64,000 bases of DNA from Candidatus Staskawiczbacteria bacterium. GTDB taxonomy: Bacteria; Patescibacteriota; Minisyncoccia; Minisyncoccales; Staskawiczbacteraceae. The notes below the pieces were generated by a model. That model saw nothing but the letters and a program-made list of their open reading frames with translations. It made no database searches and was not told where the DNA came from. Of this stretch, positions 1 through 64,000 are shown in pieces. Where the stretch lies: positions 1,002 through 65,001 of the forward strand of contig CAILLM010000003.1 in NCBI GenBank assembly GCA_903835075.1, in the 5' to 3' direction. A program made the translations under genes and the position numbers. Numbering within the stretch: position 1 is the first letter of the stretch; every line of letters begins with the position of its first letter.

Positions 1-124
1 ATTCTTTCCACGCAAAGCAACAGCAACCTCAACAGCTAATCTGCCCAAAGGTTTGTTTTCTGCGTCTATTGAAATGACTTTTCTTGTTATTGTTTCCATG
101 TTATATTTTTGAAAAAAATTCCGG

Positions 125-475
125 TTATTTTACTAATTCGATTATTACCATTTTGGCGCCATCTGAATTACGAGGTCCAAGTTTTATTATTCTAGTATAC
201 CCACCTTGTCTGTCTACATACCTTGGAGCTATATCGCTTACAATTTTTTTTGTTAATGTGGGGGTTAGTTCTTGTACCAATATTCTACGATTAGCTAAAT
301 TAATTTTTTTTGCCCTAGTAATCATTTTTTCAGCAATAGAGCGTAATTCTTTTGCTTTTGCTTCAGTAGTTTTTATTTTTTCGTCACGCAAAAAGTTATT
401 AACTAATACTCTTAGCAAAGCTTTTCTTGGTCCAATTTTCCTAGAAAATTTTCTACCTTTGTTTTTCTTATTCAT
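125..475 (-). CDS. rplQ: 50S ribosomal protein L17
   Basis: 116 aa; L17-type sequence (GGYTRIIKLGPRNSDGA); follows rpoA as in the alpha operon. Confidence 0.95.
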   Translation of the reverse strand: MNKKNKGRKFSRKIGPRKALLRVLVNNFLRDEKIKTTEAKAKELRSIAEKMITRAKKINLANRRILVQELTPTLTKKIVSDIAPRYVDRQGGYTRIIKLGPRNSDGAKMVIIELVK

Positions 476-1418
476 CGCCTTTTAATTCTAAACCTAATTT
501 TTTTATTTTTCTTTTAATTTCTGACATTGCTTTGTCGCCCATTCCTTCTAATTCAGCCAAGCTTTTTTCTGACTTTCTAACAATTCCGCCAACTGTTTTA
601 ATGCTGTTGTTTAACAATGCATTAAGTGTTCTACCTGTTAATTTCAAGTCTTCAACCAACAATTTAGTTACATCTACCTCGCCATCATCTGCTTCAGTTT
701 CTTCGCCCTTGTCCGCCGAAGCTTCAGCGGAAGCGGAAGCTTCTCCATTGAAAATAACGTTGAAGTGTTTGATTAAAATATCACAAGCTTCAAAAAATGA
801 TTCTTCTGGAGTGATTGTGCCGTCTGTTTCAATATCTAAACTTAATTTATCAAAGTCCGTCCTATCACCAACACGCATATTTTCTACTTGGAAACTTACG
901 TTTCTGATTGGAGTGAAAATAGCATCAACTAAAATAGCACCAATTTCAGATTTTTTTACTTTTACCTGATCTTTTGGAACATATCCTATCCCCCTTTCAA
1001 TTGTTATTTCAATATCTAATTCTGTTTTCTTGTCTGTGATTGTGGCAATATGCAATTCGGGGTTTACCAATGTAATTTGTGAAGGACATTTGAAATCTGC
1101 TCCTGTTACTTTGTTATCTCCTTTTACTTTTAAAGAAACTTTTTGCGACTCGCCTTCAAAAATTTTAAATCTTAAATTCTTTATATTTAAAAGTATCATT
1201 ATAGTGTCTTCTAAAACACCTGGGATTGTGGAAAATTCGTGAGGAACTCCTTTTATTTTAACTTCTGTCACAGAAGCTCCCTGCAAAGATGATAATAAAA
1301 CTCTTCTTAAAGCGTTACCAATAGTAACACCGTATCCTGGGTATAATCCTTCTACTTCAAAAACTGCTTGATGTTTCTTTTTTTGAATTACTTTTGGTGG
1401 TAATGGAAGAGGTATCAT
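468..1418 (-). CDS. rpoA: DNA-directed RNA polymerase subunit alpha
   Basis: 316 aa; N-terminal GNALRRVLLSSL motif and C-terminal HhH domain (LTGRTLNALLNNSIKTVGGI); 8-nt overlap with rplQ. Confidence 0.95.
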   Translation of the reverse strand: MIPLPLPPKVIQKKKHQAVFEVEGLYPGYGVTIGNALRRVLLSSLQGASVTEVKIKGVPHEFSTIPGVLEDTIMILLNIKNLRFKIFEGESQKVSLKVKGDNKVTGADFKCPSQITLVNPELHIATITDKKTELDIEITIERGIGYVPKDQVKVKKSEIGAILVDAIFTPIRNVSFQVENMRVGDRTDFDKLSLDIETDGTITPEESFFEACDILIKHFNVIFNGEASASAEASADKGEETEADDGEVDVTKLLVEDLKLTGRTLNALLNNSIKTVGGIVRKSEKSLAELEGMGDKAMSEIKRKIKKLGLELKGDE

Positions 1419-1505
1419 TTTTATTTTTTTTAATTCCAGATATCAGTACTTCTTCCTCGCAATGCTCGGAATCAGCACTATCCCCCTGGCAAATTAAATT
1501 TAAAA

Positions 1506-2135
1506 TTATCTTGAATAGAACTCGAATATTGTTGAAATTTCTGCAGGAGGCTTTACTTCATCTAAGCTTGGCTCTCCGATAGTTTTTGCTTCTAATTTGT
1601 TTTTATCTAAAGACAACCACATAGGCATTTCTTTTCTCTTCAATTCATTAACTAATTCTTTGAATATGCCCTTTCCTTTTTTATGTTCTTTTATTGCAAT
1701 TACATCATCTTTTTTAACTTGATAAGATGCAATATTAACTGGCTTTCCATTTATTAAAAAATAACTATGTGAAACAAGTTGTCTTGCTTGGGCTCTGCTT
1801 TTAGCAAATCCTAATCTAAAAATAACATTGTCTAATCTTTTTTCTAATTTTCTAATAAGCTCAGCTGCAACGTCATCAACCTTATCCATTCTTTCAAGTG
1901 TTTCGCTCACATATCTTTTAAATTGTCTTTCTGAAAGACCATACCATTTCTTTAATGTTTGCTTTTCTTCTAGGGACTTTTTATATTCTGAAGGAGTGCC
2001 ACCTTTTCTCTTTTTTTGAGGCCCTGGAGCATAAGCTCTTCTGGTTAAGGCACATTTTTCTGAAAAACAACGATCGCCCTTCAAAAAGAGCTTCTGTCCT
2101 AATCGTCTACAAGTTTTACATTGATCGTATTGCAT
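1506..2135 (-). CDS. rpsD: 30S ribosomal protein S4
   Basis: 209 aa; N-terminal Cys knuckle CKTCRRLGQKLFLKGDRC plus S4 RNA-binding domain. Confidence 0.95.
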   Translation of the reverse strand: MQYDQCKTCRRLGQKLFLKGDRCFSEKCALTRRAYAPGPQKKRKGGTPSEYKKSLEEKQTLKKWYGLSERQFKRYVSETLERMDKVDDVAAELIRKLEKRLDNVIFRLGFAKSRAQARQLVSHSYFLINGKPVNIASYQVKKDDVIAIKEHKKGKGIFKELVNELKRKEMPMWLSLDKNKLEAKTIGEPSLDEVKPPAEISTIFEFYSR

Positions 2136-2147
2136 ATATATATAAAA

Positions 2148-2609
2148 TTAAACTCTTCTAACTTTCTTTTGCCTGCATCCATTGTGAGGAATTGGCGTTA
2201 CATCTTTTATTGAAACAACATTTAAACCTTGTGTAATTAAGGTTCTTACAGCTGATTCTCTGCCAGCCCCAATACCCTTGATAGAAACTTCTATTCTATC
2301 AACAACTCCCATTTTTTTACAAATTGTTGCAATTGTTTCTGCTACTCTTGAAGCTGCAAATGAAGTTGATTTCTTAGCTCCTTTAAATCCTACTGATCCT
2401 GCTGACTTCCAAGCTAAAACCTGACCTGTTGAGCTGGTAAGGGTTAAAATTGTATTATTATAAGTTGAAGTAATAAAAATTCTTCCACCTTGAACTCCGG
2501 CAACAGATTGCTTGGTTTTGTTGGCCTCTTTGGCAACTGTTTTATCAATCTTCTCCTGCTCTTTTATTGCCTCTTCTTGATTTGTTTCGACTATATGTTT
2601 TTTTCCCAT
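2148..2609 (-). CDS. rpsK: 30S ribosomal protein S11
   Basis: 153 aa; S11 core (GFKGAKKSTSFAA ... GRESAVR) with Lys/Glu-rich N-terminal extension. Confidence 0.95.
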   Translation of the reverse strand: MGKKHIVETNQEEAIKEQEKIDKTVAKEANKTKQSVAGVQGGRIFITSTYNNTILTLTSSTGQVLAWKSAGSVGFKGAKKSTSFAASRVAETIATICKKMGVVDRIEVSIKGIGAGRESAVRTLITQGLNVVSIKDVTPIPHNGCRQKKVRRV

Positions 2610-2633
2610 TTTGTTTGTTCTATTTTATAATTT

Positions 2634-3023
2634 TTAACCTGGTGATGCTGCTGGTTTTCTACCCGATCCCATAGTTTTTCTTGTATTTCCCCTTACTGTT
2701 CTATTGTTTGTTTTTGTTCTTTGTCCCCTTACTGGCAATCCTCTTGAATGTCTCATTCCTCTCCATGCTCCAATATCTTTTAACCTCTTAACATTAATCA
2801 TGATTTGTCTTCTCAAATCTCCTTCAATTTTATGATTCTTTTCAATTATTTCTTTCAAATCATTAACTTCTTTAGCAGTTAAATCTGAAGCTTTTTTACT
2901 TTCATCAATTTTCAAAGCCTCTAAGACTCTTTTACTCAAAGCATTACCTATTCCGTAGATATAAGTTAAAGAGATTACTATTCTTTTGTTTTCTGGGATA
3001 TTTACCCCGGCAATTCTTGGCAT
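2634..3023 (-). CDS. rpsM: 30S ribosomal protein S13
   Basis: 129 aa; MPRIAGVNIP start and GLPVRGQRTKTN motif. Confidence 0.95.
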   Translation of the reverse strand: MPRIAGVNIPENKRIVISLTYIYGIGNALSKRVLEALKIDESKKASDLTAKEVNDLKEIIEKNHKIEGDLRRQIMINVKRLKDIGAWRGMRHSRGLPVRGQRTKTNNRTVRGNTRKTMGSGRKPAASPG

Positions 3024-3027
3024 AGTC

Positions 3028-3077
3028 GTAGTTTAATGTTTATGTAGTTTAATGTTTATAAAGTTTATAAAGTTTAT
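3028..3077. repeat. Tandem direct repeats (16 bp x2, then 9 bp x2) in the rpmJ-rpsM spacer
   Basis: GTAGTTTAATGTTTAT twice (3028-3059), then AAAGTTTAT twice (3060-3077). Confidence 0.8.
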
Positions 3078-3121
3078 CAAGTCGACTTTATAACCTGTAA
3101 CTTGATGAACTTTTTACTCGT

Positions 3122-3238
3122 TTATCCTTGTCTTTGCTTGTGTTTTGGATTTTTTTTGCAAATAACATAAAGCCTTCCCTCTCTTCTGACAATTTTGCAA
3201 TCGTTACAAATTTTTTTAATTGATGGTCTTACTTTCAT
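3122..3238 (-). CDS. rpmJ: 50S ribosomal protein L36
   Basis: Not in the ORF track (38 aa). My translation is [38 protein letters not shown]; canonical L36 zinc ribbon between infA and rpsM. Confidence 0.9.
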
Positions 3239-3293
3239 TTTTTTTAAAAAAAACTTAAAACCTAAAAAGGTTTTAAAATTAAATTACAATATT

Positions 3294-3569
3294 TTATTTT
3301 AACCTATAAACAATTCTGCCCTTTTCATTATCATAAGGACTCATTTCTAGAGAAACCTTATCGCCAGGCAAAATAGTTATTCTATTCATTCTCATTTTGC
3401 CCGATAAAAATCCCATAATCTCTCTACCGTCGCTAAGCACTACCTTGAAAAAGGCATTTGGCAAAGCTTCTATAACTCTTCCGTCTGTTTTTATTATTTG
3501 ATTACTCCGACTTTGTCGTGAGTCCTCGACAGTGGAACCGTCGGGATTTTTATCTTGATTTATAGGCAT
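3294..3569 (-). CDS. infA: Translation initiation factor IF-1
   Basis: 91 aa; S1-like core [16 protein letters not shown] ... [12 protein letters not shown]; about 20 aa N-terminal extension. Confidence 0.9.
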
Positions 3570-3619
3570 TTGAAATAGTAGTCTTATATTAGCAAATTCA
3601 ATTCAAAAGGTCAAGCCCC

Positions 3620-4978
3620 CTACTGGAATTTCAAAAACACATGAACCGCACTTTGATTATTTGGAGCGGAAGAAACCCAGAATGGCCAAAACTTTATTTG
3701 AGTTTTAGAAACTTGGTCCCCCATGTTATTAGTTATTGTTTGTTTTATTTGTTCAGCATTCTCACCCATTAAAGACAACCCAATAGCATTTTTATCAATA
3801 TTTTGATAGGCGCCTAATGAAATATTTAAATTTAAAGTTGCCTTACCCCCGGAAATATCAATAACATTAGAAGAATAATCTACTTTTGTACTACCATCTA
3901 ATAAAGTTTTACCTGTTGGCATTTGTGATGCAATATAACTTTTCACAAAAGTATCAACATCTGATTTTTTGAAAGCCAATGCGCTTGCCTGCACTGTCAC
4001 GCTGTAATTAAAAGTATCAGCTATTGCTCCTGATTTTGATTTTGTTGAAGAATCAGTTACATTAGATAAAATTGCATTATCTAACAAAATATAATCTGCA
4101 GAAATTTGACCTTTTACATCTGCTGTAGCATCTGCTGTTGCTTTTTGAGTTAAAACATTTTTAGCTTCTTGCAAATCATCATCTGTAACTTTTTTAACTT
4201 TTCCAGTATAACCACCTGTCATAGCTTCGGCTGATGATGCAGAAACACTAAAATAAGAAGCAGTTCCTTTTAATCCTGGCACTGAAAAATTAGAAGGAGC
4301 AATGTTATAATCAGTTCCTCCTTCTACGGCTTGTATTTGGACACTAACCGAACCAGGCGTAATTTTACTTCCAACTTTTTTTGCCGCCGGAATTGTAATT
4401 TTTTGTAAAGCAATAAATAATTTTCCAGAATCAGACATAAAGTGAGTGCCTGCTACAAAATTAAAAGCTTTTGGCGGATCATATTTATTATATACTGTTA
4501 TGGTTCCCTGAGATTTTCCCTCATTTGACCCATTACCCGTTGACGGAAAATCTTGCGTAGCTGTTTTAATAGATTGGAAATATTGTGCAGGAATAACTGC
4601 CTTAGCGGTGTCAACAACTGTAATAGACTTGTCAGCAGTTAAGGTTTGTTGCAGACTTAATGTGTCTACTTTTGGCCAAATTGTAATATCAGCTTTTGGT
4701 AATTTAAAAAATAAATATATGGCAACAAATAATACAATTATTAAAATACTAATAAAAATTGGCTTTTTAGCAGACTTTCCTTCTTTTTTTGTTTTAGTTT
4801 GAACGGGCGTTTGTGGTTGAGCTGGTGCGTAATATTGAGTTACAATATTTTTTGACTCTTTTTCAATAGTCAAAGGCACTTTAGTTTTTTTCACTACAGG
4901 CTTTTTTACAACCGGTTTTCTTTCAACCTTTTTGATTGCTATTTTGGGAGGTTTAATATCGTATATTTTTTTTGCCAT
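3620..4978 (-). CDS. Membrane-anchored hypothetical protein (Lys-rich N-terminus, one TM, large extracytoplasmic domain)
   Basis: 452 aa; TM at IFISILIIVLFVAIYLFF. Segment VQIQAVEGGTDYNIAPSNFSVPGL weakly recalls baseplate J/gp47-like families (low confidence). Confidence 0.6.
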   Translation of the reverse strand: MAKKIYDIKPPKIAIKKVERKPVVKKPVVKKTKVPLTIEKESKNIVTQYYAPAQPQTPVQTKTKKEGKSAKKPIFISILIIVLFVAIYLFFKLPKADITIWPKVDTLSLQQTLTADKSITVVDTAKAVIPAQYFQSIKTATQDFPSTGNGSNEGKSQGTITVYNKYDPPKAFNFVAGTHFMSDSGKLFIALQKITIPAAKKVGSKITPGSVSVQIQAVEGGTDYNIAPSNFSVPGLKGTASYFSVSASSAEAMTGGYTGKVKKVTDDDLQEAKNVLTQKATADATADVKGQISADYILLDNAILSNVTDSSTKSKSGAIADTFNYSVTVQASALAFKKSDVDTFVKSYIASQMPTGKTLLDGSTKVDYSSNVIDISGGKATLNLNISLGAYQNIDKNAIGLSLMGENAEQIKQTITNNMGDQVSKTQIKFWPFWVSSAPNNQSAVHVFLKFQ

Positions 4979-5031
4979 AATGAAAATTTTAATTTAAAAT
5001 TTTTTAGCGTAGCGATATATTTTTTTGTTCT

Positions 5032-5181
5032 AAGGCGAGGTAACAAACTTATAGCGAGACAGTTAATTTTTAGCGTATTTCAGGACACGAAGTGCCTGAC
5101 GAAGCCATTTAGACGCGAAACGTATCAATGGCGGTAGCAGAAAATTAATTGCCGAGCGATAAAAACGCTTGTTGCCGAGCG
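5032..5181. repeat. Composite GC-rich palindromic element, nested copy (A-type core)
   Basis: GGCGAGG.. / AGCGAGAC left boundaries, two GCCGAGCGA right boundaries; core hairpin TCAGGACAC-GAA-GTGCCTGA. Near-identical to the copies at 12827 and 56959. Confidence 0.85.
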
Positions 5182-5187
5182 AAAAAA

Positions 5188-7062
5188 TTATTCGAGCACT
5201 GCTTTAATTCTTCGGACTCCCGAAGAAGAGCTTTCTTCTTTTTGTATTTTAAATTTCCCCAAAACTCCTGTATGTTCTACGTGAGGCCCACCACAAATTT
5301 CTCTGCTGGCAATTTCATGATCATTACCAACAGTATAAACTTTTACGATTTGGCCATATTTAGATTCAAAAACTCCCATTGCATTTAACTCTTTAGCTTT
5401 TTCTATTGGCATTTCCTCACATACAACAGGCATATCTTTTTCTATTATACCATTTACAAAAATTTCTACATCATTTATTTGTGCACTGGTCATTTTTTCA
5501 GGATAAGTAAAATCAAACCTCAATCTTTCAGCTGTAATATTGCTTCCTTTTTGAAATATAGTATCCCCCAAAACTTTTCTTAAACCTGCCAACATTAAGT
5601 GGGCTGCTGTGTGTAATTTTGTAGTTTGTTCTGAATGATCAGCTAATCCACCCTTAAACATTCCCGCAGAAGCGGTTCTTGAAAGATCTTGGTGCTTTCC
5701 TAATTCTTTTTCGAATTCCTCAACATCAACTTCAATTCCTTTTTCTTTTGCCAACTCTTTTGTTATTTCGATTGGAAAGCCATAGGACTGATAAAGATTA
5801 AATGCATCTTTTCCGGATATATTTTGCAGCTTCTCAAATTCCTTTAATCCGTTTTGCATTGTTAAATTAAATTTTTCCTCTTCTTTGATGAGTTCCGCTA
5901 TAATCTGCTTTTCTTTCTCTTTTAAATAGGGATAAGAATTCGCATAAACTAGGATATATTCTTTAGCAATATCACTACAAAATTCCTTATTAATTCCTAG
6001 ATTATACGCAAATCTAATGGCCCTTCTAACCAATCTCCTGGTAAAATATCCTTGATCTTTATTTGAAGGAAATGCTCCGTCAGCGATCAAAAAGGTTGCG
6101 GCCCTTAAATGATCCATTATAATCCTAAAAGCTTTTGTTTCTTTACTGTCCTGACCATAAATTTTCCCAGATAAATTTTCAATTTTAGATTTTATAGCTT
6201 CAAAAATATCTATTAAAAAAATGTCTGGAATATTTAATTTAGCAGTTGCAATTCTTTCTAGGCCTCCTCCAAAATCGATATTTTTATTTTTTAATTTCTC
6301 AAATCCTTTTTCTGTTTTTATGTATTCCATAAAAACATTATTTCCAATTTCCAAAAATCTTCCGCAATCACAATTTACGTGGCAAGGAGAATCTTTAAAT
6401 TCAGAATTCTCATGTATTTCTAAATCAACTCCGAAATCCCAGAACATTTCCGAATCAGGACCACCTGGCTCACCCACTGGCATATTTTCAGTAATTCCGG
6501 CGCGCGACCACCAATTTTTAGTTTCATCATAATAAAAAATCCTACCTCCCTGCATCCCATTTTTTTCTGAAAAATCTACCACTTTAGCATTTATACCTAC
6601 CTTATCAAACTGCTCTATCCAAATTTGTGCCGCTTCTTCGTCAATTGGAATACCGACAGCTTCTTTGCCACGGAATACGGTGACATATATGTTTTCAGGA
6701 TTTAATTTTGCTTCTTTTGTAAGAAACTCAAACATCCATGCAATCTGTTCTTTTTTAAAATAATCTCCCAATGACCAATTCCCCAGCATTTCAAAAAATG
6801 TGGTATGCCTAGAATCTCCAACTTCTTCAATGTCTTGAGTTCTAAAGCACTTTTGAGAATCAGTAATACGCACGCCCGCTGGATGTTTTTCTCCCAATAA
6901 ATAAGGAATCATTGGTTGCATTCCTGCGCTAGTAAATAAAGTTGTTGGGTCATTTTCCGGAATCAAAGAAGCACTAGGAATTATTTTATGCCCTTTTCTC
7001 TCAAAAAACTTTAAATATTTTTCTCGTAATTCCGAGGATTGCATATTGTTATTATTCTTCAT
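5188..7062 (-). CDS. alaS: Alanine--tRNA ligase, short form lacking the C-Ala domain
   Basis: 624 aa; class II core (FTSAGMQP, FFEMLGNWS) and editing-domain motifs HTAAHLM and CGGPHV; ends just after the editing domain. Confidence 0.9.
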   Translation of the reverse strand: MKNNNNMQSSELREKYLKFFERKGHKIIPSASLIPENDPTTLFTSAGMQPMIPYLLGEKHPAGVRITDSQKCFRTQDIEEVGDSRHTTFFEMLGNWSLGDYFKKEQIAWMFEFLTKEAKLNPENIYVTVFRGKEAVGIPIDEEAAQIWIEQFDKVGINAKVVDFSEKNGMQGGRIFYYDETKNWWSRAGITENMPVGEPGGPDSEMFWDFGVDLEIHENSEFKDSPCHVNCDCGRFLEIGNNVFMEYIKTEKGFEKLKNKNIDFGGGLERIATAKLNIPDIFLIDIFEAIKSKIENLSGKIYGQDSKETKAFRIIMDHLRAATFLIADGAFPSNKDQGYFTRRLVRRAIRFAYNLGINKEFCSDIAKEYILVYANSYPYLKEKEKQIIAELIKEEEKFNLTMQNGLKEFEKLQNISGKDAFNLYQSYGFPIEITKELAKEKGIEVDVEEFEKELGKHQDLSRTASAGMFKGGLADHSEQTTKLHTAAHLMLAGLRKVLGDTIFQKGSNITAERLRFDFTYPEKMTSAQINDVEIFVNGIIEKDMPVVCEEMPIEKAKELNAMGVFESKYGQIVKVYTVGNDHEIASREICGGPHVEHTGVLGKFKIQKEESSSSGVRRIKAVLE

Positions 7063-7090
7063 TTTACATCAAAAAAATTATTCACGCAAG

Positions 7091-7117
7091 AAACAAAAAC
7101 CCCGCTGGGCGGGGTTT
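7091..7117 (-). terminator. Rho-independent terminator after tpiA
   Basis: Hairpin AAACCCCGC-TGGG-CGGGGTTT followed by a T-run on the minus strand. Confidence 0.7.
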
Positions 7118-7129
7118 AATATTTATAAA

Positions 7130-7843
7130 TTATTCGGCGGATTTTACTATTTTTATAAATTCTTCGGCAATTAACGATGCTCCGCCGACCAACAACCCAT
7201 TTGCCCCTGCCTCTTTTATATATTCACCCGAATTATCGCTTTTAACGCTACCACCGTAAAGTACGCGAACTTGCCCAATTAATGTTCTTATAAAATCAAG
7301 CGATTCTTTTGTCTCCTCAACCCCGCAATTATTTCCTGTTCCAATTGCCCAGACCGGCTCGTAAGCAACATTCAAATTAGCCAAATCTGTTATTCCGTCT
7401 AGCCCAATTTTAATTTGCTTTTCTAAGACTTCATTTTTCTTACCGGCATCGTGTTCTTCCTGAGTTTCACCAACACAAAAAATAACTTTTAATCCAGCTT
7501 CAAGTGCTTTTTTTATTTTTTTATTTATAATTTCGTCAGTTTCGCCAAAATATTTTCTTCTTTCCGAGTGGCCAATAATTATATATTCTACTTTTAAATC
7601 TTTTAGCATTTCAACTGAGATTTCTCCTGTAAAAGCGCCCTTATCTTCAAAATAAACATTTTGTGCTCCCATGGAAACAACTCCTTCTCCGAAAATTGAG
7701 GCATACAAATAAACAGCAGGCGGACAAACAATAACTTCTACATCTAATCCGCGAGAGCCCTCTCTAATGGCGTCAAAAATTTCTTTAGCCTCTTTTTGCG
7801 AATTTGGATTCATTTTCCAATTCGCCACAATCAAATTTTTCAT
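7130..7843 (-). CDS. tpiA: Triosephosphate isomerase
   Basis: 237 aa; NWKMN, GHSERR and YEPVWAIGTG motifs. Confidence 0.95.
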   Translation of the reverse strand: MKNLIVANWKMNPNSQKEAKEIFDAIREGSRGLDVEVIVCPPAVYLYASIFGEGVVSMGAQNVYFEDKGAFTGEISVEMLKDLKVEYIIIGHSERRKYFGETDEIINKKIKKALEAGLKVIFCVGETQEEHDAGKKNEVLEKQIKIGLDGITDLANLNVAYEPVWAIGTGNNCGVEETKESLDFIRTLIGQVRVLYGGSVKSDNSGEYIKEAGANGLLVGGASLIAEEFIKIVKSAE

Positions 7844-7849
7844 AATTTT

Positions 7850-9475
7850 TTATTTATGTGTTAACACTAAAAATTTTGCCTGTAAAAGTTGCAAAACCTG
7901 CGTAATTAGAGCAATCAATTGCTTTTTTAATTCAATAATTGTTGCAGTACCACTCTTAACTGTTGGGACCACAATATTAATTGATGTTGGTACTGTTGAA
8001 AAATTTGCTAGAATTGTGTGGGGTTGGGTAATACTACTAAATGTATGGGTTGATTCAACTCCAACAGACACATTATCTACCAATACGTCTGCAATTTGAT
8101 AGCCTGTATTTGGCGTAATGTTAAAAGTATAGTTGCCACCTTGAACAATATTTTGGCTGCCAGGACTTATTGAACCATTTGGCGTAACATAAACTGAAAT
8201 AGGATAAGATGTTGCACCTCCACCAGGAGCCCTAGTTACAATAATTGTATATGTATTTGTTGTTATGCCATCTTGGGCAGTAACAACTGTTGTAATTGTG
8301 TTGCTTCCAACGTTTAAGGTTATAGCTCCAGAAGCATTCCCAGAAGCTACTAGTGTTCCGTTCACTGTGACTGTGGCGTTAGCTTGATTGGTTGTTGGGG
8401 TAACGGTTAAACTCGTAACTCTGTTGGCAACGCTAGCGGTATATGAAGTTGTGCTAGGTGAAAACACTGGGGTTAGCGTACCCGAGCTAATAGTAAAATT
8501 ACTCAATGTGGCATCAGTGGTAAATGGATTTTGGCATGTTTCAGATGGTAAAGATGGTGTGCTTATAGTAATATTGGAAACAGTATTTATCACTCCAGAA
8601 GTAGTAGAATATATATTGTTATTGGCTATATTAAAAATTCCGCCATCCTCCCTTAAATCGTAATGCCCCACACCTCCAGATGAATTCTCCATGCAATGAT
8701 AAGCATTCATGGTCCCATACAAAGAAAGAAGTGCGTAGTTAGTATTATTATTCGTGGCGGTAAAATTAGAATTATAAAGATTCAATGTCCCCCCGCTACC
8801 CCTCACAGACCCTGCCGTTCCCATAATGGGAAGAAAATATGGACCTGCTGAAATAAAAGTAGAATCGTAAACATTAACCGTACTCCCAGACGAATCTAGG
8901 GCGATGCTGTCAAATTTTGAGTTTACAGTAGAATTAAAAATATTTGCCGTAAAAGTTGTACTCGTGGAATAAAAATAAAACCCATCAGACTCCGCGATTA
9001 GCTTTACGTTCTCAACCGTAAAATTTGTTGGGATAGTATTTATGCCCTGATAAAAACCAACTGGCAGTTGGAGGTTATGGAACCCTTCGTTGCCATTAAC
9101 GGTTAAATAACCAATTACACTGCTTGTTCCAGGAACAACAATTGCTCCGCCAACCCCGCCTAAAACTTGCGATTTTATAATAGTAGTATCAATTCCGCGA
9201 CCATAAAGAGACACGGAAGTTGGCAAGGTTATGCCCGCGTTTCCAATATCAAAAGTGCTAGCAGATAAATAAAGAGTATCCCCTGCAACAGATGCAGTAA
9301 CAGCATTTTTCAAAGCTGTTCCCCTGGAAATGTCTGAATTGCTTGCTGATGCATAATCTGTTTCCGTGCAATTAGAGTGCATTATAGACACTCCGCCATT
9401 GGGGAAAATACCACTTGCAAAAACAGTCCCTGGCACGACCAAACAAAACAATAATACTGTTAGAATATATTTCAT
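7850..9475 (-). CDS. Secreted surface protein: beta-helix-like region, cadherin-like beta-sandwich, InlB B-repeat-like domain
   Basis: 541 aa; signal peptide [20 protein letters not shown]. Segment [28 protein letters not shown]...YTIIVTR resembles the cadherin-like beta-sandwich family. Confidence 0.65.
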
Positions 9476-9527
9476 ATTTAAAAAAATTTAATAAAAAACT
9501 TTATATTATATTATATTACCACAAAAA

Positions 9528-10274
9528 CTAATCTGTTAAAATTTTGGGACCAATTCTTGTAATGGCAATTGTGTGTTCAAAATGCGCGGACAAAGAGTTG
9601 TCACGCGTGGCATAACCATAACCATCGTCTGAGTGCCTTAAATTATAATCCCCCATTGTTACCATTGGTTCAATACAAATTACCATTCCTTCAACTAATT
9701 TTGCTCCGCTTTGTCTTTTTCCATAATTTGGAATTTTGGGGTCCTCATGAACTGTTTTGCCAATTCCATGACCACATAAGTCGCGTACTACGCCGAACCC
9801 TTGGTCTTCAATACATCTTTGCACGGTATTTCCAATATCTCCAATTGTATTACCAATTTTTGCTTTTTTAATTCCCAAGCGAAGCGATTTTTTTGTAACA
9901 TTTATAAGCCTTTTTGCTTCATACGAAACATTCCCAACTGCAACTGTTATGGCCGAATCAGTGTTGAACCCTTTATATAAAACACCCAAATCTAATTTTA
10001 CTAAGTCGCCATCTTTTATTTTATAATTTGAAGGATATCCATGAACAATATTTTCATTTACAGAAACACACAAAGAGTAAGGAAAGCCTTCATAACCCTT
10101 AAAAGCTGGTTTTGCACCTGCATGAGAAACAATAAGAGCCTCTGCGGCTCTGTCCAATTCTATGGTGGCAATTCCGGGCTTTGTCATTTTTTCTAAAGCC
10201 TTAAGTGTAGCAGACAATATTTTTCCACCTTCTCTAATTGTTTGAATTTCTTCTGGTGTTTTTAATGTAATCAT
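9528..10274 (-). CDS. map: Methionine aminopeptidase type I
   Basis: 248 aa; metal-ligand context DGDLVKLDLG, GHGIGKTVHE, EPM. Confidence 0.95.
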   Translation of the reverse strand: MITLKTPEEIQTIREGGKILSATLKALEKMTKPGIATIELDRAAEALIVSHAGAKPAFKGYEGFPYSLCVSVNENIVHGYPSNYKIKDGDLVKLDLGVLYKGFNTDSAITVAVGNVSYEAKRLINVTKKSLRLGIKKAKIGNTIGDIGNTVQRCIEDQGFGVVRDLCGHGIGKTVHEDPKIPNYGKRQSGAKLVEGMVICIEPMVTMGDYNLRHSDDGYGYATRDNSLSAHFEHTIAITRIGPKILTD

Positions 10275-10846
10275 TATTTCAAAGTTGATAAAAATTTCTG
10301 AAGCTGGTTTTTTGCATCCTCAACAGAACTTGTATTAATTATTGTAAAATCTGCCATTGCAATTGGCCCACCTTTTTCAATATTTTCAATTTCAGCATAA
10401 TCACGTTTTTTGGAATCTGCCTTAGGAGTAGACCTAAATCTATTATTAGGATCATTTTCTACAGCTCTATTTTCCAATCTTTCGTATCTTAATTCTGGTG
10501 GAGCAAAAACACCTAAAATATGCATAGCCTCGCCGTATTTTTCTTTTAGTATTTTATATTCTGTCCAGCTGTATAAACCATCTCCCACTACGTTTGAATT
10601 TTTGAGAAGTTCATCAAATTTTGGAATGTTTAAAGTTGCAAAAGCGCCCATACCATATTGTTTGCGCAACCCTTCTCGCATTGCCTTTTCATTGGTTTCA
10701 TTAACTTCTTGCCCAGTTTTTTTCAACTCATCCATTGTAATCTGCCCAAACCTTACATATGCAAAACCTTCTTTTACGAGCTCGTCTGAAACAATACTTT
10801 TACCCGAACCTGTCATACCAACTATAAAAATTATTTTATTTTCCAT
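10274..10846 (-). CDS. P-loop nucleotide kinase (dephospho-CoA kinase-like / UPF0200-like)
   Basis: 190 aa; Walker A GMTGSGKS; 1-nt stop/start overlap with map and 11-nt overlap with adk. Confidence 0.55.
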   Translation of the reverse strand: MENKIIFIVGMTGSGKSIVSDELVKEGFAYVRFGQITMDELKKTGQEVNETNEKAMREGLRKQYGMGAFATLNIPKFDELLKNSNVVGDGLYSWTEYKILKEKYGEAMHILGVFAPPELRYERLENRAVENDPNNRFRSTPKADSKKRDYAEIENIEKGGPIAMADFTIINTSSVEDAKNQLQKFLSTLK

Positions 10847-11540
10847 TTTTTTCTATTGCATTTAAAATATCATTAAAAACTTTATCTATTGTCTGATCGC
10901 CATTTATTTTATTAACTTCAAAATTATTTTTATTAAAATAATCAATCATTGGGAGAGTTCTTTCAACATATTGATTTATTCTTTTTTTAATAACTTCAGG
11001 ATCATTGTCATCTTTTCGCATCAACAATTTTGACCCGTCTAATGGGCAAAGAGTTAAATTTTTTGTTTCTTCATTTGTCAAAATAGAATGCCTCATCAAT
11101 TCACAAGTCTTTCTGTTAGAATTTCTTAAAATTGTGACTTCCGGCTCTACCTCAATTAAAACTATTTTTATGTTTTCTTTGCCGTATAAATTTTCAATAA
11201 ATGGCATCATTTTCTCCACCTCATAAGCGGTTCTAGGTGATCCGGAAAAAATAATTGACCTACCTTCATCTGCCAATTCCTTAATTTTCTCAAGCATTAA
11301 AGTTACCACAAAAGGCGGGTCCCATAATGTGCCCGCATCAGCTATTTCTTTTTCCTTGGCAAAGTAATATTTTTCTCCGTCAACTTCCACAAAAGCACCA
11401 GGTTGTGCTTCTGCAATTTTTTTACCTATAATTCCGCTGGTTTCGCTAACGTACAAACCCAATTTATCTGAAAGAAGTTCAGATTGAGTACCCTTCCCTG
11501 CTCCGGGAGGTCCAAACAAAATTATAACTTGTTTTAACAT
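10836..11540 (-). CDS. adk: Adenylate kinase
   Basis: 234 aa; GPPGAGKGT P-loop and long LID region; canonical position after secY. Confidence 0.9.
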   Translation of the reverse strand: MLKQVIILFGPPGAGKGTQSELLSDKLGLYVSETSGIIGKKIAEAQPGAFVEVDGEKYYFAKEKEIADAGTLWDPPFVVTLMLEKIKELADEGRSIIFSGSPRTAYEVEKMMPFIENLYGKENIKIVLIEVEPEVTILRNSNRKTCELMRHSILTNEETKNLTLCPLDGSKLLMRKDDNDPEVIKKRINQYVERTLPMIDYFNKNNFEVNKINGDQTIDKVFNDILNAIEKNGK

Positions 11541-11541
11541 T

Positions 11542-12819
11542 TTAAAATGTTTCGTATTCGCGCATTTGAAGTTGCGCGTTAATTTGTCTTACTGTATCAA
11601 GAACCACAGATACCACAATTAAAAGAGAAGTACCTCCAACCAAGAATGCGAACCCTGTAACACCTGTAATTCCTGCAACAATTGATGGCAAAATAGCAAT
11701 TAATCCCAAGAACATAGCACCTGTGAACAAGACTCTGTTTAAAATATGTTTCATAAAAACAGCTGTTGATTGCCCTGGCCTTACACCTGGGATAAACCCA
11801 CCCATTTTTTGCAAATTTTCAGAAATTGTTTTTGGATCAAAAGTTACTGCAGTATAAAAATATGTAAATATAATAACTAACAAGAAGTATAAAGCTCCGT
11901 GTATCCAAACATTGTTAAAAAATGCTCCAACATTTGTGGCGACCACTCCAACCATTCCTGCGTATGTTCCAAAATAACTAGCAATCATTCCAGGAAATAG
12001 AAGAATAGACAATGCAAAAATAATAGGTATAACTCCTGCTGGGTTAACACTCAAGGGCAAATATGTTGAAGTTCCTCCGTACATTTTTGAGCCTCTAATT
12101 CTCTTTGCATAAGAAACCGGAATATTTCTACGGGCCTCAGTAATTAAAACCACTCCCGCAACTATAACAATGGCCAGTACAAAAAATGCAATATAGGAAG
12201 GGATTTGTGATGGCGTATAAGAAGAAAATGTTTGAAAAATGTTAATTGGAATTCTAGCCACTATACCAGCAAAAATTAACAAAGAAATACCATTTCCCAT
12301 TCCTTGCTCTGAAATTATTTCTCCAATCCACATTAAAAACATTGCTCCAGCAGTTATTGTTAAAACAGCTGATACCATTATTGGCCAAGAAAGGCCTGTA
12401 ATAATTCCCTGTTTTGCAAAAACTATAAGCATACCATAGCCTTCAAATGCTGCCAATGGAATTGTGAACAATCTTGAATATTGGTTAAATTTTTGTCTGC
12501 CAGACTCTCCCTCTTCCTTGTAAAGTTTTTCCAAGGCAGGAAATATCATTGTTAAAAGCTGTAAAATAATGGTAGCCGTAATATAGGGCCCAAGGCCTAA
12601 CAAAACAATTGAAAAATTACTTAAAGCGCCCCCAGTGAACAAATTTAAAAGACCAAAAACCTGGTTTTGGTCAAAGAATTTCCTTAAGTTTTCAGCTCCA
12701 ATTCCTGGTATTGGTATATTAGCTGCTAGTCTAAATACAACAAATAGAAAAACAACAAATAGAAATTTTTTTCTGAGTTCTTTGTTTTTAAAAAGAAATA
12801 ATATTTTTTCGTACCACAT
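11542..12819 (-). CDS. secY: Preprotein translocase subunit SecY
   Basis: 425 aa polytopic membrane protein; canonical position after rplO. Confidence 0.95.
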   Translation of the reverse strand: MWYEKILFLFKNKELRKKFLFVVFLFVVFRLAANIPIPGIGAENLRKFFDQNQVFGLLNLFTGGALSNFSIVLLGLGPYITATIILQLLTMIFPALEKLYKEEGESGRQKFNQYSRLFTIPLAAFEGYGMLIVFAKQGIITGLSWPIMVSAVLTITAGAMFLMWIGEIISEQGMGNGISLLIFAGIVARIPINIFQTFSSYTPSQIPSYIAFFVLAIVIVAGVVLITEARRNIPVSYAKRIRGSKMYGGTSTYLPLSVNPAGVIPIIFALSILLFPGMIASYFGTYAGMVGVVATNVGAFFNNVWIHGALYFLLVIIFTYFYTAVTFDPKTISENLQKMGGFIPGVRPGQSTAVFMKHILNRVLFTGAMFLGLIAILPSIVAGITGVTGFAFLVGGTSLLIVVSVVLDTVRQINAQLQMREYETF

Positions 12820-12826
12820 GTAATTT

Positions 12827-12973
12827 AGCGAGGCAATTTTTTTAGCGAGGGAGTTAATTTTCAGCGTATTTCAGGACACGAAGTGCCTGACGAAGCCATT
12901 TAGACGCGAAGCGTATCAATGGCGTTAGCAGAAAATTAATTGCCGAGCGAGAAAAAAGTTTTTTGCCAAGCGA
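12827..12973. repeat. Composite GC-rich palindromic element, nested copy (A-type core), filling the rplO-secY spacer
   Basis: AGCGA-GGCAATTTTTTT-AGCGA-GGGAGTTAATTTTC ... GAAAATTAATTGCC-GAGCGA-...TTTTTTGCC-AAGCGA; ends 2 nt from the rplO stop. Confidence 0.9.
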
Positions 12974-12974
12974 T

Positions 12975-13418
12975 TTATTTGATACTTCCTCCTGCTTTTT
13001 CAATTGCCTCTTTAGCAGATTTTGATGCTTGGCAATTTTCTACAACCAATTTTTTTGTGAACTTTTGGTCGTTTTTTGAGTCACCTAAAATTTTAACTTT
13101 TGGAGATCTTCCTTTTATTTTACTGATAATTCCTTTTTTAATCAAATTTTCTGGATTGATTGTTTCTCCATCCTTAGAAGTTTTTTCCAAAACACTCAAA
13201 CTAACCACTGCAACATCATTTTCTACTCTAAAACTTCTATATCCCTTTAATTTAGGATACCTTTTAATTAATTCTCTTATAATTGGTACCATTTTTCTAC
13301 CTGCTCTGGATTTTTGACCCTTCGCACCCTTTCCGGAAGTAGTTCCTTTCTTTCCTCCTCTACCAATTCTCTTTTTGGTTCTATTTTTATGTTTTGGTTG
13401 TAATTCGTGAAGTTGCAT
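12975..13418 (-). CDS. rplO: 50S ribosomal protein L15
   Basis: 147 aa; GRGGKKGTTSGKGAKGQKSR motif. Confidence 0.95.
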   Translation of the reverse strand: MQLHELQPKHKNRTKKRIGRGGKKGTTSGKGAKGQKSRAGRKMVPIIRELIKRYPKLKGYRSFRVENDVAVVSLSVLEKTSKDGETINPENLIKKGIISKIKGRSPKVKILGDSKNDQKFTKKLVVENCQASKSAKEAIEKAGGSIK

Positions 13419-13419
13419 A

Positions 13420-14034
13420 TTATATTTTATTCTTCAGTTTCTTTAAAGCTTCTATTGTTGCTCTGGCATTATTTAATTTATTTTTTGAACCTGAAAGAAT
13501 TTTTGAAGAAATATTTTTAATTCCAGCCAATTCGCAGATTGTTCTAACTGCACCGCCAGCAACCAATCCTCTGCCCTTTTTCTGTGGTTTCAATAAAATT
13601 ACTGCTGGTCCTGATTTTGCCATTGTTTCGTGAGGAATTGTACCGTTTACGATAATAACGTTAACCAAGTCTCTTTTGGCGCGTCTGGTAGCCTTTTCTA
13701 CAGCCTGGGAAACATCCTTTCCTTTATCTATACCAATTCCAATTTTACCTTTTTTATCACCAGCAACAACAACTGCTCTAAAGCTCATTCTTTTTCCTCC
13801 ACCAGTAACTCTGGTAACTCTAGCCAAATCTAAGAGCTTTGTTTGGAAATCATCTTTTGGGACATCTCTGCCAGCTCCAGCCCTGTTAAAACCAGGCCTT
13901 CTTTGTTGCCCAAAACTATTGTTTCTTTGCCCCTGTCCTTGCCCACCTCTTCCAGCGTCTCTTTGAGCTGGCTGTTCTCCAGTAGGAATTGGCACAAAGC
14001 CGTCACTTGATTGTTGTTTGATTTCGTCTGCCAT
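13420..14034 (-). CDS. rpsE: 30S ribosomal protein S5
   Basis: 204 aa; S5 dsRBD and C-terminal domains with Gly/Gln-rich N-terminal extension. Abuts rplO, with no L30 gene between them. Confidence 0.95.
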   Translation of the reverse strand: MADEIKQQSSDGFVPIPTGEQPAQRDAGRGGQGQGQRNNSFGQQRRPGFNRAGAGRDVPKDDFQTKLLDLARVTRVTGGGKRMSFRAVVVAGDKKGKIGIGIDKGKDVSQAVEKATRRAKRDLVNVIIVNGTIPHETMAKSGPAVILLKPQKKGRGLVAGGAVRTICELAGIKNISSKILSGSKNKLNNARATIEALKKLKNKI

Positions 14035-14069
14035 AATTTCTATATTTAAACGTAGTGATATATTTATTA

Positions 14070-14429
14070 TTAAAATTGTAATCCGCCTTCTCTTGCTCCA
14101 TCGGCTAAGGATTTTACTCTGCCGTGGAAAAGATTTCCTCCTCTATCAAAAATAACTTTTTCAATTTTGCTTTCTTTTGCTTTTTCTGCAATTAACATTC
14201 CAACCTGTTTAGAAAGTTCTGATTTATTGCCCTTTTTTGCTTTTAAATCCTTATCTGAAACGCTAGCTAAAATTTTCTCGCTATCGTCATTTACCAATTG
14301 AGCATAAATATGTTGGTTTGATCTAAATACAAAAAGCCTTGGTCGATCTTTTGTACCGTGCATATTTATTCTCATTTTTTTATGCCTTCTTATTCTTTTT
14401 TCTGTTTTGATTGACATGATAATTTTCAA
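14070..14429 (-). CDS. rplR: 50S ribosomal protein L18
   Basis: 119 aa; RLFVFRSNQHIYAQL and FDRGGNLFHGRVKSLADGAREGGL. Confidence 0.95.
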   Translation of the reverse strand: MKIIMSIKTEKRIRRHKKMRINMHGTKDRPRLFVFRSNQHIYAQLVNDDSEKILASVSDKDLKAKKGNKSELSKQVGMLIAEKAKESKIEKVIFDRGGNLFHGRVKSLADGAREGGLQF

Positions 14430-14432
14430 CTA

Positions 14433-14981
14433 TTATTTACTTGATGCTACAACTTTTTTACCTTCTTTTCTTCTAATTTTTTCTCCTTGGTATTTAATTC
14501 CTTTTCCCTTATATGGTTCAGCTTTTTTCTGAATTCTAATCAATGCAGCCATGTGCCCTACTCTTTCCTTGTCTGATCCAGAAACCGTAATCAAGTTCTT
14601 TTCCACTAAAAAGCTAACTCCGTCTATTTTTTTTATTTTAATAGGATTTGTAAATCCAACATTCAAAACTAGAAAATCTCCATCAACATTAGCCTTAAAA
14701 CCAACTCCTTCAATCTCTAATTTCTTTTCAAAACCCTTACTTACTCCTTCAACCATGTTTGAAATTAAAGCTCTGTATAAACCCCACAATCCTCTTCCTT
14801 TTTTGGAAAGTTCTCCTTTTGGAGCAACCAAAATCATGTTGTCCTTTACTTCAACTTTAATTTCAGGGTGTATTACCTGTTTTAATTCTCCTTTTGGCCC
14901 TGAAACTTTAATCTCTCTTTCAGAGATGTCTGTTTTAACGCCCTCTGGAATTTCAATTGGTTTTTTTCCTATGCGTGACAT
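14433..14981 (-). CDS. rplF: 50S ribosomal protein L6
   Basis: 182 aa; MSRIGKKPIEIP start and PYKGKGIKY motif. Confidence 0.95.
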   Translation of the reverse strand: MSRIGKKPIEIPEGVKTDISEREIKVSGPKGELKQVIHPEIKVEVKDNMILVAPKGELSKKGRGLWGLYRALISNMVEGVSKGFEKKLEIEGVGFKANVDGDFLVLNVGFTNPIKIKKIDGVSFLVEKNLITVSGSDKERVGHMAALIRIQKKAEPYKGKGIKYQGEKIRRKEGKKVVASSK

Positions 14982-15012
14982 GATTTTATTTATTTAAGCG
15001 AATAATTATATT

Positions 15013-15402
15013 TTACCAAACTTTACAAATTACTTCTCCTCCTAATTTTTTATATCTTGCATCTTTATTGGTCATTAAGCCTTTTGATGTTGAAATTATT
15101 GATATTCCAAACCCTCCTCTTACCTTTTTAATATCTGCAAATCCTTCATAAATTCTTTGTCCAGGCCTTGAAATTCTTTTGAAACCTTCCATTGCTGGAA
15201 TTTCGTTATTATATTTTAAAGTAATTTTTAAACCTTTTATTTTGCCTTTTGAAGCTTTTTTTACTTCTCCAACAAATCCTTCTTTTGATAATATATTAGC
15301 AATTTCGTTTTTTATTTTAGACAAAGGAATCAAAACATCTGTTTTAGCAACAGCTTCGGCATTCTTTATTTGATTTAACATGTCTGTAATTGGGTCTGTC
15401 AT
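15013..15402 (-). CDS. rpsH: 30S ribosomal protein S8
   Basis: 129 aa; DPITDMLNQIKNA start. Confidence 0.95.
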   Translation of the reverse strand: MTDPITDMLNQIKNAEAVAKTDVLIPLSKIKNEIANILSKEGFVGEVKKASKGKIKGLKITLKYNNEIPAMEGFKRISRPGQRIYEGFADIKKVRGGFGISIISTSKGLMTNKDARYKKLGGEVICKVW

Positions 15403-15514
15403 ATTTTTTGTTTAGTTTGAAGCGAAGTAATAAACTTTTTGAAGGTTTAGGTCTACTTGCTCAAAGAGCAAGAGGGAAACCTGCTACCGGAAAAAAGTTT
15501 GTTACTGAGCGTGA

Positions 15515-15700
15515 TTACCATGATGATTTTTTGATTCCTGGGATCTCTCCTTTATTAGCTAATTCTCTGAAACAAATTCTGCAAAGACCAAAGGCTCTCA
15601 TAAATCCGTGCCTTCTGCCACATTTAAAACATCTCCTTATTTTTCTTGATGGATATTTTGGTTTTACTTTTGCTTTTGCTTCTTGTGATACTTTTGCCAT
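15515..15700 (-). CDS. rpsN: 30S ribosomal protein S14, zinc-binding type Z
   Basis: 61 aa; [23 protein letters not shown]. Confidence 0.95.
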
Positions 15701-15705
15701 GGTTA

Positions 15706-16275
15706 TTATTTAGATTTGGTTTCCTTCATTGGAAATCCTAATAATTTATATAATTCTAAACCTTCTTCTTTTGTTTTGGCATTTGTAACAACTGTTACTT
15801 CAAATCCAAAAATTGTTTTTTCTTTTTCTGTAAAAATTTCTGGGAAAAATATGTGCTCTTTAAATCCAATAGACAAATTTCCATTTTTATCAATTGATTT
15901 TGAATCAATACCTCTAAAGTCCCTAGATCTTGGCAAGGAAAGGTAAATTAATCTTTCTATAAAATCCCACATTCTTGATTTTCTTAATGTAACTACAGCT
16001 CCAATTTCTAGGCCTTCTCTCAATTTAAATCCGGCAATTGATTTTTTAGATTTAACTAAATTGGTTTTTTGTCCGGCAATTAATGATAAGTCTTGCATTA
16101 TAAAATTAAAGATTTTCTCTCTTTCTGAAGCAGACTTTCCCACAACTGCTTTACCAAAAGAACTATTTATGACTACCTTTTTTATTGAAGGAACAGCCAT
16201 TTTGTTCTTATATCCCAAATTTTTCATCATTGCTGGGATAACCTCTTTATTGTATTTTTCTTTTAAGCTTTGCAT
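15706..16275 (-). CDS. rplE: 50S ribosomal protein L5
   Basis: 189 aa; conserved order and L5 core. Confidence 0.95.
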
Positions 16276-16280
16276 GATAA

Positions 16281-16586
16281 TTAAATTTCTTGTTTACACT
16301 TTTTACAAACTCTTTTTTTAACATCTTTTTCTACTGAATATCCCACTCTTGTAGCTTTCCCACATTTTGAACAAATGATTTTTACATTAGAAATATTTAA
16401 AGCAGCTGGGATTTCAACAACTTGACCTTTTTCTCCTTCTCTTTTTGGTCTTACGTGCTTTTTCTTTAAATTAATCCCTTCAACTAAAATCTTTAAATCT
16501 TTTGGAAAAGACTTTATTATTTTACCTGTTCGGCCCTTATCTTTGCCCGCAGTTATTAAAACTAAATCTCCTTTTTTTATTTTCAT
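16281..16586 (-). CDS. rplX: 50S ribosomal protein L24 with Cys4 C-terminal tail
   Basis: 101 aa; KOW motif KKGDLVLITAGKDKGRTGKI; C-terminus CSKCGKATRV...CKKCKQEI. Confidence 0.9.
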   Translation of the reverse strand: MKIKKGDLVLITAGKDKGRTGKIIKSFPKDLKILVEGINLKKKHVRPKREGEKGQVVEIPAALNISNVKIICSKCGKATRVGYSVEKDVKKRVCKKCKQEI

Positions 16587-16618
16587 GTCTTTTTTGTTAT
16601 AATTTGGAAAATTTCCGG

Positions 16619-16987
16619 CTATAGTAATTCTGATGACATCATAGCTATTGTCCCAAAACCTTTTTCTTTTAGCTCTTTGGCAATTGGCCCAAGAATTCTG
16701 GTACCTTTTGGCTCTTTTGCATCTCCTAATATTACTGCTGCATTATCGTCAAACCTGATATAAGAACCATCTGCCCTTTTAAATTCTTTTCTTTGTCGTA
16801 CGATTACTGCTTTAACTTTTTCGTGCTTTTTAACAGTTTTTCTTGGTTCTGCTTTTTTAACTGCAGCCACAACAATATCTCCCAATTGAGCATATCTTTT
16901 TCTGGTTCCTCCTGGAACATTAATAACCTGGATGATTTTAGCACCTGAGTTATCTGCTACTTTTAACATTGATCTTGGCTGTATCAT
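16619..16987 (-). CDS. rplN: 50S ribosomal protein L14
   Basis: 122 aa; MIQPRSMLKVADNSGAK start. Confidence 0.95.
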   Translation of the reverse strand: MIQPRSMLKVADNSGAKIIQVINVPGGTRKRYAQLGDIVVAAVKKAEPRKTVKKHEKVKAVIVRQRKEFKRADGSYIRFDDNAAVILGDAKEPKGTRILGPIAKELKEKGFGTIAMMSSELL

Positions 16988-16991
16988 AAAT

Positions 16992-17225
16992 TTAAATCTT
17001 TTTAATTACTACCCAATTTTTATCTTTTGAAATTGGCTTTGACTCTTCTATTACAACCTTATCCCCCATGTGATATTCCTGGTTTTGGTCATGAGCCTTA
17101 TATTTTTTGTGACTCTTGTATCTTCTTTTGTATTTTGGATGTTCTTTAATTGTTTCAACCTTAACTACAACAGTTTTCTGCATTTTATCTGAAACAACTA
17201 TTCCTTGTAATGTTTTTTTAGGCAT
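16992..17225 (-). CDS. rpsQ: 30S ribosomal protein S17
   Basis: 77 aa; GIVVSDKMQKTVVVKVE. Confidence 0.95.
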   Translation of the reverse strand: MPKKTLQGIVVSDKMQKTVVVKVETIKEHPKYKRRYKSHKKYKAHDQNQEYHMGDKVVIEESKPISKDKNWVVIKKI

Positions 17226-17415
17226 GTTCCTTTTCTTTTTCTTTAATTAAGGTTAATATTCTGGCCTTTTCTTTTTTAATATTATTAATTTCTTTAACAT
17301 TCTTCAACTTACCAGATGAAAATTTAAATCTAAGGTCACTAAGTTTTTTAGTCAACTCTTGGATGCTTCTCTCCAATTCTTTTTTATCTTTTTTTCTTAA
17401 TTCTAGTACTTTCAT
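17218..17415 (-). CDS. rpmC: 50S ribosomal protein L29
   Basis: 65 aa; position between rplP and rpsQ, helical Lys/Glu-rich. Confidence 0.9.
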   Translation of the reverse strand: MKVLELRKKDKKELERSIQELTKKLSDLRFKFSSGKLKNVKEINNIKKEKARILTLIKEKEKEHA

Positions 17416-17416
17416 G

Positions 17417-17836
17417 TTAAATTGTATCTTTTTTAATAAATTTTGTCTTAATTGGCAATTTTCTTCCAGCTCCCTCTAAGGCTTCTCTTGAAACATCTTC
17501 TTTTAATCCATCTAATTCAAATAATATTCTTCCAGGCCTTACTGCAAAAACATAATGATCAACTGCTCCCTTTCCAGATCCCATACCAACTTCTGACCCC
17601 TTGGCGGTAACAGGCTTATCTGGGAATACTCTTATCCAAAGCTTTCCTCCTTTTTTTAAATATCTTAAAATATATCTTCTTGCTGATTCTATTTGTCTTG
17701 CTGTAATCCATCTTGTATCTAAAGCTTTCAAGCCAAATTTACCGAAATTTATTTCCGTTGCTCTATTTTCAACGCCCTTTGAGGCGCCTTTGTGCCACTT
17801 TCTGTGTTTAACTTTTTTCGGCATTAATATTGACAT
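17417..17836 (-). CDS. rplP: 50S ribosomal protein L16
   Basis: 139 aa; MPKKVKHRKWHKG start and RMGSGKG-like motif. Confidence 0.95.
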   Translation of the reverse strand: MSILMPKKVKHRKWHKGASKGVENRATEINFGKFGLKALDTRWITARQIESARRYILRYLKKGGKLWIRVFPDKPVTAKGSEVGMGSGKGAVDHYVFAVRPGRILFELDGLKEDVSREALEGAGRKLPIKTKFIKKDTI

Positions 17837-17866
17837 AGTTTTGAGAATGTAATAATTTATTTTCTA

Positions 17867-18526
17867 TTATGCTTCTTCAAATTTATCTCCTTTGTATATC
17901 CAAACTTTTATACCAATTTTTCCATATGTACACTGTGCCTCATCTTGAGCGAAATCAATATCAGCCCTAATAGTGTTTCTTGGTAATCTACCTTGGCTCA
18001 ACCACTCTCTTCTGGCAATTTCAATTCCATTCAAACGTCCTGAAACTTCAATTCTTATCCCTTTGGCTTCCCTATTTGTCATAACTCTTTCAATAGACTT
18101 TTTCAAAACTCTCCTGAAAGGCATGCGCTTTTCTATTTGCTGAGCAGACATTTGGGCAACAAGTGCTGAAGAAATCCAAGGATTTTTTATTTCTCTGATT
18201 TCTATTTTAATTTCTCTTTTTGTCTTATTTGTTAGTTTTCTTTGTATTTTGTTCTCTATTTCTTTTTTTAAAGCCTCCACTCCATTTCCGCCTCTACCAA
18301 TAATCATACCAGGACGGGCTGTTTCAATAATCACATTAAGCTTGTTTGCAGAATGTTCTATTTGTATGTTAGCCACTGAAGCCTCTATCAATTTCTTTCT
18401 TAAAAAATCTTTTATTAAAAAATCTTCTTCTAAATATTGGGGCATCTTTCTACCATAAAAACCACGGATGTTCCAATCCTCTGTCTCCTTTATCCTAAAT
18501 GATTTTGGGTGAACTTTATGTGACAT
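17867..18526 (-). CDS. rpsC: 30S ribosomal protein S3
   Basis: 219 aa; KH domain GMIIGRGG and C-terminal domain. Confidence 0.95.
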   Translation of the reverse strand: MSHKVHPKSFRIKETEDWNIRGFYGRKMPQYLEEDFLIKDFLRKKLIEASVANIQIEHSANKLNVIIETARPGMIIGRGGNGVEALKKEIENKIQRKLTNKTKREIKIEIREIKNPWISSALVAQMSAQQIEKRMPFRRVLKKSIERVMTNREAKGIRIEVSGRLNGIEIARREWLSQGRLPRNTIRADIDFAQDEAQCTYGKIGIKVWIYKGDKFEEA

Positions 18527-18527
18527 G

Positions 18528-18959
18528 TTATTTTACTTTTTTTGCTTTGGTTACTTTTTTTACTTTTTCTGTTGGTTTTTCTACTTTTATATTCTTTTTT
18601 ACTTCTTCTTTCTTTACTGGGGTCGAGTTTGATTCTTTTATTATAATAGCTACATGTGCTGATCTTTTTATAATAGGATAGGCGCGTCCTCTAGACATTG
18701 GGTGCCATCTTTTCAATTTTGGACCTTCGTCAACTGTAATTTCAGAAATAAAGAAGTTTGTTTCATCTAAATGAAAATCATTTTTTATGGAAGCTATGGC
18801 TGAATTTAAAAGTTTTAACACTGGTCTAGCAGATTTGTTTGTTGTAAACAAAAGTATAGACTGAGCATCGCCCACTTTCTTTCCCCTAACCAAATCAACA
18901 ACTTGTCTAACTTTCCTAGGTGAGGTTCTTAAATTACTTAATTTAACTTTGATTTCCAT
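18528..18959 (-). CDS. rplV: 50S ribosomal protein L22
   Basis: 143 aa; SPRKVRQVVDLVRGK; Lys-rich C-terminal extension. Confidence 0.95.
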   Translation of the reverse strand: MEIKVKLSNLRTSPRKVRQVVDLVRGKKVGDAQSILLFTTNKSARPVLKLLNSAIASIKNDFHLDETNFFISEITVDEGPKLKRWHPMSRGRAYPIIKRSAHVAIIIKESNSTPVKKEEVKKNIKVEKPTEKVKKVTKAKKVK

Positions 18960-18971
18960 AATTATGCTTTA

Positions 18972-19292
18972 TTACTTTTTAGCTTTAGGAGTTGCAACTA
19001 CTTTCTGTTCTTCTCCTGATTCAATGGCTTTTTGCATTTTACCTCCGTGTCTGATAAATTTTGTTGTTGGTGAAAATTCTCCTAATTTATGTCCTATCAT
19101 ATCTTCGGAAACATAAACTGCAACAAATTCCTTCCCATTATGCACTCCAAATGTATGTCCCATCATTTCCGGTGATATTGTAGAATGCCTTGCCCAGGTT
19201 TTAATAATCTTTTTTTCGTCTTTTCTAAGACTTAGAACCTTTTCAAGTAATTTTGGGTCAATATATGGGCCCTTTTTTAAACTTCTTGACAT
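18972..19292 (-). CDS. rpsS: 30S ribosomal protein S19
   Basis: 106 aa; [12 protein letters not shown] and [10 protein letters not shown]. Confidence 0.95.
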
Positions 19293-19326
19293 AGTGATTA
19301 ATTTATCTTTCTTTTGCTAATGATTA

Positions 19327-20154
19327 TTATTTCTTTCTTCTGCTCACAATTAACTTACTTGACCATTTCTTTTTATTTCTTGTCCTAACTCCTAAAGCAT
19401 GCTTACCTTGTGGAGTTTTTGGATATTTTAGACCAATTGGCTGTCTTCCTTCTCCTCCTCCATGTGGATGATCTACCGGGTTCATGGCAGAACCTCTAAC
19501 ATGTGGCCTTCTTCCTTTTAATCTTGATTTACCGGCTTTTCCTACTCTATAAAATCTATTTTCTGGATTTGATACCATTCCAATTGAAGCGAAACATTCT
19601 CCTTTAAACTTTCTTACTTCTGAAGATGGCATTTTTAAGTTAACATAGTCTCCATCGTGAGCCAATACTTGGGCCGAAGAACCTGCTGACCTTACAACCT
19701 TTCCACCTTTTCCTGACTCCATTTCAACATTATAAACTGCTGTTCCAACCGGCACATTTTTCAATTTAATTCTATTTCCAACTGTTAGCGGCGCGTTTTC
19801 TGAGAAAATTACGTCATCTCCAACTTTTAAATTTTGCGGAGCTATGACATATTGTATTTTATCGTCACTATATTTTATTAAAGCAATAAAAGCTGTTCTG
19901 TTTGGATCATATTCCAAAGCAATAACCTTTGCAGGAATATCCATTCTTGTTTGAGCAAATTCAATAACTCTATATAATCTTTTAACTCCACCACCTTTAT
20001 GCCTGACCGTTATTCTTCCTGTTGTATTGGATCTTCCTACGTTTCTTTTAACGTATTTTATAAGACTCTTCTCTGGCCCCTTTTTGGTAAGCTGTGAGAA
20101 GTCTATTCCTGTCATTCCTCTTCTGGCTGGTGATGTTGGCTTATAATGTTTCAT
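19327..20154 (-). CDS. rplB: 50S ribosomal protein L2
   Basis: 275 aa; GSAMNPVDHPHGGGEG motif. Confidence 0.95.
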   Translation of the reverse strand: MKHYKPTSPARRGMTGIDFSQLTKKGPEKSLIKYVKRNVGRSNTTGRITVRHKGGGVKRLYRVIEFAQTRMDIPAKVIALEYDPNRTAFIALIKYSDDKIQYVIAPQNLKVGDDVIFSENAPLTVGNRIKLKNVPVGTAVYNVEMESGKGGKVVRSAGSSAQVLAHDGDYVNLKMPSSEVRKFKGECFASIGMVSNPENRFYRVGKAGKSRLKGRRPHVRGSAMNPVDHPHGGGEGRQPIGLKYPKTPQGKHALGVRTRNKKKWSSKLIVSRRKK

Positions 20155-20155
20155 A

Positions 20156-20590
20156 TTATAAAATCTCTATTTTTTGACCTTCTTTTATTTTTACTACTGC
20201 TTTTTTAAAAGATTTTCTAAAACCTTCTGTTTTTCCTAATCTTCTTTTCTTTGCTGGAATTTTTATTATATTAACTGATAAAACGTTTACTCCATAAATT
20301 CCTTCCACTGCATCTTTAATTTCATGTTTGTTATAATTTGGAGCAACTTCAAATGTGTATTGGTCTTTTTCAGCTAAATATGATGCTTTTTCTGATATAT
20401 GTGGTTGTTTTACAGCTTCATATGAGAATTTTCCATTTTTAGCAACTGTTTTAGCTGGCTTTACTGCTGAGACTGTTTTTTCTTCTTTATTATCTTCTTT
20501 TGCAACTAAAGGTTTCTTAACCGATTTTTTAACGGGTTTTTTAGCCTTTGCAGCGTCTTCTTTATTTTTTAAAAAGTCTAATATTGCCAT
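20156..20590 (-). CDS. rplW: 50S ribosomal protein L23 with N-terminal Lys-rich extension
   Basis: 144 aa; L23 core YTFEVAPNYNKHEIKDAVE. Confidence 0.9.
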   Translation of the reverse strand: MAILDFLKNKEDAAKAKKPVKKSVKKPLVAKEDNKEEKTVSAVKPAKTVAKNGKFSYEAVKQPHISEKASYLAEKDQYTFEVAPNYNKHEIKDAVEGIYGVNVLSVNIIKIPAKKRRLGKTEGFRKSFKKAVVKIKEGQKIEIL

Positions 20591-20594
20591 AATT

Positions 20595-21224
20595 CTATTT
20601 AGTGAATGTATTTTCTATTGTCTTAATGCTTTCCTTTGTCAACAATAAATACTTTGAAGTTAATAATTGCAAAACATTGATATTTCTTGCGTCTTCTACG
20701 TAAGTTTTCTTTATGTTCCTTGTGGCCATAAAAATCTTTTTATCGTAATTTGGCAATGCAACTAATGTTCCTGCATTTTTACATGGCAATTTCATTAATG
20801 AGTTAGCCATTTCTTTTGTCTTTCCTTTTTCAAGCTTAATTTCGTCTAAAATTACCAAACATTTATTTCTTGCTTTCTCAGACAAAACCATAAACAAAGC
20901 TTTTCTTCTCATTTTTATAGGAATATCTTTAGCAAAAATTCTATCTGTGCGGGGACCATGTGTAATTCCTCCACCTTTCCATATTGGGGAGCGGCTTGAA
21001 CCGTGTCTGGCGCGTCCTGTGGACTTTTGTTTCCATGGCTTCTTTCCACCTCCTCTAACTTCTCCTCTTGTTTTTGTGTGTGCTGAAATCTGCCTTTTGT
21101 TTGCAGACAAGGAAACTGACACTTGGTGCACTAAATCAGCGTTAAACTTTACATCAAAAATTTCTTTTGGTAAAGTAGCGCTTCCTGTGACTTCTCCGTT
21201 TTGATTGTAGATGTCTGTCTTCAT
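20595..21224 (-). CDS. rplD: 50S ribosomal protein L4
   Basis: Track ORF runs to 21281 but overlaps rplC. The ATG at 21224 (MKTDIYNQNGE) gives a typical L4 start; KPWKQKSTGRARHGS motif. Confidence 0.9.
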   Translation of the reverse strand: MKTDIYNQNGEVTGSATLPKEIFDVKFNADLVHQVSVSLSANKRQISAHTKTRGEVRGGGKKPWKQKSTGRARHGSSRSPIWKGGGITHGPRTDRIFAKDIPIKMRRKALFMVLSEKARNKCLVILDEIKLEKGKTKEMANSLMKLPCKNAGTLVALPNYDKKIFMATRNIKKTYVEDARNINVLQLLTSKYLLLTKESIKTIENTFTK

Positions 21225-21234
21225 GGTTTTAAAA

Positions 21235-21831
21235 TTAACCTCTAATTTCCAATAGCGTGCTTTTTGTTCCTGGAACTGCACCCTTGATTACTAATAAATT
21301 ATTTTCTGGGTCAACTTTCATTATTTTTAATCCTTTAACCGAAATTCTTTCAGAACCCATTCTACCTGGCATTTTTCTTCCTTTTATAACGTGTTGAGGG
21401 AACCTTGATCCTGTTGAACCAATTTCTCTTTCTTCGTGTTTTACACCGTGAGTGGCGTTTCTTCCATGCATACCGTGTCTTTTAACTCCTCCTTGGAATC
21501 CCTTTCCTTTTGATATTCCGGAAACTTTAACAATATCTCCTTCTTGGAAACTTGAAACTGTTATTTCATCGCCAACATTTAAATCATTTATGGCTTCTCC
21601 TCTGTATTCTTTAATGTGTCTGTATTCCTTACCTTTCATGGATTTGCCTATTTTGCTCTTTTTCTCAATTTTTTTAAAACCTATTTGTAGGGCTTCATAT
21701 CCTTCTTTTTCAATATTTTTCTTTTGTAAAACAGAGCAAGGCCCAACCACAACCAAAGTAACTGGCGTCATTTTGCCGTTTTTATCAAACATTTGAGTCA
21801 TTCCAATTTTATTTCCTAGTATAAATTTCAT
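21235..21831 (-). CDS. rplC: 50S ribosomal protein L3
   Basis: 198 aa; GKGFQGGVKRHGM motif. Confidence 0.95.
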   Translation of the reverse strand: MKFILGNKIGMTQMFDKNGKMTPVTLVVVGPCSVLQKKNIEKEGYEALQIGFKKIEKKSKIGKSMKGKEYRHIKEYRGEAINDLNVGDEITVSSFQEGDIVKVSGISKGKGFQGGVKRHGMHGRNATHGVKHEEREIGSTGSRFPQHVIKGRKMPGRMGSERISVKGLKIMKVDPENNLLVIKGAVPGTKSTLLEIRG

Positions 21832-21847
21832 TTTTTTTCTTATTAAC

Positions 21848-21873
21848 TAAAAATGGGCTATGCCCATTTTTTC
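21848..21873. terminator. Terminator/attenuator-like hairpin between rpsJ and rplC
   Basis: A-run, ATGGGC-TAT-GCCCAT, T-run; reads as a hairpin plus U-run on both strands, 17 nt upstream of the rplC start. Confidence 0.5.
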
Positions 21874-21977
21874 CACCACTTGGCGGACTGGCAATGTTGT
21901 TAGCTCGACTCCGCAGAGCGGAATCGGCAAGTTAACTATCGCGAATTAACTGATTTATGTTGTAATTAAGTATGTTA

Positions 21978-22394
21978 CTAAATTTTTATCGTAATGTCAA
22001 CACCAGATGGCAAATTTAAATCTCTTAGTGATTCTATAATTTCTGCATTTGGATTTAAAATGTCAATAATTCTTTTATGAACTCTCATTTCAAATTGCTC
22101 TCTTGCATTTTTGTGTACAAAAGAAGATCTGTTCACGGTGTATTTAAGAATTTCTGTTGGAAGTGGTACTGGCCCTGAAACTTCAGCTCCAAATCTGTTG
22201 GCAATATCAATTATCTGCTTGGCAGAATTATCAATAATTTTATGATCATAAGCTTTCAATTTTATGCGAAGCTTAAGACCTGCTATTTCAACAGCCTTAG
22301 GATTTACTTTTGCCTCGTCTTTTCTTGCTTTTCCGCCCAAGGCGGATCCGCCTAGGGCGGACTTTTTTACGATGGTTTTTTTAGTAGCTGGCAT
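21978..22394 (-). CDS. rpsJ: 30S ribosomal protein S10 with about 40 aa N-terminal extension
   Basis: 138 aa; core LRIKLKAYDHKIID; the extension contains a repeat-derived ALGGSALGG. Confidence 0.9.
   Translation of the reverse strand: MPATKKTIVKKSALGGSALGGKARKDEAKVNPKAVEIAGLKLRIKLKAYDHKIIDNSAKQIIDIANRFGAEVSGPVPLPTEILKYTVNRSSFVHKNAREQFEMRVHKRIIDILNPNAEIIESLRDLNLPSGVDITIKI
22333..22362. repeat. Two tandem GC mini-hairpins inside the rpsJ 5' region
   Basis: CCGCC-CAA-GGCGG then TCCGCC-TAG-GGCGGA; translated in-frame as SALGGSALGG. Confidence 0.8.
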
Positions 22395-22395
22395 T

Positions 22396-23592
22396 TTATT
22401 TTACAATTTTGGTTACTACTCCTGCTCCGACTGTTTTTCCGCCTTCTCTAATGGCAAATTTGCTCTTTTCTTCCAAAGCAACAGGTACAATTAATTTAAC
22501 TGTTAATTGAGCTGTATCTCCAGGCATAACCATTTCTGTTCCTGCTGGCAATGTTACGTCTCCTGTAATATCAGATGTTCTGATGTAAAGTTGTGGTTTG
22601 TATCCTGAGAAAAATGGAGTATGTCTTCCACCTTCATCTTTGGACAAAACATAAACTTCTGCTTCAAATTCTGTGTGAGGAGTAATAGAACCTGGTTTGC
22701 AAAGAACTTGTCCTCTTTCAATGTCTTCTTTTTTCAAGCCTCTTAACAAAATTCCAACGTTATCTCCCGCTCTTCCTTCGTCTAAGCTCTTTTGAAACAT
22801 TTCAACAGATACAACAACTGCTTTTTGGGTTGGTCTTAATCCTACAATTTCAATTTCTTCGTTTGGATGGATTACTCCTCTTTCAATTCTTCCTGTTGCA
22901 ACTGTTCCTCTTCCTTCAATTGAAAATACGTCTTCAATGGCCATTGAGAATGGTTTGTCCAATTCTCTGGCTGGTTCAGGAATGTAGTTATCACAAGCAT
23001 CTAACAATTCAACAATTGGCTTGACTGCTTCGTCATCAACTGAAGTTGCGGCCAAAGCTTTTGTAGCAGAACCTCTTATAATTGGAGTTTCATCTCCTGG
23101 GTAGCCATTTTTCTTTAATAATTCTCTGATTTCTGATTCAACCAAATCCAAAATTTCAGGATCATCAACCATATCGCATTTATTCATGAAAACAAGCAAT
23201 GATGGCAAACCAACTTGTCTGGCCAACAAAATGTGTTCTTTTGTTTGTGGCATTGGTCCGTCTGGTGCAGATACTAAAAGAATACCTCCATCCATTTGAG
23301 CGGCTCCTGTAATCATGTTTTTGATGTAGTCGGCGTGACCTGGGCAGTCAATTAAAGCATAGTGTCTTTTTGGTGTTTCACATTCCAAGTGAGTAATAGA
23401 AATGGTAACTCCTCTGGATTTTTCTTCTGGGGAAGCATCAATTTGATCAACGTCTCTGTCGGAAGACTTAAAACCGCGCAATTTTGAAACTTTCATAATT
23501 GCAGCTGACAATGTGGTTTTTCCGTGATCAACGTGACCAATTGTACCAATGTTTACGTGAGGTTTAGACCTCTCAAATTTTTCTGTTGCCAT
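22396..23592 (-). CDS. tuf: Elongation factor Tu
   Basis: 398 aa; [18 protein letters not shown]. Confidence 0.97.
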
Positions 23593-23716
23593 TTTTACTT
23601 TTTTTCTGTCGCCATAGACCTGGCAACAGATATTATTATTTTTTTATTATTTATTTTTTTAACGTATTATAATCTTATTATATTATTTTAAATAAGTCAA
23701 CACCCTTATGCAAACA

Positions 23717-23744
23717 TTGACTTCATTATCAAATTGATTATACT
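23717..23744 (+). promoter_or_regulatory. Sigma70-like promoter for the plus-strand small-gene triplet
   Basis: TTGACT (23717-23722), 16 nt spacer, TATACT (23739-23744). Confidence 0.5.
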
Positions 23745-23791
23745 TTATCTAACGCTGTTTGACAATCTCTAACCATAAACCAGCAATCGCC

Positions 23792-24058
23792 ATGAAAGAA
23801 TACCAAAGAATATCTGCACCGAACGAGAACGCGCTCAACGAGAAACTCGCCATAATGGTTAAGAATGGATGGCAACTATGCCCCGGATGCTATCAATCTG
23901 TCTCATTTAAGATCTACGAGCCATCGCAGGGTAAAAATGTAATAGCGCATTCTCTCTCCGTAATAATGGAGCGGGAAATCCCTGAAAAAAAGATTATCAA
24001 AGCGAAACAACCGACAAAAATTACTACAAAGCAAACCACGAAAGGAAAACGGAAATGA
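23792..24058 (+). CDS. DUF4177-like small protein with basic tail (copy 1)
   Basis: ATG at 23792 (track ORF starts at an upstream TTG). MKEYQRI...LNEKLAIMVKNGWQL...MEREIPE, then KQPTKITTKQTTKGKRK; the stop overlaps the next ATG (ATGA). Confidence 0.55.
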   Translation: MKEYQRISAPNENALNEKLAIMVKNGWQLCPGCYQSVSFKIYEPSQGKNVIAHSLSVIMEREIPEKKIIKAKQPTKITTKQTTKGKRK

Positions 24059-24207
24059 AACATTTTGAATGGGCAACCGATGAATGGGGCCAAACAATAT
24101 GCTTAGAACGGGAAATTCCTGAACCGCCATTAGCTCAACGAGCCGTCAAACCCAAACAACCGGCAAAAATTACTACAAAGAAAACTACGAAAAAAAGTCG
24201 GAAATGA
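24055..24207 (+). CDS. Small ORF, truncated paralog of the flanking DUF4177-like genes (copy 2)
   Basis: 50 aa, my translation: MKHFEWATDEWGQTICLEREIPEPPLAQRAVKPKQPAKITTKKTTKKSRK. Shares the start, the REIPE motif and the basic tail; ATGA overlaps on both sides. Confidence 0.45.
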   Translation: MKHFEWATDEWGQTICLEREIPEPPLAQRAVKPKQPAKITTKKTTKKSRK

Positions 24208-24428
24208 AACGATTCGAAAATGAATGGACGGGCGCGCAAGGTCTCAATGAATTACAGACTATGTGCGATAGGCTAGGGAAGGAAGGCTGGCAAGTTACGG
24301 CTGTATTTGTTAAGACCCTCGGCGAACATGAGTCCGAATGGGGTGCATGGCTCACACGGGAAATTACCGAACCAACGCCCGCTGAGTTACCTACCACTCC
24401 TCCGCCTGCTGGCTATACGGCTGGGTAA
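24204..24428 (+). CDS. DUF4177-like small protein (copy 3)
   Basis: 74 aa; LNELQTMCDRLGKEGWQVTAVF...AWLTREITE fits the DUF4177 pattern; Pro-rich tail. Confidence 0.55.
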   Translation: MKRFENEWTGAQGLNELQTMCDRLGKEGWQVTAVFVKTLGEHESEWGAWLTREITEPTPAELPTTPPPAGYTAG

Positions 24429-24445
24429 GATTTTCAAGTCGCAAT

Positions 24446-24488
24446 GCGCCAAAATTCTGAAATTTCAGAACGAGGCGCTCTTTTTTTT
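24446..24488 (+). terminator. Rho-independent terminator after the small-gene triplet
   Basis: GCGCC...GGCGC stem enclosing TTCTGAAATTTCAGAA, followed by a T-run (8 consecutive T). Confidence 0.6.
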
Positions 24489-24562
24489 ACTTCAAAAAAA
24501 ACACAATCAACTACATAAAAAATTCCAAAATCTCAAATCTCAAAACTGAAAAACTCTTAAAT

Positions 24563-24590
24563 AACTTTTTTGCCACGTGGCAAAAAAGTT
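24563..24590. promoter_or_regulatory. Perfect 28-bp palindrome flanking PaaX-like gene 1 (downstream copy)
   Basis: AACTTTTTTGCCACGTGGCAAAAAAGTT; identical to the copy at 25165-25192. Confidence 0.85.
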
Positions 24591-24591
24591 T

Positions 24592-25131
24592 TCATTTTAT
24601 ACCAAATTTAAATTTAATGCCATCTTGTCCATCTATGTAATCCAATAAACCAAACCTAATATATTTTTTAATTTTAAAAAACTCCACCAAGGACTCAATC
24701 TCATTTTTACACTCATAAGGATATAAAAATATGCTTTCTTGCATTTCATAGAATCCCCCAGTTTTAAGCCTATATACTAGTGCTTTTCTACCCTTTTCGC
24801 ATTCTCTGGGTATATCGAAGGCGACCATTCTCCATTTACCGTCCCATTTCTCTCTTTTATAATTAAGCCGCCTAAATTTATAATTTATTGCCCGTAGAAT
24901 TCCTTTTTCAGTTAAGGAAACCAAAACCAACCCTTCATAATTTTTCTTTTTTTCAATTAATTTTTCTTTCTCCAGGTCGTTCACAGCCGAAGTCAACTGC
25001 TTTCCAGTATAAGAATGAATATCTTTCAACACCAGATTTATAATAAAAAATCTGGCATCACCATGCGCACCCATCTTTTCTCTGCTTAGATAATAAATAT
25101 TCCACAATATCTCCTCCAAAATTTCTCTCAT
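24592..25131 (-). CDS. PaaX-like / Cas2-fold winged-helix regulator (family common in CPR)
   Basis: 179 aa; WDGKWRMVAFDIPRECEKGRKALVYRLKTGGFYEMQESIFLYPY matches the PaaX-type C-terminal pattern; paralog at 48605-49132. Confidence 0.6.
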   Translation of the reverse strand: MREILEEILWNIYYLSREKMGAHGDARFFIINLVLKDIHSYTGKQLTSAVNDLEKEKLIEKKKNYEGLVLVSLTEKGILRAINYKFRRLNYKREKWDGKWRMVAFDIPRECEKGRKALVYRLKTGGFYEMQESIFLYPYECKNEIESLVEFFKIKKYIRFGLLDYIDGQDGIKFKFGIK

Positions 25132-25164
25132 AAATTTATTATATTATTTTCATTTCTCAAATAC

Positions 25165-25192
25165 AACTTTTTTGCCACGTGGCAAAAAAGTT
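25165..25192. promoter_or_regulatory. Perfect 28-bp palindrome flanking PaaX-like gene 1 (upstream copy, candidate operator)
   Basis: AACTTTTTTGCCACGTGGCAAAAAAGTT, 34 nt upstream of the start codon at 25131. Confidence 0.85.
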
Positions 25193-25226
25193 ACTGCAAT
25201 CATATAATATATAATATCTATGTATT

Positions 25227-25264
25227 AAAAAACTCCGCGTGATATTCAAAGATGCGGAGTTTTT
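25227..25264 (-). terminator. Rho-independent terminator after fusA
   Basis: ACTCCGC ... GCGGAGT stem flanked by A and T runs, 13 nt after the fusA stop. Confidence 0.7.
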
Positions 25265-25276
25265 AAAATTATTATT

Positions 25277-27352
25277 TTATTTGCGTTTGCCGTCGATAAT
25301 TTCTTGAGCTACGTTTGCAGGGACCTGTTCATAACTGCTAAATTCCATATTAAAGCTTGCTCTTCCTTCAGTTAATGACCTAATTGATGTTGCATATCCA
25401 AATGTTTCACTTAATGGAACTGTTGCATCAACAACTTTCATACCTGCTCTTTCTGATGTTTCTTTAATTTGTCCTCTGCGCGAGCTTATGTCGGAAATAA
25501 CTTGGCCGAAGAAATCTTCAGGTGTTACAACTTCCATTTTCATAACAGGCTCTAAAATAACAGGCCTGGCTGCTTTTGCTGCTTTTTGAAAAGCCATACT
25601 TCCGGCAATTTTAAAGGCAAATTCTGAAGAGTCAACTTCGTGGAAAGAACCGTCATATAATGTAACTTCCACGTCAACCATTGGATATCCTGCAACAACT
25701 CCCTTATCCATGGCTTCAACAACTCCTTTTTCAACTGGCTTAATAAATTCTTTTGGAATAGAACCTCCTCTAATTTCATCAACAAATTCAAATCCTGCAC
25801 CTCTTTCTTTTGGTTTAACAGTAAGCATAACGTGTCCATATTGTCCTTTTCCTCCAGACTGTCTAGCATATTTTTCTTCTCCATTTGCTTCAGCAGTAAT
25901 TGTTTCACGGTAAGCTACTTGTGGCTTTCCATAGTTAGCTTCAACGTGAAATTCTCTTCTTAATCTGTCAGCAATAATGTCTAAGTGCAATTCTCCCATA
26001 CCGGAAATAATTGTTTCTCCGGTTTCCAAATCTTCTTTAATTCTAAATGTTGGATCTTCTTCTGTAAGTTTCCTAATAGACATAATAAGTTTTTCTTGAT
26101 CAACTTTTGTCTTAGGCTCAACTCTAATTCCAATAACTGGTTCTGGAAATACAATTTTTTCTAATATAACTGGGGCTGATTTGTCGCACAATGTGTGTCC
26201 CGTGCTGGTTGCTTTTAATCCAACTGTTGCTCCAATTTCTCCTGCATAAATAATATCAAGTTCTTGCCTTTCATCGGCGTGCATTCTTAAAATTCTGGCA
26301 ATTCTTTCTTGTTCACCAGTATTTGCGTTTAATACATATGAACCTTTTTGTAAAAATCCGGAATAAACTCTAAAGAAAGTTAATGTTCCCACATATGGGT
26401 CGGTTGCAATTTTAAAAACCAAGGCAGAAAATGGCTCTGTATCTGACGAGTGTCTTTCTATTACAGCCCCTGTTTTAGGGTCTGTGCCTTGTTGAGCTGG
26501 CACTTCTAATGGAGAAGGCAACAATTCAACAACTGCGTCCAAAATTGTTTGTACGCCCTTATTTTTTAAAGCTGAACCACAAAAAACCGGAATTAATTTA
26601 TAGTTTAAAACTGCTTTTCTTAATACTGCTTTAATTTCTTCGGCGGTTATTTCTTTTCCTTCTAAGAATTTTTCTGTTAAAACATCATCTTCTCCTGCAA
26701 CTTTTTCAATCATTTTCTTATGCCACATATCAGCTTCTGCCTTCCATTCTTCTGGAATTTCTTTTTCAACAACTGTAATTCCTTTTTCTCCTTCAAAAAA
26801 TAAAGCTTTCATTTTCATTAAATCAACAACTCCTTCTAAGTTTTCCTCTAATCCCATTGGAAATGATACTGCAACTGCATTTGGAGTTAATTTTGTTAAA
26901 ATTGATTGAAAACTTTTTTCAAAAGAGGCTCCCATTCTGTCTAATTTGTTTACAAAACAAATTCTAGGCACCATATATTTGTCTGCTTGCCTCCATACTG
27001 TTTCAGATTGTGGTTCCACACCGGCAACTCCATCAAAAACAACAACAGCTCCGTCTAAAACTCTAAGCGAGCGTTGAACTTCAGCTGTAAAATCAATGTG
27101 GCCAGGAGTATCAATAAGGTTGATTTGATGGTCTCTCCAATACATGGTTGTGGCAGCAGAAGTAATTGTTATACCCCTTTCTCTTTCCTGCACCATCCAG
27201 TCCATAGTGGCTTCTCCTTCGTGAACTTCTCCAATTTTGTGAGAAACACCGGTATAAAAAAGTAAACGCTCGGAAAAAGTTGTTTTTCCGGCGTCAATGT
27301 GAGCAATAATACCTATATTTCTTAAAGATTCTAAAGGATGTTGTCGAGCCAT
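25277..27352 (-). CDS. fusA: Elongation factor G
   Basis: 691 aa; [18 protein letters not shown]. Confidence 0.97.
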
Positions 27353-27397
27353 ATAATACTTAATTTATAATTTTTAATTTAAAATTTCTGATTTACT

Positions 27398-27510
27398 AGC
27401 GAGGCAGTGAATTCGAAGCGTACCCTGCAGGCCCGCCCAGGGCGGGCCGAAGCCTGAGTGAGTTGCGCGCTGGCGCAACGAACGCTAGCGGAGAATTCAC
27501 TGCCGAGCGA
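27398..27510. repeat. Composite GC-rich palindromic element (B-type core) in the rpsG-fusA spacer
   Basis: AGCGA-GGCAGTGAATTC...GAATTCACTGCC-GAGCGA; internal hairpins GGCCCGCC-CAG-GGCGGGCC and TTGCGC-GCTG-GCGCAA; ends 2 nt from the rpsG stop. Confidence 0.9.
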
Positions 27511-27511
27511 T

Positions 27512-27976
27512 TTATCTAGCAAATCTGGCGAAAGCTTTGTTAGCTTCGGCCATTCTGTGAGTATCTGCTTTCTTTTTGATAGCGTTTCCTTGGTTATTGA
27601 CGCAATCCATTAATTCAGCGGCTAATTTTTCTGCCATTGGCTTTCCTTTTTTACCGCGAGCTGCATCTAAAATCCATTTTGTAGCTAAGGCTAATCTTCT
27701 TTCTCCTCTTACTTCCATAGGAACCTGATAGGTTGCACCTCCAATTCTTTTTGGCTTTACTTCTAAAAGTGGGGAAGCATTTTCAATAGCTAATTTAAAA
27801 ATCTCCAAAGGTTCTTTCTTTGTTTTTTCTTTTATAATTTCAAAAGCTTCGTAAACAATTTTTTGAGCAATTGTTTTCTTTCCGCTCTTCATTACTTTAT
27901 TTATAAACTGAGATACAACAACTTCATTGTAAACTCCGTCTGGTGATACTTTATGTTTTTTATAAGCTCTTCTCAT
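27512..27976 (-). CDS. rpsG: 30S ribosomal protein S7
   Basis: 154 aa; canonical S7 sequence and position. Confidence 0.95.
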
Positions 27977-27985
27977 AGGTTTTTA

Positions 27986-28399
27986 TTATGCTTTTACTTT
28001 TTTAGTTCCGTATCTACTTCTTGTTTGCTTTCTATTTTCAACACCAGCAGTATCCAACACTCCTCTAACAATGTGATATCTTACACCTGGTAAATCTTTA
28101 ACTCTTCCGCCTCTAATTAAAACAATTGAGTGCTCTTGCAAATTGTGTCCTTCTCCTGGGATGTATGCTGTAACTTCCATACCATTTGACAACTTTACTC
28201 TTGCTACTTTTCTTAAAGCTGAGTTTGGTTTTTTAGGTGTTTGTGTAAAAACCTTGATACAAACCCCTCTTTTAAATGGCGAGGAATATCTTGAAGTTTT
28301 GTTTCTTAAAACATTAAAACCGCGTTGCAAGGCAACACCTTTTTTTGCTTTCTTTTTATTCTTTCTATTTTTCTTAACTAATTGATGTATTGTTGGCAT
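27986..28399 (-). CDS. rpsL: 30S ribosomal protein S12
   Basis: 137 aa; [19 protein letters not shown] motif. Confidence 0.95.
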
Positions 28400-28452
28400 A
28401 ATAATAAAACAAACGCAAAGTGCGTATGTAATAACAGTTTAGCAAAATTTAT

Positions 28453-29091
28453 TTATAATGTCAACATATGTCCGGTAATTATTTGGAAAATAAAGCTTGT
28501 AATGCTAAACCAAATACTTCCTCCAAACAAAATTAACAAAACCAATATCATAACTCCATATTGCCGTAAAAAGTTTTCCACATTTCTGGCACTAGCAGGT
28601 AGAAAACTAAATAAAATCCAAGAACCGTCTAGTGGAGGAATTGGAATAAGGTTAAAAACTGCCAACCAAATGTTTATCATAACAATATAGCTAAGTGCAA
28701 TTTCTATTCCTGGGTTAGCAGAAATAATTCCATAAGGAATAAACCGCAGAATTAACCCAAAAAATATTGCCAATGAAAAATTTGACAATGGACCTGCTAT
28801 GGAAACTTTTACTTCTCCATATTTTTTATCTCTAAAATTATAAGGGTTAATTGGTACTGGTTTTGCCCAACCAAACAAAAATGGGCTGTGTAAGATAAAT
28901 AAAAGCAATGGTAAAATAACCGAACCAAACGGGTCTAAATGCTTTAAAGGGTTTACTGTTAGCCTGCCTGCGTATTTTGCAGTTGGGTCACCCAACGAAT
29001 AAGCCACATAGCCGTGAGCTAATTCATGTATAATCACCGAAAAAAGAAAAACAACCAAAGATAAAATTGTAATAATTATTGTTGGATCCAT
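28453..29091 (-). CDS. Site-2 protease family (M50) zinc metalloprotease
   Basis: HELAHG motif and multiple TM segments. Start set at ATG 29091 (MDPTIII), which abuts a conserved leader motif; the track ORF extends to 29151. Confidence 0.8.
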   Translation of the reverse strand: MDPTIIITILSLVVFLFSVIIHELAHGYVAYSLGDPTAKYAGRLTVNPLKHLDPFGSVILPLLLFILHSPFLFGWAKPVPINPYNFRDKKYGEVKVSIAGPLSNFSLAIFFGLILRFIPYGIISANPGIEIALSYIVMINIWLAVFNLIPIPPLDGSWILFSFLPASARNVENFLRQYGVMILVLLILFGGSIWFSITSFIFQIITGHMLTL

Positions 29092-29116
29092 AAGTTTACG
29101 TAGCGTAGCGATATAT
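29092..29116. repeat. 25-bp leader motif AAGTTTACGTAGCGTAGCGATATAT abutting a start codon
   Basis: Identical 25-mer at 63432-63456, also abutting an ATG; partial copies at 5006-5020 and 14050-14063. Confidence 0.8.
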
Positions 29117-29201
29117 TTTTTTATAATACACCATATTCTCAATACTTGCAAAATATATTATATAATGGTAAGATAATTCTATAAAAAGATAAATAAAACT
29201 T

Positions 29202-29390
29202 ATGGCAGAAAAAACATGTACAATTTGTAGTAAAAAATCCTCAATGAAAACAGTTTTGGTTAAATTAAGAGGAAAATATAATCCAACAACAAAAGTTAGA
29301 ACAAAACCAAATCTTCAATGGATGCGAACATCAGCTGGCAAAAGAATTTTAGCTTGCACTAAATGCATCAAGCGCTCAACTAAAATATAA
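29202..29390 (+). CDS. rpmB: 50S ribosomal protein L28
   Basis: 62 aa; CTICSKK...KPNLQW...ACTKCIK fits the L28 pattern with Cys pairs. Confidence 0.75.
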   Translation: MAEKTCTICSKKSSMKTVLVKLRGKYNPTTKVRTKPNLQWMRTSAGKRILACTKCIKRSTKI

Positions 29391-29444
29391 TACGTTTTAA
29401 AAAATAAAAAGCGGCCTTCTGGTCGTTTTTTTGTTGTGAAATTT

Positions 29445-29515
29445 GTCGGGATACTGAGATTTGAACTCAGACTAAATCCACCCCATGGACTCGTGCTACC
29501 GTTACACTATATCCC
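29445..29515 (-). tRNA. tRNA-Pro (anticodon GGG)
   Basis: Hand-folded 71 nt cloverleaf: acceptor CGGGATA/TATCCCG, D stem GTGT/GCAC, anticodon stem AGTCC/GGATT with loop AT-GGG-GT, T arm CTGAG-TTCAAAT-CTCAG, discriminator A, no encoded CCA. Confidence 0.85.
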
Positions 29516-29555
29516 GAAATATTTTATTTTATATTATAACAATATTGTTCTAATA

Positions 29556-29584
29556 TTGACAACTAAATCTGAAAGACGTAGTAT
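29556..29584 (+). promoter_or_regulatory. Sigma70-like promoter for the PEP-CTERM gene
   Basis: TTGACA (29556-29561), 17 nt spacer, TAGTAT (29579-29584). Confidence 0.5.
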
Positions 29585-29655
29585 GTAGTTGATAAAACAT
29601 TTTCTTTGAAAATTAGTCAACCATACCAACCAAACCATCCACGCCAATCAAACCA

Positions 29656-30399
29656 ATGAAACCTCGCATCGCATTCTTTTCGGCGATAATCGCCATGCTT
29701 ATTTCTTTGGCTAGCGCCGCAAGCGTTGTGCTTTCTGGGGTGCCCGCGTATCTAGAACCAAAGGGGTGTGCATCCTCTGCAATTCTTTCCATCCTCGGAT
29801 ACTACGACTTCAGATACGGTGCCACTGGACTGCTTCCAGGCATTGCCGTGGCCGACATCTATTTGACCAGTAATGTCACCGTACCACTTCAAAACATTGC
29901 ACTGGCCTGTAATACTGACGTCTCGGGCAACACAGATACGGGCAACATCGGCCCAGGCCTAGTAAATTATGCAGCCACGGTTGGATATAATTTCCAGGTC
30001 AGCATGTCTGGTAATGTTGTGCCTAGTAACCCCCATGGAAGCCAAATATCGGTAACTACTGCCTATGACATGGTTGCAACGGCTATTACCAATAATCAAC
30101 CAGTCTTACTACGAGTTGACTCAAATGCCGATGGCGTAGCAGACCATCTTGTTCCTGTGTTTGGTTATGACCCTAATTACCAAGAACTAGGCAAATCTTT
30201 CGCCTTCTACACCGGTAATAATGAATCGGAAACCGTCATTTCTTGGTTGCCATTCCAAGCCATTAGCGTTGGTGTAAGCTACGGGGTATCAAATGTGGCT
30301 ATCGTTATTCCCCCCACCTTCGTGCCCGAACCCTCGTCAGCTATTATCGTTCTCTTTCTTGGTACGTTGATGGCTTTTCGTCATAAACGCACCGCCTAA
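29656..30399 (+). CDS. Secreted papain-like (peptidase C39-like) protein with a C-terminal PEP-CTERM sorting signal
   Basis: 247 aa; signal peptide. Candidate catalytic Cys in KGCASSAILSILGYY and His in DHLVPVFGYD. C-terminus VPEPSSAIIVLFLGTLMAFRHKRTA is PEP, TM, basic. G+C clearly above the surroundings. Confidence 0.7.
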   Translation: MKPRIAFFSAIIAMLISLASAASVVLSGVPAYLEPKGCASSAILSILGYYDFRYGATGLLPGIAVADIYLTSNVTVPLQNIALACNTDVSGNTDTGNIGPGLVNYAATVGYNFQVSMSGNVVPSNPHGSQISVTTAYDMVATAITNNQPVLLRVDSNADGVADHLVPVFGYDPNYQELGKSFAFYTGNNESETVISWLPFQAISVGVSYGVSNVAIVIPPTFVPEPSSAIIVLFLGTLMAFRHKRTA

Positions 30400-30421
30400 A
30401 TGCCCTCAGGCAAGCAATCTT

Positions 30422-30457
30422 TCCCGAACTTACCACTATTTGTTCGGGACTTTTTTT
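30422..30457 (+). terminator. Rho-independent terminator after the PEP-CTERM gene
   Basis: TCCCGAAC ... GTTCGGGA stem followed by C and 7 T. Confidence 0.7.
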
Positions 30458-30519
30458 ACATAGAAACTAATAACCCTATAACTCCTGATTTCTAAAACTA
30501 AAAATCAAAAGCTATAGGG

Positions 30520-30885
30520 TTATTTGGCCGTCTTTTTTATCAAAACTTCAAGTAAATTTTTAGTTTGAGCAGTAGCATCATCTTTAGTTTGAGCAGTAGT
30601 AAATCCTTCCCAGCACTTGAATATTTCCTTATCATTAAGAGCCCTTACTGCAGTTTCCAAAGAAAGTCTTGTCTCAAAATCAACTTCTTTTCCTGAAAGC
30701 AAAACATTTTGCTCAAACATATTTCTAAAGTCTACAACCTTTTGATTTACTTGATGCTGTGAATATGCCTGGTTATTTTTTGCTATAGTGCACACCAAAA
30801 AAATGTTAAGTGCAATAGAAAAAGCAGCTAGAAATGACAATGCAATAATAAAGAACGTTGTTTTTTTTATTGTAATTATATTCAT
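30520..30885 (-). CDS. Small N-terminally anchored membrane protein, last gene of the surface cluster
   Basis: 121 aa; TM FFIIALSFLAAFSIALNIFLV; 20 nt downstream of the giant gene. Confidence 0.55.
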   Translation of the reverse strand: MNIITIKKTTFFIIALSFLAAFSIALNIFLVCTIAKNNQAYSQHQVNQKVVDFRNMFEQNVLLSGKEVDFETRLSLETAVRALNDKEIFKCWEGFTTAQTKDDATAQTKNLLEVLIKKTAK

Positions 30886-30905
30886 AAATATTATTTAATA
30901 TTATT

Positions 30906-33900
30906 TTATTTTCGACCTTTTTTTACAATTATTAAAACCACCATTACGCTCAACAGAATAACTATCACCAAGAAAACTATCATTATTTTCAAATTCCAAC
31001 TAAACCATGCAGGAAGAATGCTCTTTTTTTGTAATTCAACATCCATGTGGATCCCATTTCCACTTTGCACAACAAACGAACTGCTCTTATACTGGTAATA
31101 ATTTGGGGTATCAATGGTTAAGTAGTAAGTACCTTGAGGCACCAAGAAAGAGTATTTCCCTGTTTCATCTGTCACAATAGGATTTTTTTGCAAAAACTTC
31201 TCAGCTGGCCATAATTCATATTTATTTGTGCTTATATTGAGCTGATAAATAGAAACTGTTGCGTTTGGAACACGGGCTTGCATGCCAGAAATATTTTGGT
31301 AAATATATCCTTCGGGGTCAACAACCATTGTAAGGTGAGTTGTGGTAGGAACAGTTTTTTGATCTTTGTATTCTATAATAGTAATAACGTCATATTGCCC
31401 AGAAACAACGGGTGCATTAAACTCTACCTTAAATAACCCTGGCTTAACCTCCTGATAATCTGACTTTTGAATAAGCACGCCATCTGTTGGAACATTTTCT
31501 GATGTGGCAACAGCATTAGAAGCAGACAACGCTGCCCCAAAATAACCTGCCGAAAAACTGCTATTTTTCAACACCTGTGCACTTTGTGGGCTCTTTAACG
31601 TTATAATCTGTGTAACTCTGCTAGCAGGCTGTTCGGGCTTTATTACTAATTGCATTTGTATACCCGAGACTGTTGAAACCACTTGGCTTGCACCGCCCTG
31701 TTTATCTATTGAAAGGGCAGAAACAAAATCAATTAATCCTTGGGAAGCACTAGCAAAAACAACGTTACTTGGAATTTTAGCAAGTTTTGCAGGGGTAAGT
31801 TGTTCTACTGGTATTGCTTGATTTTGGGCAAGCGGGCTTAGTTGTAAAATTTCTGAAGGGGTAAATAATGTTTTGGTCAAACCAGGCAAATACAATTCTG
31901 TTTGAGCTAATTTGCTTATATCAGCAGGTTTTTTAATGTCTATTGATAAACTTTCAAGCGCTTTTTTAAGTTGAGGAATTTTATTTGAGAAAAATCTTAT
32001 GTCTGATGCAATTGGAGTTAATTCAAAGCCAGCAAGCGGGTTAACACTCATAAAATCTAAACCCTGAAGCGCAAGCGGAGTTGTTTTTGGAATTGCAACC
32101 TCTTTTTTGTTTGAAACAAAATTGCTAATTTCTTTGGCTACATTACTAATTTGTTTTACCACTGCTTCGGGAATATTTTGCAATTGCTGAATTATTGGGT
32201 TTTTTGAAATAACTGAAACAATGGTTGTCCCGCCAGGTGGTACTGGGCCACCTCCACAATTTACGCAATCAGAAGGACAAGTACCACAAGATTCATTTCC
32301 ATTACAAATTCCATCACCACAAGTTACTGCTGGAGGCGTTATTATTGCTGTTGCTGAACAATTAACGGTATCGCCACCATTTGACCCAGCGCAAGACCAT
32401 GCCCAAGGGCCAGTTCCAGATACGGTTGTAGGCGTTCCAGTTATACATAAGCCACCAGTTGGCGCCAAAACAAAACTTACACCATCAGACAAACCACATA
32501 CACCGTTAATTGGAACTTGTACGTCTTCGCCTCCACCATTTGTACCATTTGTGACAGTATTGCAACTAGCGTCTGTTCCACCGTTAGGACTTGTGCAACC
32601 CCATGACCATGGGCCAATGCCAGAAACTGTTGTTGGCGAGCCCTGCAAGCAAAGATTTTCTGTAGGAATAGTAGAAGGACTTTGGCCATCAGCCGAGCCA
32701 CACACACCATCGACTAAACCCGTAACATGATTACTACAAACTCCATCTATACATTGCAATTGCCCGTCGCAATCATTAATACTACCGCACTCAGCCCCTT
32801 CTGCACCATTAGTACACTTATTTATTGTGCTACACCAATTTGATAAACATTGTGAATCTGAAATGCAATACCCCCCATTTCCCATCAAGGTTGGTGATGT
32901 ACACTGATTTGTGTCCCAAGTTTGTCCGCTTGGGCAAGTAATTGTTCCACCATTATTAGATACTATTCCATTAATTATAAGCCCACCACTTAAATCAAGC
33001 GTTGCGTTGCTTTCCACCGTTACATCTCCATTTAGAGTGCCCGAGCCATTAACTGTGCCACCGGCAATATAAAAACCGATTCCTCCATCAATGTTGGTAA
33101 TTGTTGCTGGGCCGTTAATGGTTATGCTAGCGGTATATGCATCCGAACCATTATAAATACCATACCCACTGCTATTATTGTTTACAGTTCCACTAATGCT
33201 ATTAATGGATGACAAGTATCCATTAACTATTCCAGAACCCCAACTATTATTGTCAACAACTCCGCTGATATTATCAATTATGGCGTTATTCTCGTTCCTA
33301 ATTCCTTCATAACCGGAATTGTTAGTAATTATTCCGCTTATATCAGTAATGGTGCCGTAGTTAGTAATGCCAGTTCCTCCACCATTAGTCATAGTTCCAC
33401 TAATATCGCCGATAATACCTTCGTTCCAGAGCCCACTAAAGTAGGTATTATTAATCGTCGCGCTGATATTGGTTATTGCCGCACCAGGTGCAACGTAAAC
33501 CCCCATACTGCCAGCACCAGTACTATCAATTGTAATGTTTTGTATGGTAGCCTCTGCTCCGTAGGAAATATAAATTCCACTTTCTCCTGGAGTACTGCCA
33601 GAATTTTCAATAGAGTAAGTGTTTCTTCCATCTATAATTACACCAGTTACACCCGTGTCAACAGTAATGCAATTCCCGCTAGATGCCGTAAGGCTCTGCG
33701 TTAAATTATATGTTCCGCTTGAAACTATTGTTCCGCAAGAATCTACATTTATAGAACCGCCTTGTGCATCAAAACTTGGTAAAGAACAATAACCATCTAC
33801 ACAACTACCACTCACACAATCGCTGGGATCACCACACCCTGAGCCCGCAACCCCCTTGGATTCGCTACAAGCATTGCTTACACAGTAAGGATAATTATTG

Positions 33901-36900
33901 CCATCGCAATCCGAATAATAAAGGCAATATGCGCTATCACCACCACAAACACCGTTTATCCCACAACTAAACTGCCCATTACAACCATTATTAGCCCAAC
34001 AATCTTGCCCTGCATTGCCAGACGTGCAATAACCGTATGGGCTACATTGACCAGAAATACAGGTTTCATTAAGGTTACAACTGTCTCCGTCAGAAATAAG
34101 TGCTTGACAGAAACCTCCATTCCAGTATTTACCAGATCCGCAAATTACTGTTCCATTGTTACTGAATGATGATGAAAAACTCGGTGGACCATAGCTTACA
34201 CCGGTCATATCAATTGTTCCATAATTATATACAGAGCTTTGGTATAAACCACCATAAATGTAGTTATAATTTGCATCAACAGTTACTGTGCTATAAAAAT
34301 TTCCTGCATGGATTTCACCCATGCTAAGCTCTACTGGAGAATAGAAATATCCACCTGAAATCATTGCACCCGAGTTTAATACAACCGGAACATTAAATGT
34401 TCCTCCAGACACGTTTGTACCTTGGAAAGAAAGTGACCCGTTGCCATCAATTTGCCATGCGCCAGACCCAAAATTATATCCATAAGGAACCGTCACATAA
34501 GCGTTACCAAGGTGCACCGTTGAGCCATCAGGAGGAACTATATGGTTATCCCAATTTAATTGATCATCCCAATAAGTGCCGTTTCCCTGCCCAGTCCAAG
34601 TGAAAGAAGATGGCATACAGACACTATTTACGCAAGCTAAAAATCCTTCACACTCTGTGCTCGTGTTGCACGTTGCCCCCATTCCTCCGCAGGTATTATA
34701 AGGGGCGCCTGGGTCACGGTATGCAGAACAATTATTATTAGCACAATACATTCCGCTGTTATAGCCACCAGGACATGAAGCACCTACACCTCCACAAATA
34801 GTTTGACATTCACCACCCAAACCACCATCATAAGCATTTGTAGCACACTGAATACTTGTCGTACAACTTGCGCCATTATTTAAAAGTTGAGAACACTGGC
34901 TTCCGTCAAAATACTGACCATAATCACAAGAAGACACCGTACACTGATTTGTATTCCAAGACTTGCCACTTGGGCAAAGGTAGCCCCCACTATAATCTGT
35001 GACTGTTGCGCCAAGCATGTCTGGTGGACCATAACTTGTCCCGATTGCATCAATTGTTCCATAGTTATCTACGGTGCTGGTATAAGTTCCACCATAAATA
35101 TATGCACCAACTTCATTCAATACACTTACCGGGTACATACCATATTGGATTACGCCATAATTGTCTATTCCAATTCCGCCACCCGTGTTTGTCAGGGCTC
35201 CACTGATGTTTGCAATGGTGCCCATGTTGTTAATACCAAAACCAGCACCATTATTGTTAAAAGTCCCGCTGATATCGGTGATTATTCCGCCATTATTTTC
35301 TATGCCAGAAGCACCGTCGCTATTATTATCATTAACTACTCCACTAATATTGGTGATTGTTCCATAATTTAAAATCCCTGCACCAGAAGTACTAATTGTG
35401 AAAGTTCCGGTAATATCAGTTATAGTGCCATTATTAACAATTCCATACCCACTTGTATTATTGATTGTTACATTATCCAAAACAACTCCTCCGAAGTTGT
35501 CGTTTTTATTTGTATAACCATAAGGAATAACTGGACTATTTAGTGAATTTGAATCAATCATAATACTTGCACCCTCTGGTGGCAAGCCCAACGTCCCTCC
35601 TTCCGCCCAATTTTGGGAATCTGTCCAATTATCGCTGTTTCCGCCAACCCAGTGGAAAGTTGGAGCTGCTGCAGGGCATTGTTTTGCGTTCGGGTCCCAT
35701 GTCCCATTGTCAGGACAAATAATTGTCCCACTATTATTTACCGTAGCACCAGTTAAATCTGGCGGAGTCCCATCTGTATAGTCTATAGTTCCGTAGTTCG
35801 TTACAGTTCCTGCAAATGTACCACCTGTTATTGTGCCGCTATTTAGCACTAGAAAAGTAAAATTTCCACCGGTTATTGTACCACCATTTCCGCTATTTCC
35901 AACTGGTCCGTTAAATGTTCCACCAGTTATTGTACCACCATTACTGATATAATAACCACCGTTAAATGTTCCACCATTTATTGAAAAACTATTATTAAAA
36001 ATCATGATTGCCGACCCGCTATCCATGGTTACAGTACCCATGTTCATAGATCCACTAAAATTTATTACGGGATCAGCCATATTGCCAGTATCTGGAATAT
36101 AAATATCTGAACCATCTGGTGGCACAGCACCATCTTGCCAGTTAGCATCGGTGTTCCAGTCTCCGCCGTTATTCCCGCCAACCCAATAATAAATTGGGTC
36201 AACAATGTAATCAAAATCAACACTACCCGTAACCTTCAAATCAAATTTGTCAGTTGGTGTTTGTAGGTTTGTTAAAAAAACTTTATAGGTGTTGGCAGTT
36301 GTAATGCTATCAAAAGTAGCAACAATTGAGCCTTCTGTTGTATTACCATCTGCATCTGTATAAACCGGATAAACTTCTATTTTTGCAGGGCTATTTAGAT
36401 TTGTAGCCCTTGCATAAATAGTGTTATCATTTTTATTGTTTAGTGGGCTATCAAAAGTTACCCTAACAGATTGTCCGTTAGTTATTGTGGTGTAATTATT
36501 ATCTTGAGTTTTAACTGTGTCATAAATATCAGCTAAAATTGATTGGTCTGTATCAAGCTGAAATGCCTTAGAAATAAAAATGATATTAAAAATTTGTTCG
36601 GACAAATGGGGGACCGTCCATTCAACGTAATCTAAATAACCATCACTATTTGTGTCATAAGCGCTAAATACTACTTCTTGATTGCCTTGATTTTCCCATT
36701 TAATTTTAATTTTATCTTCTTGTCCTACCTTAAATATTTTTGGAATTTTTGTAGAAGCTAAAATATCCGTAAGCGGAGCTTGCGGATCTTCATTAGTGGC
36801 AGAAACTGTTACTTGTTGACCGGTGTTGGTAGTCTCTGAAACAATTTGTGGAGCAGGGGTATCATATTCAACAGCTATGTAGTCTGACAATGGCTCAGCT

Positions 36901-37697
36901 GGCAATGTTGGAGAAACTTCAGGGGTTGGCGCATCTGAATTTCGTTGTGAAGTAGCTTCAGTTGAGGATGGAGTTTCTATTGAAGTTGTTGGGACATCGG
37001 GTGTTACCGGCGAATCTTGAGTTTGTGCAACTTCAGAAGTTACTGGTGCTGTCGTCTGGCTACCGTCAGAAAGATTAACATATGTAGCATCTAAAGTAGA
37101 AATTGTACCTTGCCCAGCAGAACCATCAACAATTGATTGGACTACATCTGCCACGGGTGCTATATTTGCCACAGCATCACCTAAATCAGCAAACATATAT
37201 TTAAACGCACCTCCAATACTAGCCAAAGCAGTACTACATCCTTTTACAAAAACATTTTTAGAAATTTTCAATGGAGTTGCAGATAACTGCTGTTTCTGAA
37301 CCAATGATAGTTGTTGGGCTGTTTTCCTTGTAGATATATTTTTTGCTTGCTCTGCACTTACCGTTGTTAGCCTTATGTTTTGTGCCCCTCGTGGCAACTG
37401 CGCCAAAAATTTACCACTTATAATTTGACTTTTAGGAATCAATGTCACCCACTTAGCTGGTTGGCCGGCAACAATTTGTTCTTGTTTTATAGTAGAACCT
37501 TTTACAACCTTATTTGCAGGTATTTTTGGAAACAAAATAGCAGAACTAACCCCCAAAACTAAAAACAAAAATACAACTGAAACGCAAGACCAAATAATTA
37601 TATTTTTCTTTCTTTGTTTTTTTGCCAATTTTTTTCCTTCGTATGCGACAATAAGCTCTGGTGGAAAAACTATTTTTTTCTCTTTAGCGCCTGCCAT
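30906..37697 (-). CDS. Giant surface protein (2263 aa) built from six modules
   Basis: Continuous ORF. Modules: N-terminal TM anchor, shared stalk module, Gly/Asn-rich beta-helix-like repeats, Cys-rich knots, CarboxypepD_reg-like domain, C-terminal TM. N-terminal ~500 aa is paralogous to 41147-46126; C-terminal ~470 aa is paralogous to 37795-39138. Confidence 0.85.
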   Translation of the reverse strand: MAGAKEKKIVFPPELIVAYEGKKLAKKQRKKNIIIWSCVSVVFLFLVLGVSSAILFPKIPANKVVKGSTIKQEQIVAGQPAKWVTLIPKSQIISGKFLAQLPRGAQNIRLTTVSAEQAKNISTRKTAQQLSLVQKQQLSATPLKISKNVFVKGCSTALASIGGAFKYMFADLGDAVANIAPVADVVQSIVDGSAGQGTISTLDATYVNLSDGSQTTAPVTSEVAQTQDSPVTPDVPTTSIETPSSTEATSQRNSDAPTPEVSPTLPAEPLSDYIAVEYDTPAPQIVSETTNTGQQVTVSATNEDPQAPLTDILASTKIPKIFKVGQEDKIKIKWENQGNQEVVFSAYDTNSDGYLDYVEWTVPHLSEQIFNIIFISKAFQLDTDQSILADIYDTVKTQDNNYTTITNGQSVRVTFDSPLNNKNDNTIYARATNLNSPAKIEVYPVYTDADGNTTEGSIVATFDSITTANTYKVFLTNLQTPTDKFDLKVTGSVDFDYIVDPIYYWVGGNNGGDWNTDANWQDGAVPPDGSDIYIPDTGNMADPVINFSGSMNMGTVTMDSGSAIMIFNNSFSINGGTFNGGYYISNGGTITGGTFNGPVGNSGNGGTITGGNFTFLVLNSGTITGGTFAGTVTNYGTIDYTDGTPPDLTGATVNNSGTIICPDNGTWDPNAKQCPAAAPTFHWVGGNSDNWTDSQNWAEGGTLGLPPEGASIMIDSNSLNSPVIPYGYTNKNDNFGGVVLDNVTINNTSGYGIVNNGTITDITGTFTISTSGAGILNYGTITNISGVVNDNNSDGASGIENNGGIITDISGTFNNNGAGFGINNMGTIANISGALTNTGGGIGIDNYGVIQYGMYPVSVLNEVGAYIYGGTYTSTVDNYGTIDAIGTSYGPPDMLGATVTDYSGGYLCPSGKSWNTNQCTVSSCDYGQYFDGSQCSQLLNNGASCTTSIQCATNAYDGGLGGECQTICGGVGASCPGGYNSGMYCANNNCSAYRDPGAPYNTCGGMGATCNTSTECEGFLACVNSVCMPSSFTWTGQGNGTYWDDQLNWDNHIVPPDGSTVHLGNAYVTVPYGYNFGSGAWQIDGNGSLSFQGTNVSGGTFNVPVVLNSGAMISGGYFYSPVELSMGEIHAGNFYSTVTVDANYNYIYGGLYQSSVYNYGTIDMTGVSYGPPSFSSSFSNNGTVICGSGKYWNGGFCQALISDGDSCNLNETCISGQCSPYGYCTSGNAGQDCWANNGCNGQFSCGINGVCGGDSAYCLYYSDCDGNNYPYCVSNACSESKGVAGSGCGDPSDCVSGSCVDGYCSLPSFDAQGGSINVDSCGTIVSSGTYNLTQSLTASSGNCITVDTGVTGVIIDGRNTYSIENSGSTPGESGIYISYGAEATIQNITIDSTGAGSMGVYVAPGAAITNISATINNTYFSGLWNEGIIGDISGTMTNGGGTGITNYGTITDISGIITNNSGYEGIRNENNAIIDNISGVVDNNSWGSGIVNGYLSSINSISGTVNNNSSGYGIYNGSDAYTASITINGPATITNIDGGIGFYIAGGTVNGSGTLNGDVTVESNATLDLSGGLIINGIVSNNGGTITCPSGQTWDTNQCTSPTLMGNGGYCISDSQCLSNWCSTINKCTNGAEGAECGSINDCDGQLQCIDGVCSNHVTGLVDGVCGSADGQSPSTIPTENLCLQGSPTTVSGIGPWSWGCTSPNGGTDASCNTVTNGTNGGGEDVQVPINGVCGLSDGVSFVLAPTGGLCITGTPTTVSGTGPWAWSCAGSNGGDTVNCSATAIITPPAVTCGDGICNGNESCGTCPSDCVNCGGGPVPPGGTTIVSVISKNPIIQQLQNIPEAVVKQISNVAKEISNFVSNKKEVAIPKTTPLALQGLDFMSVNPLAGFELTPIASDIRFFSNKIPQLKKALESLSIDIKKPADISKLAQTELYLPGLTKTLFTPSEILQLSPLAQNQAIPVEQLTPAKLAKIPSNVVFASASQGLIDFVSALSIDKQGGASQVVSTVSGIQMQLVIKPEQPASRVTQIITLKSPQSAQVLKNSSFSAGYFGAALSASNAVATSENVPTDGVLIQKSDYQEVKPGLFKVEFNAPVVSGQYDVITIIEYKDQKTVPTTTHLTMVVDPEGYIYQNISGMQARVPNATVSIYQLNISTNKYELWPAEKFLQKNPIVTDETGKYSFLVPQGTYYLTIDTPNYYQYKSSSFVVQSGNGIHMDVELQKKSILPAWFSWNLKIMIVFLVIVILLSVMVVLIIVKKGRK

Positions 37698-37794
37698 AAA
37701 TTAGAGAGTTTTTTAAAAAATGTATGCGTTAGTATATTATATAATAATTTCTAGACAACAACAATGCACAAAAAAATGCTAAAACTGTGGATAA

Positions 37795-39138
37795 CTAAAC
37801 CCTTTTTGCGTCTCTGAAAAAATTATAAGCCACTAAGCAAAATAAAATAAATATAAGTACTGTATTCCAATTAATAAGTGCCGATAGATCAAACTCTTTT
37901 TTAAGCGCTATATTGGCATGTATTTCCTTGCCTTCAGCCACGCTAAAAGCGTCTCCTTGAAAAAAGTAATAATTTGGAACTGAAACAGTAATATAATATG
38001 TTCCGGCAGGCACCAAGAAAGCATAATTTCCGGTTGTGTCAGTTATCTGAGGGTTTTCTTGACCAAATTCGCCAGCACTCCATAACTCATATTTATCATT
38101 ATTAAATCTGTACAGAGAAACTACAGCATTATTTATACGAAGTTCTTTATCACCGGATTTCTCATAAATATATCCTTCGGGATCAATCAATGTAGTAAAT
38201 TTAATATCTTTTTTATTCTCAACTGCACCGCCATAATCTATTGAAGATACAACCTCATATTCCCCTTTTGCCACAGGGGCCTTTATGTCAGCAGTATAAA
38301 TACCATCTTTGTCATCATCATTATAATTAAAATTCAAAACCGTGAATTGTTGGTCTAATTCTGAAGTTATTTTCGTACTATTCTTAACAATATGACTAGA
38401 AGTAATATCAGAACCACTCAATGCTGAAAGTGCCATATTAAAAGATGGAATATATCTACCTGTAAAAGCAACTTTTGGATTATATGATTTAAAAATTATA
38501 TATCCAGAAACTGCTTTTGCCCGAGCTTTTGGTTTCAAAATTAAATGCATTGACTCTCCTGGAAAAACATTGATTTTTTGAGCTACAACATCGCTATTTG
38601 AAAAATCTAATTTGATTAAAGCATCTATTTTTCTGTTAGCCAACTGAACAAAAACTATTTCTGTTGGTATTTTATTGTCTCCAATTTTTTTAAGTCCTGG
38701 CAAAAAAATATTGTAATTATTAAGGCTTGCCACATCTTCTGCGTTGCTAATGTTTAACTTAGAAAGTATTGCCCCAAAATCAGGAATTTTTTGTGTTAAA
38801 TCAGCAACGGCAAGCGGTAAAAAACTTATAATTGATGGCTGACTTCCCTGCTCTGGCTGTGTTGCCTGTGGGACAGTGTTATTTGATGGAGTTGTATTTG
38901 TATTAATAGGTGGTTTTTTCTCAGGAGTGACTACTGTGTTGCCTACTACTGGCAATATTCTACCGCCAGCACTGCCGCTGCTACTACCGGTTGGCTGGTC
39001 TGTTTGGCTGTCAGACACAAAAACACTCACATTAGAAATTTTTGCAGTAAAAAAACTACTAGCAAATGGTACAAAAACTAAAATAAGAGATACTATAAGT
39101 GCCAACCCCAATATTTTACCTTGTATTTTTTCAACCAT
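37795..39138 (-). CDS. Membrane protein paralogous to the C-terminal module of the 2263-aa protein
   Basis: 447 aa; N-terminal TM, Pro/Thr/Gln linker. IDPEGYIYEKSG...NAVVSLYRFNN...TDTTGNYAFLVPAGTYYITVS matches VDPEGYIYQNIS...ATVSIYQLN...TDETGKYSFLVPQGTYYLTID; C-terminal TM. Confidence 0.75.
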   Translation of the reverse strand: MVEKIQGKILGLALIVSLILVFVPFASSFFTAKISNVSVFVSDSQTDQPTGSSSGSAGGRILPVVGNTVVTPEKKPPINTNTTPSNNTVPQATQPEQGSQPSIISFLPLAVADLTQKIPDFGAILSKLNISNAEDVASLNNYNIFLPGLKKIGDNKIPTEIVFVQLANRKIDALIKLDFSNSDVVAQKINVFPGESMHLILKPKARAKAVSGYIIFKSYNPKVAFTGRYIPSFNMALSALSGSDITSSHIVKNSTKITSELDQQFTVLNFNYNDDDKDGIYTADIKAPVAKGEYEVVSSIDYGGAVENKKDIKFTTLIDPEGYIYEKSGDKELRINNAVVSLYRFNNDKYELWSAGEFGQENPQITDTTGNYAFLVPAGTYYITVSVPNYYFFQGDAFSVAEGKEIHANIALKKEFDLSALINWNTVLIFILFCLVAYNFFRDAKRV

Positions 39139-39141
39139 TTT

Positions 39142-40125
39142 TTATTTATGAATTTTTAATTTTTTAACTTCTGGCTCGCCAGGCTCGCTACTGTCAGAGC
39201 TTTTGCCCTGATTTTTCTTCTTACGCAAAATTAAAATAATAATTATCACCAATACTACAATTATTATCACAGCTCCAACTAACACATAAACCCAAAAAGG
39301 AATTGCTGAAAAGTTAGGCATTGAAAATGCAAATCCTTTGTTTTTGGCCACTGCTGACGGACTTACCACGTTAAAAACTAACCTACTATCCACTGCAACC
39401 TTGTCGTCACTATAAATTTTAACATCAGCCCAGTAAGAACCAACGTCTAAATTATTGGGAAACTCTACTGAGATATCTTTTGTTTGGAATGATTGAACTT
39501 TTTCTGCAACACTTAATTCTTGCTGACCTAATTGTTTGTTGTGGTATTGGTCAAAAAAAGTTAACCCAACTTTTGTGGGCCCGTTTTCAGTATTCCCGCT
39601 ATTCTTAACTTTAATTACAAACTTAATAGGAGAACCTTTTGCTGTATCGGGAATTTGAAAGTTTTGTATTGAAAAATCAGAAACCTTAATGTCAGTAATA
39701 TCTAAATTAATAGCTACTTCTGCACCAAGTGTTACTTGAACGCCTCCGGGGTTTCCATTTGCAGGCGAAGTATTTACTGTAATTGTTCCTTTATAATTGC
39801 CAAGTGGGGCGCTTGAGGGGACATTGACATCCACTTTCATTGGAAACTGCTGAGTTCCTTTTGGAATATCAAAAGTATTGCCGTTTTCTATTTTTATCCA
39901 GTTACTAATTGTCCCTGCGTCAATTTTAACTGTTGCATGAAGCGTTTGGTCGGGTTTACTTTGAACTAAATAAACATCTTGCTCGTAAAAAGAACCTGGA
40001 ACCAAATTTTTATTTGAAACAGATGGTGGGGAAACGCCAAAACCAGCTTTTGCAACACCATTTTGCAAAAAGAAAAGCGCAAAACTTAAAAATAAAAACA
40101 CTAACGCTTTCTTTTTATAATTCAT
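39142..40125 (-). CDS. Secreted two-domain Ig-like (CARDB/NEW3-like) protein with C-terminal TM anchor
   Basis: 327 aa; signal peptide, two beta-sandwich-like segments, TM then a basic tail. The overall layout recalls DUF916/DUF3324 proteins (inference). Confidence 0.6.
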   Translation of the reverse strand: MNYKKKALVFLFLSFALFFLQNGVAKAGFGVSPPSVSNKNLVPGSFYEQDVYLVQSKPDQTLHATVKIDAGTISNWIKIENGNTFDIPKGTQQFPMKVDVNVPSSAPLGNYKGTITVNTSPANGNPGGVQVTLGAEVAINLDITDIKVSDFSIQNFQIPDTAKGSPIKFVIKVKNSGNTENGPTKVGLTFFDQYHNKQLGQQELSVAEKVQSFQTKDISVEFPNNLDVGSYWADVKIYSDDKVAVDSRLVFNVVSPSAVAKNKGFAFSMPNFSAIPFWVYVLVGAVIIIVVLVIIIILILRKKKNQGKSSDSSEPGEPEVKKLKIHK

Positions 40126-40152
40126 AGAATATTATTTATTTATATTAAATTA

Positions 40153-41097
40153 TTAAATCGCTGCTTGGGCAGTAAAAGTTGTACTCCCAGAGCATGTTCC
40201 TTTTGTTCCATTTGGAATTGCAATTTGCCAATAACTTGTGTCGTTAACCGGAACAGTTGCCTGCGCAGGTGCTGGTAAATTAGCATTAACATCTGTTGAT
40301 GTATCAGACAAGGCTGTTCCTGTGCCATAAGTAAAACTAGATAATGCATATTGCTGGTTAGCTACAGGAATGCTCCCCCTGGTTGCACAAGTTAAATCAG
40401 TACCAGAAATTTTAAAATCAAGAGCAGTATTTCCCGTGTTGGTTACTGTGGCGGTATGATCACCCGAAGAATTTCCTCCTGGAGCAACCGAGCCATATGC
40501 TATATCGCCAACATTAAGTGATTGCAAATCATTAAGCGTGACCCCAGTAGAAGTATCTGGTGTGCCTGCTCCCACAATATCAGACGCTAACACTGCTGCC
40601 TTCCAAGTTCCTCCGTCTGTGTAATACTGAATAGAAAAATTATGACTAGCAGAATAACTTACATCGCTATCTCCTGTACAGCTTGAATCAGAAGCAGGGG
40701 AGCTGTCAGTCCAAAAATAACAAGTATCGTTGTTTGCATCACCAGAAGTTGCACAAGTTGTTCCATCTTTAAAAACTGCAATAGAAACAGAAGCCAAATC
40801 TTTACAACTGTTATAATCAGTTACTGTTCCAGTTGCTGTAATTGAAGTTGTGGTATTTTCAGTTAAATTTATTGTGTTACCCCCATTTAAAGAAGCTCCG
40901 GAAGATTCTGGCAATGAGTTAGAAACATCCACAGAAACGCTAGATAAGTCAGCCTTAGAAAACTTTTTTAAATTATGCAATTCTTGCGGATAAATAGTAA
41001 TTAACAAAACTAACAAGCAAACAGCCAAAATCCCCACCAATATCATAAGTGTTTTTACAGATTTTTTTTCAGTATTTAAATCATCTCTATCGTCCAT
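40153..41097 (-). CDS. N-terminally anchored protein paralogous to the C-terminal domain of the 1659-aa protein
   Basis: 314 aa; ...HTATVTNTGNTALDFKISG...IPVANQQYALSSFTYGTGTALS...YWQIAIPNGTKGTCSGS parallels ...HTVTVTNTGNIATGFKVAG...IPVGNQQYNLSSFSYGAGTALS...YWQVAVPTGTKGTCTGS. Confidence 0.75.
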   Translation of the reverse strand: MDDRDDLNTEKKSVKTLMILVGILAVCLLVLLITIYPQELHNLKKFSKADLSSVSVDVSNSLPESSGASLNGGNTINLTENTTTSITATGTVTDYNSCKDLASVSIAVFKDGTTCATSGDANNDTCYFWTDSSPASDSSCTGDSDVSYSASHNFSIQYYTDGGTWKAAVLASDIVGAGTPDTSTGVTLNDLQSLNVGDIAYGSVAPGGNSSGDHTATVTNTGNTALDFKISGTDLTCATRGSIPVANQQYALSSFTYGTGTALSDTSTDVNANLPAPAQATVPVNDTSYWQIAIPNGTKGTCSGSTTFTAQAAI

Positions 41098-41146
41098 AAA
41101 TTAATTAATTTTAAACTATTAATTATTCTATTACAAGTTAATAAAT

Positions 41147-44100
41147 TTAATTAATAATAAATGAAGTAGACCCTGTGCATGTCCCTTTTGTTCCAGTAGG
41201 CACCGCAACCTGCCAATAAACATTTTGAGTAACAGTTGGAGTTGATTGTGTTGGCTTGTTTAAATTTGCCCCAACATCAGTTGCTGTAACAGACAAAGCT
41301 GTTCCCGCACCATAACTAAAACTACTCAAATTATATTGCTGATTACCAACTGGTATAGAGGATCTAACCGAACACCCCAAATTGTTACCAGCAACTTTGA
41401 ATCCTGTTGCAATGTTACCGGTGTTAGTAACTGTTACTGTATGGTTTCCAGTTGTATTATGATTTGGAGTAAGTGAACCATAACTTATGGTTGCCCCAAC
41501 ATCAATAGATTTTAATGTATCCATTTCAATCCCCGAAGAAGTTGTTCCTGTACCCCCGCCAATGTGATCTGATGGCGTAATTTTGCAAAGCCAATTTTCA
41601 GAAGAATAAGTCCCCGAATCTGTTGCATCGGCGTAATAATAAACCGGGAATGTGCAAGTATAAATTTGCGTGTTACCCGACCCTCCCGAGGCAACACACT
41701 GGCTGGTGAGGGTATAATGGTTTGCCCTATCATCACTTGCGCCAACACCAATTCCGCTTCTATATAACACTGCAGTAACTCCAGTTAAGTCGGCGTACCC
41801 GTTAGCGTCGTAGGCAGTTGCCGAGCATACAACATTTTTAGTTGTCCCCTCCATTAAAGTTATGTCAGTTGAAGACAAAGTTGTGGCATCATAAGTTAAA
41901 ACACTTCCCGATATATACGGCAAAGTATTAAATTGCCAACCCAAGTTATTACCACCATCGGTGCTGTTTTGTTGTTGAATTGGCTGCGCTGCTCCGTTTG
42001 ACGCATTATTATCATAAACAGTTGCATATTGAACATAGGCATGGCCGTGGTTATCAGAAACAACAGCAATGTCTAAGCGTGCTCTACCAGCTTTAGCACC
42101 GTCGGTTCCGGCTTGATCAGATTTTAACAAAATATTGTGCCCATTTGAACCTTCCAATTGAAACGTGCCGGAAATTGTTGTGGTTGTTGCTTGCGGAAAA
42201 ATAATTATTTGGCTTGGCGTAATGGCTGTAAAATTATAAAACGTTGTTGTGCCAGAAATTGTTGTGGTTGCACCAGAAAATACAACCGCACCAAGTTGTG
42301 GCGTAAAAGTTCCTGTATTTGCCCAATTTCCTGTGTTTGTAATTCCATAATTGCTTCCACTTTTAGCATCAAGCGTACCGGCTGTAATATTTACTCCGGC
42401 CACCGTAATATTTGTTGGCAACGTAAATGTTCCGCCATTGCCGTTTATTTTTAAAATTGCATTTGTGTAAGTCCAATTTTTAATATCTCTTGTACCAGAA
42501 GTAGCAGTATATTCCACCGTTGAACCAGCGCTTAGCGTTGGCGTTGAAACAGTTTCTCCGCCTTGCAGTTGAAGCTTTGCAGTTGAAACAAAAGTTGGCG
42601 AAGTTAAATTATTCCCAGCTAAATTAAGAACCCCAGTAGAACTTAAGGTTGTGCTTACTGCCGATTGATTTCCAGCCAAGGTTACTGTGTTTGAGTCAAT
42701 TACAACCGTATCATAAGAACCAGGATAACCCACCCCCTCTACATTTCCCGCTTTTCCCCAAGTAGCACCTAAGTTCCAATTTCCGTTTACAGCATCGTTG
42801 AAAGAAATTGGCGAAGTTGAACCACCATCAGTTATTGTCCAGCCATAAGTTCCTGTTAAAACTCCGCGTGCGGTTGCCGGAGCACCTGTATAATATTTTG
42901 CACCACCTCCGCTAAAGGTTATCCCTGATTTTACGACTTGCCCAGACCAGCCTACTAATATGTTGCTATAGTTGATAGAAGATAACCCAGAGCTTGTGAA
43001 CATACTAGCCATACCTCCGGCAGCAGTAACTCCAGTCACATTCCAAGTGGCAAGATTTTGATTAAATACAGTGGCGCCATTAAACATATTACTCATTGTT
43101 GTAACACTTCCCGTGTTCCAACCACTTATGTTTTGATTAAAAGCGGTACCCGTAAACATATAACTCATATCTGTTACATTCGCAGTGCTCCAACCGCTTA
43201 TATTTTGATTAAAAGCCCCGTCGTATCCAAACGCATAACGCATGTCCGTAACACTTGACATATTCCAACTTCCAATTGGTTGGTTAAATGGTGCGTTAAA
43301 AAACATCGTATTTATAGATTTAGCACTAATCGTATTCCAGTTCCCAATTGGCTGGTTGAATCCTGACGCTCTAAATGTACCAGCAAAACTCGTAACTTTT
43401 GAAACGTCCCAATTATTTATTGTATTGCTACCACCGTTATTAAAGGCGGTGGCGGTAAAAAACATAGACCCCATATTAATAAGACTAGTTGGAGTCCAAG
43501 CTCCAATGTTTTGGTTAAAAGCAGTGTCTGAATCAAACATGGACAGCATAGTTGTAACTTTGGAAACATTCCAACCTCCAATATTTTGGTTGAACACAGC
43601 ATCCGATTGAAACATATAACTCATATCCCCCACATTCCCTGTGCTCCAACTTCCGATGGGTTGGTTAAAAACAGTCGAAGTAAACATCCATTTCATATCA
43701 GTAACTTTTGATGTATCCCAATTATTTATCGTATTACTACCACCGTTATTAAAGGCACTGGCGTTGCGGAACATGCTATTCATGGTTGTTACAGCTTCTG
43801 TACTCCAACCACCAATGTTTTGGTTAAAGGCCGTACCAAAAAACATACTAGCCATACCCGTGACCTTTGCGGTGTTCCAACTTCCAATGGACTGATTAAA
43901 ATTAGTGTCATAAGCAAACATAGCGGTCATATCTGTAGCACTTATGGTGCTCCAATTTCCAATGGGTTGATTAAATGCAGTATCCTGATAAAACATATAG
44001 CCCATTGTCCCAACCTTTGAAACATCCCAGTTATTTATTGTATTGCTACCACCGTTATTAAAGGCATTAGCACCAAAAAACATATTTGCCGTGTCTGTAA

Positions 44101-46126
44101 CACTTCCAGTATTCCAACCTCCAATGTTCTCATTAAAAGCAGCGGCACTATAAAACATGCGGTTTAAACTTGTAACGCTTGCCATATTCCAACTGCCCAT
44201 AGAAGGAGCAGTTATAATTCCGCTGGCCCTGAAAGCGCTACCCATGTTTGTTATTCCTGTCGTGTCCAAAGCGTCTACTGCGGTAATTCTTAAATTAGTG
44301 GTTCCATAAAAATAACTACCAACATTTCCCAATCTCAATATTCCCCATTGCGAAATAGTTTTTATCTTTAAAACGTCTCCAGTATTATTGAATTGCCAAC
44401 CAGTAAGCGTGCCCGTGATGCTCAGCGTATAGGTTCCCGAAGTTGCGTAAGTATGAGTGACTGCCGCCTGGTTCCATGCGGTAATTGTGCTGGTACTGGT
44501 GTCTCCCCAATCTACTACAAAATTATAAGTGCCTCCATTATACAAAGGAAGTTTAATCTGGCTTGCAGTGCTAGAACCCGTTGAAGTTAAAGTTGTATCC
44601 CATGTTGAAATAAAAGGACTTGGGTCAACAATGTAATCAAAATCCACACTTGCATTAACAACTTTTAAGTCAAAAAGGTCTGTTGGTTTTTGCAAATTTT
44701 GAAGTAAAATTCTGTATTTCTTCGCCTCGCCGAAGCCCGAAGGCGAAGGCGGGTCCGACGTAATATTACTAAAATCGGGGTTCATTCCGTCATTGACTGG
44801 CACTAATTTGTTACCCTCAGTTTGATTTCCATCGGCGTCTGTATAAACGGGGTAGACATCTATTGAACCTTCCATACCTGAATCGGTTGGTCTGGCAAAA
44901 ACAGTTATATCATTTCCAGTACTTAGAATTTGGTCAAAAGTTACCCGCACATAATTATCTTGCGGGACAGTTGCATAAACACCATCTTGCGTGGCAACAG
45001 TGTCATAAATATCAGCTGTTATGTTTTTATCAGCATCTAACTGAAAAGCCTTTGAAATAAAAATAATATCAAAAACTTGCTCAGACAAATGGGGGACAGT
45101 CCATTCCAAATAATCTATCATTCCATTACCATCTAAATCTTTGGCAGTAAATGGAACTTCTTGCCCATTACTATTTTTCCATTTAATTTTTATTTTATTT
45201 TCATCTCCAACTTTGTAGATTTCGGGGATTGTTGTAAAAGCCAAAACATCTGTTAATGGAGTTGTTTCGTCTTTAGCTGAAATAGTAACTTGTTGGCCAG
45301 TGTCTGTGTTGGTTTTCTCAATCACGGGAGCTGGGGCAACATATTCCACGGCAATACAATTATCAGTTTCATCTCCTTGGCAAGGTTGTTTGTCAATTAG
45401 GGGTTGATCTTGAACATCAGGGCTGGGGCTCGCTGGGTCAGCAGACTCAGTGTCCGGTTGAATAACAGGATCAGCAGGTTGCGCGGGCAATTCAGCTGGC
45501 GTCTCGGCGAGCGTTGCTTCCGAGCCTGACGTTGCTTCCGGAGTTGGTGTTACCTCCGGCGTGGTCAAGACTTCTGCTGTGCCAGATACATCAACAAATT
45601 GCGAACTATTATCTGGCAAAATAGCTGAGACAGCTCCTTCCACGGCCTGTTGCTCATCAGCTAAAAATAAGTTCATGCCATAAGCCAAGCTACCCAAAAA
45701 ATTTTTCGCATAATCTTTTTTAGCTACTGGCTTAACTACTTTTAATACATTTAATTTTTGGTCTATGGTAATTTCTGCACCCTTATTTTTCTCTATATTT
45801 CTTATTTCTGCAGGTGTTATTTTCTTAATTTTTATGTCTGTAGCATTCTTAGGAATTTTCACTAAGTGTTTACCATTTTTTATTTCATTAGCATCAACCA
45901 AAGTAACCATTTTTATAGGCAACCCCGCAACTACTTGTGCAACAGGTATAGTTCGTGCGTTTTTAAATGTGAATGTTTCTTCTCGCGAATGACTCAACTC
46001 AAACCAAACACCCCAAGCCACAAACAGCAGCACTAGGGCAAATAAAAATCCCAAAATTATATTTTTATTTTTGGTAAAAAAATTCACTAAAAACTTGCAA
46101 AATTGGTTTACAACTTTATTTTGCAT
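41147..46126 (-). CDS. Giant surface protein (1659 aa) built from five modules
   Basis: Continuous ORF. Modules: N-terminal TM anchor, shared stalk module, about 17 DUF285/BspA-type 26-residue repeats, beta-helix-like region, C-terminal domain shared with 40153-41097. Repeats of the form MF..a.aFNQ.IG.W.ts.Vt.M. Confidence 0.85.
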   Translation of the reverse strand: MQNKVVNQFCKFLVNFFTKNKNIILGFLFALVLLFVAWGVWFELSHSREETFTFKNARTIPVAQVVAGLPIKMVTLVDANEIKNGKHLVKIPKNATDIKIKKITPAEIRNIEKNKGAEITIDQKLNVLKVVKPVAKKDYAKNFLGSLAYGMNLFLADEQQAVEGAVSAILPDNSSQFVDVSGTAEVLTTPEVTPTPEATSGSEATLAETPAELPAQPADPVIQPDTESADPASPSPDVQDQPLIDKQPCQGDETDNCIAVEYVAPAPVIEKTNTDTGQQVTISAKDETTPLTDVLAFTTIPEIYKVGDENKIKIKWKNSNGQEVPFTAKDLDGNGMIDYLEWTVPHLSEQVFDIIFISKAFQLDADKNITADIYDTVATQDGVYATVPQDNYVRVTFDQILSTGNDITVFARPTDSGMEGSIDVYPVYTDADGNQTEGNKLVPVNDGMNPDFSNITSDPPSPSGFGEAKKYRILLQNLQKPTDLFDLKVVNASVDFDYIVDPSPFISTWDTTLTSTGSSTASQIKLPLYNGGTYNFVVDWGDTSTSTITAWNQAAVTHTYATSGTYTLSITGTLTGWQFNNTGDVLKIKTISQWGILRLGNVGSYFYGTTNLRITAVDALDTTGITNMGSAFRASGIITAPSMGSWNMASVTSLNRMFYSAAAFNENIGGWNTGSVTDTANMFFGANAFNNGGSNTINNWDVSKVGTMGYMFYQDTAFNQPIGNWSTISATDMTAMFAYDTNFNQSIGSWNTAKVTGMASMFFGTAFNQNIGGWSTEAVTTMNSMFRNASAFNNGGSNTINNWDTSKVTDMKWMFTSTVFNQPIGSWSTGNVGDMSYMFQSDAVFNQNIGGWNVSKVTTMLSMFDSDTAFNQNIGAWTPTSLINMGSMFFTATAFNNGGSNTINNWDVSKVTSFAGTFRASGFNQPIGNWNTISAKSINTMFFNAPFNQPIGSWNMSSVTDMRYAFGYDGAFNQNISGWSTANVTDMSYMFTGTAFNQNISGWNTGSVTTMSNMFNGATVFNQNLATWNVTGVTAAGGMASMFTSSGLSSINYSNILVGWSGQVVKSGITFSGGGAKYYTGAPATARGVLTGTYGWTITDGGSTSPISFNDAVNGNWNLGATWGKAGNVEGVGYPGSYDTVVIDSNTVTLAGNQSAVSTTLSSTGVLNLAGNNLTSPTFVSTAKLQLQGGETVSTPTLSAGSTVEYTATSGTRDIKNWTYTNAILKINGNGGTFTLPTNITVAGVNITAGTLDAKSGSNYGITNTGNWANTGTFTPQLGAVVFSGATTTISGTTTFYNFTAITPSQIIIFPQATTTTISGTFQLEGSNGHNILLKSDQAGTDGAKAGRARLDIAVVSDNHGHAYVQYATVYDNNASNGAAQPIQQQNSTDGGNNLGWQFNTLPYISGSVLTYDATTLSSTDITLMEGTTKNVVCSATAYDANGYADLTGVTAVLYRSGIGVGASDDRANHYTLTSQCVASGGSGNTQIYTCTFPVYYYADATDSGTYSSENWLCKITPSDHIGGGTGTTSSGIEMDTLKSIDVGATISYGSLTPNHNTTGNHTVTVTNTGNIATGFKVAGNNLGCSVRSSIPVGNQQYNLSSFSYGAGTALSVTATDVGANLNKPTQSTPTVTQNVYWQVAVPTGTKGTCTGSTSFIIN
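44720..44757. repeat. GC hairpin element (family GCCTCGCCGAAGC..GCGAAGGCGGG) in-frame in the giant gene
   Basis: CTTCGCCTCGCCGAAGCCCGAAGGCGAAGGCGGGTCC, translated as PPSPSGFGEAKK; related copies at 57390, 56711 (inverted) and 55869. Confidence 0.8.
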
Positions 46127-46175
46127 TATATAACTTTATCATTTTCAAATTATTTTACAATATACTTTTATGCAC

Positions 46176-46199
46176 AAAAAAGCACCGCTTTCGCGATGC
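46176..46199 (-). terminator. Rho-independent terminator (GAAA tetraloop) downstream of the AK-like gene
   Basis: Minus strand reads GCATCGC-GAAA-GCGGTGC followed by TTTTTT. Confidence 0.6.
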
Positions 46200-46371
46200 C
46201 AATTTGTCGCCCTGAAATTCCTTAAAAAATTCTATTTAAATTAAGGTGGGTGCTCTCATGCCACAACCACGGTTGTAACAAATTTGAGCTCCCTAATAGA
46301 AAATTGTATAGAATTTATTGTGAAATATCAGAGCTATCTTTATTATAATCTGTTAAACTGTTGCGTCAAGT

Positions 46372-47436
46372 CTATAGACCTAAAGCTTCAACCAGCTGTT
46401 TTATTAACGAAACTACTACAGGAGGTGGCATCAAACTGTTAGACAAAGTGCCTTCGTCATCTTTAATTTCCCATGGTTTTTCAAGTGTTTCCACTTTTCC
46501 ATCTTTAAATTCATAGCTGAATTCTGGTGTGACCTCGTAGTCGTCGGCAACATCTTTTGTTTTATCTGCAGGAATGGAATTTCTTAACATAACTCTTGGA
46601 ATTCCCTGCAATTTATAAGCTTCTTTAATTAACATTTCATCTTTTTCTAATCTTTCTTTAATTGGAGCAATTCCCTGTTCGTCGCCCTCTTTAGCAACCA
46701 TTCTAGCTCCTGGGCAACCAGAATTATCGCAAATTAAATGAAAAGTTTTATCGCTTTCTTCGTACTCAACTCTCTTAGTTGGCAAAAGTTTTAAACTTCT
46801 TGAATTGTTGCAAAGTGGACAAATAACTCTTGTTTTTACCCTTTCATCAATAATTGTTGTTGGCACATCAATTAAAACAAAAACATCTTTGTCTTCGCGG
46901 TATCCAATTAAGTCTCTAAAAAACAAAGCATAAGAAATTTGATCCAAGTCTCTTGGGAAACCGTCAATAAAAATTGTTTTCTTTCCAAGTTTTGCAATTT
47001 CTCTTTTCGCCAAAGCCAAAATTAATTCCGTTGGCAACAAGACTTTTGTTGACCTTGTTTCAAAGGCCTCCATTATTTTTTCCAAAGGTAAATATCCTCT
47101 GTAATTTTGTTTTAAAAATTCTACCAATTCACCCTTTTTAGCCTCATCTTTCATTGTTTCGTCAAAAGACCTTATCATGTCTCCAATAGAAAAATGGGCA
47201 ATTTTTTCTTTATCAATTATTTCTGCAAACATTTTTGCATAAGTTCCTTTTCCAGAAGACTTTTTCCCCATTAAATATGCAATAAAAGTGTTATTTTGCA
47301 TATATTCTCGCAATTTTACAATTTCAGGTCCTGCTTTATACTCAAAATACTCTCGGCGCTCTTTTGCGTCAGTTAAATCAAATTTTTTATATTCATCACT
47401 TTTTGTTTTAAAAAGCGGAAAATCTAAATCTTTCAT
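46372..47436 (-). CDS. Adenylate-kinase-family paralog with Cys4 LID and long C-terminal extension
   Basis: Start at ATG 47436 (MKDLDF); the track ORF extends into the repeat. GKKSSGKGT P-loop-like, IDGFPR, CPLCN...CDNSGC. Confidence 0.55.
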   Translation of the reverse strand: MKDLDFPLFKTKSDEYKKFDLTDAKERREYFEYKAGPEIVKLREYMQNNTFIAYLMGKKSSGKGTYAKMFAEIIDKEKIAHFSIGDMIRSFDETMKDEAKKGELVEFLKQNYRGYLPLEKIMEAFETRSTKVLLPTELILALAKREIAKLGKKTIFIDGFPRDLDQISYALFFRDLIGYREDKDVFVLIDVPTTIIDERVKTRVICPLCNNSRSLKLLPTKRVEYEESDKTFHLICDNSGCPGARMVAKEGDEQGIAPIKERLEKDEMLIKEAYKLQGIPRVMLRNSIPADKTKDVADDYEVTPEFSYEFKDGKVETLEKPWEIKDDEGTLSNSLMPPPVVVSLIKQLVEALGL

Positions 47437-47450
47437 GTTTATGTTTTTAA

Positions 47451-47603
47451 AGCGAGGAAAATGGGTTTTGTGGCGCGTTTCAGGACACAAAGTGCCTGAC
47501 CGAGCGAGTTAGTTTTGCGTAGGGTCGCGAGGAATTAATACGAAGTATAATTCCCCGACCTAGCAAAAATCACGAGCGTCGCAACAAAATCATTTTCCGA
47601 GCG
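47451..47603. repeat. Composite GC-rich palindromic element, divergent copy; its right arm overlaps the 3' end of the ComEC-like CDS
   Basis: AGCGA-GGAAAATGGGTTTTGT ... ACAAAATCATTTTCC-GAGCG; contains TCAGGACAC-AAA-GTGCCTGA and GGAATTA..TAATTCC hairpins. Confidence 0.8.
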
Positions 47604-48534
47604 TTATATTATTACCGTCAGAAATAAAGGTAACGTCACCATTTATGTCTGTTCTTAACACCTTTATACCAAAATTTTGCAATCTTTGCAAAGTTTCGGG
47701 CGTTGGGTGCCCATAAGAATTTTTCCCAACCTCAATAACCGCAAATTTTGGTGTTACACTTGCTAAAAATAAATCACTAGTTGAATATTTACTTCCATGA
47801 TGGGCCACTTTCAAAACATTGGCCAAAATATCTTGCCCTGAGCCGTGCCAAATGATTTCGCCAACAATCTCTTTTTCAGCTTTTGTATCTATATCTCCAG
47901 TAAATAAAAAAGAGTTTTTTCCATAAATTATTTTTGAGACCACGCATGAATCGTTAGAGCTACTTTTCATTTCTTTGCCTTCCATGCTTTGCAACGGATA
48001 AATTGTATCAATTAGAACATTGCCGGCTTTTATTTCCTGCCTGCCGGCAGGCAGGCCTGCCCCCGATTGTGCGACTATAATTTTGGCTCCCATATTTTTT
48101 TGATACGCCAAAATTTTCATCCATGCGTAATATTCTGGGGCTGATTTTTTAATGCCACTCCACAAAATATAATCTGCTTTATATCTTTGCAAAGCATATA
48201 AAATCCCTTGCATATGATCGGACTCAGGGTGAGTTAAAATTACTAAATCAATTGTTTTATCCCAAACTGGCATATTTTCAGATAATTTTCCCAAAACTGT
48301 GGCATTTGGCCCACCATCTATTAAAATTTGGTGGCCCTCTGGGGTTTCAATAAACTCTGCATCTCCTTGCCCAACACTTAAAAACACAACTTTCAAATAA
48401 TGTGAGCCATATAGAGAAAAAACTTCCTGCCATGCAACAAAATTCAAAACCAACAAAAATCCAACAATAAATAAAACCGCACTCTTTTTCATTTTAATTA
48501 AATATACCCTTTTGTAACTGTATAACCGTCTCAA
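47590..48534 (-). CDS. ComEC/Rec2-type metallo-beta-lactamase domain protein (N-terminal TM, no competence channel domain)
   Basis: 314 aa; HPESDHMQG, KVAHHGSKYS, YGHP. Alternative start ATG at 48492; contains the LPAGRQ palindrome insert. Confidence 0.75.
   Translation of the reverse strand: MRRLYSYKRVYLIKMKKSAVLFIVGFLLVLNFVAWQEVFSLYGSHYLKVVFLSVGQGDAEFIETPEGHQILIDGGPNATVLGKLSENMPVWDKTIDLVILTHPESDHMQGILYALQRYKADYILWSGIKKSAPEYYAWMKILAYQKNMGAKIIVAQSGAGLPAGRQEIKAGNVLIDTIYPLQSMEGKEMKSSSNDSCVVSKIIYGKNSFLFTGDIDTKAEKEIVGEIIWHGSGQDILANVLKVAHHGSKYSTSDLFLASVTPKFAVIEVGKNSYGHPTPETLQRLQNFGIKVLRTDINGDVTFISDGNNITLGK
48036..48055. repeat. 20-bp perfect GC palindrome in-frame in a CDS
   Basis: CCTGCCTGCCGGCAGGCAGG, translated LPAGRQ. 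Confidence 0.9.
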
Positions 48535-48567
48535 AAACCCCTTATCAAAAATCCTTTATCAAAAATC

Positions 48568-48602
48568 CTTACAAATATCCAAACGTTTCCAAAAAAGTAA
48601 GA
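48568..48602. promoter_or_regulatory. 35-bp repeat with palindromic core flanking PaaX-like gene 2 (downstream copy)
   Basis: CTTACAAATATCCAAACGTTTCCAAAAAAGTAAGA; about 29 of 35 positions match the copy at 49168-49202. Confidence 0.75.
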
Positions 48603-48604
48603 TT

Positions 48605-49132
48605 TTAGACTTTCTCAATTAAAAATATTTTGACATACTTTTCTAAAGAATGTGCTTGAAGCAAAGTTTCTGTTTTTTCTGAAACATCATACGGAGTTAT
48701 CCAAACGCTCTGCTGGAATAATTTATATCCCAAATTATGCAAGATACTTCTAAGCAAATCTCTGTCATTTCTGCGGTTTCTGGGTATATCAAAAATCATC
48801 ATTATCCACTTTCCATCTTTTCTTTTCTCAGCTTCTCCTAGCTTAAAACTAGCCATTATCGCCTTTTCGATTCCATCTTTTGTTAAAATTATTGCTTTTT
48901 TATTTTCTAAATTTTTTACTTTTATGTAACCCTTTCTTTTAAGATAATAGATAAAATTTCCAAATTGCTTCTCACTTTTTTCTTTCCGATACTTTTTATA
49001 TATAGGATTTTTTGGGCCTGGCAAAAAATTGTTCATCGTTATTGGTTGAGCTGAATAACGAACAACCTCTCCCGCTAAATATATAAATTTATAAACATCC
49101 CAAAGAAATTTATCGGTAATTGGAATTTTCAT
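48605..49132 (-). CDS. PaaX-like / Cas2-fold winged-helix regulator, second paralog
   Basis: 175 aa; KDGKWIMMIFDIPRNRRNDRDLLRSILHNLGYKLFQQSVWITPY. Confidence 0.6.
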   Translation of the reverse strand: MKIPITDKFLWDVYKFIYLAGEVVRYSAQPITMNNFLPGPKNPIYKKYRKEKSEKQFGNFIYYLKRKGYIKVKNLENKKAIILTKDGIEKAIMASFKLGEAEKRKDGKWIMMIFDIPRNRRNDRDLLRSILHNLGYKLFQQSVWITPYDVSEKTETLLQAHSLEKYVKIFLIEKV

Positions 49133-49167
49133 ATTATTTATTATCTACTCATTAATTATACTATTCT

Positions 49168-49202
49168 CTTACAAAATACCAAACGTTTGTTAAAAAGTAA
49201 GA
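49168..49202. promoter_or_regulatory. 35-bp repeat with palindromic core flanking PaaX-like gene 2 (upstream copy, candidate operator)
   Basis: CTTACAAAATACCAAACGTTTGTTAAAAAGTAAGA; core CAAACGTTTG with outer arms CTTAC/GTAAG; 36 nt upstream of the start. Confidence 0.75.
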
Positions 49203-49223
49203 AAATAGAAAGGGAAATAAAAT

Positions 49224-49248
49224 GTAAAAAACGCCCCGAAAGGCGTTT
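49224..49248 (-). terminator. Rho-independent terminator after the DUF5679 gene
   Basis: AAACGCC-CCGAAA-GGCGTTT with a T-run on the minus strand. Confidence 0.65.
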
Positions 49249-49255
49249 TAACATG

Positions 49256-49420
49256 CTATTTTTTCATTCCTAATATTTTGAACATTCCTGTTCCGCAAGT
49301 TGGGCAAGTTCCTTTTAGGGCCGAACGTTTTTTTCCGCCCTTACCGTTCATTTCCACTTCTTTTTCATCTTTCATTTCTCTTTTTGCTTTACACTTTACA
49401 CAATAAGCTTCTGAAGCCAT
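49256..49420 (-). CDS. DUF5679-type small zinc-ribbon protein
   Basis: 54 aa from ATG 49420: MASEAYCVKCKAKREM...GTCPTCGTGMFKILG. The upstream part of the track ORF lies in the repeat. Confidence 0.6.
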   Translation of the reverse strand: MASEAYCVKCKAKREMKDEKEVEMNGKGGKKRSALKGTCPTCGTGMFKILGMKK

Positions 49421-49430
49421 AATTTTTTGT

Positions 49431-49549
49431 AGCGAGGCAATAAATTTTTCAGCGAGGCAATAAATTTTTTGAAGCCCTGTGCACACGAAGTGGCTCAATA
49501 GCGAAAAAATTTGATTGCCGAGCGATTTTAAAAGTTTACTGCCGAGCGA
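49431..49549. repeat. Composite GC-rich palindromic element, nested copy (C-type arms)
   Basis: AGCGA-GGCAATAAATTTTTC-AGCGA-GGCAATAAATTTTTTGAAG ... CGAAAAAATTTGATTGCC-GAGCGA-...TTTACTGCC-GAGCGA. Confidence 0.9.
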
Positions 49550-49571
49550 ATATTATTTATATTAGACTATT

Positions 49572-50372
49572 CTAACCTGCAGTCCACCCGCCGTCAACAA
49601 CCATTACACTACCAGTCATGTATGAAGACTCATCGCTTGCCAAAAATAATACTGCACCAGCAATTTCCTCGGCCTCACCTTGTCTTTTCATTGGAATTGG
49701 AGCTAGCATTGCCACCCTTTGCTCGTCTGTCATTTTTGCTTGGGAAGCACCAGGGGTATTGATTGCTCCGGGGTCAATTACATTAATTCTAATTCCTAAA
49801 GGAGCCAATTCTAATGCCATGGCCCTTGTCATACCAACCATTCCACCTTTTGAAGCGCAATAATGTGTTAAGCCGGCAAAACCCATTAAAGCTGCAATTG
49901 AAGCAATATTTATAATAGAACCTTTTTGACCTTTTTCATTCGGCTGATTTTTTTGCATTTCTTTTGCAACAGCCTGTGTTAACAAAAATGTTCCTTTAAG
50001 ATTAACATCAATTACTTTTTCAAATTGCTCTTCTTTCATTTCTAGAAAAGGTTGAAATGGATAAATACCGGCGTTATTTACTAAAATATCTATTTTCCCA
50101 AATTTTTTAATGGTTTCTGAAACTGTATTATCAATGTCTGCCTTTTTTCCTATGTCACACCTTACAACAAGCGAATCCCCTCTCATTTTTTTTATTTGCT
50201 CAGCCACTTGCTGGCACGAATCCACATCAATGTCGCACAATACAACTTTAGCGCCTGCACCAGCCAATTTTAGTGCGTCAGCCGAGCCCATTCCTTTACC
50301 AGCTCCAGTAACAATGGCAACTTTTCCTTTTAATTCGCAAAATTTTGTTGTTGTTTTATTTAATCCAAACAT
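49572..50372 (-). CDS. Short-chain dehydrogenase/reductase (FabG-like)
   Basis: 266 aa; TGAGKGMG, NNAG, YCASKGG. Confidence 0.85.
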   Translation of the reverse strand: MFGLNKTTTKFCELKGKVAIVTGAGKGMGSADALKLAGAGAKVVLCDIDVDSCQQVAEQIKKMRGDSLVVRCDIGKKADIDNTVSETIKKFGKIDILVNNAGIYPFQPFLEMKEEQFEKVIDVNLKGTFLLTQAVAKEMQKNQPNEKGQKGSIINIASIAALMGFAGLTHYCASKGGMVGMTRAMALELAPLGIRINVIDPGAINTPGASQAKMTDEQRVAMLAPIPMKRQGEAEEIAGAVLFLASDESSYMTGSVMVVDGGWTAG

Positions 50373-50395
50373 ATTTTGTATTTATTTAATTATAT

Positions 50396-50884
50396 TTAAA
50401 AAGATTGCTGAGTTGCATAACACATGGGGCCATATGGATGAACTTTGTCAGTGCCAGTGTATCCCGTATAGTCGGCGCAAGCATAAAAAGGTCCTGCATT
50501 ACCTATTTTGATATAAGCCACCCACTTACCAACGAAATTAGACAACGCGCTATTAGATGTTGAGTATTCTCCATTTGTATAAGACAACGCCCCAGCTTCG
50601 TCCTCAAAAAAAAGCGAATAATTAGAATTCTCGCCGGTTATACTGTTTGCGATTGCTAACAACTTAGTATCAGCGTAAAGTCCAGAAAATCCTCCATTGT
50701 TATTATAATAATCCGTAGCAAGCGTTTGAACTTGTTTTAAATCGGCCAGCATCGCCGCGTTTTTCCCTTTATTAATATACTGCGTAACATTTACTAAAAC
50801 TATTCCTGCCAAGACGGCAATAATAGCAATAACCACAATTAATTCTATAATTGTAAAACCTTTCGAAAATTTTTGCATCTTCAT
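50396..50884 (-). CDS. Type IV pilin / pseudopilin with prepilin-type N-terminal methylation motif
   Basis: 162 aa; KGFTIIELIVVIAIIAVLAGIVL. Confidence 0.85.
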   Translation of the reverse strand: MKMQKFSKGFTIIELIVVIAIIAVLAGIVLVNVTQYINKGKNAAMLADLKQVQTLATDYYNNNGGFSGLYADTKLLAIANSITGENSNYSLFFEDEAGALSYTNGEYSTSNSALSNFVGKWVAYIKIGNAGPFYACADYTGYTGTDKVHPYGPMCYATQQSF

Positions 50885-50955
50885 ATTCTTATTTTTAATT
50901 TTTATAATATTAAATTATTATATCACAAAAATCTTTGTCAAACAAAATAGTAAAC

Positions 50956-50985
50956 AAAAAGTAGACGCCCGACGTCTACTTTTTT
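50956..50985 (-). terminator. Rho-independent terminator after the 177-aa gene
   Basis: GTAGACG-CCCGA-CGTCTAC flanked by A and T runs. Confidence 0.65.
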
Positions 50986-50989
50986 AAAT

Positions 50990-51523
50990 TTATTCTCTGC
51001 AACAATCAATAACTGCTTGCACTACCTTTCCCAATTTTGCCATAATTCCCTTTTTATCGGTGTCTAATTTATTAATTTGATTATCTTCTATTTTTTTAAC
51101 TTCTCCCATGTCTATAAGTTTTAAATTCAAACCCCAAAAAAGTGAATATAATTGGTAAGATTTTTTAAATAAATCTTCTGCATCTTTTTTGTTATTGCGA
51201 GCATGTGCTTTTGTTCCAACCTCCATCAAACGCATGCTGGCGGCCAACAAGTGTTTAGAAATGCACCAAACTTCTCCCTCGGGGTCTTTTACAATTCTTT
51301 TTAGAAGCTCACCCCTCATTTTTCGTGCCTCTTGCAATAAATCAAAATATTCTGATTTACCGGTTTTATTAGCTGTAAAGAAAAAATGCTCTTCAATTGA
51401 AATTAAGTTCATTATAGCAATTGATAAGTCTTCGTCTGAGGACAAATCCAATTGATTGTCTTTATCTTCTTGAACTTTTTTTATAAATGCTTCTACTTTA
51501 TCGTCGCTTAAATTGTTTTCCAT
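50990..51523 (-). CDS. Hypothetical helical protein
   Basis: 177 aa ORF with no family recognised; a terminator follows. Confidence 0.5.
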   Translation of the reverse strand: MENNLSDDKVEAFIKKVQEDKDNQLDLSSDEDLSIAIMNLISIEEHFFFTANKTGKSEYFDLLQEARKMRGELLKRIVKDPEGEVWCISKHLLAASMRLMEVGTKAHARNNKKDAEDLFKKSYQLYSLFWGLNLKLIDMGEVKKIEDNQINKLDTDKKGIMAKLGKVVQAVIDCCRE

Positions 51524-51599
51524 AATTATAAAGGAGGGAGGAATTTAAAAATTTATTTTTATATTCCGGCCGAGTGATTAATTATATAAGCTTATATGG

Positions 51600-52127
51600 C
51601 TATATAACTTTATATAAAATAAAGCTTGTTACTAATAAAAATATTACTGGCACCACAACTCTTTGATATGGAAAAAATACTTTTCCATTATTTTGTTTTT
51701 TTAAATACAAATTAAACCAATGCCCCAAATATAAAACTATAAATCCCATGACAGAACCTACAATTATTTTGTCTAAGCCCCAAATTTGATTTAATGGGTG
51801 CCCCACAATTCCGGCATAGTATAGTGGAATGTATGTTAGCAAAACATAAGCTAAGGTGATTACAATTCCATCATCAGTAAAGCTCCATTTTTTCTTTTTC
51901 ATGTAGTCTAAGGTCCAAGAAATAATGGCAATCATAAATGCTCCAATCCAAACTGAGGATACCACGTCGTCAATTCCAAACCAGCGTGAAAATCCAAGTC
52001 CAGCTCCAATTGCCACAACACAAACAGGGCAAACTTGCGCGCTTACAAAAGTTGCCCTGCCTACCGGCAGGCAGGCGAAAATAATTCCTAAAAATAATAA
52101 TCCTAAAAATAAATATTTATATTTCAT
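51600..52127 (-). CDS. Integral membrane protein with CPVC motif
   Basis: 175 aa, about 5 TM segments; QVCPVCVVAIGAG. Contains a palindrome insert; last gene of the copper/redox run. Confidence 0.55.
   Translation of the reverse strand: MKYKYLFLGLLFLGIIFACLPVGRATFVSAQVCPVCVVAIGAGLGFSRWFGIDDVVSSVWIGAFMIAIISWTLDYMKKKKWSFTDDGIVITLAYVLLTYIPLYYAGIVGHPLNQIWGLDKIIVGSVMGFIVLYLGHWFNLYLKKQNNGKVFFPYQRVVVPVIFLLVTSFILYKVI
52056..52075. repeat. 20-bp GC palindrome (1 mismatch) in-frame in a CDS
   Basis: CCTGCCTACCGGCAGGCAGG, translated CLPVGRA (read in a different frame from the other copies). Confidence 0.85.
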
Positions 52128-52138
52128 AAATTAAATGT

Positions 52139-52250
52139 AGCGAGGCAGTGAATTCAAAGCGTACCCTGCAGGCCCGCCCTGGGCGGGCCGAAGCCTGAGT
52201 GAGTTGCGCGCTGGCGCAACGAACGCTAGCGGAGAATTTACTGCCGAGCG
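52139..52250. repeat. Composite GC-rich palindromic element (B-type core)
   Basis: Near-identical to 27398-27510 (AGCGA-GGCAGTGAATTC ... GAATTTACTGCC-GAGCG); ends 6 nt from the upstream stop. Confidence 0.9.
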
Positions 52251-52255
52251 GGAAT

Positions 52256-52669
52256 CTATTTTATTCCAGCAACTGTCTTTAAAAAGTTGGGCACGTCCAC
52301 TTCTCCTATATAACATTTTCCCGCCTGCCCTGAGCTTGCCGAAGGGTCATATAAAAATGGCACCCCAACTGAATCCCCTTTTATGTTGCATATTTTTGCA
52401 ACCTGCGCTAATGTGCCCTGATTATTTTTATTATACCAAACTTCCATTCTAGTAATTTTTACCTTCTCTTCAATTTTATTTTCAGTTATAAATTTTTCAA
52501 CATCAGCACAGTGCGGACACCCCTGCCCATAAAACAAAACTATACCTGCAGGAAGCGGCGTAGCATTTATTGTTGAGCCGGGGCTAGAAAAAAATCCTGT
52601 TTGAAACCCCCAAAACATAAATCCTGCAAAAACTACAATAATAATAGTTAATATGATTGTTTTGTCCAT
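52256..52669 (-). CDS. Membrane-anchored thioredoxin/glutaredoxin-like protein
   Basis: 137 aa; N-terminal TM, GQGCPHC active site; GC-rich insert encoding SASSGQAG. Confidence 0.7.
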   Translation of the reverse strand: MDKTIILTIIIVVFAGFMFWGFQTGFFSSPGSTINATPLPAGIVLFYGQGCPHCADVEKFITENKIEEKVKITRMEVWYNKNNQGTLAQVAKICNIKGDSVGVPFLYDPSASSGQAGKCYIGEVDVPNFLKTVAGIK

Positions 52670-52709
52670 GTTATTTTAATTAAATCACAAAATAATTACA
52701 AAATCAACA

Positions 52710-54992
52710 CTATAATTTCATACCTTTAATTCTCAAGCTATTCCCTACTACGCTTACGCTTGAAAATGCCATAGCCAGACCTGCAAAAATTGGGTTTAAC
52801 AACACTCCAAAAAATGGATACAGTAATCCCGCTGCAATGGGAATTCCTACAATATTATAAATAAACGCCCAGAATAAGTTTTGCTTAATGCCACGCATAG
52901 TAATTTTTGAAAGCTTAATGGCTTTTACCATTTTTGAGATGTCTCCTCCCAACAAAGTAATACCAGCAGTTTCTATGGCAACATCTGTGCCAGTGCCCAT
53001 GGCAATCCCAACATCAGCCTGAGCCAATGCTGGCGCATCGTTTACCCCATCACCTGCCATTGCAACAACTTTTCCTTCTGCCTGTAATGTTTTTATAGTA
53101 ACTAATTTATCTTCTGGAAGAGCTTCTGCTACTACTCTATCAATGCCCACTTGTTTGGCAATTGCTTCTGCGGTGTTTTTATCATCGCCAGTTAACATTA
53201 CCAAACTAATTCCAAGTTTATGCAAATTATTAATTGCTTCAATTGCTTCGGGCTTTATTGCGTCAGCAATCATAAACACAGCAATAATTTCACTTTTAGT
53301 TGCTAAAATTACGGGCGTTTTGCCTTGCAAAGTTTCAGCCTCAATTGTTTTCAAATCAAAGGAAATTTTCAAATCAGAAATAAGTTTTGCATTCCCAGCA
53401 AAATATTCTTTTTTATTTATGGTCCCCCTTAATCCTTTTCCTTTAATAATTTCAAATTTTTGGGCTTCAGCTATTTCAATGGAGTTATTTTTTGCGTATT
53501 CCATTACCGCATAAGCAATGGGATGCTCTGAATTTTTTTCTAAACCCGCCAAAATGGCAACAACTTCTTCTTCATTTAAATTGGACTGCCCCGAGGCGTC
53601 TCGAGGGGAATAATTTTTAATACTTACTAATTCTGGTTTACCTTTGGTAATAGTTCCGGTTTTATCAACTACTACAGTATTTACTTTATACAGTTTTTCT
53701 AAAGTTGCGGCATCTTTAATTAAAATCCCTTCTTTAGCTCCTTTACCAACCCCTACAATAATGGCTGTTGGGGTGGCTAATCCTAATGCGCACGGGCAAG
53801 CAATAACTAAAATTCCCACAAAAGACATTAACCCAAATGAAAGAGCTTTTAAAAATCCCAAATAATAAGTTCCCAAACCTAACCATGTTAAAAGCGTTAA
53901 AAACGCAACTACCAATACTATTGGCACAAAAACGCCAGAAATTTTATCGGCTAATGCCTGAATTGGCGCCTTGCTTCCCTGAGCATCTTGCACCATTTTT
54001 ACAATATGAGCTAACAAAGTTTCAGAACCAATTTTTGTAGCCTTAAAAGTAAAAGCGCTATTAGTATTAATTGTGCCCGCCACAACCGTGTCTCCAACTT
54101 TCTTTTCTTTTGGCATTGGCTCACCTGTTACCATGGCCTCATCAATAAATGAAGTACCAGCGGCAACCACACCATCTACTGGAATTTTTTGCCCCGGTTT
54201 TACAACAATTAAATCTCCATGGACAACTTCATTTACAGAAATTTCTTTTTCTGAGCCACTGCGAATTACTAATGCAGTTTTTGCTTGCAAATTTAGTAAT
54301 TTTTCTATTGCGTCGCCGGTTTTTAATTTAGACCGCGCCTCAAGAAATTTTCCTAATGCAATAAATGTAATAACCACAATAGTTACATCAAAATAAGTTT
54401 GTTCAACATTAATAAACTTTCCTAGGGGACCTTCAAAAGCTGTCACAATAAAACTATAAAAAAATGCTGTAATTGTTCCAATACCAATTAAACTGTCCAT
54501 ATTGGCTTTTCCATATCTAAAAAACCTGTAAGCGCCCAACAAATAAGGTTTCCCCACCACAAATAACATATAACTGGCCATTATTGGCAATAAATGATGA
54601 AAAAATTCGCTGGTATCATAATTCATTGGCGAAACAATTTTTAACTGCGACAAAATATCCCATGCCATAATAAAAATGCTGATTACGGCTAGCGGAATTG
54701 CGGAAATTACTTTATTTTTTTGATCTTTAATTTCATCTAATTTTTCTTTTTTAGATTGGTTAATTTCTGGTTCATTTTCGCTTGGCATAACAATAGAATA
54801 ACCAAAAGGCTCAATCTTTTTTGATAAAGCTTCAAGATTAGTTTTTTTGTCATCAAAAGCAATTTTTACAGCTTCTGTTCCATAATTTACTTCAACCGAA
54901 GTCACTCCGTCAGTTTTTTTGAAAGTTCCTTCTATAATGTTTGCACAAGAAGCACAGTGCATTCCCTTAATTTTATAAGATTTTTTCTCCAT
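52710..54992 (-). CDS. copA: Copper-translocating P-type ATPase
   Basis: 760 aa; HMA domain [28 protein letters not shown]. Confidence 0.92.
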
Positions 54993-55016
54993 TTATTTTA
55001 TATTTTATAATTATTT

Positions 55017-55238
55017 TTATAAAGTTTTATACCCCAGATCTTTAATTTTATTTTCTATTTCCGGCAAACTTGTTTCTGTTGGGTCAAACTCCAAAAAAAC
55101 TTTTTCTGAGCCAAAATCTACATTAGCAGAAGCAACCCCCTTTTCTTCTTCTAAGCCAAATTTAATTATTTTGGCACAAGACTGGCATTTCATGCCTAAT
55201 ATTTTTAATGTTGTTTTTTGCATATTATTTTGGGACAT
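55017..55238 (-). CDS. copZ: Copper chaperone, HMA domain
   Basis: 73 aa; GMKCQSCAKII. Confidence 0.8.
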   Translation of the reverse strand: MSQNNMQKTTLKILGMKCQSCAKIIKFGLEEEKGVASANVDFGSEKVFLEFDPTETSLPEIENKIKDLGYKTL

Positions 55239-55425
55239 TAAGTTCTTTTAAAATTTTATCTAAATCCAACCCATAGGCCTTACAAATTTCTCCAACTTGC
55301 AAGTCATCCATTTCAAACTCGGCCATTGGGCAAGACAAGCACGGCACCCCATTTTTTGCTAAAATTTTATCGGCACCTTTTTGTTTAATTATTTTTGCTA
55401 AAGTAGTAGTTTTTGTTATTTTCAT
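55225..55425 (-). CDS. DUF1858-type redox-disulfide small protein
   Basis: 66 aa; GVPCLSCPMA...TLGEICKAYGLD-like pattern. Confidence 0.6.
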   Translation of the reverse strand: MKITKTTTLAKIIKQKGADKILAKNGVPCLSCPMAEFEMDDLQVGEICKAYGLDLDKILKELNVPK

Positions 55426-55431
55426 AAAATT

Positions 55432-55561
55432 AGCGAGGCAGTGAATTCGTAGCGTGCCCTGCAGGCAATTTTGCTTGGTCCGCCGATAGGCGGAAAATTG
55501 CCGAAGCCTGAGTGAGCCCGCGCTGGCGGGCGAACGCTAGCGAAGAATTCTCTGCCAAGCG
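55432..55561. repeat. Composite GC-rich palindromic element (B-type scaffold with substituted hairpins)
   Basis: AGCGA-GGCAGTGAATTC ... GAATTCTCTGCC-AAGCG; hairpins GGCAATTTT..TCCGCC-GATA-GGCGGA..AAAATTGCC and CCCGC-GCTG-GCGGG. Confidence 0.9.
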
Positions 55562-55563
55562 TC

Positions 55564-56952
55564 TTAATTTACAACTTCTATTGTTCCCCTAATCATTCCC
55601 ATGGTGCAAGAGAATCCAAAGGTTCCTACATTTTGTGGAGTAAATTCTTTTACAGAAACCTGCCCCGGAGTTAAATTGATTTCATCATTAAATAAATCCC
55701 TAGAAATAATAGCACCATTACAACCCAAAGAGTTTCCGGCAGTAATTTCCCATTTTACAGGAATTCCAGCTTTTACTTTGAAATAGTTTGGGCTATCTGC
55801 AGATCCTGTGGCTGTCATGGCAATAACCTGAACGCCATTAACAACTGGCGCCAAACCACCTTGCTTTTCCTCGCCGGAGCCTTGCGCGGAGGCGGGTGTT
55901 TGATTTTGATTTAAGTTAACTCCTAAAACCGCAACTTGATTAGACATATTAAATAGCGCGAAAAATATCACTAAAAATCCTGCTACCTTAGAAAATCTTT
56001 CAGCCAAGTGAGGTTTTGAAGAAAGCTTTACGCTTGAAAGTCCAATAAAAAATAATACTGGAATTGTTCCTAGCGCAAAAGCTCCCATTATTAATGCTCC
56101 GCTAATCATATTTCCAGACAATAATGCTAAACTTTGAGCAGTTATTGTAAACCCGCAAGGCAAGAAAAATGTTAACGCTCCCATAACAAACGGCATATAT
56201 TTACCGTGAAAATTATTTTCATTGGCAATTTTTCTTGTGAAACTTTTTGGTGCTGAAAGTTGAAATCTTCTGAAAGCTTTTACTCCAAGCATTTGCAACC
56301 CCAAAGCAATCATTAATAAAGAAATAGCAATAACCAAATATCCTGTAATTTGTGGTGAAATTTGCAATCTGCTACCAATCAAGCCCAAAACTCCACCCAA
56401 AATAATATAAGAGACTAATCTTCCCGCATTAAACATAATATGTGGCTGAAGTTTTTTTGATGTTTTATCATTTTCAGCATAAATGCTATTCCACTGTTTA
56501 GACATTGATAAAACAATTCCTCCAACCAAAGCAGCACAAGAAGACATTCCGGCTAAAAGTCCAAATCCAAAAAATGTAAAAATAGAAGATGTTGAGCTTA
56601 AACTTAAAAAATTAGCAATTCCTAATTTATCTAAAATTAAAAAAGCAATAATTATAAAAATTGCGATATTAAAAGCCACCAACGTTGGGTTGGCGCCCTT
56701 AGTGTCACCACCCGCCTTCGCGTTTTCGTGCTTCGGCGAGGCAAAGTCAGAAAAAGTATAATTCTCTTCTTTAAATAAATGACTTAATTTCTCTGGATTT
56801 GGTCTATCGCCATCAAATTCAATGGTCACTTCACCATTGCCAGTTGAAGCGTCAACTGCTTTTACATTTGGTAAATCCAGTAACTTTTTTTCTATTAAAA
56901 TTTCACACGAGGCGCAATGCATTCCCTTAACTTTATATGTGTGTTCATTCAT
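55564..56952 (-). CDS. HMA domain, TauE/DsbD-like membrane domain and C-terminal cupredoxin-like domain protein
   Basis: 462 aa; MHCASCEILIE, about 7 TM segments, C-terminal GCNGAIISRDL...FSCTMGMIRGTIEV. Confidence 0.7.
   Translation of the reverse strand: MNEHTYKVKGMHCASCEILIEKKLLDLPNVKAVDASTGNGEVTIEFDGDRPNPEKLSHLFKEENYTFSDFASPKHENAKAGGDTKGANPTLVAFNIAIFIIIAFLILDKLGIANFLSLSSTSSIFTFFGFGLLAGMSSCAALVGGIVLSMSKQWNSIYAENDKTSKKLQPHIMFNAGRLVSYIILGGVLGLIGSRLQISPQITGYLVIAISLLMIALGLQMLGVKAFRRFQLSAPKSFTRKIANENNFHGKYMPFVMGALTFFLPCGFTITAQSLALLSGNMISGALIMGAFALGTIPVLFFIGLSSVKLSSKPHLAERFSKVAGFLVIFFALFNMSNQVAVLGVNLNQNQTPASAQGSGEEKQGGLAPVVNGVQVIAMTATGSADSPNYFKVKAGIPVKWEITAGNSLGCNGAIISRDLFNDEINLTPGQVSVKEFTPQNVGTFGFSCTMGMIRGTIEVVN
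55869..55896. repeat. GC hairpin element (variant CCTCGCCGGAGC..GCGGAGGCGGG) in-frame in a CDS
   Basis: Translated within PASAQGSGEEKQGG. Confidence 0.7.
56711..56742. repeat. GC hairpin element, inverted orientation, in-frame in a CDS
   Basis: CCCGCCTTCGCG..CTTCGGCGAGGC is the reverse complement of GCCTCGCCGAAGC..GCGAAGGCGGG; translated within SPKHENAKAGG. Confidence 0.75.
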
Positions 56953-56958
56953 AAATAT

Positions 56959-57100
56959 AGCAAGGCAATTTTTTTTAGCGAGGGAGTTAATTTTCAGCGT
57001 ATTTCAGTACACGAAGTGACTGACGAAGCCATTTAGACGCGAAGCGTATCAATGGCGTTAGCAGAAAATTAATTGCCGAACGAAAAAATTTTATTACCGA
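56959..57100. repeat. Composite GC-rich palindromic element, nested copy (A-type core)
   Basis: AGCAA-GGCAATTTTTTTT-AGCGA-GGGAGTTAATTTTC ... GAAAATTAATTGCC-GAACGA...; near-identical to 12827-12973. Confidence 0.9.
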
Positions 57101-57106
57101 TTATTA

Positions 57107-57382
57107 TTACTTGTTAAATAATTTAGTTACTTTTAAAATTTCGTCAGTCATTTCTTTTTTTCTTTTCTCGTTTTTAGATGCCATAGCATTTTTAAAACAA
57201 GAATTTAAATGACTTTCCATTAGCATTTCGTGAGCAGAACGCAAAAGACCTATAACAGCCAAATTTTGCTGCATAATGTCCATGCAATATTCCCCTTTCT
57301 CGGTCATTTCTATTATTTTAGAAATAGAACCGTGTGCTTTTTTAAAACTAATTAAAGCTTTTTTCCTATTTTCACTTATCAT
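57107..57382 (-). CDS. csoR: CsoR/RcnR-family metal-sensing repressor
   Basis: 91 aa; YCMDIMQQ ... H....C pattern; first gene of the copper run. Confidence 0.8.
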   Translation of the reverse strand: MISENRKKALISFKKAHGSISKIIEMTEKGEYCMDIMQQNLAVIGLLRSAHEMLMESHLNSCFKNAMASKNEKRKKEMTDEILKVTKLFNK

Positions 57383-57389
57383 AATATTT

Positions 57390-57430
57390 CTTCGCCTCGC
57401 CGTAGCTCTTTTAAGGAGCGAAGGCGGGTT
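57390..57430. repeat. GC hairpin element in the csoR leader
   Basis: CTTCGCCTCGCCGTAGCTCTTTTAAGGAGCGAAGGCGGGTT. Confidence 0.8.
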
Positions 57431-57457
57431 ACATATTTATTAATAATTCTATTTATT

Positions 57458-57480
57458 ACCTACACCTATGGTATAGGTCT
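57458..57480. promoter_or_regulatory. Candidate CsoR operator
   Basis: Pseudo-palindrome TACCTACACC-TAT-GGTATAGGTC, 76-98 nt upstream of csoR; resembles the TACC..GGTA type operators known for CsoR proteins. Confidence 0.45.
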
Positions 57481-57517
57481 ATTATATCAGGTTTAAGGAC
57501 CGTGTCAATACCCTAGC

Positions 57518-58726
57518 CTATTTTATAATTCCGCCACCCAACACCTGGTTGCCTTTATAGAAAACTGCTGACTGGCCTGAAGTAATTGCGCGGTCTGATT
57601 TTTTAAAAACTAACTTACCGTCTTTATATAAAGTTGCTTTTTGCAAAGGTGCCCTATAACGCGTGCGAGCATCTACCAGCACTGGAAAAGCTTCTGGTTT
57701 ATTTATCCAATTTATGTTTACAATTTTTGCTTCTTTCACTGCCAAATCTTTTTCTGTACCAACATAAATAATATTTTTCTTTATGTCTTTTTTAACTACA
57801 AAATAAGGTCCGTGCCCATCTTTAATGTCTAAACCATGCCTTTGGCCAATTGTGTAGTAATAAACGCCATCGTGCTTACCTATTTTTCTGCCGTCTAAAG
57901 AAATTATTTCTCCTATTTTTGGCTTTATATACATTTTTAGGAAAGCCTTCATATCAAACTGCCCAATAAAGCAAACCCCTTGGCTGTCTTTTTTCTCAGC
58001 ATTTTCTAATTTAAATTTTTTAGCTAATTTTCTAACTTCCGGCTTTGTAAGCCCACCAATTGGAAATAAGATTTTGTTTAACTGATTTTTCTTAATTGCA
58101 TACAAAAAATATGTTTGATCTTTATTTTGGTCAACAGCCTTTAGCAAGCGAGGCAAAGCAATGGAGCGAGGCAATGAACTTTTTCGAGAAGAAGGTGCCC
58201 CGTAGAGAGGCTCTCCTCGCAGAAAAAGTTTATTGCCGAGCGAAGTTTGCTGGCGGGCGAACGCTAGCGAAGAACTCAGCGCCGAGCGATTTTTGTCGAG
58301 CGTAGTCTGCGCATAGTGGCCAGTTGCCACAAAATCAAAACCTTCTTTCATGGCCCTATCAAAAAAATAACCAAATTTTATAATTTTATTGCACATTACG
58401 TCGGGGTTTGGCGTAATTCCCTTTTTATATGAATCGATCATATATTTGCCCACTTCTGCCTCATATTCTTTAGAATAATCCCAAGTTAAAAAAGGGATTT
58501 GCAATCTAGCACAAGCTCGCATAGCATCCTGCCTGTCTGTTTTCCAAATGCACTCTTTACCTAAAATTTCTGGAGCCCATTGCTTCATATAAATTCCAAC
58601 AACATCAACCTGCCTGCCGGCAGGCAGGGACCAGCCCTTTTTTAGTAGTGCAGCCGAAACTGAGCTGTCTACACCACCAGACATCGCCACGGCAATTCTT
58701 ATTTTTTGTTTACTGCTCTTATGCAT
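57518..58726 (-). CDS. mnmA: tRNA 2-thiouridine(34) synthase MnmA carrying two repeat-derived inserts
   Basis: 402 aa; PP-loop AMSGGVDSS, ATGHYA, KDQTYFLY. Extra ~45 aa lie between the last two motifs. Confidence 0.9.
   Translation of the reverse strand: MHKSSKQKIRIAVAMSGGVDSSVSAALLKKGWSLPAGRQVDVVGIYMKQWAPEILGKECIWKTDRQDAMRACARLQIPFLTWDYSKEYEAEVGKYMIDSYKKGITPNPDVMCNKIIKFGYFFDRAMKEGFDFVATGHYAQTTLDKNRSALSSSLAFARQQTSLGNKLFLRGEPLYGAPSSRKSSLPRSIALPRLLKAVDQNKDQTYFLYAIKKNQLNKILFPIGGLTKPEVRKLAKKFKLENAEKKDSQGVCFIGQFDMKAFLKMYIKPKIGEIISLDGRKIGKHDGVYYYTIGQRHGLDIKDGHGPYFVVKKDIKKNIIYVGTEKDLAVKEAKIVNINWINKPEAFPVLVDARTRYRAPLQKATLYKDGKLVFKKSDRAITSGQSAVFYKGNQVLGGGIIK
58144..58302. repeat. Composite GC-rich palindromic element inserted in-frame in mnmA
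   Basis: AGCAAGCGA-GGCAAAGC..-AGCGA-GGCAATGAACTTTTTC ... GAAAAAGTTTATTGCC-GAGCGA-..GCTGGCGGGCGAACGCTAGCGAAGAACTCAGCGCC-GAGCGA. Confidence 0.85.
58609..58628. repeat. 20-bp perfect GC palindrome in-frame in mnmA
   Basis: CCTGCCTGCCGGCAGGCAGG, translated LPAGRQ. Confidence 0.9.
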
Positions 58727-58728
58727 AT

Positions 58729-59409
58729 TTATCCGTAATATTTTTCTAAATAAAATTTAATAAGTTGTTCAATTTCTGGAATTGCCTCGGGGTCACCAAC
58801 GCCAACTTTTAATTTCTTTTGAACGTCTAATAAAGTTCGTGCTCCTTCTAAAACTGCATCTTCAATGTCATGATCTGTAATGTTTAATCTTTTATCTATA
58901 ACTTTATGCCCCAAAACAATAATTTTTTCGTGTTGCCCCTTGCTTCTAAAATAATTATTAGCAGCTTGCATAAATGCTTTGTCGCACAATACAGAACAAT
59001 GCACTTTTCTAACAGGCAAACCGCCAAGTCGGCTCATTATGTCTTGCGGTTTAATTTTTAGAGCTTGGTCAACTGTCATTCCCCCTTTTTCTGTTACCAT
59101 AACTGAAAACATAGAAGTTGCCGCAATTGCAGAAGCACAACCAAAAGTTCTCCATTTTAGTTTTTTAATTTTGGGGTACCCTTTGGGTCCTTTGGGGTCA
59201 ACTTTGAACCAAATCTTCATTACGTCCCCACATTGAGGCGAGCCAACTTGTCCCTCTGCATCAAACTCACCCTTTTTAGGTAATTTTGCCAAAAAATTAT
59301 GCGGTTTAAAAAAATGGCTTTTAACTATATCCGAATAAATCCACCCCTCACCTGAGTGGGAGCTGGCAACATCTAATTTTTTAATTTTCTTTGTATTTTT
59401 TGTTTTCAT
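58729..59409 (-). CDS. iscU: Fe-S cluster scaffold protein (IscU/NifU N-terminal type with C-terminal extension)
   Basis: Start at ATG 59409; the track ORF starts at a TTG inside the repeat. Cys ligands in QCGDVMK, GCASAIA and HCSVL. Confidence 0.8.
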   Translation of the reverse strand: MKTKNTKKIKKLDVASSHSGEGWIYSDIVKSHFFKPHNFLAKLPKKGEFDAEGQVGSPQCGDVMKIWFKVDPKGPKGYPKIKKLKWRTFGCASAIAATSMFSVMVTEKGGMTVDQALKIKPQDIMSRLGGLPVRKVHCSVLCDKAFMQAANNYFRSKGQHEKIIVLGHKVIDKRLNITDHDIEDAVLEGARTLLDVQKKLKVGVGDPEAIPEIEQLIKFYLEKYYG

Positions 59410-59428
59410 AAATATTATTAATTTGTAA

Positions 59429-59523
59429 TGAGGCAATAAATTTTTTGAAGCGAGGCAGTGAATTCGAAGCGTACCCTGCAGGCCCGCCCTGGGCGGGCCG
59501 AAGCCTGAGTGAGCCCGCGCTGG
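59429..59523. repeat. Composite GC-rich palindromic element, right half missing
   Basis: ..GAGGCAATAAATTTTTTGA-AGCGA-GGCAGTGAATTCGAAGCG...GAGTGAGCCCGCGCTGGA, ending 2 nt from the iscS stop codon. Confidence 0.85.
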
Positions 59524-59524
59524 A

Positions 59525-60808
59525 TTAAACCCTTACATTTACTGGCGAAATTCTTCTTAAATCTGCTACAATTTTTGGTAAAACTTTCAAAACATAATCT
59601 AAATCTTTTTTTGTAGTACTTCTGCCCAAAGTGAAACGCAAATTACCGTTGGCATATTCATATGGCCTTGAAAGGGCTAAAATGACGTGTGAGGGCTCTA
59701 AACTTTGCGAGTCACATGCAGAGCCAGTTGAACAATAAATTCCATATTTATCAAGCCACAAAAGCATTGCCTCTCCTTCAATATCTAAAATAGAAATATT
59801 TATATTATTTGGTAATCGTTTTTGTGCGTGTCCGTTTAGAACAACCTTAGAAACTTTTTTGGAAACTTCTTTTATAAAATAATCTCGCAACTTGGCTTCT
59901 TTTGCAGATTCTTTTCCCGTTGCCTGAGAAATTTCTAAAGCCTTGGCCAAACCAATAATTCCCGAAATATTTTCTGTGCCACTGCGCTTGCCATTTTCTT
60001 GACCGCCCCCAAAAACTATTGGGTCAATTTTGGTACCAGCTTTAACATATAAGACTCCTGTGCCCTTAGGCCCATAAATTTTACTCCCATTTAAAGTTAA
60101 TAGGTCAACTCCTAATTTTTGAACATCTAAATCTAAATAGCCAGCTGCCTGGCAAGCGTCTGTATGAAAATAAATTGGGGTGCTTATATTTCTTTTGAAT
60201 CTATTTGCTCTTATTTCTTTAATAATTTTTCCTATTTCTTCTATTGGCTGAATGGTTCCAATTTCATTATTTGCATACATAATTGAAATCAAAACTGTTT
60301 CATCTGTTATTACTTTTTTAAAGTCTTCTAAAAGTAAAATTCCATCTTTATCAACTTTTGAAGAAGTCACCTTAAAACCCTCTTTTTCTAATTGCTCACA
60401 TGGGTACAAAACCGCATGATGTTCTATATTAGAAGTAATTATATGAGCCGATAAGGCCGAGCTAAATAAATTTTTGGAGGAGGGGTAATCGCCTTGAGGA
60501 CATTCCCCCGACGAGCAAAAATTTGATTTGGCGAGGCCGAGCGAACGCGCGCAGGCTCTCGCCACGCCTAAAATAGCTAAATTATCACTTTCTGTCCCAG
60601 AACCTGTAAAAATTATTTCTTCTGGTTTACAATTTAAAATTTGAGCTATTGATTTTCTAGCTTTTAAAATTGCTGTTTTTGATTCACGGCCTGCTGTGTG
60701 CAAAGATCCTGCATTACCATAAATTTTATTATAATAAGGCTCCATTGCTTTTAACACACGAGAATCTGTTGGAGTTGTAGATGCATTATCTAGGTAAATT
60801 TTATTCAT
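59525..60808 (-). CDS. iscS: Cysteine desulfurase carrying a repeat-derived insert
   Basis: 427 aa; YLDNASTTP, SKIYGPKGTG, STGSACDS. Extra segment RACARSLGLAKSNFCSSGECPQGDYPSSKNLFSSALS precedes HIITSNIEHHAV. Confidence 0.9.
   Translation of the reverse strand: MNKIYLDNASTTPTDSRVLKAMEPYYNKIYGNAGSLHTAGRESKTAILKARKSIAQILNCKPEEIIFTGSGTESDNLAILGVARACARSLGLAKSNFCSSGECPQGDYPSSKNLFSSALSAHIITSNIEHHAVLYPCEQLEKEGFKVTSSKVDKDGILLLEDFKKVITDETVLISIMYANNEIGTIQPIEEIGKIIKEIRANRFKRNISTPIYFHTDACQAAGYLDLDVQKLGVDLLTLNGSKIYGPKGTGVLYVKAGTKIDPIVFGGGQENGKRSGTENISGIIGLAKALEISQATGKESAKEAKLRDYFIKEVSKKVSKVVLNGHAQKRLPNNINISILDIEGEAMLLWLDKYGIYCSTGSACDSQSLEPSHVILALSRPYEYANGNLRFTLGRSTTKKDLDYVLKVLPKIVADLRRISPVNVRV
60445..60566. 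repeat. C-type palindromic element derivative inserted in-frame in iscS
   Basis: Arms AAATAAATTTTTGGAGG / GCAAAAATTTGATTT match the arms of 49431-49549; flanked by GCCGAGC and GGCGAGGCCGAGCGA. Confidence 0.75.
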
Positions 60809-61212
60809 TTTGTTAAACTTGCCAAAGTTATTGAATATAAAGTTTTTGATAAAGATTGCCCTACCTTATCCCAAACATTTTTTGACACACATTTTTTAGC
60901 CTTACTACATAGCACACAATTAACAGGATTTATCTTTCCGTCTATGGTTTCCACTATAATTCCTGCGGTAATTAGTTTCGATGATTTTGCCAAATAATAA
61001 CCACCATTAGCGCCGTGTATGGATGAAACTAACCCTGCTTTCTCTAAACAGCTAAAAATTTTACTTAAAAATTCAAAAGGCACTTCTTCAATATTCGAAA
61101 TTTGTCTTATAGAAACAGCCTTTTTACCGTGCCTACCGGCAGGCAGTCTTTTATTACGGGCGAGATGCACCATTGCAGTAAGTCCATATTCGGCTTTTTT
61201 TGATATTTTCAT
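60805..61212 (-). CDS. Rrf2-family (IscR-like) transcriptional regulator
   Basis: 135 aa; wHTH N-terminus, C-x2-C-x5-C cluster-ligand-like motif, 4-nt overlap with iscS; contains an LPAGRH insert. Confidence 0.8.
   Translation of the reverse strand: MKISKKAEYGLTAMVHLARNKRLPAGRHGKKAVSIRQISNIEEVPFEFLSKIFSCLEKAGLVSSIHGANGGYYLAKSSKLITAGIIVETIDGKINPVNCVLCSKAKKCVSKNVWDKVGQSLSKTLYSITLASLTK
61130..61145. repeat. GC palindrome (short variant) in-frame in the Rrf2 gene
   Basis: TGCCTACCGGCAGGCA, translated LPAGRH. Confidence 0.8.
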
Positions 61213-61237
61213 ATTATTATTTTTGTATTATTATCCT

Positions 61238-61264
61238 CATAACCGACTAAATTAGTCGGTTATG
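61238..61264. promoter_or_regulatory. Perfect 13-1-13 palindrome, candidate Rrf2/IscR operator
   Basis: CATAACCGACTAA-A-TTAGTCGGTTATG, 26-52 nt upstream of the Rrf2 start codon. Confidence 0.55.
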
Positions 61265-61273
61265 ATTAATATA

Positions 61274-61303
61274 ACAAAATAAATACGCCCCGTCAAGGGC
61301 GTA
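61274..61303 (-). terminator. Rho-independent terminator after the NUDIX gene
   Basis: TACGCCC-CGTCAA-GGGCGTA with a T-rich tract on the minus strand. Confidence 0.6.
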
Positions 61304-61330
61304 CTTATGATAATAAATGTACCAAAAACT

Positions 61331-61792
61331 TTAACCTTCTAAAACCTTTAAATCATGATCCAATATTTTATCATCTTCCCCAAAAACAAAACTTGCTTCT
61401 ACTTTTTTCCCTTGCAAAACATGGGGCATCCAGTGAGCGTCATCTGGCCACATTTCTTGATATGGGATTTCGTTATGTGAAAACCATTTTGGCATCATTT
61501 CCTCAGATTCTGCTGGCTCACCAACCCATTCTTTAGCCACAAATAATGTGACTCCTTGATTCCACATTGGCTTATCTGCAAATTTAAAATCAAAAAATCC
61601 ATATTTTTCAATATTTTTCACATCAACACCAATTTCTTCTTTGGCTTCGCGAATTGCAGCATCAATGATTTTTTCTCCAAATTCAACTTTTCCACCCACC
61701 CCATTCCATTTACCAACACCAAACCCTCTTTTTTTCATAGCTAAAAGAATTTTATCATCTTTAACTAATAAACAAAGGGTTGCTTGTTTCAT
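61331..61792 (-). CDS. NUDIX hydrolase (MutT-like)
   Basis: 153 aa; Nudix box GGKVEFGEKIIDAAIREAKEEIGV. Confidence 0.85.
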   Translation of the reverse strand: MKQATLCLLVKDDKILLAMKKRGFGVGKWNGVGGKVEFGEKIIDAAIREAKEEIGVDVKNIEKYGFFDFKFADKPMWNQGVTLFVAKEWVGEPAESEEMMPKWFSHNEIPYQEMWPDDAHWMPHVLQGKKVEASFVFGEDDKILDHDLKVLEG

Positions 61793-61795
61793 AAA

Positions 61796-62038
61796 TTATT
61801 GGTTTATTTCAGTTGATTTTTCCTTAGCAAAATAAAAAATGTAAATTATTTTCAATATACCGATTGTGTTTAAAACTAACAAAGCTATAAACCATGACTT
61901 ACTACCATTCTTAGCAGCTTTCCACAAAGCAATTCCCTTCCAAATTATCACCCAGACTACCAATAGTATAATACCCATCATGAATTTTGGATCTTCCAAC
62001 TGCTTTACAAAAATTGTTAGTTGTTGTTCTTGTGTCAT
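61796..62038 (-). CDS. DUF5652-type small membrane protein
   Basis: 80 aa; WKGIALWKAAKNGSKSWFIALLVLNTIGIL. Confidence 0.6.
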   Translation of the reverse strand: MTQEQQLTIFVKQLEDPKFMMGIILLVVWVIIWKGIALWKAAKNGSKSWFIALLVLNTIGILKIIYIFYFAKEKSTEINQ

Positions 62039-62062
62039 ATATGTTAATAGCTTAGCGAATAT

Positions 62063-62560
62063 TTACCGATATTTATTTATTTCATATCCTGCAATCCCAA
62101 AGGATACCGAAACGTTTAACGACTCTTTTTGCCCCGACATTGGCAAAAATATTATTTTATCTGATTTTTTTAATATTGCTCTAGAAACGCCCTTAACTTC
62201 ATTTCCTAAAATTAATGCCAAGGGAAATTTAGGCTTTAACTTTAAATAATTTATAGCTTTCTTACCCGCCTGCCGAGCTGGCAGATCTTGCTCCAATGCT
62301 ACTATATTTATTTTACTCCTTTTTAATTTGTCTATCAACTTGTTGATGTTTTTACAATGCTCAAAAGAAACTGTTTTTTCAGCACCTAAAGCTGTTTTAG
62401 CTATTTTTTTGTGAAGCCCTTCTTCCCAAGTTGGCACCTGCCCAGTTATTCCACACAAAAAAATTTTAGTTACACCAAGAGCATCGGAAGTTCTAAAAAT
62501 AGAACCCACATTTTCTAAACTTCTAATATTGTCACAAATCACATAAAATTCCTTTTCCAT
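62063..62560 (-). CDS. SpoU/TrmH-family RNA 2'-O-methyltransferase
   Basis: 165 aa; ENVGSIFRTSDALG, LGNEVKGVS, SLNVSVSFGI; contains an LPARQAG insert. Confidence 0.8.
   Translation of the reverse strand: MEKEFYVICDNIRSLENVGSIFRTSDALGVTKIFLCGITGQVPTWEEGLHKKIAKTALGAEKTVSFEHCKNINKLIDKLKRSKINIVALEQDLPARQAGKKAINYLKLKPKFPLALILGNEVKGVSRAILKKSDKIIFLPMSGQKESLNVSVSFGIAGYEINKYR
62268..62284. repeat. GC hairpin variant in-frame in the SpoU gene
   Basis: CTGCC-GAGCT-GGCAG context, translated LPARQAG. Confidence 0.7.
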
Positions 62561-62584
62561 TACTCAATATTATACTTTTAGCAC

Positions 62585-62609
62585 TAAAAAACAACCCTTA
62601 GGGCTGTTT
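62585..62609 (-). terminator. Rho-independent terminator after the sod gene
   Basis: AACAGCCC-TAA-GGGTTGTT plus a T-run on the minus strand. Confidence 0.6.
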
Positions 62610-62619
62610 TAAAATAAAA

Positions 62620-63249
62620 CTATTTTTCAGAGAAGCGTTTTTCTACTTCTGGCCAATTTACAACATTCCACCAAGCTTTTAAGTAATCTGCTCGGACATT
62701 TTTGTATTGCAAGTAATAGGCGTGTTCCCAAACATCGTTAGCTAAAATTGGAGTTTTTCCATTACTAATTGGATTTTCTTGGTTGGCTGTTGAAATAATT
62801 TCTAATTTACCTGAAGCATCTTTAACTAGCCACACCCAACCCGAACCAAACCTTTTCAACCCTTCGTCATTAAACTTTTGCTGAAATTCTGCAAAGCTTC
62901 CAAATTGATTTTTTATTTCTTCTGCTAATTTACCAGATGGCTCTCCTGCCTGCGCAGGCAGGCCTCCGGCGCTTGGTGACATTATTTCCCAAAACATTGA
63001 ATGGTTAACGTGCCCACCAGCATTATTTATAACTGCTGTACGAATATCTTCTGGGATGCTTTCTAAATTAATCAATAATTCTTCTGCGGTTCTTTCAAAT
63101 AATTCTGGATTTTTTTCAATAACTGCATTTAAGTTATTAACATATGTTGCATGATGCTTATCATGATGCAGCTTCATTATTTCTTCTGAAATATAAGGTT
63201 CTAAAGCATCATATGCATATGGCAATGCTGGTAATATATATTTTTCCAT
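62620..63249 (-). CDS. Fe/Mn superoxide dismutase with a 6-aa palindrome-encoded insert
   Basis: 209 aa; [14 protein letters not shown]; loop [18 protein letters not shown]. Confidence 0.92.
62945..62962. repeat. 18-bp perfect GC palindrome in-frame in the sod gene
   Basis: CCTGCCTGCGCAGGCAGG, six codons LPAQAG. Confidence 0.9.
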
Positions 63250-63260
63250 AAGTTTATTTT

Positions 63261-63431
63261 TTAACCCTCATCTACTCGCGAACATACTGGGCAATGAGCC
63301 AATAAATGACCTGCCATTTTTTCTTTTTTATCTTCACTAATTTTTGAGTTGCTAAGCCAAATTTCAAACTCGGCCGCACACTTGCCACATTGTTGACTTT
63401 CTACTTTATTTTTTTGTGTTGCTTTTTTCAT
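63261..63431 (-). CDS. Small zinc-finger protein resembling the anti-sigma zf-HC2 (ZAS) motif
   Basis: 56 aa, not in the track. My translation: [56 protein letters not shown]. The start abuts the conserved 25-bp leader motif. Confidence 0.45.
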
Positions 63432-63456
63432 AAGTTTACGTAGCGTAGCGATATAT
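63432..63456. repeat. 25-bp leader motif AAGTTTACGTAGCGTAGCGATATAT abutting a start codon
   Basis: Identical to 29092-29116. Confidence 0.8.
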
Positions 63457-63493
63457 TATTTTTTATTAACTGAGCTACACAAATTACTACGTA

Positions 63494-63823
63494 CTAACAA
63501 CAGTCTTTAGGTGCTGTGAATTCCACTCTTTCTTCAAACTCCTGCTTTTTGCCCTTATGCCATTGCTGAACAGGCCTAATGTAACCAACAACCCTAGAAT
63601 AAACCTCACAAGGCTGATAATTTGTTAATGCAGGATTCGTTGCGTAGCAATCATTACACTTTAAAATATTTATTTTTTCGCCAGCATTATCATATGCAAG
63701 ACAAACACCCCCTTGAATTTCCTCATTACTAACTGCTAATTCTCTGCCACAGTCATGACATTTATTTTCTTGATTCATTTTTTTTATCACAAAATTATTT
63801 TTTACAGGATCCACAGATGCCAT
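63494..63823 (-). CDS. Stand-alone NrdD C-terminal-like protein (zinc ribbon plus glycyl-radical motif)
   Basis: 109 aa (or 94 aa from ATG 63778); CHDCG...CNDC...EVYSRVVGYIRPVQQWHKGKKQEFEERVEF parallels the class III RNR C-terminus (RVCGYL...NAGKQEE..RV in E. coli NrdD). Confidence 0.65.
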   Translation of the reverse strand: MASVDPVKNNFVIKKMNQENKCHDCGRELAVSNEEIQGGVCLAYDNAGEKINILKCNDCYATNPALTNYQPCEVYSRVVGYIRPVQQWHKGKKQEFEERVEFTAPKDCC

Positions 63824-64000
63824 AAAAATTTATTTTATAATGATTAATTTTACCTACTTTTGTTTTTCTATTTTTTAAAATTCCACATTTTGAACATTCA
63901 TCATAAATATCATAAACATTCTGGCATTCTTCACAAATAAAATGAGCATGATCTGAAATGTCAGCATCAAAATGCACTGTATCTTTAGTATCAATTGAAA
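63795..64000 (-). CDS. Fur-family transcriptional regulator, C-terminal part (5' end outside the window)
   Basis: Frame stays open to the window edge; DHAHFICEECQNVYDI...H.KINFYGICGSC fits the Fur/PerR/Zur dimerisation domain with CxxC pairs. Confidence 0.65.
   Translation of the reverse strand, partial: SIDTKDTVHFDADISDHAHFICEECQNVYDIYDECSKCGILKNRKTKVGKINHYKINFYGICGSCKK

Follow-up and report, generated by a model that had tools for sequence, protein, structure and literature searches.

Palindromic repeats with covarying stems in a Staskawiczbacteria-type genome: a probable family of mobile elements resembling RPEs and MITEs

Introduction

Why would a short palindromic element exchange the sequences of its hairpin stems and yet keep them paired? 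This question is raised by positions 55432-55561 of a 64,000-nucleotide stretch of DNA from an AT-rich genome of the Staskawiczbacteria type within the CPR, which was analysed as a whole and is referred to here as the window. The initial annotation had described two hairpin modules that are swapped between copies of a shared scaffold while pairing is preserved, and had offered two possible causes, a single-strand fold under selection and modular recombination between palindromic cassettes. Both find support here, at different scales. Taken together, the data make it probable that the locus is a copy of an undescribed, non-autonomous family of palindromic mobile repeats, comparable to RPEs and MITEs, that has expanded in this genome.

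Results

Architecture of the focal element

The focal copy fills the spacer between the stop of an HMA-DsbD gene (55564..56952, − strand) and the start of a DUF1858-like gene (55225..55425, − strand), and scores 144.7 bits against the covariance model of the family. Its parts are as follows.

55432..55561, + strand: complete B-type palindromic element with a long hairpin 1 and a CCCGC hairpin 2
55432..55438, + strand: 5′ terminal motif AGCGAGG, pairs with CCAAGCG at 55555-55561
55437..55448, + strand: 5′ arm of the outer stem P1, GGCAGTGAATTC, partner 55545-55556
55451..55455, + strand: proposed 5′ arm of P2, AGCGT, partner ACGCT at 55534-55538
55464..55502, + strand: hairpin 1, long form, GGCAATTTT-GCTTGGT (bulge)-CCGCC-GATA-GGCGG-AAAATTGCC
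55502..55516, + strand: single-stranded, invariant spacer CGAAGCCTGAGTGAG, a likely crossover point between subfamilies
55516..55531, + strand: hairpin 2, G-CCCGC-GCTG-GCGGG-C
55534..55538, + strand: 3′ arm of P2, ACGCT
55545..55556, + strand: 3′ arm of P1, GAATTCTCTGCC, one T.T mismatch against the 5′ arm
55555..55561, + strand: 3′ terminal motif, CCAAGCG in the focal copy, CCGAGCG(A) in the consensus

Full elements carry an outer stem of 11-13 bp (GGCAGTGAATTC/GAATTCNCTGCC) and the terminal motifs AGCGAGG...CCGAGCGA. In the focal copy, the termini pair in the order G-C, C-G, a purine-purine 2x2 loop, G-C, G-C, and the minimum free energy structures pair these ends; in the family consensus the 2x2 loop is a tandem G.A. 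Folding in silico, which the initial annotation had proposed for both strands, places the focal copy well below its shuffles: −63.8 kcal/mol (z = −4.2) for the + strand as RNA, −57.6 kcal/mol (z = −4.1) for the − strand as RNA, and −35.7 kcal/mol (z = −4.3) for the + strand as DNA. A pseudoknot joining the bulge of hairpin 1 (GCNNGG) to the loop of hairpin 2 (GCTG) was rejected, as the two show no complementarity, and an alternative pairing proposed by RNAalifold, CTGCAGGC/GCCTGAG, involves invariant columns only. The outer stem, the terminal motifs, the mobile, RPE-like character and the strand asymmetry described below were absent from the initial annotation.

Family members in the window

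Chance does not account for the shared scaffold. Four exact matches to the 15-mer CGAAGCCTGAGTGAG occur in the window, all on the + strand (27448, 52189, 55502 and 59499), where 0.02 are expected, and the terminal motif AGCGAGGCAGTGAATT has 11 matches with up to three mismatches, where 0.53 are expected. AGCGAGG occurs 12 times on the + strand and never on the − strand, CCGAGCG 12 times on + and once on −. The 64 kb contain four B-type and about seven other family loci; elements measure about 113-135 nt, are GC-rich and lack coding capacity of their own, and copies include nested, truncated and decayed ones. Besides the focal copy, the window holds the following.

5035..5182, + strand: A-type element with two nested outer layers, weak match to the B model (E = 0.0035)
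12827..12973, + strand: A-type nested element
27398..27510, + strand: B-type, short hairpin 1, TTGCGC hairpin 2, 110.4 bits
47451..47605, + strand: composite family member, hairpin TCAGGACAC-AAA-GTGCCTGA plus further modules
49431..49550, + strand: two-layer nested member with the short core CACACGAAGTGG
52139..52251, + strand: B-type, short hairpin 1, TTGCGC hairpin 2, between ORFs 51600..52127 and 52256..52669
56959..57085, + strand: A-type nested element, hairpin TCAGTACAC-GAA-GTGACTGA, between csoR-like and HMA-DsbD genes
58147-58164: left-end fragment of 18 nt
58165..58243, + strand: a different family member, AGCGAGGCAATGAAC...TTATTGCCGAGCGA, in frame within mnmA
58249..58289, + strand: B-type right-half fragment GCTGGCGGG CGAACGCTAGCG AAGAACTCAGCGCCGAGCGA, beginning at GCTGGCGGG, within the mnmA ORF
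59449..59523, + strand: right-truncated B-type, short hairpin 1 and the 5′ arm only of a CCCGC hairpin 2, between nifU and iscS

The copy at 27398..27510 lies between rpsG (27512..27976) and a fusA-like ORF (25277..27352) and is separated by 1 nt from the stop codon of rpsG. The nifU-iscS copy ends after CCCGCGCTGG and is preceded by an outer-layer remnant at 59429-59447. The core of the element at 5035..5182 (AGCGTA...hairpin...CGAAGCC) is common to the B type, and the 56959 hairpin differs from those at 5032 and 12827 by a compensated G-C to T-A change.

The stem swap in hairpin 2 was confirmed: the stem reads TTGCGC-GCTG-GCGCAA at 27398 and 52139 and CCCGC-GCTG-GCGGG at 55432. The two remnants that had also been credited with the CCCGC hairpin start at 59449 and 58249, rather than at 59429 and 58144, and each retains one arm instead of the full hairpin. 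The short hairpin 1, GGCCCGCC-C(A/T)G-GGCGGGCC, is present as described at 27398, 52139 and 59449, and the long form in the focal copy is indeed distinct, its inner stem CCGCC/GGCGG being identical to the short-form stem. A third form of hairpin 1 does exist but belongs to the A-type subfamily, and the AGCGTA start ascribed to all B copies does not extend to the focal copy, which reads AGCGTG.

Stems change while pairing stays

For the analysis of covariation, 24 copies were aligned, which come from the window, from two related genomes and from 21 metagenome contigs, the contigs having been obtained from groundwater and wastewater samples (Ga0172381, Ga0247840-42, Hainich ERZ1292629); scanning contigs with the bare 15-mer was unspecific, 113 of 116 loci being chance matches. 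In this alignment, whose copies are related, which was fitted to the model for counting and whose spacer belonged to the search pattern, 98.2% of stem cells are paired (shuffles, 86.1%; slid controls, 31-47%), and two-sided changes occur at 23 of 38 pairs (109 cells). None of 500 shuffles reached the observed values of five covariation measures, and RNAalifold on an independent MAFFT alignment returned the same helices with 14 compensated pairs. Selection on a single-strand fold thus gains support from the wider alignment (98.2% paired, 23 of 38 pairs changed on both sides).

The helices contribute unequally. P1 (helix 1) shows two-sided changes at 11 of 13 pairs with 96.8% of its cells paired across the 24 copies; the outer stem occurs as 19 haplotypes among the 20 copies with both outer arms, nearly all of them complementary, and carries a conserved one-base bulge in 13 copies. 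Hairpin 1 (helices 3 and 4) has changed on both sides at five of eight and four of six pairs, with seven variants of its inner stem. Hairpin 2 (helix 5) is 100% paired, has two-sided changes at three of six pairs and comes in at least six distinct fully paired stems (among them TTGCGC, CCCGC, CTCGC, TCCCGC and CGCCC), alongside G.T intermediates (TCCGC/GCGGG, TTGTGC/GCGCAA, TTGCGC/GCGTAA). In P2 (helix 2), three of five pairs never vary and none has changed on both sides, so that covariation speaks neither for nor against its pairing. Junction and loop bases are almost invariant across the 24 copies, the hairpin-2 loop reading GCTG in 22; the invariance of the spacer in scan-derived copies is partly ascertainment, because CGAAGCCTGAGTGAG lay within the search patterns, and in the sole B copy found by the covariance model alone (L125, 9150-9263) it reads CGAAGCTGAGCGAG. 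The annotation had named a few clonal subfamilies devoid of compensatory change as the outcome that would speak against a selected fold; this was not seen, although part of the variation does follow subfamilies (TTCGCC occurs with TTGCGC, TCCCGC with C(C/T)CGC).

Recombination between copies

Modular recombination is supported too. All four combinations of short or long hairpin 1 with TTGCGC or CCCGC hairpin 2 exist, with two four-gamete violations, and the copy at 59449 resembles a chimera: up to the spacer, its left part differs from 52139 by a single base (G instead of A right after GAATTC), while right of the spacer it carries hairpin 2 of 55432. Judged from these sequences, the hairpin swap within the window resembles the product of a crossover in that invariant spacer, whereas the variety of stems between genomes is best read as compensatory substitution.

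Empty and filled sites

Are these elements mobile? Where the window holds elements, the matching sites of syntenic relatives are empty and span 2-25 nt. At the focal site, the related genome L140 reads TAA-12 nt-ATG, the window carries a B-type and the relative L138 a nested A-type element. The site of the 52139 copy, a junction of 137-aa and 175-aa genes, is empty in L140 (4-nt spacer); the iscS-nifU site (59449) has spacers of 7 nt (L138) and 2 nt (L140, empty); and the csoR-HMA site (56959) is empty in L140 and carries a third core type in L138. Within mnmA, the member at 58165..58243 is found in L138 too and is missing from L140, and the fragment at 58249..58289 is missing from the L138 orthologue. 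In the syntenic 21 kb of L140 there are no 5′ motifs of the AGCGAGG/GGCGAGG type on either strand and one 3′ match of the CCGAGCG/CTGAGCG type; the + strand of the 64-kb window has 16 and 13, respectively. Ga0494704_000063 is a syntenic genome without the family.

No target-site duplication was found at four empty/filled comparisons, where a genome divergence of ~20-25% could hide a duplication of 2-3 bp. AGCG(A) direct repeats were rejected as such a duplication: because empty sites lack AGCG, they are part of the element. An origin of the outer stem from target sequence was rejected as well, as the four copies in the window have one and the same outer stem despite their different loci. Inner layers possibly arose by nested insertion into AGCG-containing loops. 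Scanning 10 ORFs of the window revealed no transposase domain; the window has no long element with AGCGAGG/CCGAGCGA termini, and the viral contigs searched have no family copy.

Copies within genes

Family copies lie inside mnmA, iscS and a MiaB-like gene. The mnmA ORF of 402 aa reads through 58147-58289, and insert-free orthologues exist. Its site is an insertion hot spot: more than half of 120 homologues have an insert in this loop, which is empty in P0004, P0005, P0014 and P0017 and holds different family members in others. B copies sit inside mnmA in L120, L135 and L125 and inside the MiaB-like ORF in L129. In 22 of 23 copies, at least one reading frame of the gene-sense strand is open, compared with 59% expected. 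In the B copies at the mnmA site of three diverged genomes, pairing is kept while many stem positions differ; this could reflect constraint on resident copies or repeated insertion at a hot spot, and if constraint is the cause, it counts against a purely selfish model, which does not predict it.

Strand asymmetry

Flanking genes are antisense to the element in 22 of 23 informative copies, and the + strand folds more stably in 22 of 23, by 4.6 kcal/mol on average. G.T to A.C mismatches number 11:3 in element stems and 3:15 in the other GC-rich hairpins of the window (Fisher p = 0.0009). A typical copy has 41 G, 32 C, 34 A and 24 T on its + strand, with purine-rich unpaired regions. Elements on the 738-kb JBAZUH contig (JBAZUH010000001.1) switch orientation along with the genes from 288-345 kb to 640-648 kb, and the single same-sense copy (L129) lies on a contig with all genes on its strand; orientation therefore does not separate replication from transcription. 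Assuming that genes run with replication, the strand favoured by the element is apparently the leading-strand template.

An intrinsic terminator was rejected as the identity of the element: a terminator scan does not report the element itself, within element regions it flags only two stem-loops, both small and internal (− strand, 58211-58197 and 47557-47541), and classical terminator-like sites lie outside the elements, at 61308, 50984, 49249 and 46200. Rfam searches of both strands, at gathering thresholds and at E <= 10, returned only one tRNA and two chance CRISPR-repeat fragments. A hammerhead was likewise rejected, as CUGAGUGAG has one extra base relative to CUGANGA, the junctions are far longer and no model matches.

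Discussion

We propose that the + strand of the element, antisense to the genes, folds into a rod capped by a three-way junction. From the outside in, this rod would consist of AGCGAGG/CCGAGCGA (two G-C pairs and a tandem G.A), the outer stem of 11-13 bp, AGCGT/ACGCT, and two hairpins around CGAAGCCTGAGTGAG. A putative mobilising enzyme acting in trans would recognise the single-strand fold together with the invariant junction, and the copy lineages that keep their pairing would be those that multiply. DNA is a better candidate than RNA for the folded strand: the mRNA corresponds to the opposite strand, and most of the loops are C-GAA-G triloops, which are very stable in DNA. Stem diversity may arise along two routes: stepwise compensatory substitution via G.T intermediates, and recombination or gene conversion at the shared scaffold, the latter better explaining the swap in the window. 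Several features count against a mobile repeat: the inverted terminal stems are, unlike those of classical MITEs, the least conserved part of the element; neither a target-site duplication at the four sites compared nor a transposase among the 10 ORFs scanned was seen; and the favoured strand, if it is the leading-strand template, differs from that of known single-strand transposons.

The fold could instead serve the host. A cis-acting RNA in operon mRNAs, folded on the gene-sense (−) strand and acting as stabiliser, processing site or translation insulator, as proposed for REP, ERIC and Correia elements, would fit the position of the elements in intra-operon spacers (rpsG-fusA, iscS-nifU, cop genes), where position implies co-transcription, their near-constant orientation relative to genes, the pairing kept by diverged genomes at the shared mnmA site and the good folding of the − strand (−57.6 kcal/mol, z = −4.1). 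We nevertheless consider it unlikely: the wobble asymmetry favours the opposite strand, while the window's other GC-rich hairpins, terminator-like ones included, show an mRNA-strand bias; the terminal tandem G.A becomes C.U/U.C on the mRNA strand; close relatives manage with element-free spacers of 2-12 nt at the corresponding junctions; and many copies are truncated, decayed or within ORFs. The strand specificity of the fold, with its purine-rich unpaired regions, invariant junction and covarying helices, would also suit a small structured antisense RNA or ribozyme on the + strand with the three-way junction as its active core, and CUGAGUGAG - stem - CGAA bears a superficial likeness to a type III hammerhead. 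We give this little credence, given the lack of any Rfam family match at E <= 10 (hammerhead, twister, pistol and hatchet included), the lack of a consistent promoter or terminator on the + strand and triloops (GAA, AAA, CWG, TAA) that are atypical for selected RNA hairpins; in-ORF and truncated copies also speak against the status of a gene.

But does a single strand need to fold at all? Transposon terminal inverted repeats must match without folding, recombination is evident and the stem variants show partial subfamily structure, so the palindromes could act as double-stranded DNA, as sites of dimeric proteins or terminal inverted repeats, with half-sites that change together or clonal subfamilies shuffled by recombination. 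Such symmetry predicts no strand bias, and yet G.T:A.C is 11:3 against a background of 3:15; the conserved, non-complementary AGCGAGG/CCGAGCGA and the one-base bulge make sense on one strand only; and a sequence-specific protein would need to co-evolve with 6-19 paired stem sequences per helix. We therefore regard this explanation as very improbable, and return to a mobile repeat recognised as a folded single strand as the probable one.

How does such a family compare with known systems? RPEs lie between genes and, unusually often, in frame in conserved housekeeping genes, to which they add peptide (PMC10969869). The present family shares with them a length of ~100-150 bp, the palindromic form, a small AT-rich host genome, intergenic and in-frame genic copies, proliferation followed by decay, and an in-frame insertion that leaves the mnmA ORF intact. 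The CPR host, whose MnmA has its best named matches in Ca. Staskawiczbacteria, belongs to a different phylum, however, and the likeness is one of behaviour; we neither expect nor claim sequence homology to RPE-1 to RPE-10. Distinct from RPEs are the near-invariant three-way-junction core with freely covarying stems, the purine-rich terminal motifs, the concentric nested layers and the near-constant orientation. To our knowledge, none of junction core, terminal purine motifs, nested layers or constant orientation has been described for RPEs, and our search of the literature on palindromic or MITE elements of CPR/Patescibacteria found nothing relevant.

Correia/NEMIS, ERIC and pneumococcal BOX elements are short, non-coding, multi-copy sequences with inverted ends that are intergenic within operons, co-transcribed and polymorphic in insertion between strains, BOX being modular in composition and ERIC carrying internal insertions (PMC10969869). 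Like bacterial MITEs, the family is short (<300 bp), multi-copy and non-coding, with inverted ends and insertion polymorphism between related genomes; the 11-13 bp outer stem inside the terminal motifs, variable between genomes, qualifies as its terminal inverted repeat. Classical MITEs have conserved terminal inverted repeats that match an IS transposase, and a target-site duplication. In the CPR family, by contrast, the inverted stems are most variable and the four comparisons revealed no duplication; we know of no autonomous partner IS.

Other known elements are handled as single strands. REPs are 20-40 bp long and carry a GTAG or CGTC tag (PMC3733652); the corresponding position here reads GTAG, GAAG, GCAG or GGAG, which does not amount to such a tag. 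Stems that vary with pairing kept, no target duplication and orientation bias are shared with REP/REPIN and IS200/IS605-derived elements. The hairpins of REP/REPIN (RAYT, HUH) and IS200/IS605-derived elements are recognised in ssDNA, on one strand only, and the known single-strand transposons (IS200/IS605, REP/RAYT) use the strand other than the leading-strand template. The CPR element differs from REP/REPIN in being 113-135 nt long, in that its two ends pair together and in that the favoured strand is apparently the leading-strand template. Integron attC sites are imperfect palindromes that separate co-oriented genes and recombine in the form of one folded strand, the one not equivalent to the mRNA; they similarly combine conserved ends and conserved extra-helical bases with a freely varying stem. 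However, the R″/R′ core sites of attC (RYYYAAC/GTTRRRY) are absent, the element ending in AGCGAGG/CCGAGCGA instead, the flanking genes are syntenic housekeeping genes rather than cassettes, and copies lie inside ORFs. The GC clusters of yeast mitochondria, GC-rich palindromic mobile elements of ~30-50 bp in a very AT-rich organellar genome, likewise insert between genes, within genes and into each other; they are organellar, shorter and without a conserved three-way junction.

Finally, we would like to consider what the family means for CPR genomes. In-frame ‘protein-coding palindromes’ have so far been treated as a peculiarity of Rickettsia; an unrelated CPR family with RPE-like behaviour suggests that such elements recur in small, AT-rich, tightly packed genomes. 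As repeats, they can break assemblies, shift gene calls and inflate the apparent novelty of proteins in CPR metagenomes. The family also offers a clean natural case in which helices covary around an invariant junction and the strand preference is measurable, which makes both the folding strand and its recogniser directly testable. It seems unlikely, if conceivable, that the purine-rich three-way junction on the non-mRNA strand is the recognition or catalytic module of a new bacterial mobility mechanism, or else a structured element domesticated by the host; such a mechanism could, for example, involve an ssDNA or cDNA intermediate handled by a putative CPR enzyme. The family accounts for part of the many lineage-specific insertions in CPR proteins, and if the mobility mechanism were new, these proteins would be under general and active remodelling by protein-coding palindromes.

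Sequence and fold of the focal element

The focal copy is a B-type palindromic element in a window of about 35% G+C, all of whose long ORFs are on the minus strand. Read on the plus strand, its parts are:

5' part (copy spans window 55432-55561): AGCGAGG-CAGTGAATTC-GT-AGCGT-GCCCTGCA
Hairpin 1, after GCCCTGCA: GGCAATTTT GCTTGGT CCGCC GATA GGCGG AAAATTGCC
After hairpin 1: GAAGCCTGAGTGAG, then hairpin 2, CCCGC GCTG GCGGG
3' part: CGA-ACGCT-AGCGAA-GAATTCTCTGCC-AAGCG

The 15-nt spacer between the hairpins occurs exactly four times in the window, always on the plus strand (0.02 expected), and the terminal motif, at up to three mismatches, has 11 matches (0.53 expected). On either strand, the fold of the focal copy is much more stable than those of its shuffles (z about -4.1 to -4.3). 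The initial annotation had described hairpins that are replaced between copies while pairing is preserved; with small corrections, these variants are found at the listed copies, and the observation as a whole is confirmed.

A genome scan using the bare 15-mer returned mostly chance loci, from which BLAST against the window picked three true relatives: L022 and L069, which share the 738-kb contig JBAZUH010000001.1 from a Ca. Staskawiczbacteria genome, and L086 in a different CPR genome. Scanning metagenome contigs with a gapped pattern added 21 further loci, and a search of viral contigs found no copy. Between the window and this Staskawiczbacteria genome, MnmA is 81% identical, which places the host among the CPR/Parcubacteria bacteria of this group.

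Stems vary while pairing is kept

In the enlarged set, hairpin 2 occurs with the paired stems TTGCGC/GCGCAA, CCCGC/GCGGG, CTCGC/GCGAG, TCCCGC/GCGGGA and CGCCC/GGGCG and with the G.T intermediates TCCGC/GCGGG, TTGTGC/GCGCAA and TTGCGC/GCGTAA, around a loop that is GCTG in almost all copies. Seven variants are seen in the hairpin 1 inner stem (TCCCGC, TTCGCC, TCCGCC, TTCCGC, CCCCGC, TTTGC, TTCGTCC); at locus L125, two pairs in the A/T part of hairpin 1 are flipped (GGCAAAATT/AATTTTGCC), and another genome carries a short hairpin 1 whose stem differs again, GGCCCCGC-TAA-GCGGGGCC. For the outer stem, the 20 copies with both outer arms give 19 distinct haplotypes, nearly all of them complementary. 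In a model-based alignment of 24 copies, 98.2% of cells are paired, where shuffles reach 86.1% and slid controls 31-47%; two-sided changes affect 23 of 38 pairs (109 cells), and none of 500 shuffles matched any of the measures. RNAalifold recovers the same helices from a plain MAFFT alignment, with 14 compensated pairs. Loop and junction nucleotides are nearly invariant, the invariance of the spacer being partly due to ascertainment as it belonged to the search pattern, and the unpaired parts of the plus-strand fold are purine-rich. The predicted AGCGT/ACGCT helix is invariant across copies and hence without covariation signal.

Two readings of this variation had been put forward, selection on a fold and recombination between palindromic cassettes, and both are supported; a few clonal subfamilies without independent compensatory change had been named as the refuting outcome. 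Subfamilies and independent change both occur: hairpin types are associated (TTCGCC mostly with TTGCGC; TCCCGC with CCCGC or CTCGC), and independent changes are seen as well. Selection on a fold is supported by the varied paired stems and the covariation across the 24 copies, and recombination by two four-gamete violations in the table of hairpin 1 against hairpin 2 and by the chimaeric pattern of the copy at 59449. Up to the spacer, this copy is that of 52139, one base apart (G for A just after GAATTC); to the right of it, it carries hairpin 2 of 55432. In L022, the long hairpin 1 is joined to a TTGCGC hairpin 2. The within-genome swap is thus most simply read as an exchange at the invariant spacer, by recombination or gene conversion. 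Between genomes, the many different paired stems, together with the wobble intermediates, show that compensatory substitution has happened repeatedly. Stems evolve along two routes, compensatory substitution and copy-to-copy exchange.

Which strand folds

In the window, AGCGAGG lies on the plus and minus strands 12:0 and CCGAGCG 12:1, and flanking genes are antisense to the plus strand of the element in 22 of 23 informative copies, L129 being the exception. Transition mismatches in element stems, read on the plus strand, are G.T in 11 cases and A.C in three, the reverse of the other GC-rich hairpins of the window, terminator-like stem-loops included (3:15; Fisher p = 0.0009). The plus-strand fold is the stabler one in 22/23 copies, with a mean gain of 4.6 kcal/mol; on this strand the conserved ends give tandem G.A, on the other they give pyrimidine mismatches. 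C-GAA-G triloops are the main loop kind; hairpins of the d(GCGAAGC) type have exceptional stability as DNA but not as RNA. For these reasons, the selected fold is on the non-mRNA strand, which points to single-stranded DNA or, less likely, antisense RNA as the folded molecule.

Empty and filled sites

Two syntenic loci were obtained via MnmA homologues: L138, on the Staskawiczbacteria contig, and L140 (Ga0494704_000063).

Spacers compared between the window and the two syntenic loci
HMA-DsbD to DUF1858 (focal site): L140 empty, TAA-TTTTTTACGAAT-ATG; window B-type; L138 nested A-type
iscS to nifU: L140 empty, 2 nt; window truncated B; L138 empty, 7 nt
137aa to 175aa: L140 empty, 4 nt; window B copy at 52139; L138 ORFs overlap
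csoR to HMA: L140 empty, 25 nt; window A type; L138 third core type

Over 21 kb of L140, the AGCGAGG/GGCGAGG 5' motif is absent from both strands and the CCGAGCG/CTGAGCG-type 3' motif has a single match. Elements occupy otherwise tiny spacers, 0-5 nt past the upstream stop codon and 6-20 nt ahead of the next start codon; no target-site duplication is visible at the window sites compared with L138 and L140. Some copies are nested, with AGCGAGG...CCGAGCGA layers set concentrically, and some others are truncated or only fragments. In these comparisons, the family behaves as a mobile element. Inside the iscS-like ORF 59525..60808, a decayed family remnant (60455-60560) with directly abutted left and right termini (GGCGAGG-CCGAGCGA) adjoins an AT-stemmed hairpin. 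Its translation reads ...SLGLAKSNFCSSGECPQGDYPSSKNLFSSALSA..., and it may represent a footprint or an element that has collapsed.

Copies inside genes

The window mnmA ORF (57518..58726) is continuous through 58147-58289. In an orthologue alignment, the MnmA loop HYAQ-TKNGK-LLKAVD is short in P0004, P0005, P0014 and P0017; the homologue P0002 (L138) has one element there, and the window the same element plus two more pieces. Across the 120 homologues compared (P0001-P0120), this loop, between GHYA and KDQ[ST]YF (window 58100-58320), has a base state of 15 residues, and more than half carry other inserts, of 1-68 residues and several unrelated repeat types, e.g. SLG...LPR and an AT-rich type encoding REIRNxKSEIxN...KLQTT. 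The loop is an insertion hot spot across Parcubacteria.

Complete B copies occupy this same mnmA site at L120, L135 and L125, and L129 has one inside a MiaB-like ORF. At the mnmA site, elements are 0.73-0.86 identical between genomes, similar to flanking coding DNA (0.73-0.82), with stems still paired. The gene-sense strand of the element has one or more open frames in 22/23 copies (59% expected from composition) and the plus sense in only 2/23 (43% expected), the copies not being independent. Rickettsia palindromic elements are described as behaving in this way (PMC10969869).

Other repeats and features of the window

58609-58628, 48036-48055, 52059-52076, 61130-61145: short CCTGCCTGCCGGCAGGCAGG-type palindromes
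57508-57481, minus: perfect sigma-70-type promoter TTGACA-16-TATAAT, within 57440-57510
24592..25131 and 48605..49132, minus: paralogous ORFs of about 175 aa, PaaX central Cas2-like domain PF20803 (E = 2e-16 and 6e-20)
29656..30399, plus: sole plus-strand ORF, 247 aa, no Pfam match
29445-29516, minus: tRNA-Pro GGG, single tRNA gene, adjoining the plus-strand ORF
30906..37697 and 41147..46126, minus: giant ORFs of 2263 and 1659 aa
29089-29128, 63429-63468, 4993-5032: short repeat ...TACGTAGCGTAGCGATATATT..., just upstream of three gene starts

The CCTGCCTGCCGGCAGGCAGG palindromes and their variants form a second, much shorter GC-rich family inside ORFs (nine overlapping matches at four loci, 0.57 expected). 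One adds 'SLPAGRQ' to MnmA, found in none of 14 aligned orthologues; another gives 'LPAGRHG' in an Rrf2-like ORF. Past the promoter lies a palindrome, ATAGACCTATACC..TAGGTGTAGGT, and then the CsoR-like repressor gene 57107..57382; since promoter and palindrome are both conserved in L138 and L140, the palindrome is probably the CsoR operator of the copper operon. Of these three, only the window has a further small GC palindrome, at about 57390-57430. L138 and L140 lack ORF 48605..49132 at the corresponding syntenic site; in the window it adjoins the nested element at 49431. The plus-strand ORF beside tRNA-Pro could mark an integration site. The giant ORFs contain internal degenerate repeats, whose period is about 72-75 nt (43061-44201), and have 70% identical segments in common (36451-36680 and 44934-45163). 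The TACGTAGCGTAGCGATATATT repeat, also found in the L138 ATPase-137aa spacer (about 15600), may represent one more small repeat, or else a regulatory motif.

Identity of the family

No Rfam family matches the element even at E <= 10, and no transposase turned up among the ten window ORFs tested. The element is not terminator-like, attC sites and REPs were rejected on its features, and although CUGAGUGAG-stem-CGAA resembles a hammerhead, its core spacing and the lengths of its junctions do not fit one. The searchable literature yielded no account of elements of this kind in CPR bacteria. The best explanation is a so far undescribed family of RPE/MITE-like structured palindromic mobile repeats of a Staskawiczbacteria-type CPR genome, in which the maintained features are the single-strand fold and the invariant junction.

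Follow-up and report, generated by a model that had tools for sequence, protein, structure and literature searches.

The mnmA gene of a Candidatus Staskawiczbacteria genome carries an in-frame segment of 156 nt that is very probably a composite insertion of hairpin repeats. These repeats behave like Rickettsia palindromic elements (RPEs) and like MITEs, and would be selfish DNA that the enzyme tolerates in a permissive loop, a hot spot of recurrent insertion. In-frame palindromic "selfish DNA" in essential genes has largely been regarded as peculiar to Rickettsia. The same behaviour is now found in the candidate phyla radiation (CPR), which has some of the smallest and most streamlined genomes known; a tRNA-modification enzyme and a cysteine desulfurase are affected. 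The host, whose genome is small and AT-rich, belongs to the Parcubacteria within the CPR, and the window is the whole stretch of its DNA that was analysed (64,000 nt).

The mnmA gene and its insert

The identity of MnmA, the tRNA 2-thiouridine(34) synthase of tRNA thiolation, is supported by matches to PF03054, PF20259 and PF20258 (Pfam scan) and to PDB entry 2hma (E=2e-83). The protein has the PP-loop SGGxDS, the two catalytic cysteines and the N-terminal HUP domain, PRC-barrel and C-terminal barrel of the enzyme; residues S16-S22, C112 and C252 do not vary across the ortholog alignments. The gene order in this region is iscS-nifU-mnmA-csoR-copA, with six repeat elements between 55.4 and 60.6 kb.

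A preliminary description based on the letters alone had noted about 60 residues between the motifs ATGHYA and KDQTYF, where about 15 are usual. The spacing is indeed 62 in the window and 14 in the orthologs P0004 and P0005, whose site is empty. The extra segment had been placed at 58144-58302; its existence stands, but alignment with orthologs, a check proposed at that time, shows that the closest ones lack it and moves its ends to 58148-58303. The ORF (57518..58726, minus strand) reads through it without a stop and yields the peptide DKNRSALSSSLAFARQQTSLGNKLFLRGEPLYGAPSSRKSSLPRSIALPRLLKAV, as had been described. The segment is in frame but is not a clean insertion: the KNGK turn, four codons in the closest orthologs, is replaced, so that the net gain is 48 residues (144 nt). 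In the alignment with 2hma, 3 residues stand opposite query residues 147-192. The features of the gene and of the insert are the following:

57518..58726, minus strand: mnmA coding sequence, 402 aa, intact, with the SGGVDSS PP-loop, catalytic Cys112 and Cys252 and three MnmA domains
58148..58303, minus strand: whole insert, codons T142-R193, 52 aa, 156 nt, delimited by codon alignment with L002 and L004, ortholog alignments and tblastn gaps
58147..58164, plus strand: second left terminus, AGCGAGGCAAAGCAATGG, translated as SIALPR; absent from L002
58165..58243, plus strand: inner A-type element, 79 nt, AGCGAGGCAAT...ATTGCCGAGCGA, with minus-strand translation SLGNKLFLRGEPLYGAPSSRKSSLPR
58170..58185, plus strand: left inverted-repeat arm of the inner element, GGCAATGAACTTTTTC, 16 nt, paired in both folds
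58186..58221, plus strand: GC-rich core of the inner element, with its own small hairpin (stem 58197-58211)
58222..58237, plus strand: right inverted-repeat arm of the inner element, GAAAAAGTTTATTGCC, 16 nt, paired in both folds
58249..58290, plus strand: right half of a B-type intergenic repeat, GCTGGCGGGCGAACGCTAGCGAAGAACTCAGCGCCGAGCGA, translated as RSALSSSLAFARQ
58291..58303, plus strand: degenerate third right terminus, TTTTTGTCGAGCGT, translated as TLDK; 71-81% identical to the other right termini
58609..58633, minus strand: second, shorter in-frame insert (WSLPAGR, 21 nt), a 7-residue gap in 2hma, L002 and L004

The insert thus consists of a 79-nt hairpin element, the right half of a B-type repeat and additional termini of the same family. 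The arms of the inner element are 94% complementary over 16 nt, which bears out the palindromic character first proposed, and its core is also found in the metagenome locus L150 and partly in the mnmA insert of L009. The kinship with the intergenic elements holds as well: positions 58249-58288 are 88% identical over 40 nt to the right half of the intergenic copy at 55522-55561 (E=3e-7) and align with all four B-type copies of the window, and the family termini occur far above chance. The insert had been described as one element nested in the right half of another. Its composite, nested nature is retained, but two elements are too simple a layout for two left termini on the plus strand (58147 and 58165) and three right ones (58235, 58281 and the degenerate 58297). 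AGCGAGGCAA is present twice in the insert with a spacing of 18 nt, and the left terminus at 58147..58164 is either the left end of the outer element or a duplicate. The window allele may derive from an L002-like allele by addition of flanks; alternatively, a resident B-type element may have been invaded by the inner unit. The RNA of the segment folds into a stable hairpin (-50.7 kcal/mol).

The AF2 model of the window MnmA superposes on 2hma/2det with target-normalised TM values of 0.88-0.89 (Foldseek). Its mean pLDDT is 87, falling to 40-58 across residues ~150-190. The insert is modelled as a low-confidence loop at the tip of a β-hairpin of the N-terminal catalytic domain, between strands 139-141 and 194-196, and outside it the fold is intact and agrees with solved MnmA structures. 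Judging from this model, the 52-residue loop is probably floppy. The WSLPAGR insert is built on a 20-nt palindrome, CCTGCCTGCCGGCAGGCAGG (stem 58609-58628), and represents a separate, shorter repeat class.

The mnmA site in other Parcubacteria

The nearest mnmA relatives of the window have an empty site, which reads AQTKNGKLMKAV in P0004 and AQIKNGKLLKAV in P0005. The window allele groups with empty-site alleles in the MnmA tree ({WIN, P0003, P0004, P0005}, 92% bootstrap), where monophyly of the filled alleles receives 0% support. The 21-kb empty-site locus L004 has no match to the left-terminus motif and one to the right-terminus motif. The linker exceeds its minimal length of 12 residues in 75 of the 115 nearest orthologs, by up to 68 residues and with at least three repeat families involved, while 40, the two nearest included, are without any insert. 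Most MnmA proteins outside the Parcubacteria have 25-30 residues across the same span. All seven insert-bearing genome loci (7/7) are in frame and stop-free. Filled in about two of every three of the 115 nearest orthologs, this hairpin amounts to a natural experiment on the amount of foreign peptide that an enzyme loop can take up.

It had been stated that homologous segments at this place in distant lineages would speak for an ancestral domain. Orthologs of distant lineages do carry segments at the same site. These belong to different subfamilies of the mobile repeat, each with near-identical intergenic counterparts, and on the MnmA tree the filled alleles alternate with empty sites in which the ancestral KNGK turn persists; the segment is therefore not an ancestral protein domain.

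The 79-nt inner element is identical at 78 of 79 positions to the mnmA copy of L002/L005 and at 73 of 79 to the intergenic metagenome copy of L150, while elsewhere in mnmA no 28-codon window exceeds 94% between the window and L002. Likewise, the mnmA copy of L114 matches the intergenic copies of L112 and L140 at 74 of 76 positions. Different subfamilies at the mnmA site have the junctions ACT/TCGCTC and CCTCGCT/TG in common (the slash marks the junction). On this sequence evidence, the mnmA turn is a recurrent insertion hot spot across Parcubacteria. The shared junctions are explained by swapping of elements or recombination between alleles no less well than by repeated de novo transposition.

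A strand-polar repeat family

About 12 copies of the repeat are found in the window. The motif AGCGAGGCA has nine occurrences (0.31 expected) and so has GCCGAGCGA (0.08 expected); all 18 lie on the plus strand and none on the minus. Elements of the metagenome census are 73-99 nt long, and the family combines conserved polar termini, inverted-repeat arms and a variable core hairpin. On the strand opposite to the genes they extend from 5'-AGCGAGGCA to TGCCGAGCGA-3'. Their outermost termini are direct-repeat-like (GCGAG / CGAGCG) rather than inverted, which gives the element its polarity, and the constant AGCGA / GAGCGA ends move together with the element. The gene iscS also carries an in-frame insert (60458-60535), which matches an intergenic L002 copy at 95% identity. 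Nested copies are present elsewhere in the window (49431/49451, 12827/12844 and 59430/59449) and in the metagenome loci L126, L096 and L138. B-type copies lie inside operons, e.g., rpsG-fusA.

Alignment of 37 copies with RNAalifold recovered the invariant arm pairs alone, the cores being too heterogeneous to align, and gave no compensatory changes. In 50-53 of 56 copies, folding favours the strand opposite to the genes by 2-4.6 kcal/mol, a bias that stems from the termini and arms and not from the cores. The Rfam scan of the whole window returned one tRNA alone and no RNA family for the elements.

The metagenome census yielded 67 complete elements, 57 of them between genes. The upstream gene has the same orientation in 49 of these 57 cases and the opposite one in six, and 33 of the 49 co-oriented elements begin within 6 nt of its stop codon. 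This placement, with the polarity of the family, offers a concrete handle in the search for a mobilising enzyme. The five complete in-gene copies comprise four at the same mnmA site and one in tgt; L091 is an additional, partial one. Intergenic copies often have stops in one or more frames, so the open in-gene copies look filtered by translation. The flanks of the 67 copies are AT-rich and show no consistent target-site duplication. The element had no match in the viral contigs scanned, and the 52-aa peptide used as protein query found none, no candidate having enough words in common with it. The Pfam scan of 44 of the 68 window ORFs detected no transposase, recombinase, integrase or Y1 enzyme. 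Literature searches on CPR, Patescibacteria or Parcubacteria for palindromic, MITE or REP elements brought up no description of this element family. A DNA-uptake-sequence reading was dropped, its sole hint being a weak, below-threshold match to the pilin ComP_DUS.

Origin of the insert

According to the explanation that we favour, the segment would be a composite of non-autonomous, GC-rich hairpin repeats of a family spread through Parcubacteria, in which one 79-nt unit, a B-type half unit and spare termini now occupy the codons of the hairpin tip. We infer that translation of the insert yields a disordered surface loop, which MnmA tolerates; it would persist there as selfish or neutral DNA, as RPEs do. 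Three properties could make the site a hot spot: the structural permissiveness of the hairpin tip, the preference of the family for AT-rich targets, and the termini and AT-rich apex of a resident copy, which would draw nested insertion or recombination. We also infer the mechanism of mobilisation; nested insertion or recombination at a resident copy would swap elements at a fixed junction. The close matches of elements between genomes, the grouping of the window allele with empty-site alleles and the L002 counterpart of the iscS insert speak for mobility. Against this reading count the lack of a target-site duplication in the flanks and of a transposase or recombinase among the 44 window ORFs scanned, the loss of the KNGK codons and the junctions common to different subfamilies.

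It is conceivable, at rather long odds, that the elements are no passive MITEs and form instead a Parcubacteria-wide, strand-polar hairpin system that recombines site-specifically through its termini, probably as single strands. New copies would then land on resident ones; nesting, junctions that stay fixed and the filling of a single mnmA hairpin, exact to the codon, in most lineages would follow from this, and the intergenic copies after stop codons of core operons would act in mRNA. An exapted function of the repeat-derived peptide, or of the RNA hairpin in the isc-mnmA operon (partner binding, regulation, mRNA processing or stability), would explain why the loop is retained and conserved. 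Between genomes, the element diverges far less than the synonymous sites of mnmA do, which could reflect selection for function; a G-A/G-P-S-P-R-K motif recurs in many ortholog inserts, the iscS-copA region is dense in elements, and the intergenic copies within housekeeping operons are co-oriented with transcription. Exaptation is nevertheless unlikely in view of the insert-free orthologs, of the unrelated repeat families that fill the site to such different lengths, of alleles that read the element in different frames and of the disorder of the segment in the AF2 model; moreover, family-wide conservation concerns the arms and not the cores.

The failure to find target-site duplications, or a transposase among the 44 of 68 ORFs examined, the fixed junctions across subfamilies and the direct duplication of termini over short stretches inside the insert would also be expected if no transposition took place; palindromes would then grow locally, as replication slips or switches templates, and gene conversion would homogenise the copies. 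This is very unlikely: near-identical copies occupy non-homologous sites in different genomes (iscS and L002 intergenic; mnmA and L150), presence or absence varies at syntenic sites, and gene conversion within a genome cannot yield 99% identity between genomes whose genes differ by 20%. Removal of the segment before the protein is made, by DNA or RNA excision or by ribosomal bypass, would leave a mature MnmA without it. The stable RNA hairpin would suit such a process, and Patescibacteria are known for frequent introns. We hold removal to be highly improbable, as it would not need all the insert-bearing alleles seen to be stop-free multiples of three nucleotides; the in-gene copies look translation-filtered, the window has no Rfam intron or ribozyme match and 156 nt is far smaller than a self-splicing intron. 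Finally, damaged genes accumulate in small symbiont-like genomes and repeats can misassemble, yet we give almost no credence to mnmA being a decaying pseudogene or the segment an assembly chimera. The ORF is full-length with all catalytic motifs, and synteny with relatives is conserved. Outside the element, the window and L002 genes share 79.4% of nucleotides, 59% at third codon positions, and 87% of amino acids; divergence at third positions well above that of amino acids, with the catalytic motifs intact, therefore indicates strong purifying selection. The identical 402-aa protein is called on eight contigs from separate samples, so the insert is not an assembly artefact.

Comparison with known elements

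The parallel with RPEs drawn in the preliminary description is sound, as the family forms multi-copy palindromes (about 12 in 64 kb) that are read through in frame inside genes, namely mnmA and iscS in the window and mnmA and tgt in metagenome loci. As far as the summary of Ogata et al. 2000 in PMC10969869 goes, RPEs are hairpin-capable repeats, roughly 100-150 bp in length, of a small and AT-rich genome, fall into several subfamilies, and are found both between genes and in frame within unrelated housekeeping genes, where the extra peptide is read through at apparently fold-compatible positions. The likeness is one of behaviour and strict membership is not claimed, the phylum here being Patescibacteria/Parcubacteria. 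In-gene copies are a small share here (five complete ones and the partial L091, against 67 complete elements), whereas they make up nearly half in some RPE families according to the same summary, and they are concentrated at one codon position of one gene. In addition, the Parcubacteria family is strictly strand-polar, adjoins stop codons and nests often, and it takes the place of the native turn instead of merely splitting it. CPR protein families and alignments are inflated and distorted by such inserts, and unexplained low-complexity segments of CPR proteins may often be repeat DNA.

MITEs are likewise short, non-coding, multi-copy elements with terminal inverted repeats whose presence differs among related genomes and which occasionally form in-frame fusions. 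The Parcubacteria element shares the inverted repeats (its 16-nt arms), the small size and the lack of transposase coding capacity; it differs from MITEs in its direct-repeat-like outer termini and in the absence of target-site duplication from the 67 copies. We know of no parent insertion sequence with its ends. The family also resembles REPs/BIMEs in being made of GC-rich imperfect palindromes just after stop codons, within operons, conserved across related species. REPs are short (20-40 nt), extragenic by definition and have a conserved 5' tetranucleotide; the RAYT (Y1 transposase) gene is flanked by them. The elements described here are longer (75-130 nt), have a variable core and lack a GTAG-type 5' tetranucleotide, and the scan of 44 of the 68 window ORFs detected no RAYT gene. 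Membership of the REP/RAYT class was rejected on size, termini and the presence of copies within genes.

The resemblance to integron attC sites is formal: imperfect palindromes of 60-140 nt in one orientation directly after a stop codon, whose ends are conserved while the centre varies, and which contain unpaired bases. This reading was dropped, there being no GTTRRRY core sites, integrase or cassette array; the neighbours are core housekeeping genes (rpsG-fusA, secY, iscS). A self-splicing intron or an intein was not retained either (no group I/II RNA in Rfam, no intein blocks in the peptide). The mobile GC clusters and double-hairpin elements of fungal mitochondria are also GC-rich, mostly intergenic hairpins of AT-rich compact genomes, in which the hairpin is constrained and palindromic units merge and shuffle into composites (PMC4478555). 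They are organellar and unrelated in sequence, and the AG target duplication proposed for them is absent here. A terminator role was rejected, the terminator scan finding the elements unlike terminators and B-type copies lying inside operons. Ordinary terminators occur elsewhere in the window, at 50956-50984 and 49228-49249.

Limits and Composition of the mnmA Insert

The tRNA-thiolation enzyme gene mnmA lies in a Candidatus Staskawiczbacteria genome (Parcubacteria, candidate phyla radiation (CPR)); G+C content of the window is ~35% and its minus strand holds nearly all genes. The mnmA ORF matched 3/3 Pfam MnmA domains and, at E=1e-71 to 2e-83, solved MnmA chains (S. pneumoniae, E. coli and others). 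Its catalytic motifs are intact in the alignments. MnmA residues 147-192 face just three residues of structure 2hma, and a second gap in that alignment, near the N-terminus, corresponds to seven extra residues (WSLPAGR).

The nearest orthologs (P0004 and P0005), 88-92% identical to the window protein outside the insert, read ATGHYAQ-T/I-KNGK-LLKAVD where the latter reads ATGHYAQT-[52 residues]-LLKAVD. This alignment places the insert at codons T142-R193 (156 nt, 58148-58303), where it takes the place of four turn codons and lengthens the protein by 48 residues net. The preliminary description, which had positioned it at 58144-58302 and estimated about 60 residues in place of about 15, was accurate on both counts, and the peptide quoted there as read through in frame is present in the ORF without a stop codon. 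Its term “nested palindromic element” describes the insert fairly, “composite of two to three units” being more exact.

The mnmA gene and the parts of its insert
57518..58726, minus strand: mnmA, 402-residue ORF, stop-free through the quoted peptide
58147-58164, plus strand: left terminus AGCGAGGCAAAGCAATGG, first part of the insert
58165-58243, plus strand: complete 79-nt unit AGCGAGGCAAT...ATTGCCGAGCGA with 16-nt arms, 94% complementary, flanking a GC-rich core
58249-58290, plus strand: right half of a B-type element (an intergenic repeat of the window), five bases after the 79-nt unit
58291-58303, plus strand: degenerate further right terminus, last part of the insert

The B-type half aligns with 4/4 B-type copies of the window, including the one at 55522-55561 (88% over 40 nt; family D11; E=3e-7). 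The termini AGCGAGGCA and GCCGAGCGA each occur nine times in the window, far above chance (0.31 and 0.08 expected, respectively), and the 18 matches all fall on the plus strand. The 159-nt region is predicted to fold with the inner hairpin preserved, at an overall stability only modestly out of the ordinary (RNA z = -2.1).

A Polar Family of Hairpin Repeats

A metagenome scan for the two termini spaced by 50-80 nt retrieved 67 loci (L085-L151), mostly from groundwater and sediment samples, which were all oriented to read 5'-TCGCTCGGCAAT...ATTGCCTCGCT-3'. The final gene-context call assigned 57 of them to positions between genes. The gene upstream of the oriented intergenic copy has the same direction in 49 cases and the opposite one in 6; in 33 of the 49 co-oriented cases the element starts at most 6 nt from the upstream stop codon. 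The six bases preceding the copies are almost purely A/T and the first base downstream is T in 42/67, with no target duplication evident in the flanks of the 67 copies. The arms are invariant and the cores vary between subfamilies. Copies are often nested, as at 49431/49451, 12827/12844 and 59430/59449 of the window and in metagenome loci L126, L096/L132, L131 and L138. None of the 67 copies was found in a viral contig collection, and no transposase was detected in a Pfam scan of 44 of the 68 window ORFs.

Element copies of the window, all opposite to the genes
5049-5182
12827-12973
27391-27510
49431-49550
52132-52251
55425-55562
56973-57106
59430-59523

Nearly all window copies start 0-4 nt past the upstream stop codon. 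Several span the entire intergenic gap, and they occur within core operons, for instance in the rpsG-fusA gap and upstream of secY. A B-type copy without its right half (59442-59523) ends 1 nt from the iscS stop codon, nested behind the left arm GAGGCAATAAATTTTTTGA (59430-59448) of an A-type element, the type to which the inner 79-nt unit of mnmA belongs. Reading the window copies as intrinsic terminators was dropped, as they do not look terminator-like. In 50-53 of 56 distinct metagenome and window copies, folding is more stable for the strand opposite the genes (AGCGAGGCA...) than for the gene-sense strand (p ~1e-9). The difference arises in the termini and arms, which form tandem G-A instead of C-T mismatches; many cores form C-GAA-G triloops on the strand opposite the genes.

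Comparison with Relatives

The locus L002 (= L005; contig JBAZUH010000001.1) shares the Rrf2-iscS-nifU-mnmA-csoR order with the window. Its mnmA carries the inner unit alone at the insert position, 78/79 identical to that of the window, while outside this unit the two genes share 79.4% identity (59% at third codon positions), with no 28-codon window above 94%. In the MnmA tree the window protein groups with empty-site alleles ({WIN, P0003, P0004, P0005}, 92% bootstrap); a clade of filled alleles obtains 0% bootstrap. The site is empty in L004, another syntenic relative, whose 21 kb contain no match to the left-terminus motif and one to the right. The inner unit matches the intergenic metagenome copy L150 at 73/79 positions, and the mnmA copy of L114 matches intergenic copies from the same site at 74/76. 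These comparisons are evidence for a mobile or horizontally spreading repeat and against an old segment of the protein.

The window has a second large in-frame insert:

60464-60553, minus strand: 30 residues CARSLGLAKSNFCSSGECPQGDYPSSKNLF in iscS (59525..60808, minus strand), absent from the L004 ortholog

An intergenic copy of L002 (19195-19272) matches the core of this insert (60458-60535) at 95% identity; the equivalent site of the L002 iscS has only the short remnant GAGCCAAAATTTGATTTGGCGAG.

The mnmA Hairpin as Insertion Hot Spot

Complete in-frame copies inside genes account for 5/67 metagenome elements; four of them (L096, L132, L114, L126) occupy the mnmA position found in the window, where L091 has an additional partial copy. 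The fifth is that of L087 (Ga0101944_10014185), which carries the in-frame peptide SLGNQNFSAASPLLQGSLSRKNLLPRS in a 397-aa ORF whose translation, inspected by eye, looks like a tRNA-guanine transglycosylase (tgt). If so, this is a second tRNA-modification enzyme with a copy of the family. Copies L103, L137 and L147, called in-ORF by gene context, are probably located just upstream of the true start codon.

A minimal 12-residue linker is found in 40 of the 115 nearest MnmA orthologs and longer ones, of up to 80 residues, in the other 75. At least three repeat families (SLGNK...LLPR, LAKSNF and the AT-rich EIRN/KLQTTNY) are the source of these longer linkers. Filled and empty alleles are interleaved over the tree. 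MnmA proteins outside Parcubacteria mostly have 25-30 residues over the same span, with few longer cases, such as some Saccharibacteria. Some alleles retain the left arm alone (TSLGNKLF-KAK; L008 (4703-4780), P0025, P0038, P0039, P0069) and appear to have arisen by deletion, with repeat-derived residues replacing the native strand; their GNKLF peptide resembles native NGKLL. Different subfamilies share the junctions ACT/TCGCTC... and ...CCTCGCT/TG, and the native turn codons are absent from the alleles of all of them, which suggests that later elements may nest into, or recombine with, a resident one.

Effect on the Protein and Interpretation

The AlphaFold model of MnmA, computed with the 115-sequence alignment (mean pLDDT 87, pTM 0.85), agrees with solved MnmA structures (target-normalised TM 0.88-0.89). 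In this model the insert alone forms a long stretch of low confidence (block means 40-58) and is predicted to sit at the tip of a beta-hairpin, since modelled strands 139-141 and 194-196 bracket it.

The insert is most probably the outcome of an event like those of Rickettsia palindromic elements (RPEs), in which non-autonomous hairpin repeats would lodge in an essential enzyme at a permissive loop, be read through and persist because they are nearly harmless. Exaptation as a functional loop or RNA structure is an unlikely alternative. Palindrome growth combined with gene conversion, without transposition, appears less probable again. Across the insert, each of the seven insert-bearing genome loci found by tblastn keeps the reading frame and has no stop, while intergenic copies often contain stops in at least one frame. 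This argues that in-gene copies are filtered by translation and against their removal beforehand, to which we give very little credence. A pseudogene or assembly artefact is the least probable explanation.

The RPE-like reading agrees with the parallel drawn in the preliminary description: the family resembles RPEs in behaviour (PMC10969869) and is not assigned to them. Some traits are common to MITEs, REP/BIME elements and the mobile GC clusters of yeast mitochondria (PMC4478555), but the family shows neither the target duplication typical of MITEs nor the REP/RAYT hallmarks, and is not assigned to the GC clusters. Strict polarity, stop-codon abutment, nesting and a codon-precise hot spot are its unusual habits. 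No account of such elements in CPR bacteria turned up in the literature searched.

Other Repeats and Genes of the Window

A second, shorter class of in-frame inserts consists of ~18-21-nt palindromes (e.g., CCTGCCGGCAGGCAGG) encoding LPAGRQ-like peptides.

Short palindrome inserts
48040-48060
52053-52079
58613-58633
61129-61146
62264-62284
62944-62961
also 53586-53609

At least six window genes host them, including those for a metallo-beta-lactamase-fold protein, MnmA, Rrf2, a SpoU methylase and SOD. The L002 and L004 orthologs lack these inserts; in L002, a copper-chaperone-domain gene contains a separate one (ARLPAGRQELA). Identical perfect 29-nt palindromes TAACTTTTTTGCCACGTGGCAAAAAAGTT (24562-24590 and 25165-25193) flank a 179-aa gene (24592..25131) with a PaaX_M (Cas2-like) domain. 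A paralog of this gene with the same domain (48605..49132) adjoins the 49431-49550 nested element.

A pilin-like protein with an N-terminal methylation motif (50396-50884, minus strand) gave a weak, below-threshold match (E=7e-4) to ComP_DUS, the DNA-uptake-sequence receptor pilin, of interest solely given the wealth of over-represented oriented motifs in this genome. A perfect 12/12 match to a sigma-70-type promoter (TTGACA, 16-nt spacer, TATAAT, upstream TG) is found at 57481-57508 (minus strand), just downstream of mnmA and upstream of a csoR-like repressor gene. Two giant, relatively GC-rich ORFs of 1659 aa (41147..46126) and 2263 aa (30906..37697) have degenerate 72-75-nt tandem repeats (43061-44201 in the former) and probably encode surface proteins; the syntenic neighbour in L002 has DUF2341, Laminin_G_3 and fn3 domains.

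Follow-up and report, generated by a model that had tools for sequence, protein, structure and literature searches.

A diverged copy of an apparently undescribed GC-rich hairpin repeat family lies in frame within an iscS-type cysteine desulfurase gene of Patescibacteria

The analysed window, a stretch of 64,000 nucleotides from a Candidatus Staskawiczbacteria genome, harbours on its minus strand an iscS/nifS-type cysteine desulfurase gene (59525..60808), an intact ORF coding for 427 residues. The encoded protein matches the Pfam family Aminotran_5 (PF00266, E=5e-74) and PDB cysteine desulfurases (E down to 1.7e-103), and an alignment of 48 homologues revealed that all its catalytic and nearly invariant residues are kept. 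Three of them, H130, K243 and C365, are invariant across this set, and we take them, from alignment offsets, to be the counterparts of H104, K206 and C328 in E. coli. The AF2 model (overall pLDDT of 87, falling below 50 for residues 98-117) superimposes on IscS/NFS1 structures with target-normalised TM scores of 0.90-0.95 (Foldseek), and displays a class V aminotransferase fold with the PLP-binding Lys, the PLP-stacking His and the catalytic Cys. The host gene is thus an IscS/NifS group I cysteine desulfurase, whose enzyme core is intact as far as the predicted structure can tell. With regard to its surroundings, a Rrf2 regulator, IscS, a NifU-N scaffold and MnmA are encoded in a single minus-strand run of isc type, and the same Rrf2-IscS-NifU-N-MnmA order is kept in five other loci (L081, L082, L084, L205 and L207).

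Within this enzyme, residues 89-120 (SLGLAKSNFCSSGECPQGDYPSSKNLFSSALS; codons 60449..60544, minus strand) constitute an extra peptide, corresponding to a net gain of 30 residues, or 90 nt. In the PDB alignments, residues 4-88 and 121-424 of the query pair with chain residues 11-96 and 99-394, leaving 89-120 unaligned, while the pairwise alignment with the homolog from L081 sets the 30-residue insert at positions 86-115. The AF2 model places it as coil between the helix formed by residues 71-89 and the strand 122-126, which carries HIITS. As this loop comes before the N-terminus of the first strand, it would be expected more than 15-20 Å away from K243/PLP, from C365, from the two-fold axis and from the IscU site. 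Close relatives of IscS were taken from the protein database and from contig look-ups, those among the matches listed in the genome-collection scan sharing at most 57% identity, and 30 of the 48 close Patescibacteria homologues have a short loop, ARANKNFGNHIITS, at this place. The insertion noted in the first-pass annotation is therefore borne out by comparison with other members of the IscS family, and the segment is not conserved in unrelated IscS families. Its GC content reaches 50%, versus 33.9% in the remainder of iscS, and the minus-strand translation across it reads ...GVARACARSLGLAKSNFCSSGECPQGDYPSSKNLFSSALSAHIITSNIEH..., the predicted read-through peptide from codons 60449-60544 being, for example, SNFCSSGECPQGDYPSSK. 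Three cysteines (C86, C97 and C102), including those of a CSSGEC motif, are located in or at the edge of this predicted-disordered loop.

On the plus strand, and hence antisense to iscS, the nhmmer envelope delimits an element-derived block at 60454..60544, in the standard orientation of the family described below. From left to right, it is composed of a degenerate left flank GGCCGAGC (60455..60462, from the alignment of copies; family consensus AGCGAGGCA), a left AT-rich arm AAATAAATTTTTGGAGG (60464..60480) that exactly matches the arm of the copy at 49459, a GC-rich variable core with its own predicted hairpin (GGGGTAAT ... ATTCCCC; 60481..60514), a right AT-rich arm GCAAAAATTTGATTT (60515..60529, from sequence and alignment), and a right flank GGCGAGGCCGAGCGA (60530..60544), which in the alignment of copies corresponds to the canonical GCCGAGCGA following extra bases. 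The predicted fold comprises a 9-bp stem between the two arms plus the core stem, and a second small hairpin, predicted on both strands, associates the right flank with the host V-A-R-A codons (GGCGAGGCC ... GGCTCTCGCC; 60528..60563). The core resembles a recurrent subtype found in three metagenome loci (L099, L112 and L160), and the motif GCCGAGCG occurs at 60536-60543. Canonical copies are bordered by AGCGAGGCA on the left and TGCCGAGCGA on the right; in the iscS copy, the left flank has degenerated to GGCCGAGC, and 7 extra nt, TGGCGAG with the final T of the arm included, precede GCCGAGCGA where the other five of six aligned copies have a gap, so that we regard it as a derivative and not as an intact member. 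The promoter and terminator scan returned nothing specific inside the insert.

Several lines of evidence tie this block to a reference intergenic element located at 49429..49552 (plus strand, nhmmer), in which an inner canonical copy (49451-49525, E=4.6e-19) is enclosed in an outer shell (left part, E=1.7e-3), the whole being predicted to fold as a long nested hairpin. The block displays the complementary AT-rich arms AATAAATTTTT / AAAAATTTGATT around a GC-rich core hairpin, and these arms are identical to those of the inner copy. Across the 64 kb, AATAAATTTTT-N(35-65)-AAAAATTTGATT arm pairs were counted three times, two of them overlapping each other at the 49431/49451 element and the third lying in iscS, with none expected from 100 shuffles. 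A family HMM built only from 53 metagenome copies, and therefore independent of the window, aligned to 60465-60544 on the plus strand over HMM positions 9-76 of 76 (nhmmer, 18.6 bits, E=1.1e-4). These sequence comparisons support assigning the iscS block, in diverged form, to the repeat family of the 49431 element. They also agree with the first-pass annotation, which had reported a GC-rich palindromic derivative with arms matching that element: the arms, the boundaries and the minus-strand translation are all present in the sequence, and the block is real and in frame. Small corrections are that the element runs antisense to the gene, that the net gain amounts to 30 residues, and that the copy is degenerate.

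Members of the family share conserved ends, AGCGAGGCAAT ... ATTGCCGAGCGA, which pair apart from a tandem G.A/A.G mismatch of 2 nt. Between these ends lie AT-rich arms, which co-vary, and a GC-rich hairpin core that differs from copy to copy. With a length of 70-150 nt, they are non-coding, multi-copy and bounded by inverted terminal repeats, as are elements of MITE type in size and ends. At least 12 copies, each of them on the plus strand, make up 2.3% of the window; its 10 instances of the flank GCCGAGCG (0.19 expected) are likewise confined to that strand, and GCGAGGC is present 14 times versus 1.9 expected. Besides the reference element, a nested or truncated copy (59430..59523, plus strand, E=1.8e-5) fills the iscS-nifU spacer and abuts the iscS stop codon, and another (15421..15511, plus strand, E=4.3e-8) lies between rpsN and rpsH. 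A 134-nt subfamily is represented by a double-shelled copy at 5035..5185 (plus strand), with sisters at 12826-12975 and 56960-57100 and a degenerate one at 47452-47560, as seen from repeat families D3 and D8 and from the sequences; nhmmer E-values for this subfamily are 7e-7, 1e-5 and 4e-4. The 113-nt subfamily includes a copy between rpsG and fusA (27397..27511, plus strand), whose hairpin fold has a z-score of -5.3, and sisters at 52138-52252 and 55431-55563, as seen from repeat families D4, D9 and D11.

The family has also entered other genes. Inside mnmA, an element block (58146..58292, plus strand, E=4.2e-14), spanning residues about 147-192, consists of an inner canonical copy (58165-58243) within fragments of an outer copy; alignment with PDB chains leaves a gap between residues 146 and 193, giving an insert of about 43-46 residues. 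The block is missing from the mnmA gene of L081, while the inner copy is present in that of L082. As seen from sequence and alignments, mnmA further carries a short perfect palindrome, CCTGCCTGCCGGCAGGCAGG (58608..58628), near WSLPAGR, which adds 5 residues in the alignment with L081 or 7 in that with PDB chains. When filled and empty mnmA sites were compared, 15 nt appeared replaced, with no clean duplication. Between two genomes, the mnmA copy is 98.6% identical at the nucleotide level, the remainder of the gene reaching 79.8% and its third positions 59%, an odd pattern for purely neutral junk that hints at nucleotide-level selection or recent conversion. In-frame copies were also found in mnmA of L082, L091, L103 and L152, in iscS of L084 and L205, and in the tRNA-guanine transglycosylase (TGT) gene of L088. 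The first-pass annotation had pointed out that iscS and its neighbour mnmA both carry element-derived peptides, which holds for the two genes, but understates the situation, since Rrf2, SpoU and SOD in the same stretch harbour short in-frame palindrome inserts too. The reading frame stays open through every intragenic copy, and neither an endonuclease nor a splicing domain is encoded, which rules out an intron, an intein or translational bypass.

The comparison with sister genomes yielded insert-free as well as decaying alleles. P0004, encoded in L081, is a syntenic IscS sharing 87-88% identity with that of the window and having the loop ARANEKFGTSIITS, and the isc operon of L081 has no element copy anywhere; genomes of the L081 type seem to be poor in such elements. 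Partial deletions of the same insert are seen in P0003 and in P0005 from L082, which retain 9 and 6 additional residues, respectively; these in-frame deletion derivatives share LAKSNF and SSGEC. The iscS insert of L084 has a different core, and syntenic relatives bear related inserts at the same codon positions. The iscS-nifU spacer, filled in the window, is empty in L081 and L082 and occupied by a different copy in L084. In a neighbour-joining tree, the insert-free P0004 is nested among insert-bearing IscS proteins with short branches, so that the insert-bearing alleles need not go back to one ancestral event; repeated insertion, exact removal from P0004 or low resolution of the tree could account for this topology.

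Since repeats are well known to produce misassemblies, and the window belongs to a metagenome-assembled genome, we considered an assembly chimera or a pseudogene that stays open by chance. Such an artefact appears extremely improbable, because 12 contigs have a record of the identical 427-residue protein, with three samples among the origins listed, and because L209 is 99.5% identical to the window over 2.9 kb, insert included; in the one second assembly compared for polymorphism of the insert, the insert is identical. The intact ORF, the retention of the catalytic and nearly invariant residues, the confidence of the model outside the insert, and the related inserts at the same codon positions in syntenic relatives argue in the same direction.

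The fixation of the insert in the sampled population, together with the three cysteines in or beside a disordered loop of a sulfur-transfer enzyme, might also evoke a co-opted flexible arm, acting for instance as a persulfide relay or in partner docking, all the more as other lineages have lengthened the same IscS loop more than once; assorted inserts of at least 5 residues are found there in 13 of the 48 homologues. We consider this very unlikely. The inserts of other lineages are unrelated in sequence, the peptide is not conserved in the closest relatives, where it is mostly deleted (P0003, L082), built on another core (L084) or missing (L081), and the cysteines simply follow from the element sequence in this frame.

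In the metagenome scan, at least 120 matching stretches were found for the family; 57 of the 80 loci listed are genuine low-GC copies, whereas about 22 are chance matches in GC-rich contigs, and the one match in viral contigs is likewise a chance one, in a contig with 59% GC. The arms co-vary, native pairs folding at -7.6 kcal/mol versus -5.3 kcal/mol for swapped pairs and being the better ones in 43 of 53 copies (p=7e-7). Among 56 informative loci, the elements are antisense to their host or flanking genes in 47, sense in 5 and mixed in 4. Open frames are found in 67% of cases in the gene-sense reading of the element, in 31% in the other orientation, and in 19% of shuffles. Copies are often placed tightly between stop and start codons inside operons, and an asymmetric C-GA-G mismatch and GAA-loop hairpins are conserved on one strand only. 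C-GA-G mismatches and GAA-loop hairpins are stable structures. Cores are highly variable and differ even at orthologous sites. The peptide motifs that recur among translated copies, such as SLGNQIF and KNLLPR, are end-encoded only.

These features raise the question of whether the family is a functional structured nucleic-acid module, either an operon RNA hairpin or a strand-specific single-stranded DNA site, kept by selection on the nucleotides. In that case, the copies in iscS and mnmA would influence expression of the isc operon, for example by affecting how its mRNA is processed, how stable it is or where translation pauses, with the extra peptide as a by-product. The consistent orientation to genes, intergenic copies included, the tight placement within operons, the co-varying arms, the one-strand asymmetry and the high identity of the mnmA copy all plead for it. 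However, Rfam returned only a tRNA for the whole window at gathering thresholds and no match for 58100-60600 at E up to 1, so that the element corresponds to no described RNA family, and promoter- or terminator-like sites are not in excess in the elements. The variability of the cores, the lost left flank of the iscS copy and its ongoing deletion in sister lineages, and the existence of close relatives such as L081 with no copy in the operon weigh against it as well, and we regard this explanation as improbable.

The reading that we hold to be very probable is that of a selfish, decayed, non-coding GC-rich hairpin repeat, dispersed through this small AT-rich genome and many related ones and tolerated in a permissive surface loop of IscS. 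A copy would have inserted antisense into the codons of the short loop leading from helix 3 to the first strand of the PLP-binding domain. Given that this orientation contains few stop codons and that the net 90 nt are a multiple of three, iscS would have stayed open, and ribosomes would read through the copy, yielding a Ser/Gly/Pro-rich, predicted-disordered loop of about 30 residues. We infer that the peptide is produced and that the copy is neutral, tolerated but not useful, and probably eroding by point changes and, in sister lineages, by in-frame deletions. With regard to movement, a single-strand, hairpin-based mechanism acting in trans is favoured, new copies presumably landing often inside resident ones.

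No transposase or mobilising gene was detected in the window (Pfam on unannotated ORFs) or found enriched in 337 kb around 57 metagenome copies, and no direct repeat recurs at the borders of 53 copies beyond a single A per end. In view of this lack of a mobilising gene and of an evident target-site duplication, mobility is deduced solely from differences in presence and absence. Clustering of the 351 ORFs around the 57 copies gave only housekeeping families, PaaX/Cas2-like proteins in 4 loci and a family of unannotated 249-residue ORFs in 3, none of them a convincing partner. A more specific proposal, which we put forward only tentatively, is that the family represents a strand-specific, structure-selected hairpin module, whose conserved ends contain a tandem sheared G.A pair, whose arms co-vary and whose cores can be exchanged. 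Such modules would home into resident copies, giving rise to the nested shells and to the replacement of cores where the site itself stays the same, as in the mnmA hairpin and the IscS loop, and would be constrained at the nucleotide level even in coding sequence. If true, this would point to Patescibacteria having a mechanism, so far undescribed, that works on single-stranded DNA or on RNA, perhaps together with a protein not yet recognised as its partner; the multi-copy PaaX/Cas2-like small proteins encoded near copies are candidates for the latter.

The closest precedent is that of the Rickettsia palindromic elements (RPEs; Ogata et al. 2000), long known and, as summarised in PMC10969869, inserted in frame, translated, present or absent between genomes, and described as encoding a conserved peptide. 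As portrayed there, they resemble the elements studied here in being short palindromes of about 100-150 bp, located in frame in housekeeping genes of a small AT-rich genome, compatible with the protein fold and variably present; the iscS, mnmA and TGT copies are likewise in-frame palindromic repeats that do not destroy their gene. The comparison concerns behaviour only, the host belonging here, by the names of homologues, to Patescibacteria and not to Rickettsia, and a sequence relationship to RPEs is not expected. In contrast to RPEs, the present elements form islands of high GC content, their asymmetric ends being conserved and their cores highly variable, and are often nested and mostly intergenic; they also differ by a near-uniform orientation to genes and by recurring motifs that are encoded only by the ends.

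Abundant short imperfect palindromes within operons, forming hairpins on one strand with conserved mismatch positions, are also reminiscent of REP/BIME sequences and REPINs, but the elements of this family are longer (70-150 nt), have variable cores and occur inside genes too. REPs are extragenic by definition, and their ends carry a GTAG-type tetranucleotide, which the ends described here lack; neither the window nor the loci sampled yielded a RAYT/Y1 transposase. Intragenic MITEs of bacteria (Correia/NEMIS, ERIC, Coxiella QMITE, BOX) are similarly small, non-autonomous repeats with terminal inverted repeats, and can generate in-frame fusions, whereas the present family has no evident target-site duplication and a strong orientation bias. 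No parent insertion sequence with matching ends was present in the window or enriched in the 337 kb around 57 copies.

Integron attC sites share imperfect palindromes, conserved ends, variable centres and strand-specific asymmetry with the family; attC sites are recognised in their folded, single-stranded form, and each follows its ORF in a uniform orientation. Here, there is no integrase, cassette array or R/L box (GTTRRRY), and the copies are scattered in ribosomal and housekeeping operons. TIGR-Tas systems, reported from candidate phyla radiation bacteria, also have hairpin-flanked units with variable interiors (PMC12045711). Since TIGR units form tandem arrays beside a Tas (Nop-domain) gene, with box C/D motifs and 8-12 nt spacers (PMC12045711), while the elements here are single, dispersed, devoid of those boxes and have palindromic cores, architecture and motifs differ and this reading was set aside. 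In the library searched, no relevant description of comparable elements was retrieved, whether for Patescibacteria or for the candidate phyla radiation, and the family is apparently undescribed.

Under the preferred reading of a selfish repeat, the phenomenon known from Rickettsia, in which selfish palindromic DNA is read through as protein, would also exist in the ultra-small genomes of Patescibacteria, and would reach core enzymes of Fe-S assembly and tRNA modification, namely, IscS, MnmA and TGT. Such inserts may enlarge and diversify protein loops and mark those that are permissive; they can also confuse orthology, domain annotation and structure prediction in uncultured lineages. Being abundant, strongly strand-biased, modular and apparently undescribed, the family may represent a tractable entry point into the spread of repeats where a genome shows no transposase.

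The iscS gene of the window (59525-60808, minus strand) codes for a 427-residue protein of the class V aminotransferase family (Pfam, E=5e-74), whose best matches among solved structures in the PDB are cysteine desulfurases (down to E=1.7e-103), and it lies in an Rrf2-IscS-NifU-MnmA run. The first-pass annotation described a palindromic block within this gene, and every boundary and arm string that it quoted was found in the window sequence, namely, the left boundary GGCCGAGC (60455-60462), the left arm AAATAAATTTTTGGAGG (60464-60480), the right arm GCAAAAATTTGATTT (60515-60529) and the right boundary GGCGAGGCCGAGCGA (60530-60544); the translation also matches the quoted peptide. The GC content of the block is 50%, against 33.9% for the rest of the gene.

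Alignment with PDB chains pairs IscS residues 4-88 and 121-424 with chain residues 11-96 and 99-394, leaving about 30 residues (89-120) without a counterpart. The database homologues compared were the 48 closest, 60-88% identical and all of Patescibacteria type: the short loop ARANKNFGNHIITS is found in 30 of them, and 13 carry an insert of at least five residues at exactly the same loop, diverse in length and sequence. The block is thus an insertion relative to IscS orthologues, as had been proposed, and the homologues gave no sign of the segment being conserved across unrelated families of IscS. An insert-free allele exists in a relative, since the syntenic orthologue of contig L081 (87-88% identical) has ARANEKFGTSIITS at this position. 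Two other relatives harbour in-frame deletion derivatives of the insert of the window: AFLTSLAKSNFYSSGEC (nine extra residues) in protein P0003 and LAKSNFGSGLSA (six extra residues) in P0005, encoded on contig L082. P0002, from contig L084, has a 33-residue insert, which on the antisense strand reads as a near-canonical element, AGCGAGGTAAATGAAG ... AACTTTATTTGCCGAGCG, nested inside an older shell common to L084 and the window. In a neighbour-joining tree of IscS, the insert-free allele is placed among insert-bearing ones, with short branches. An assembly artefact is ruled out, because 12 contigs have records of the identical protein (the places shown belonging to three samples) and a second assembly is 99.5% identical to the window over a stretch that includes the insert. 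Elsewhere in the protein, at residues ~198-211 (~60176-60217), a 9-residue segment within RANRFKRNISTP is missing from the best-matching PDB desulfurases; it is common to most Patescibacteria homologues shown, P0048 lacking most of it, and looks like an older lineage feature rather than a recent element insertion.

With regard to the enzyme, H130, K243 and C365 are invariant among the 48 homologues; by offset, we equate them with the His that stacks on PLP, the Lys that forms the Schiff base and the catalytic Cys in E. coli IscS. Structures of IscS/NFS1 overlay the AlphaFold model (mean pLDDT 87, pTM 0.88) with TM scores of 0.90-0.95, normalised to the target. In this model, the insert links helix 71-89 to strand 122-126 as a coil, whose pLDDT falls below 50 at residues 98-117. 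The insert leads into the first PLP-domain strand at its N-terminal end, whereas PLP is bound where the strands end C-terminally; we therefore infer that the insert would project from the face opposite the cofactor.

The kinship claimed with the intergenic element at 49431 also held. The arm pair AATAAATTTTT-N(35-65)-AAAAATTTGATT occurs in the window only in this 49431/49451 element and in the iscS block (none expected). The flank GCCGAGCG is present 10 times, on the plus strand only (0.19 expected), and GCGAGGC 14 times (1.9 expected). Scanning metagenome contigs with GCGAGGCAAT-N(45-75)-ATTGCCGAGCG returned at least 120 stretches; among the 80 listed loci, AT-rich contigs account for 58, 57 of them with clear family members, and about 22 are chance matches in GC-rich contigs. 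A profile HMM built exclusively from 53 distinct metagenome copies was run against the window, where its best matches, all on the plus strand, are the intergenic reference copy (49451-49525, E=5e-19), a copy inside mnmA (58165-58243, E=4e-14), one between rpsN and rpsH (15421-15511, E=4e-8), three members of a 134-nt subfamily (5053-5159, E=7e-7; 12844-12950, E=1e-5; 56977-57082, E=4e-4), one in the iscS-nifU spacer (59430-59473, E=2e-5), and the iscS block (60465-60544, E=1.1e-4). Much weaker minus-strand matches overlap some of these loci, as expected of palindromic elements. The iscS block is thus, as judged by sequence, a significant but diverged family member: its left flank is decayed, seven extra nucleotides (TGGCGAG), absent from all five other aligned copies, precede its right flank, and its core is similar to the subtype of L099, L112 and L160. 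In total, at least 12 copies occupy 2.3% of the window, and two subfamilies, of 134 and 113 nt, have flanks in common.

The ends of the element are conserved, pair with each other apart from a tandem G.A/A.G mismatch, whose context on either side is C-GA-G, and enclose AT-rich arms around a GC-rich core, itself a hairpin, the most frequent core containing CACGAAGTG. The copies are predicted to fold into long hairpins whose arms co-vary, native pairs folding with -7.6 kcal/mol, compared with -5.3 kcal/mol for arms swapped between copies; the native pair is the better one in 43 of 53 copies (Wilcoxon p=7e-7). Nesting of a canonical inner copy within a more degenerate outer shell is frequent (49429-49552, 5035-5185, 12826-12975, the mnmA block and L084). 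Neither a multiple-of-three bias in element lengths nor an evident target-site duplication around copies was observed.

The plus strand carries every copy of the window and has a GC skew of -0.16 throughout; almost all genes are on the minus strand. Relative to host or flanking genes, copies on independent metagenome contigs are antisense at 47 loci, sense at five and mixed at four. Antisense copies can be read through because their frames are mostly open in the gene direction (67%, versus 31% in the opposite orientation and 19% in shuffles). Intergenic copies show the same bias, and translation alone is therefore not its cause; it stems either from the insertion mechanism or from selection on one strand, gene and replication direction being confounded here.

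The first-pass annotation had extended its claim to mnmA, which does carry an element-derived insert. This gene has two inserts, neither of which is present in L081 mnmA, and the inner element alone is found in that of L082. The large one (43-46 residues) derives from the nested element detected by the HMM at E=4e-14, while the short one, around WSLPAGR (five residues in the L081 alignment, seven in the PDB alignment), comes from CCTGCCTGCCGGCAGGCAGG, a short perfect palindrome. The mnmA genes of L091 (734-801), L103 (239-323), L152 (660-733) and probably L098 carry copies of the element, too, at roughly the same hairpin turn; the first three are in-frame and antisense, with the same ends and different cores, and translate as SLGNQIF ... 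KNLLPR. The end-encoded motifs SLGNQ.F and KNLLPR recur, despite different cores, in an in-frame antisense copy within the tRNA-guanine transglycosylase gene of L088 (5279-5355). The inner mnmA copy is 98.6% identical in nucleotides between the window (58165-58243) and L082 (~6245-6345), compared with 79.8% for the rest of the gene (59% at third positions), and no other 26-codon stretch exceeds 93.6%. Such conservation may reflect either nucleotide-level constraint or recent renewal from a common source, and it keeps alive, at modest probability, the idea that the element family has a function.

Overall, GC-rich palindrome-derived in-frame inserts relative to L081 were found in five of ten compared genes (Rrf2, IscS, MnmA, SpoU and SOD). 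A second family, consisting of CCTGCCTGCCGGCAGGCAGG and variants, is a short GC-rich near-perfect palindrome lying in frame in at least 4-6 genes: mnmA (58608-58628), Rrf2 (61128-61146), SpoU (62262-62290), SOD (62944-62966), an MBL-fold ORF (48036-48058) and a 175-residue ORF (52057-52078). It adds 5-7 residues of the LPAGRQ, LPARQAG or GLPAQA type, missing in the L081 orthologues of the first four, and its core 12-mer gives nine overlapping matches with up to two mismatches (0.57 expected). Further GC-rich hairpin motifs, of another type, such as TTCGCCTCGCCG ... GGCGAAGGCGGG and CCCGCCTGCCCTGAGCTTGCCGAAGGG, lie mostly at gene ends (44714-44766, 55870-55900, 56700-56748, 57392-57428 and 52312-52352). 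NifU has gained four residues, GPKG (residues 83-86, 59179-59190), that L081 and L082 both lack; they resemble a short tandem duplication (PKGPKGYPK), not a palindrome. The window also contains two giant minus-strand ORFs, 30906-37697 (2263 residues) and 41147-46126 (1659 residues), the latter with ~75-nt periodic repeats at 43061-44140.

The IscS loop has independently received inserts in more distant lineages as well: an independent family member in L205 (3271-3345, E=1.3e-7), a different palindromic element in L206 (Giovannonibacteria-type), and, in L207, two short GC-rich inserts, one on each side of the ancestral ANKNFGN. The loop thus represents a recurrent site of landing or tolerance. 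One of the other-type hairpin motifs of the window is similar to one of the L207 inserts. Close relatives differ in element load, L081 having no GCCGAGCG in 9 kb. The iscS-nifU spacer has no copy in L081 and L082, a nested copy in the window and a different one in L084. Together with the nested shells and the differing cores at orthologous sites, these differences are consistent with an element that is still moving and frequently inserts into copies already in place.

Neither the ORFs of the window nor the neighbourhoods of 57 metagenome copies yielded a mobilising gene. Two small proteins of the window (24592-25131 and 48605-49132) have a PaaX central Cas2-like domain (Pfam, E=2e-16 and 6e-20), the first lying between identical perfect 29-nt palindromes, TAACTTTTTTGCCACGTGGCAAAAAAGTT (24562-24590 and 25165-25193). 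A 193-residue ORF family with the same motif by eye occurs within a few kb of copies in four of the 57 metagenome loci, a proximity that may be coincidence.

In size, copy number and hairpin form, the family resembles REP/REPIN elements and MITEs, and in its conserved asymmetric ends around a variable centre, integron attC sites. A REP-RAYT system was rejected, as no transposase was found in the window or the sampled loci, nor was a parent insertion sequence for a MITE. Integron attC sites were dismissed, with no integrase, array or core sites, as were TIGR arrays, the copies not being tandem and having no box C/D. In behaviour, the nearest parallel is the palindromic elements of Rickettsia, for which in-frame insertion into numerous housekeeping genes is described (review, PMC10969869). 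No Rfam family matches the element, and in the literature library that we searched there was no account of such elements in Patescibacteria; the repeat family appears new, and the type of event already known. The evidence supports the iscS block as a decayed in-frame antisense copy of a hairpin repeat widespread in Patescibacteria, predicted to be translated by read-through into a disordered loop on the IscS surface. Taken together, the family is of greater interest than this single insert, for it is strand-biased, nests in modular fashion and includes an mnmA copy whose conservation is unexplained.
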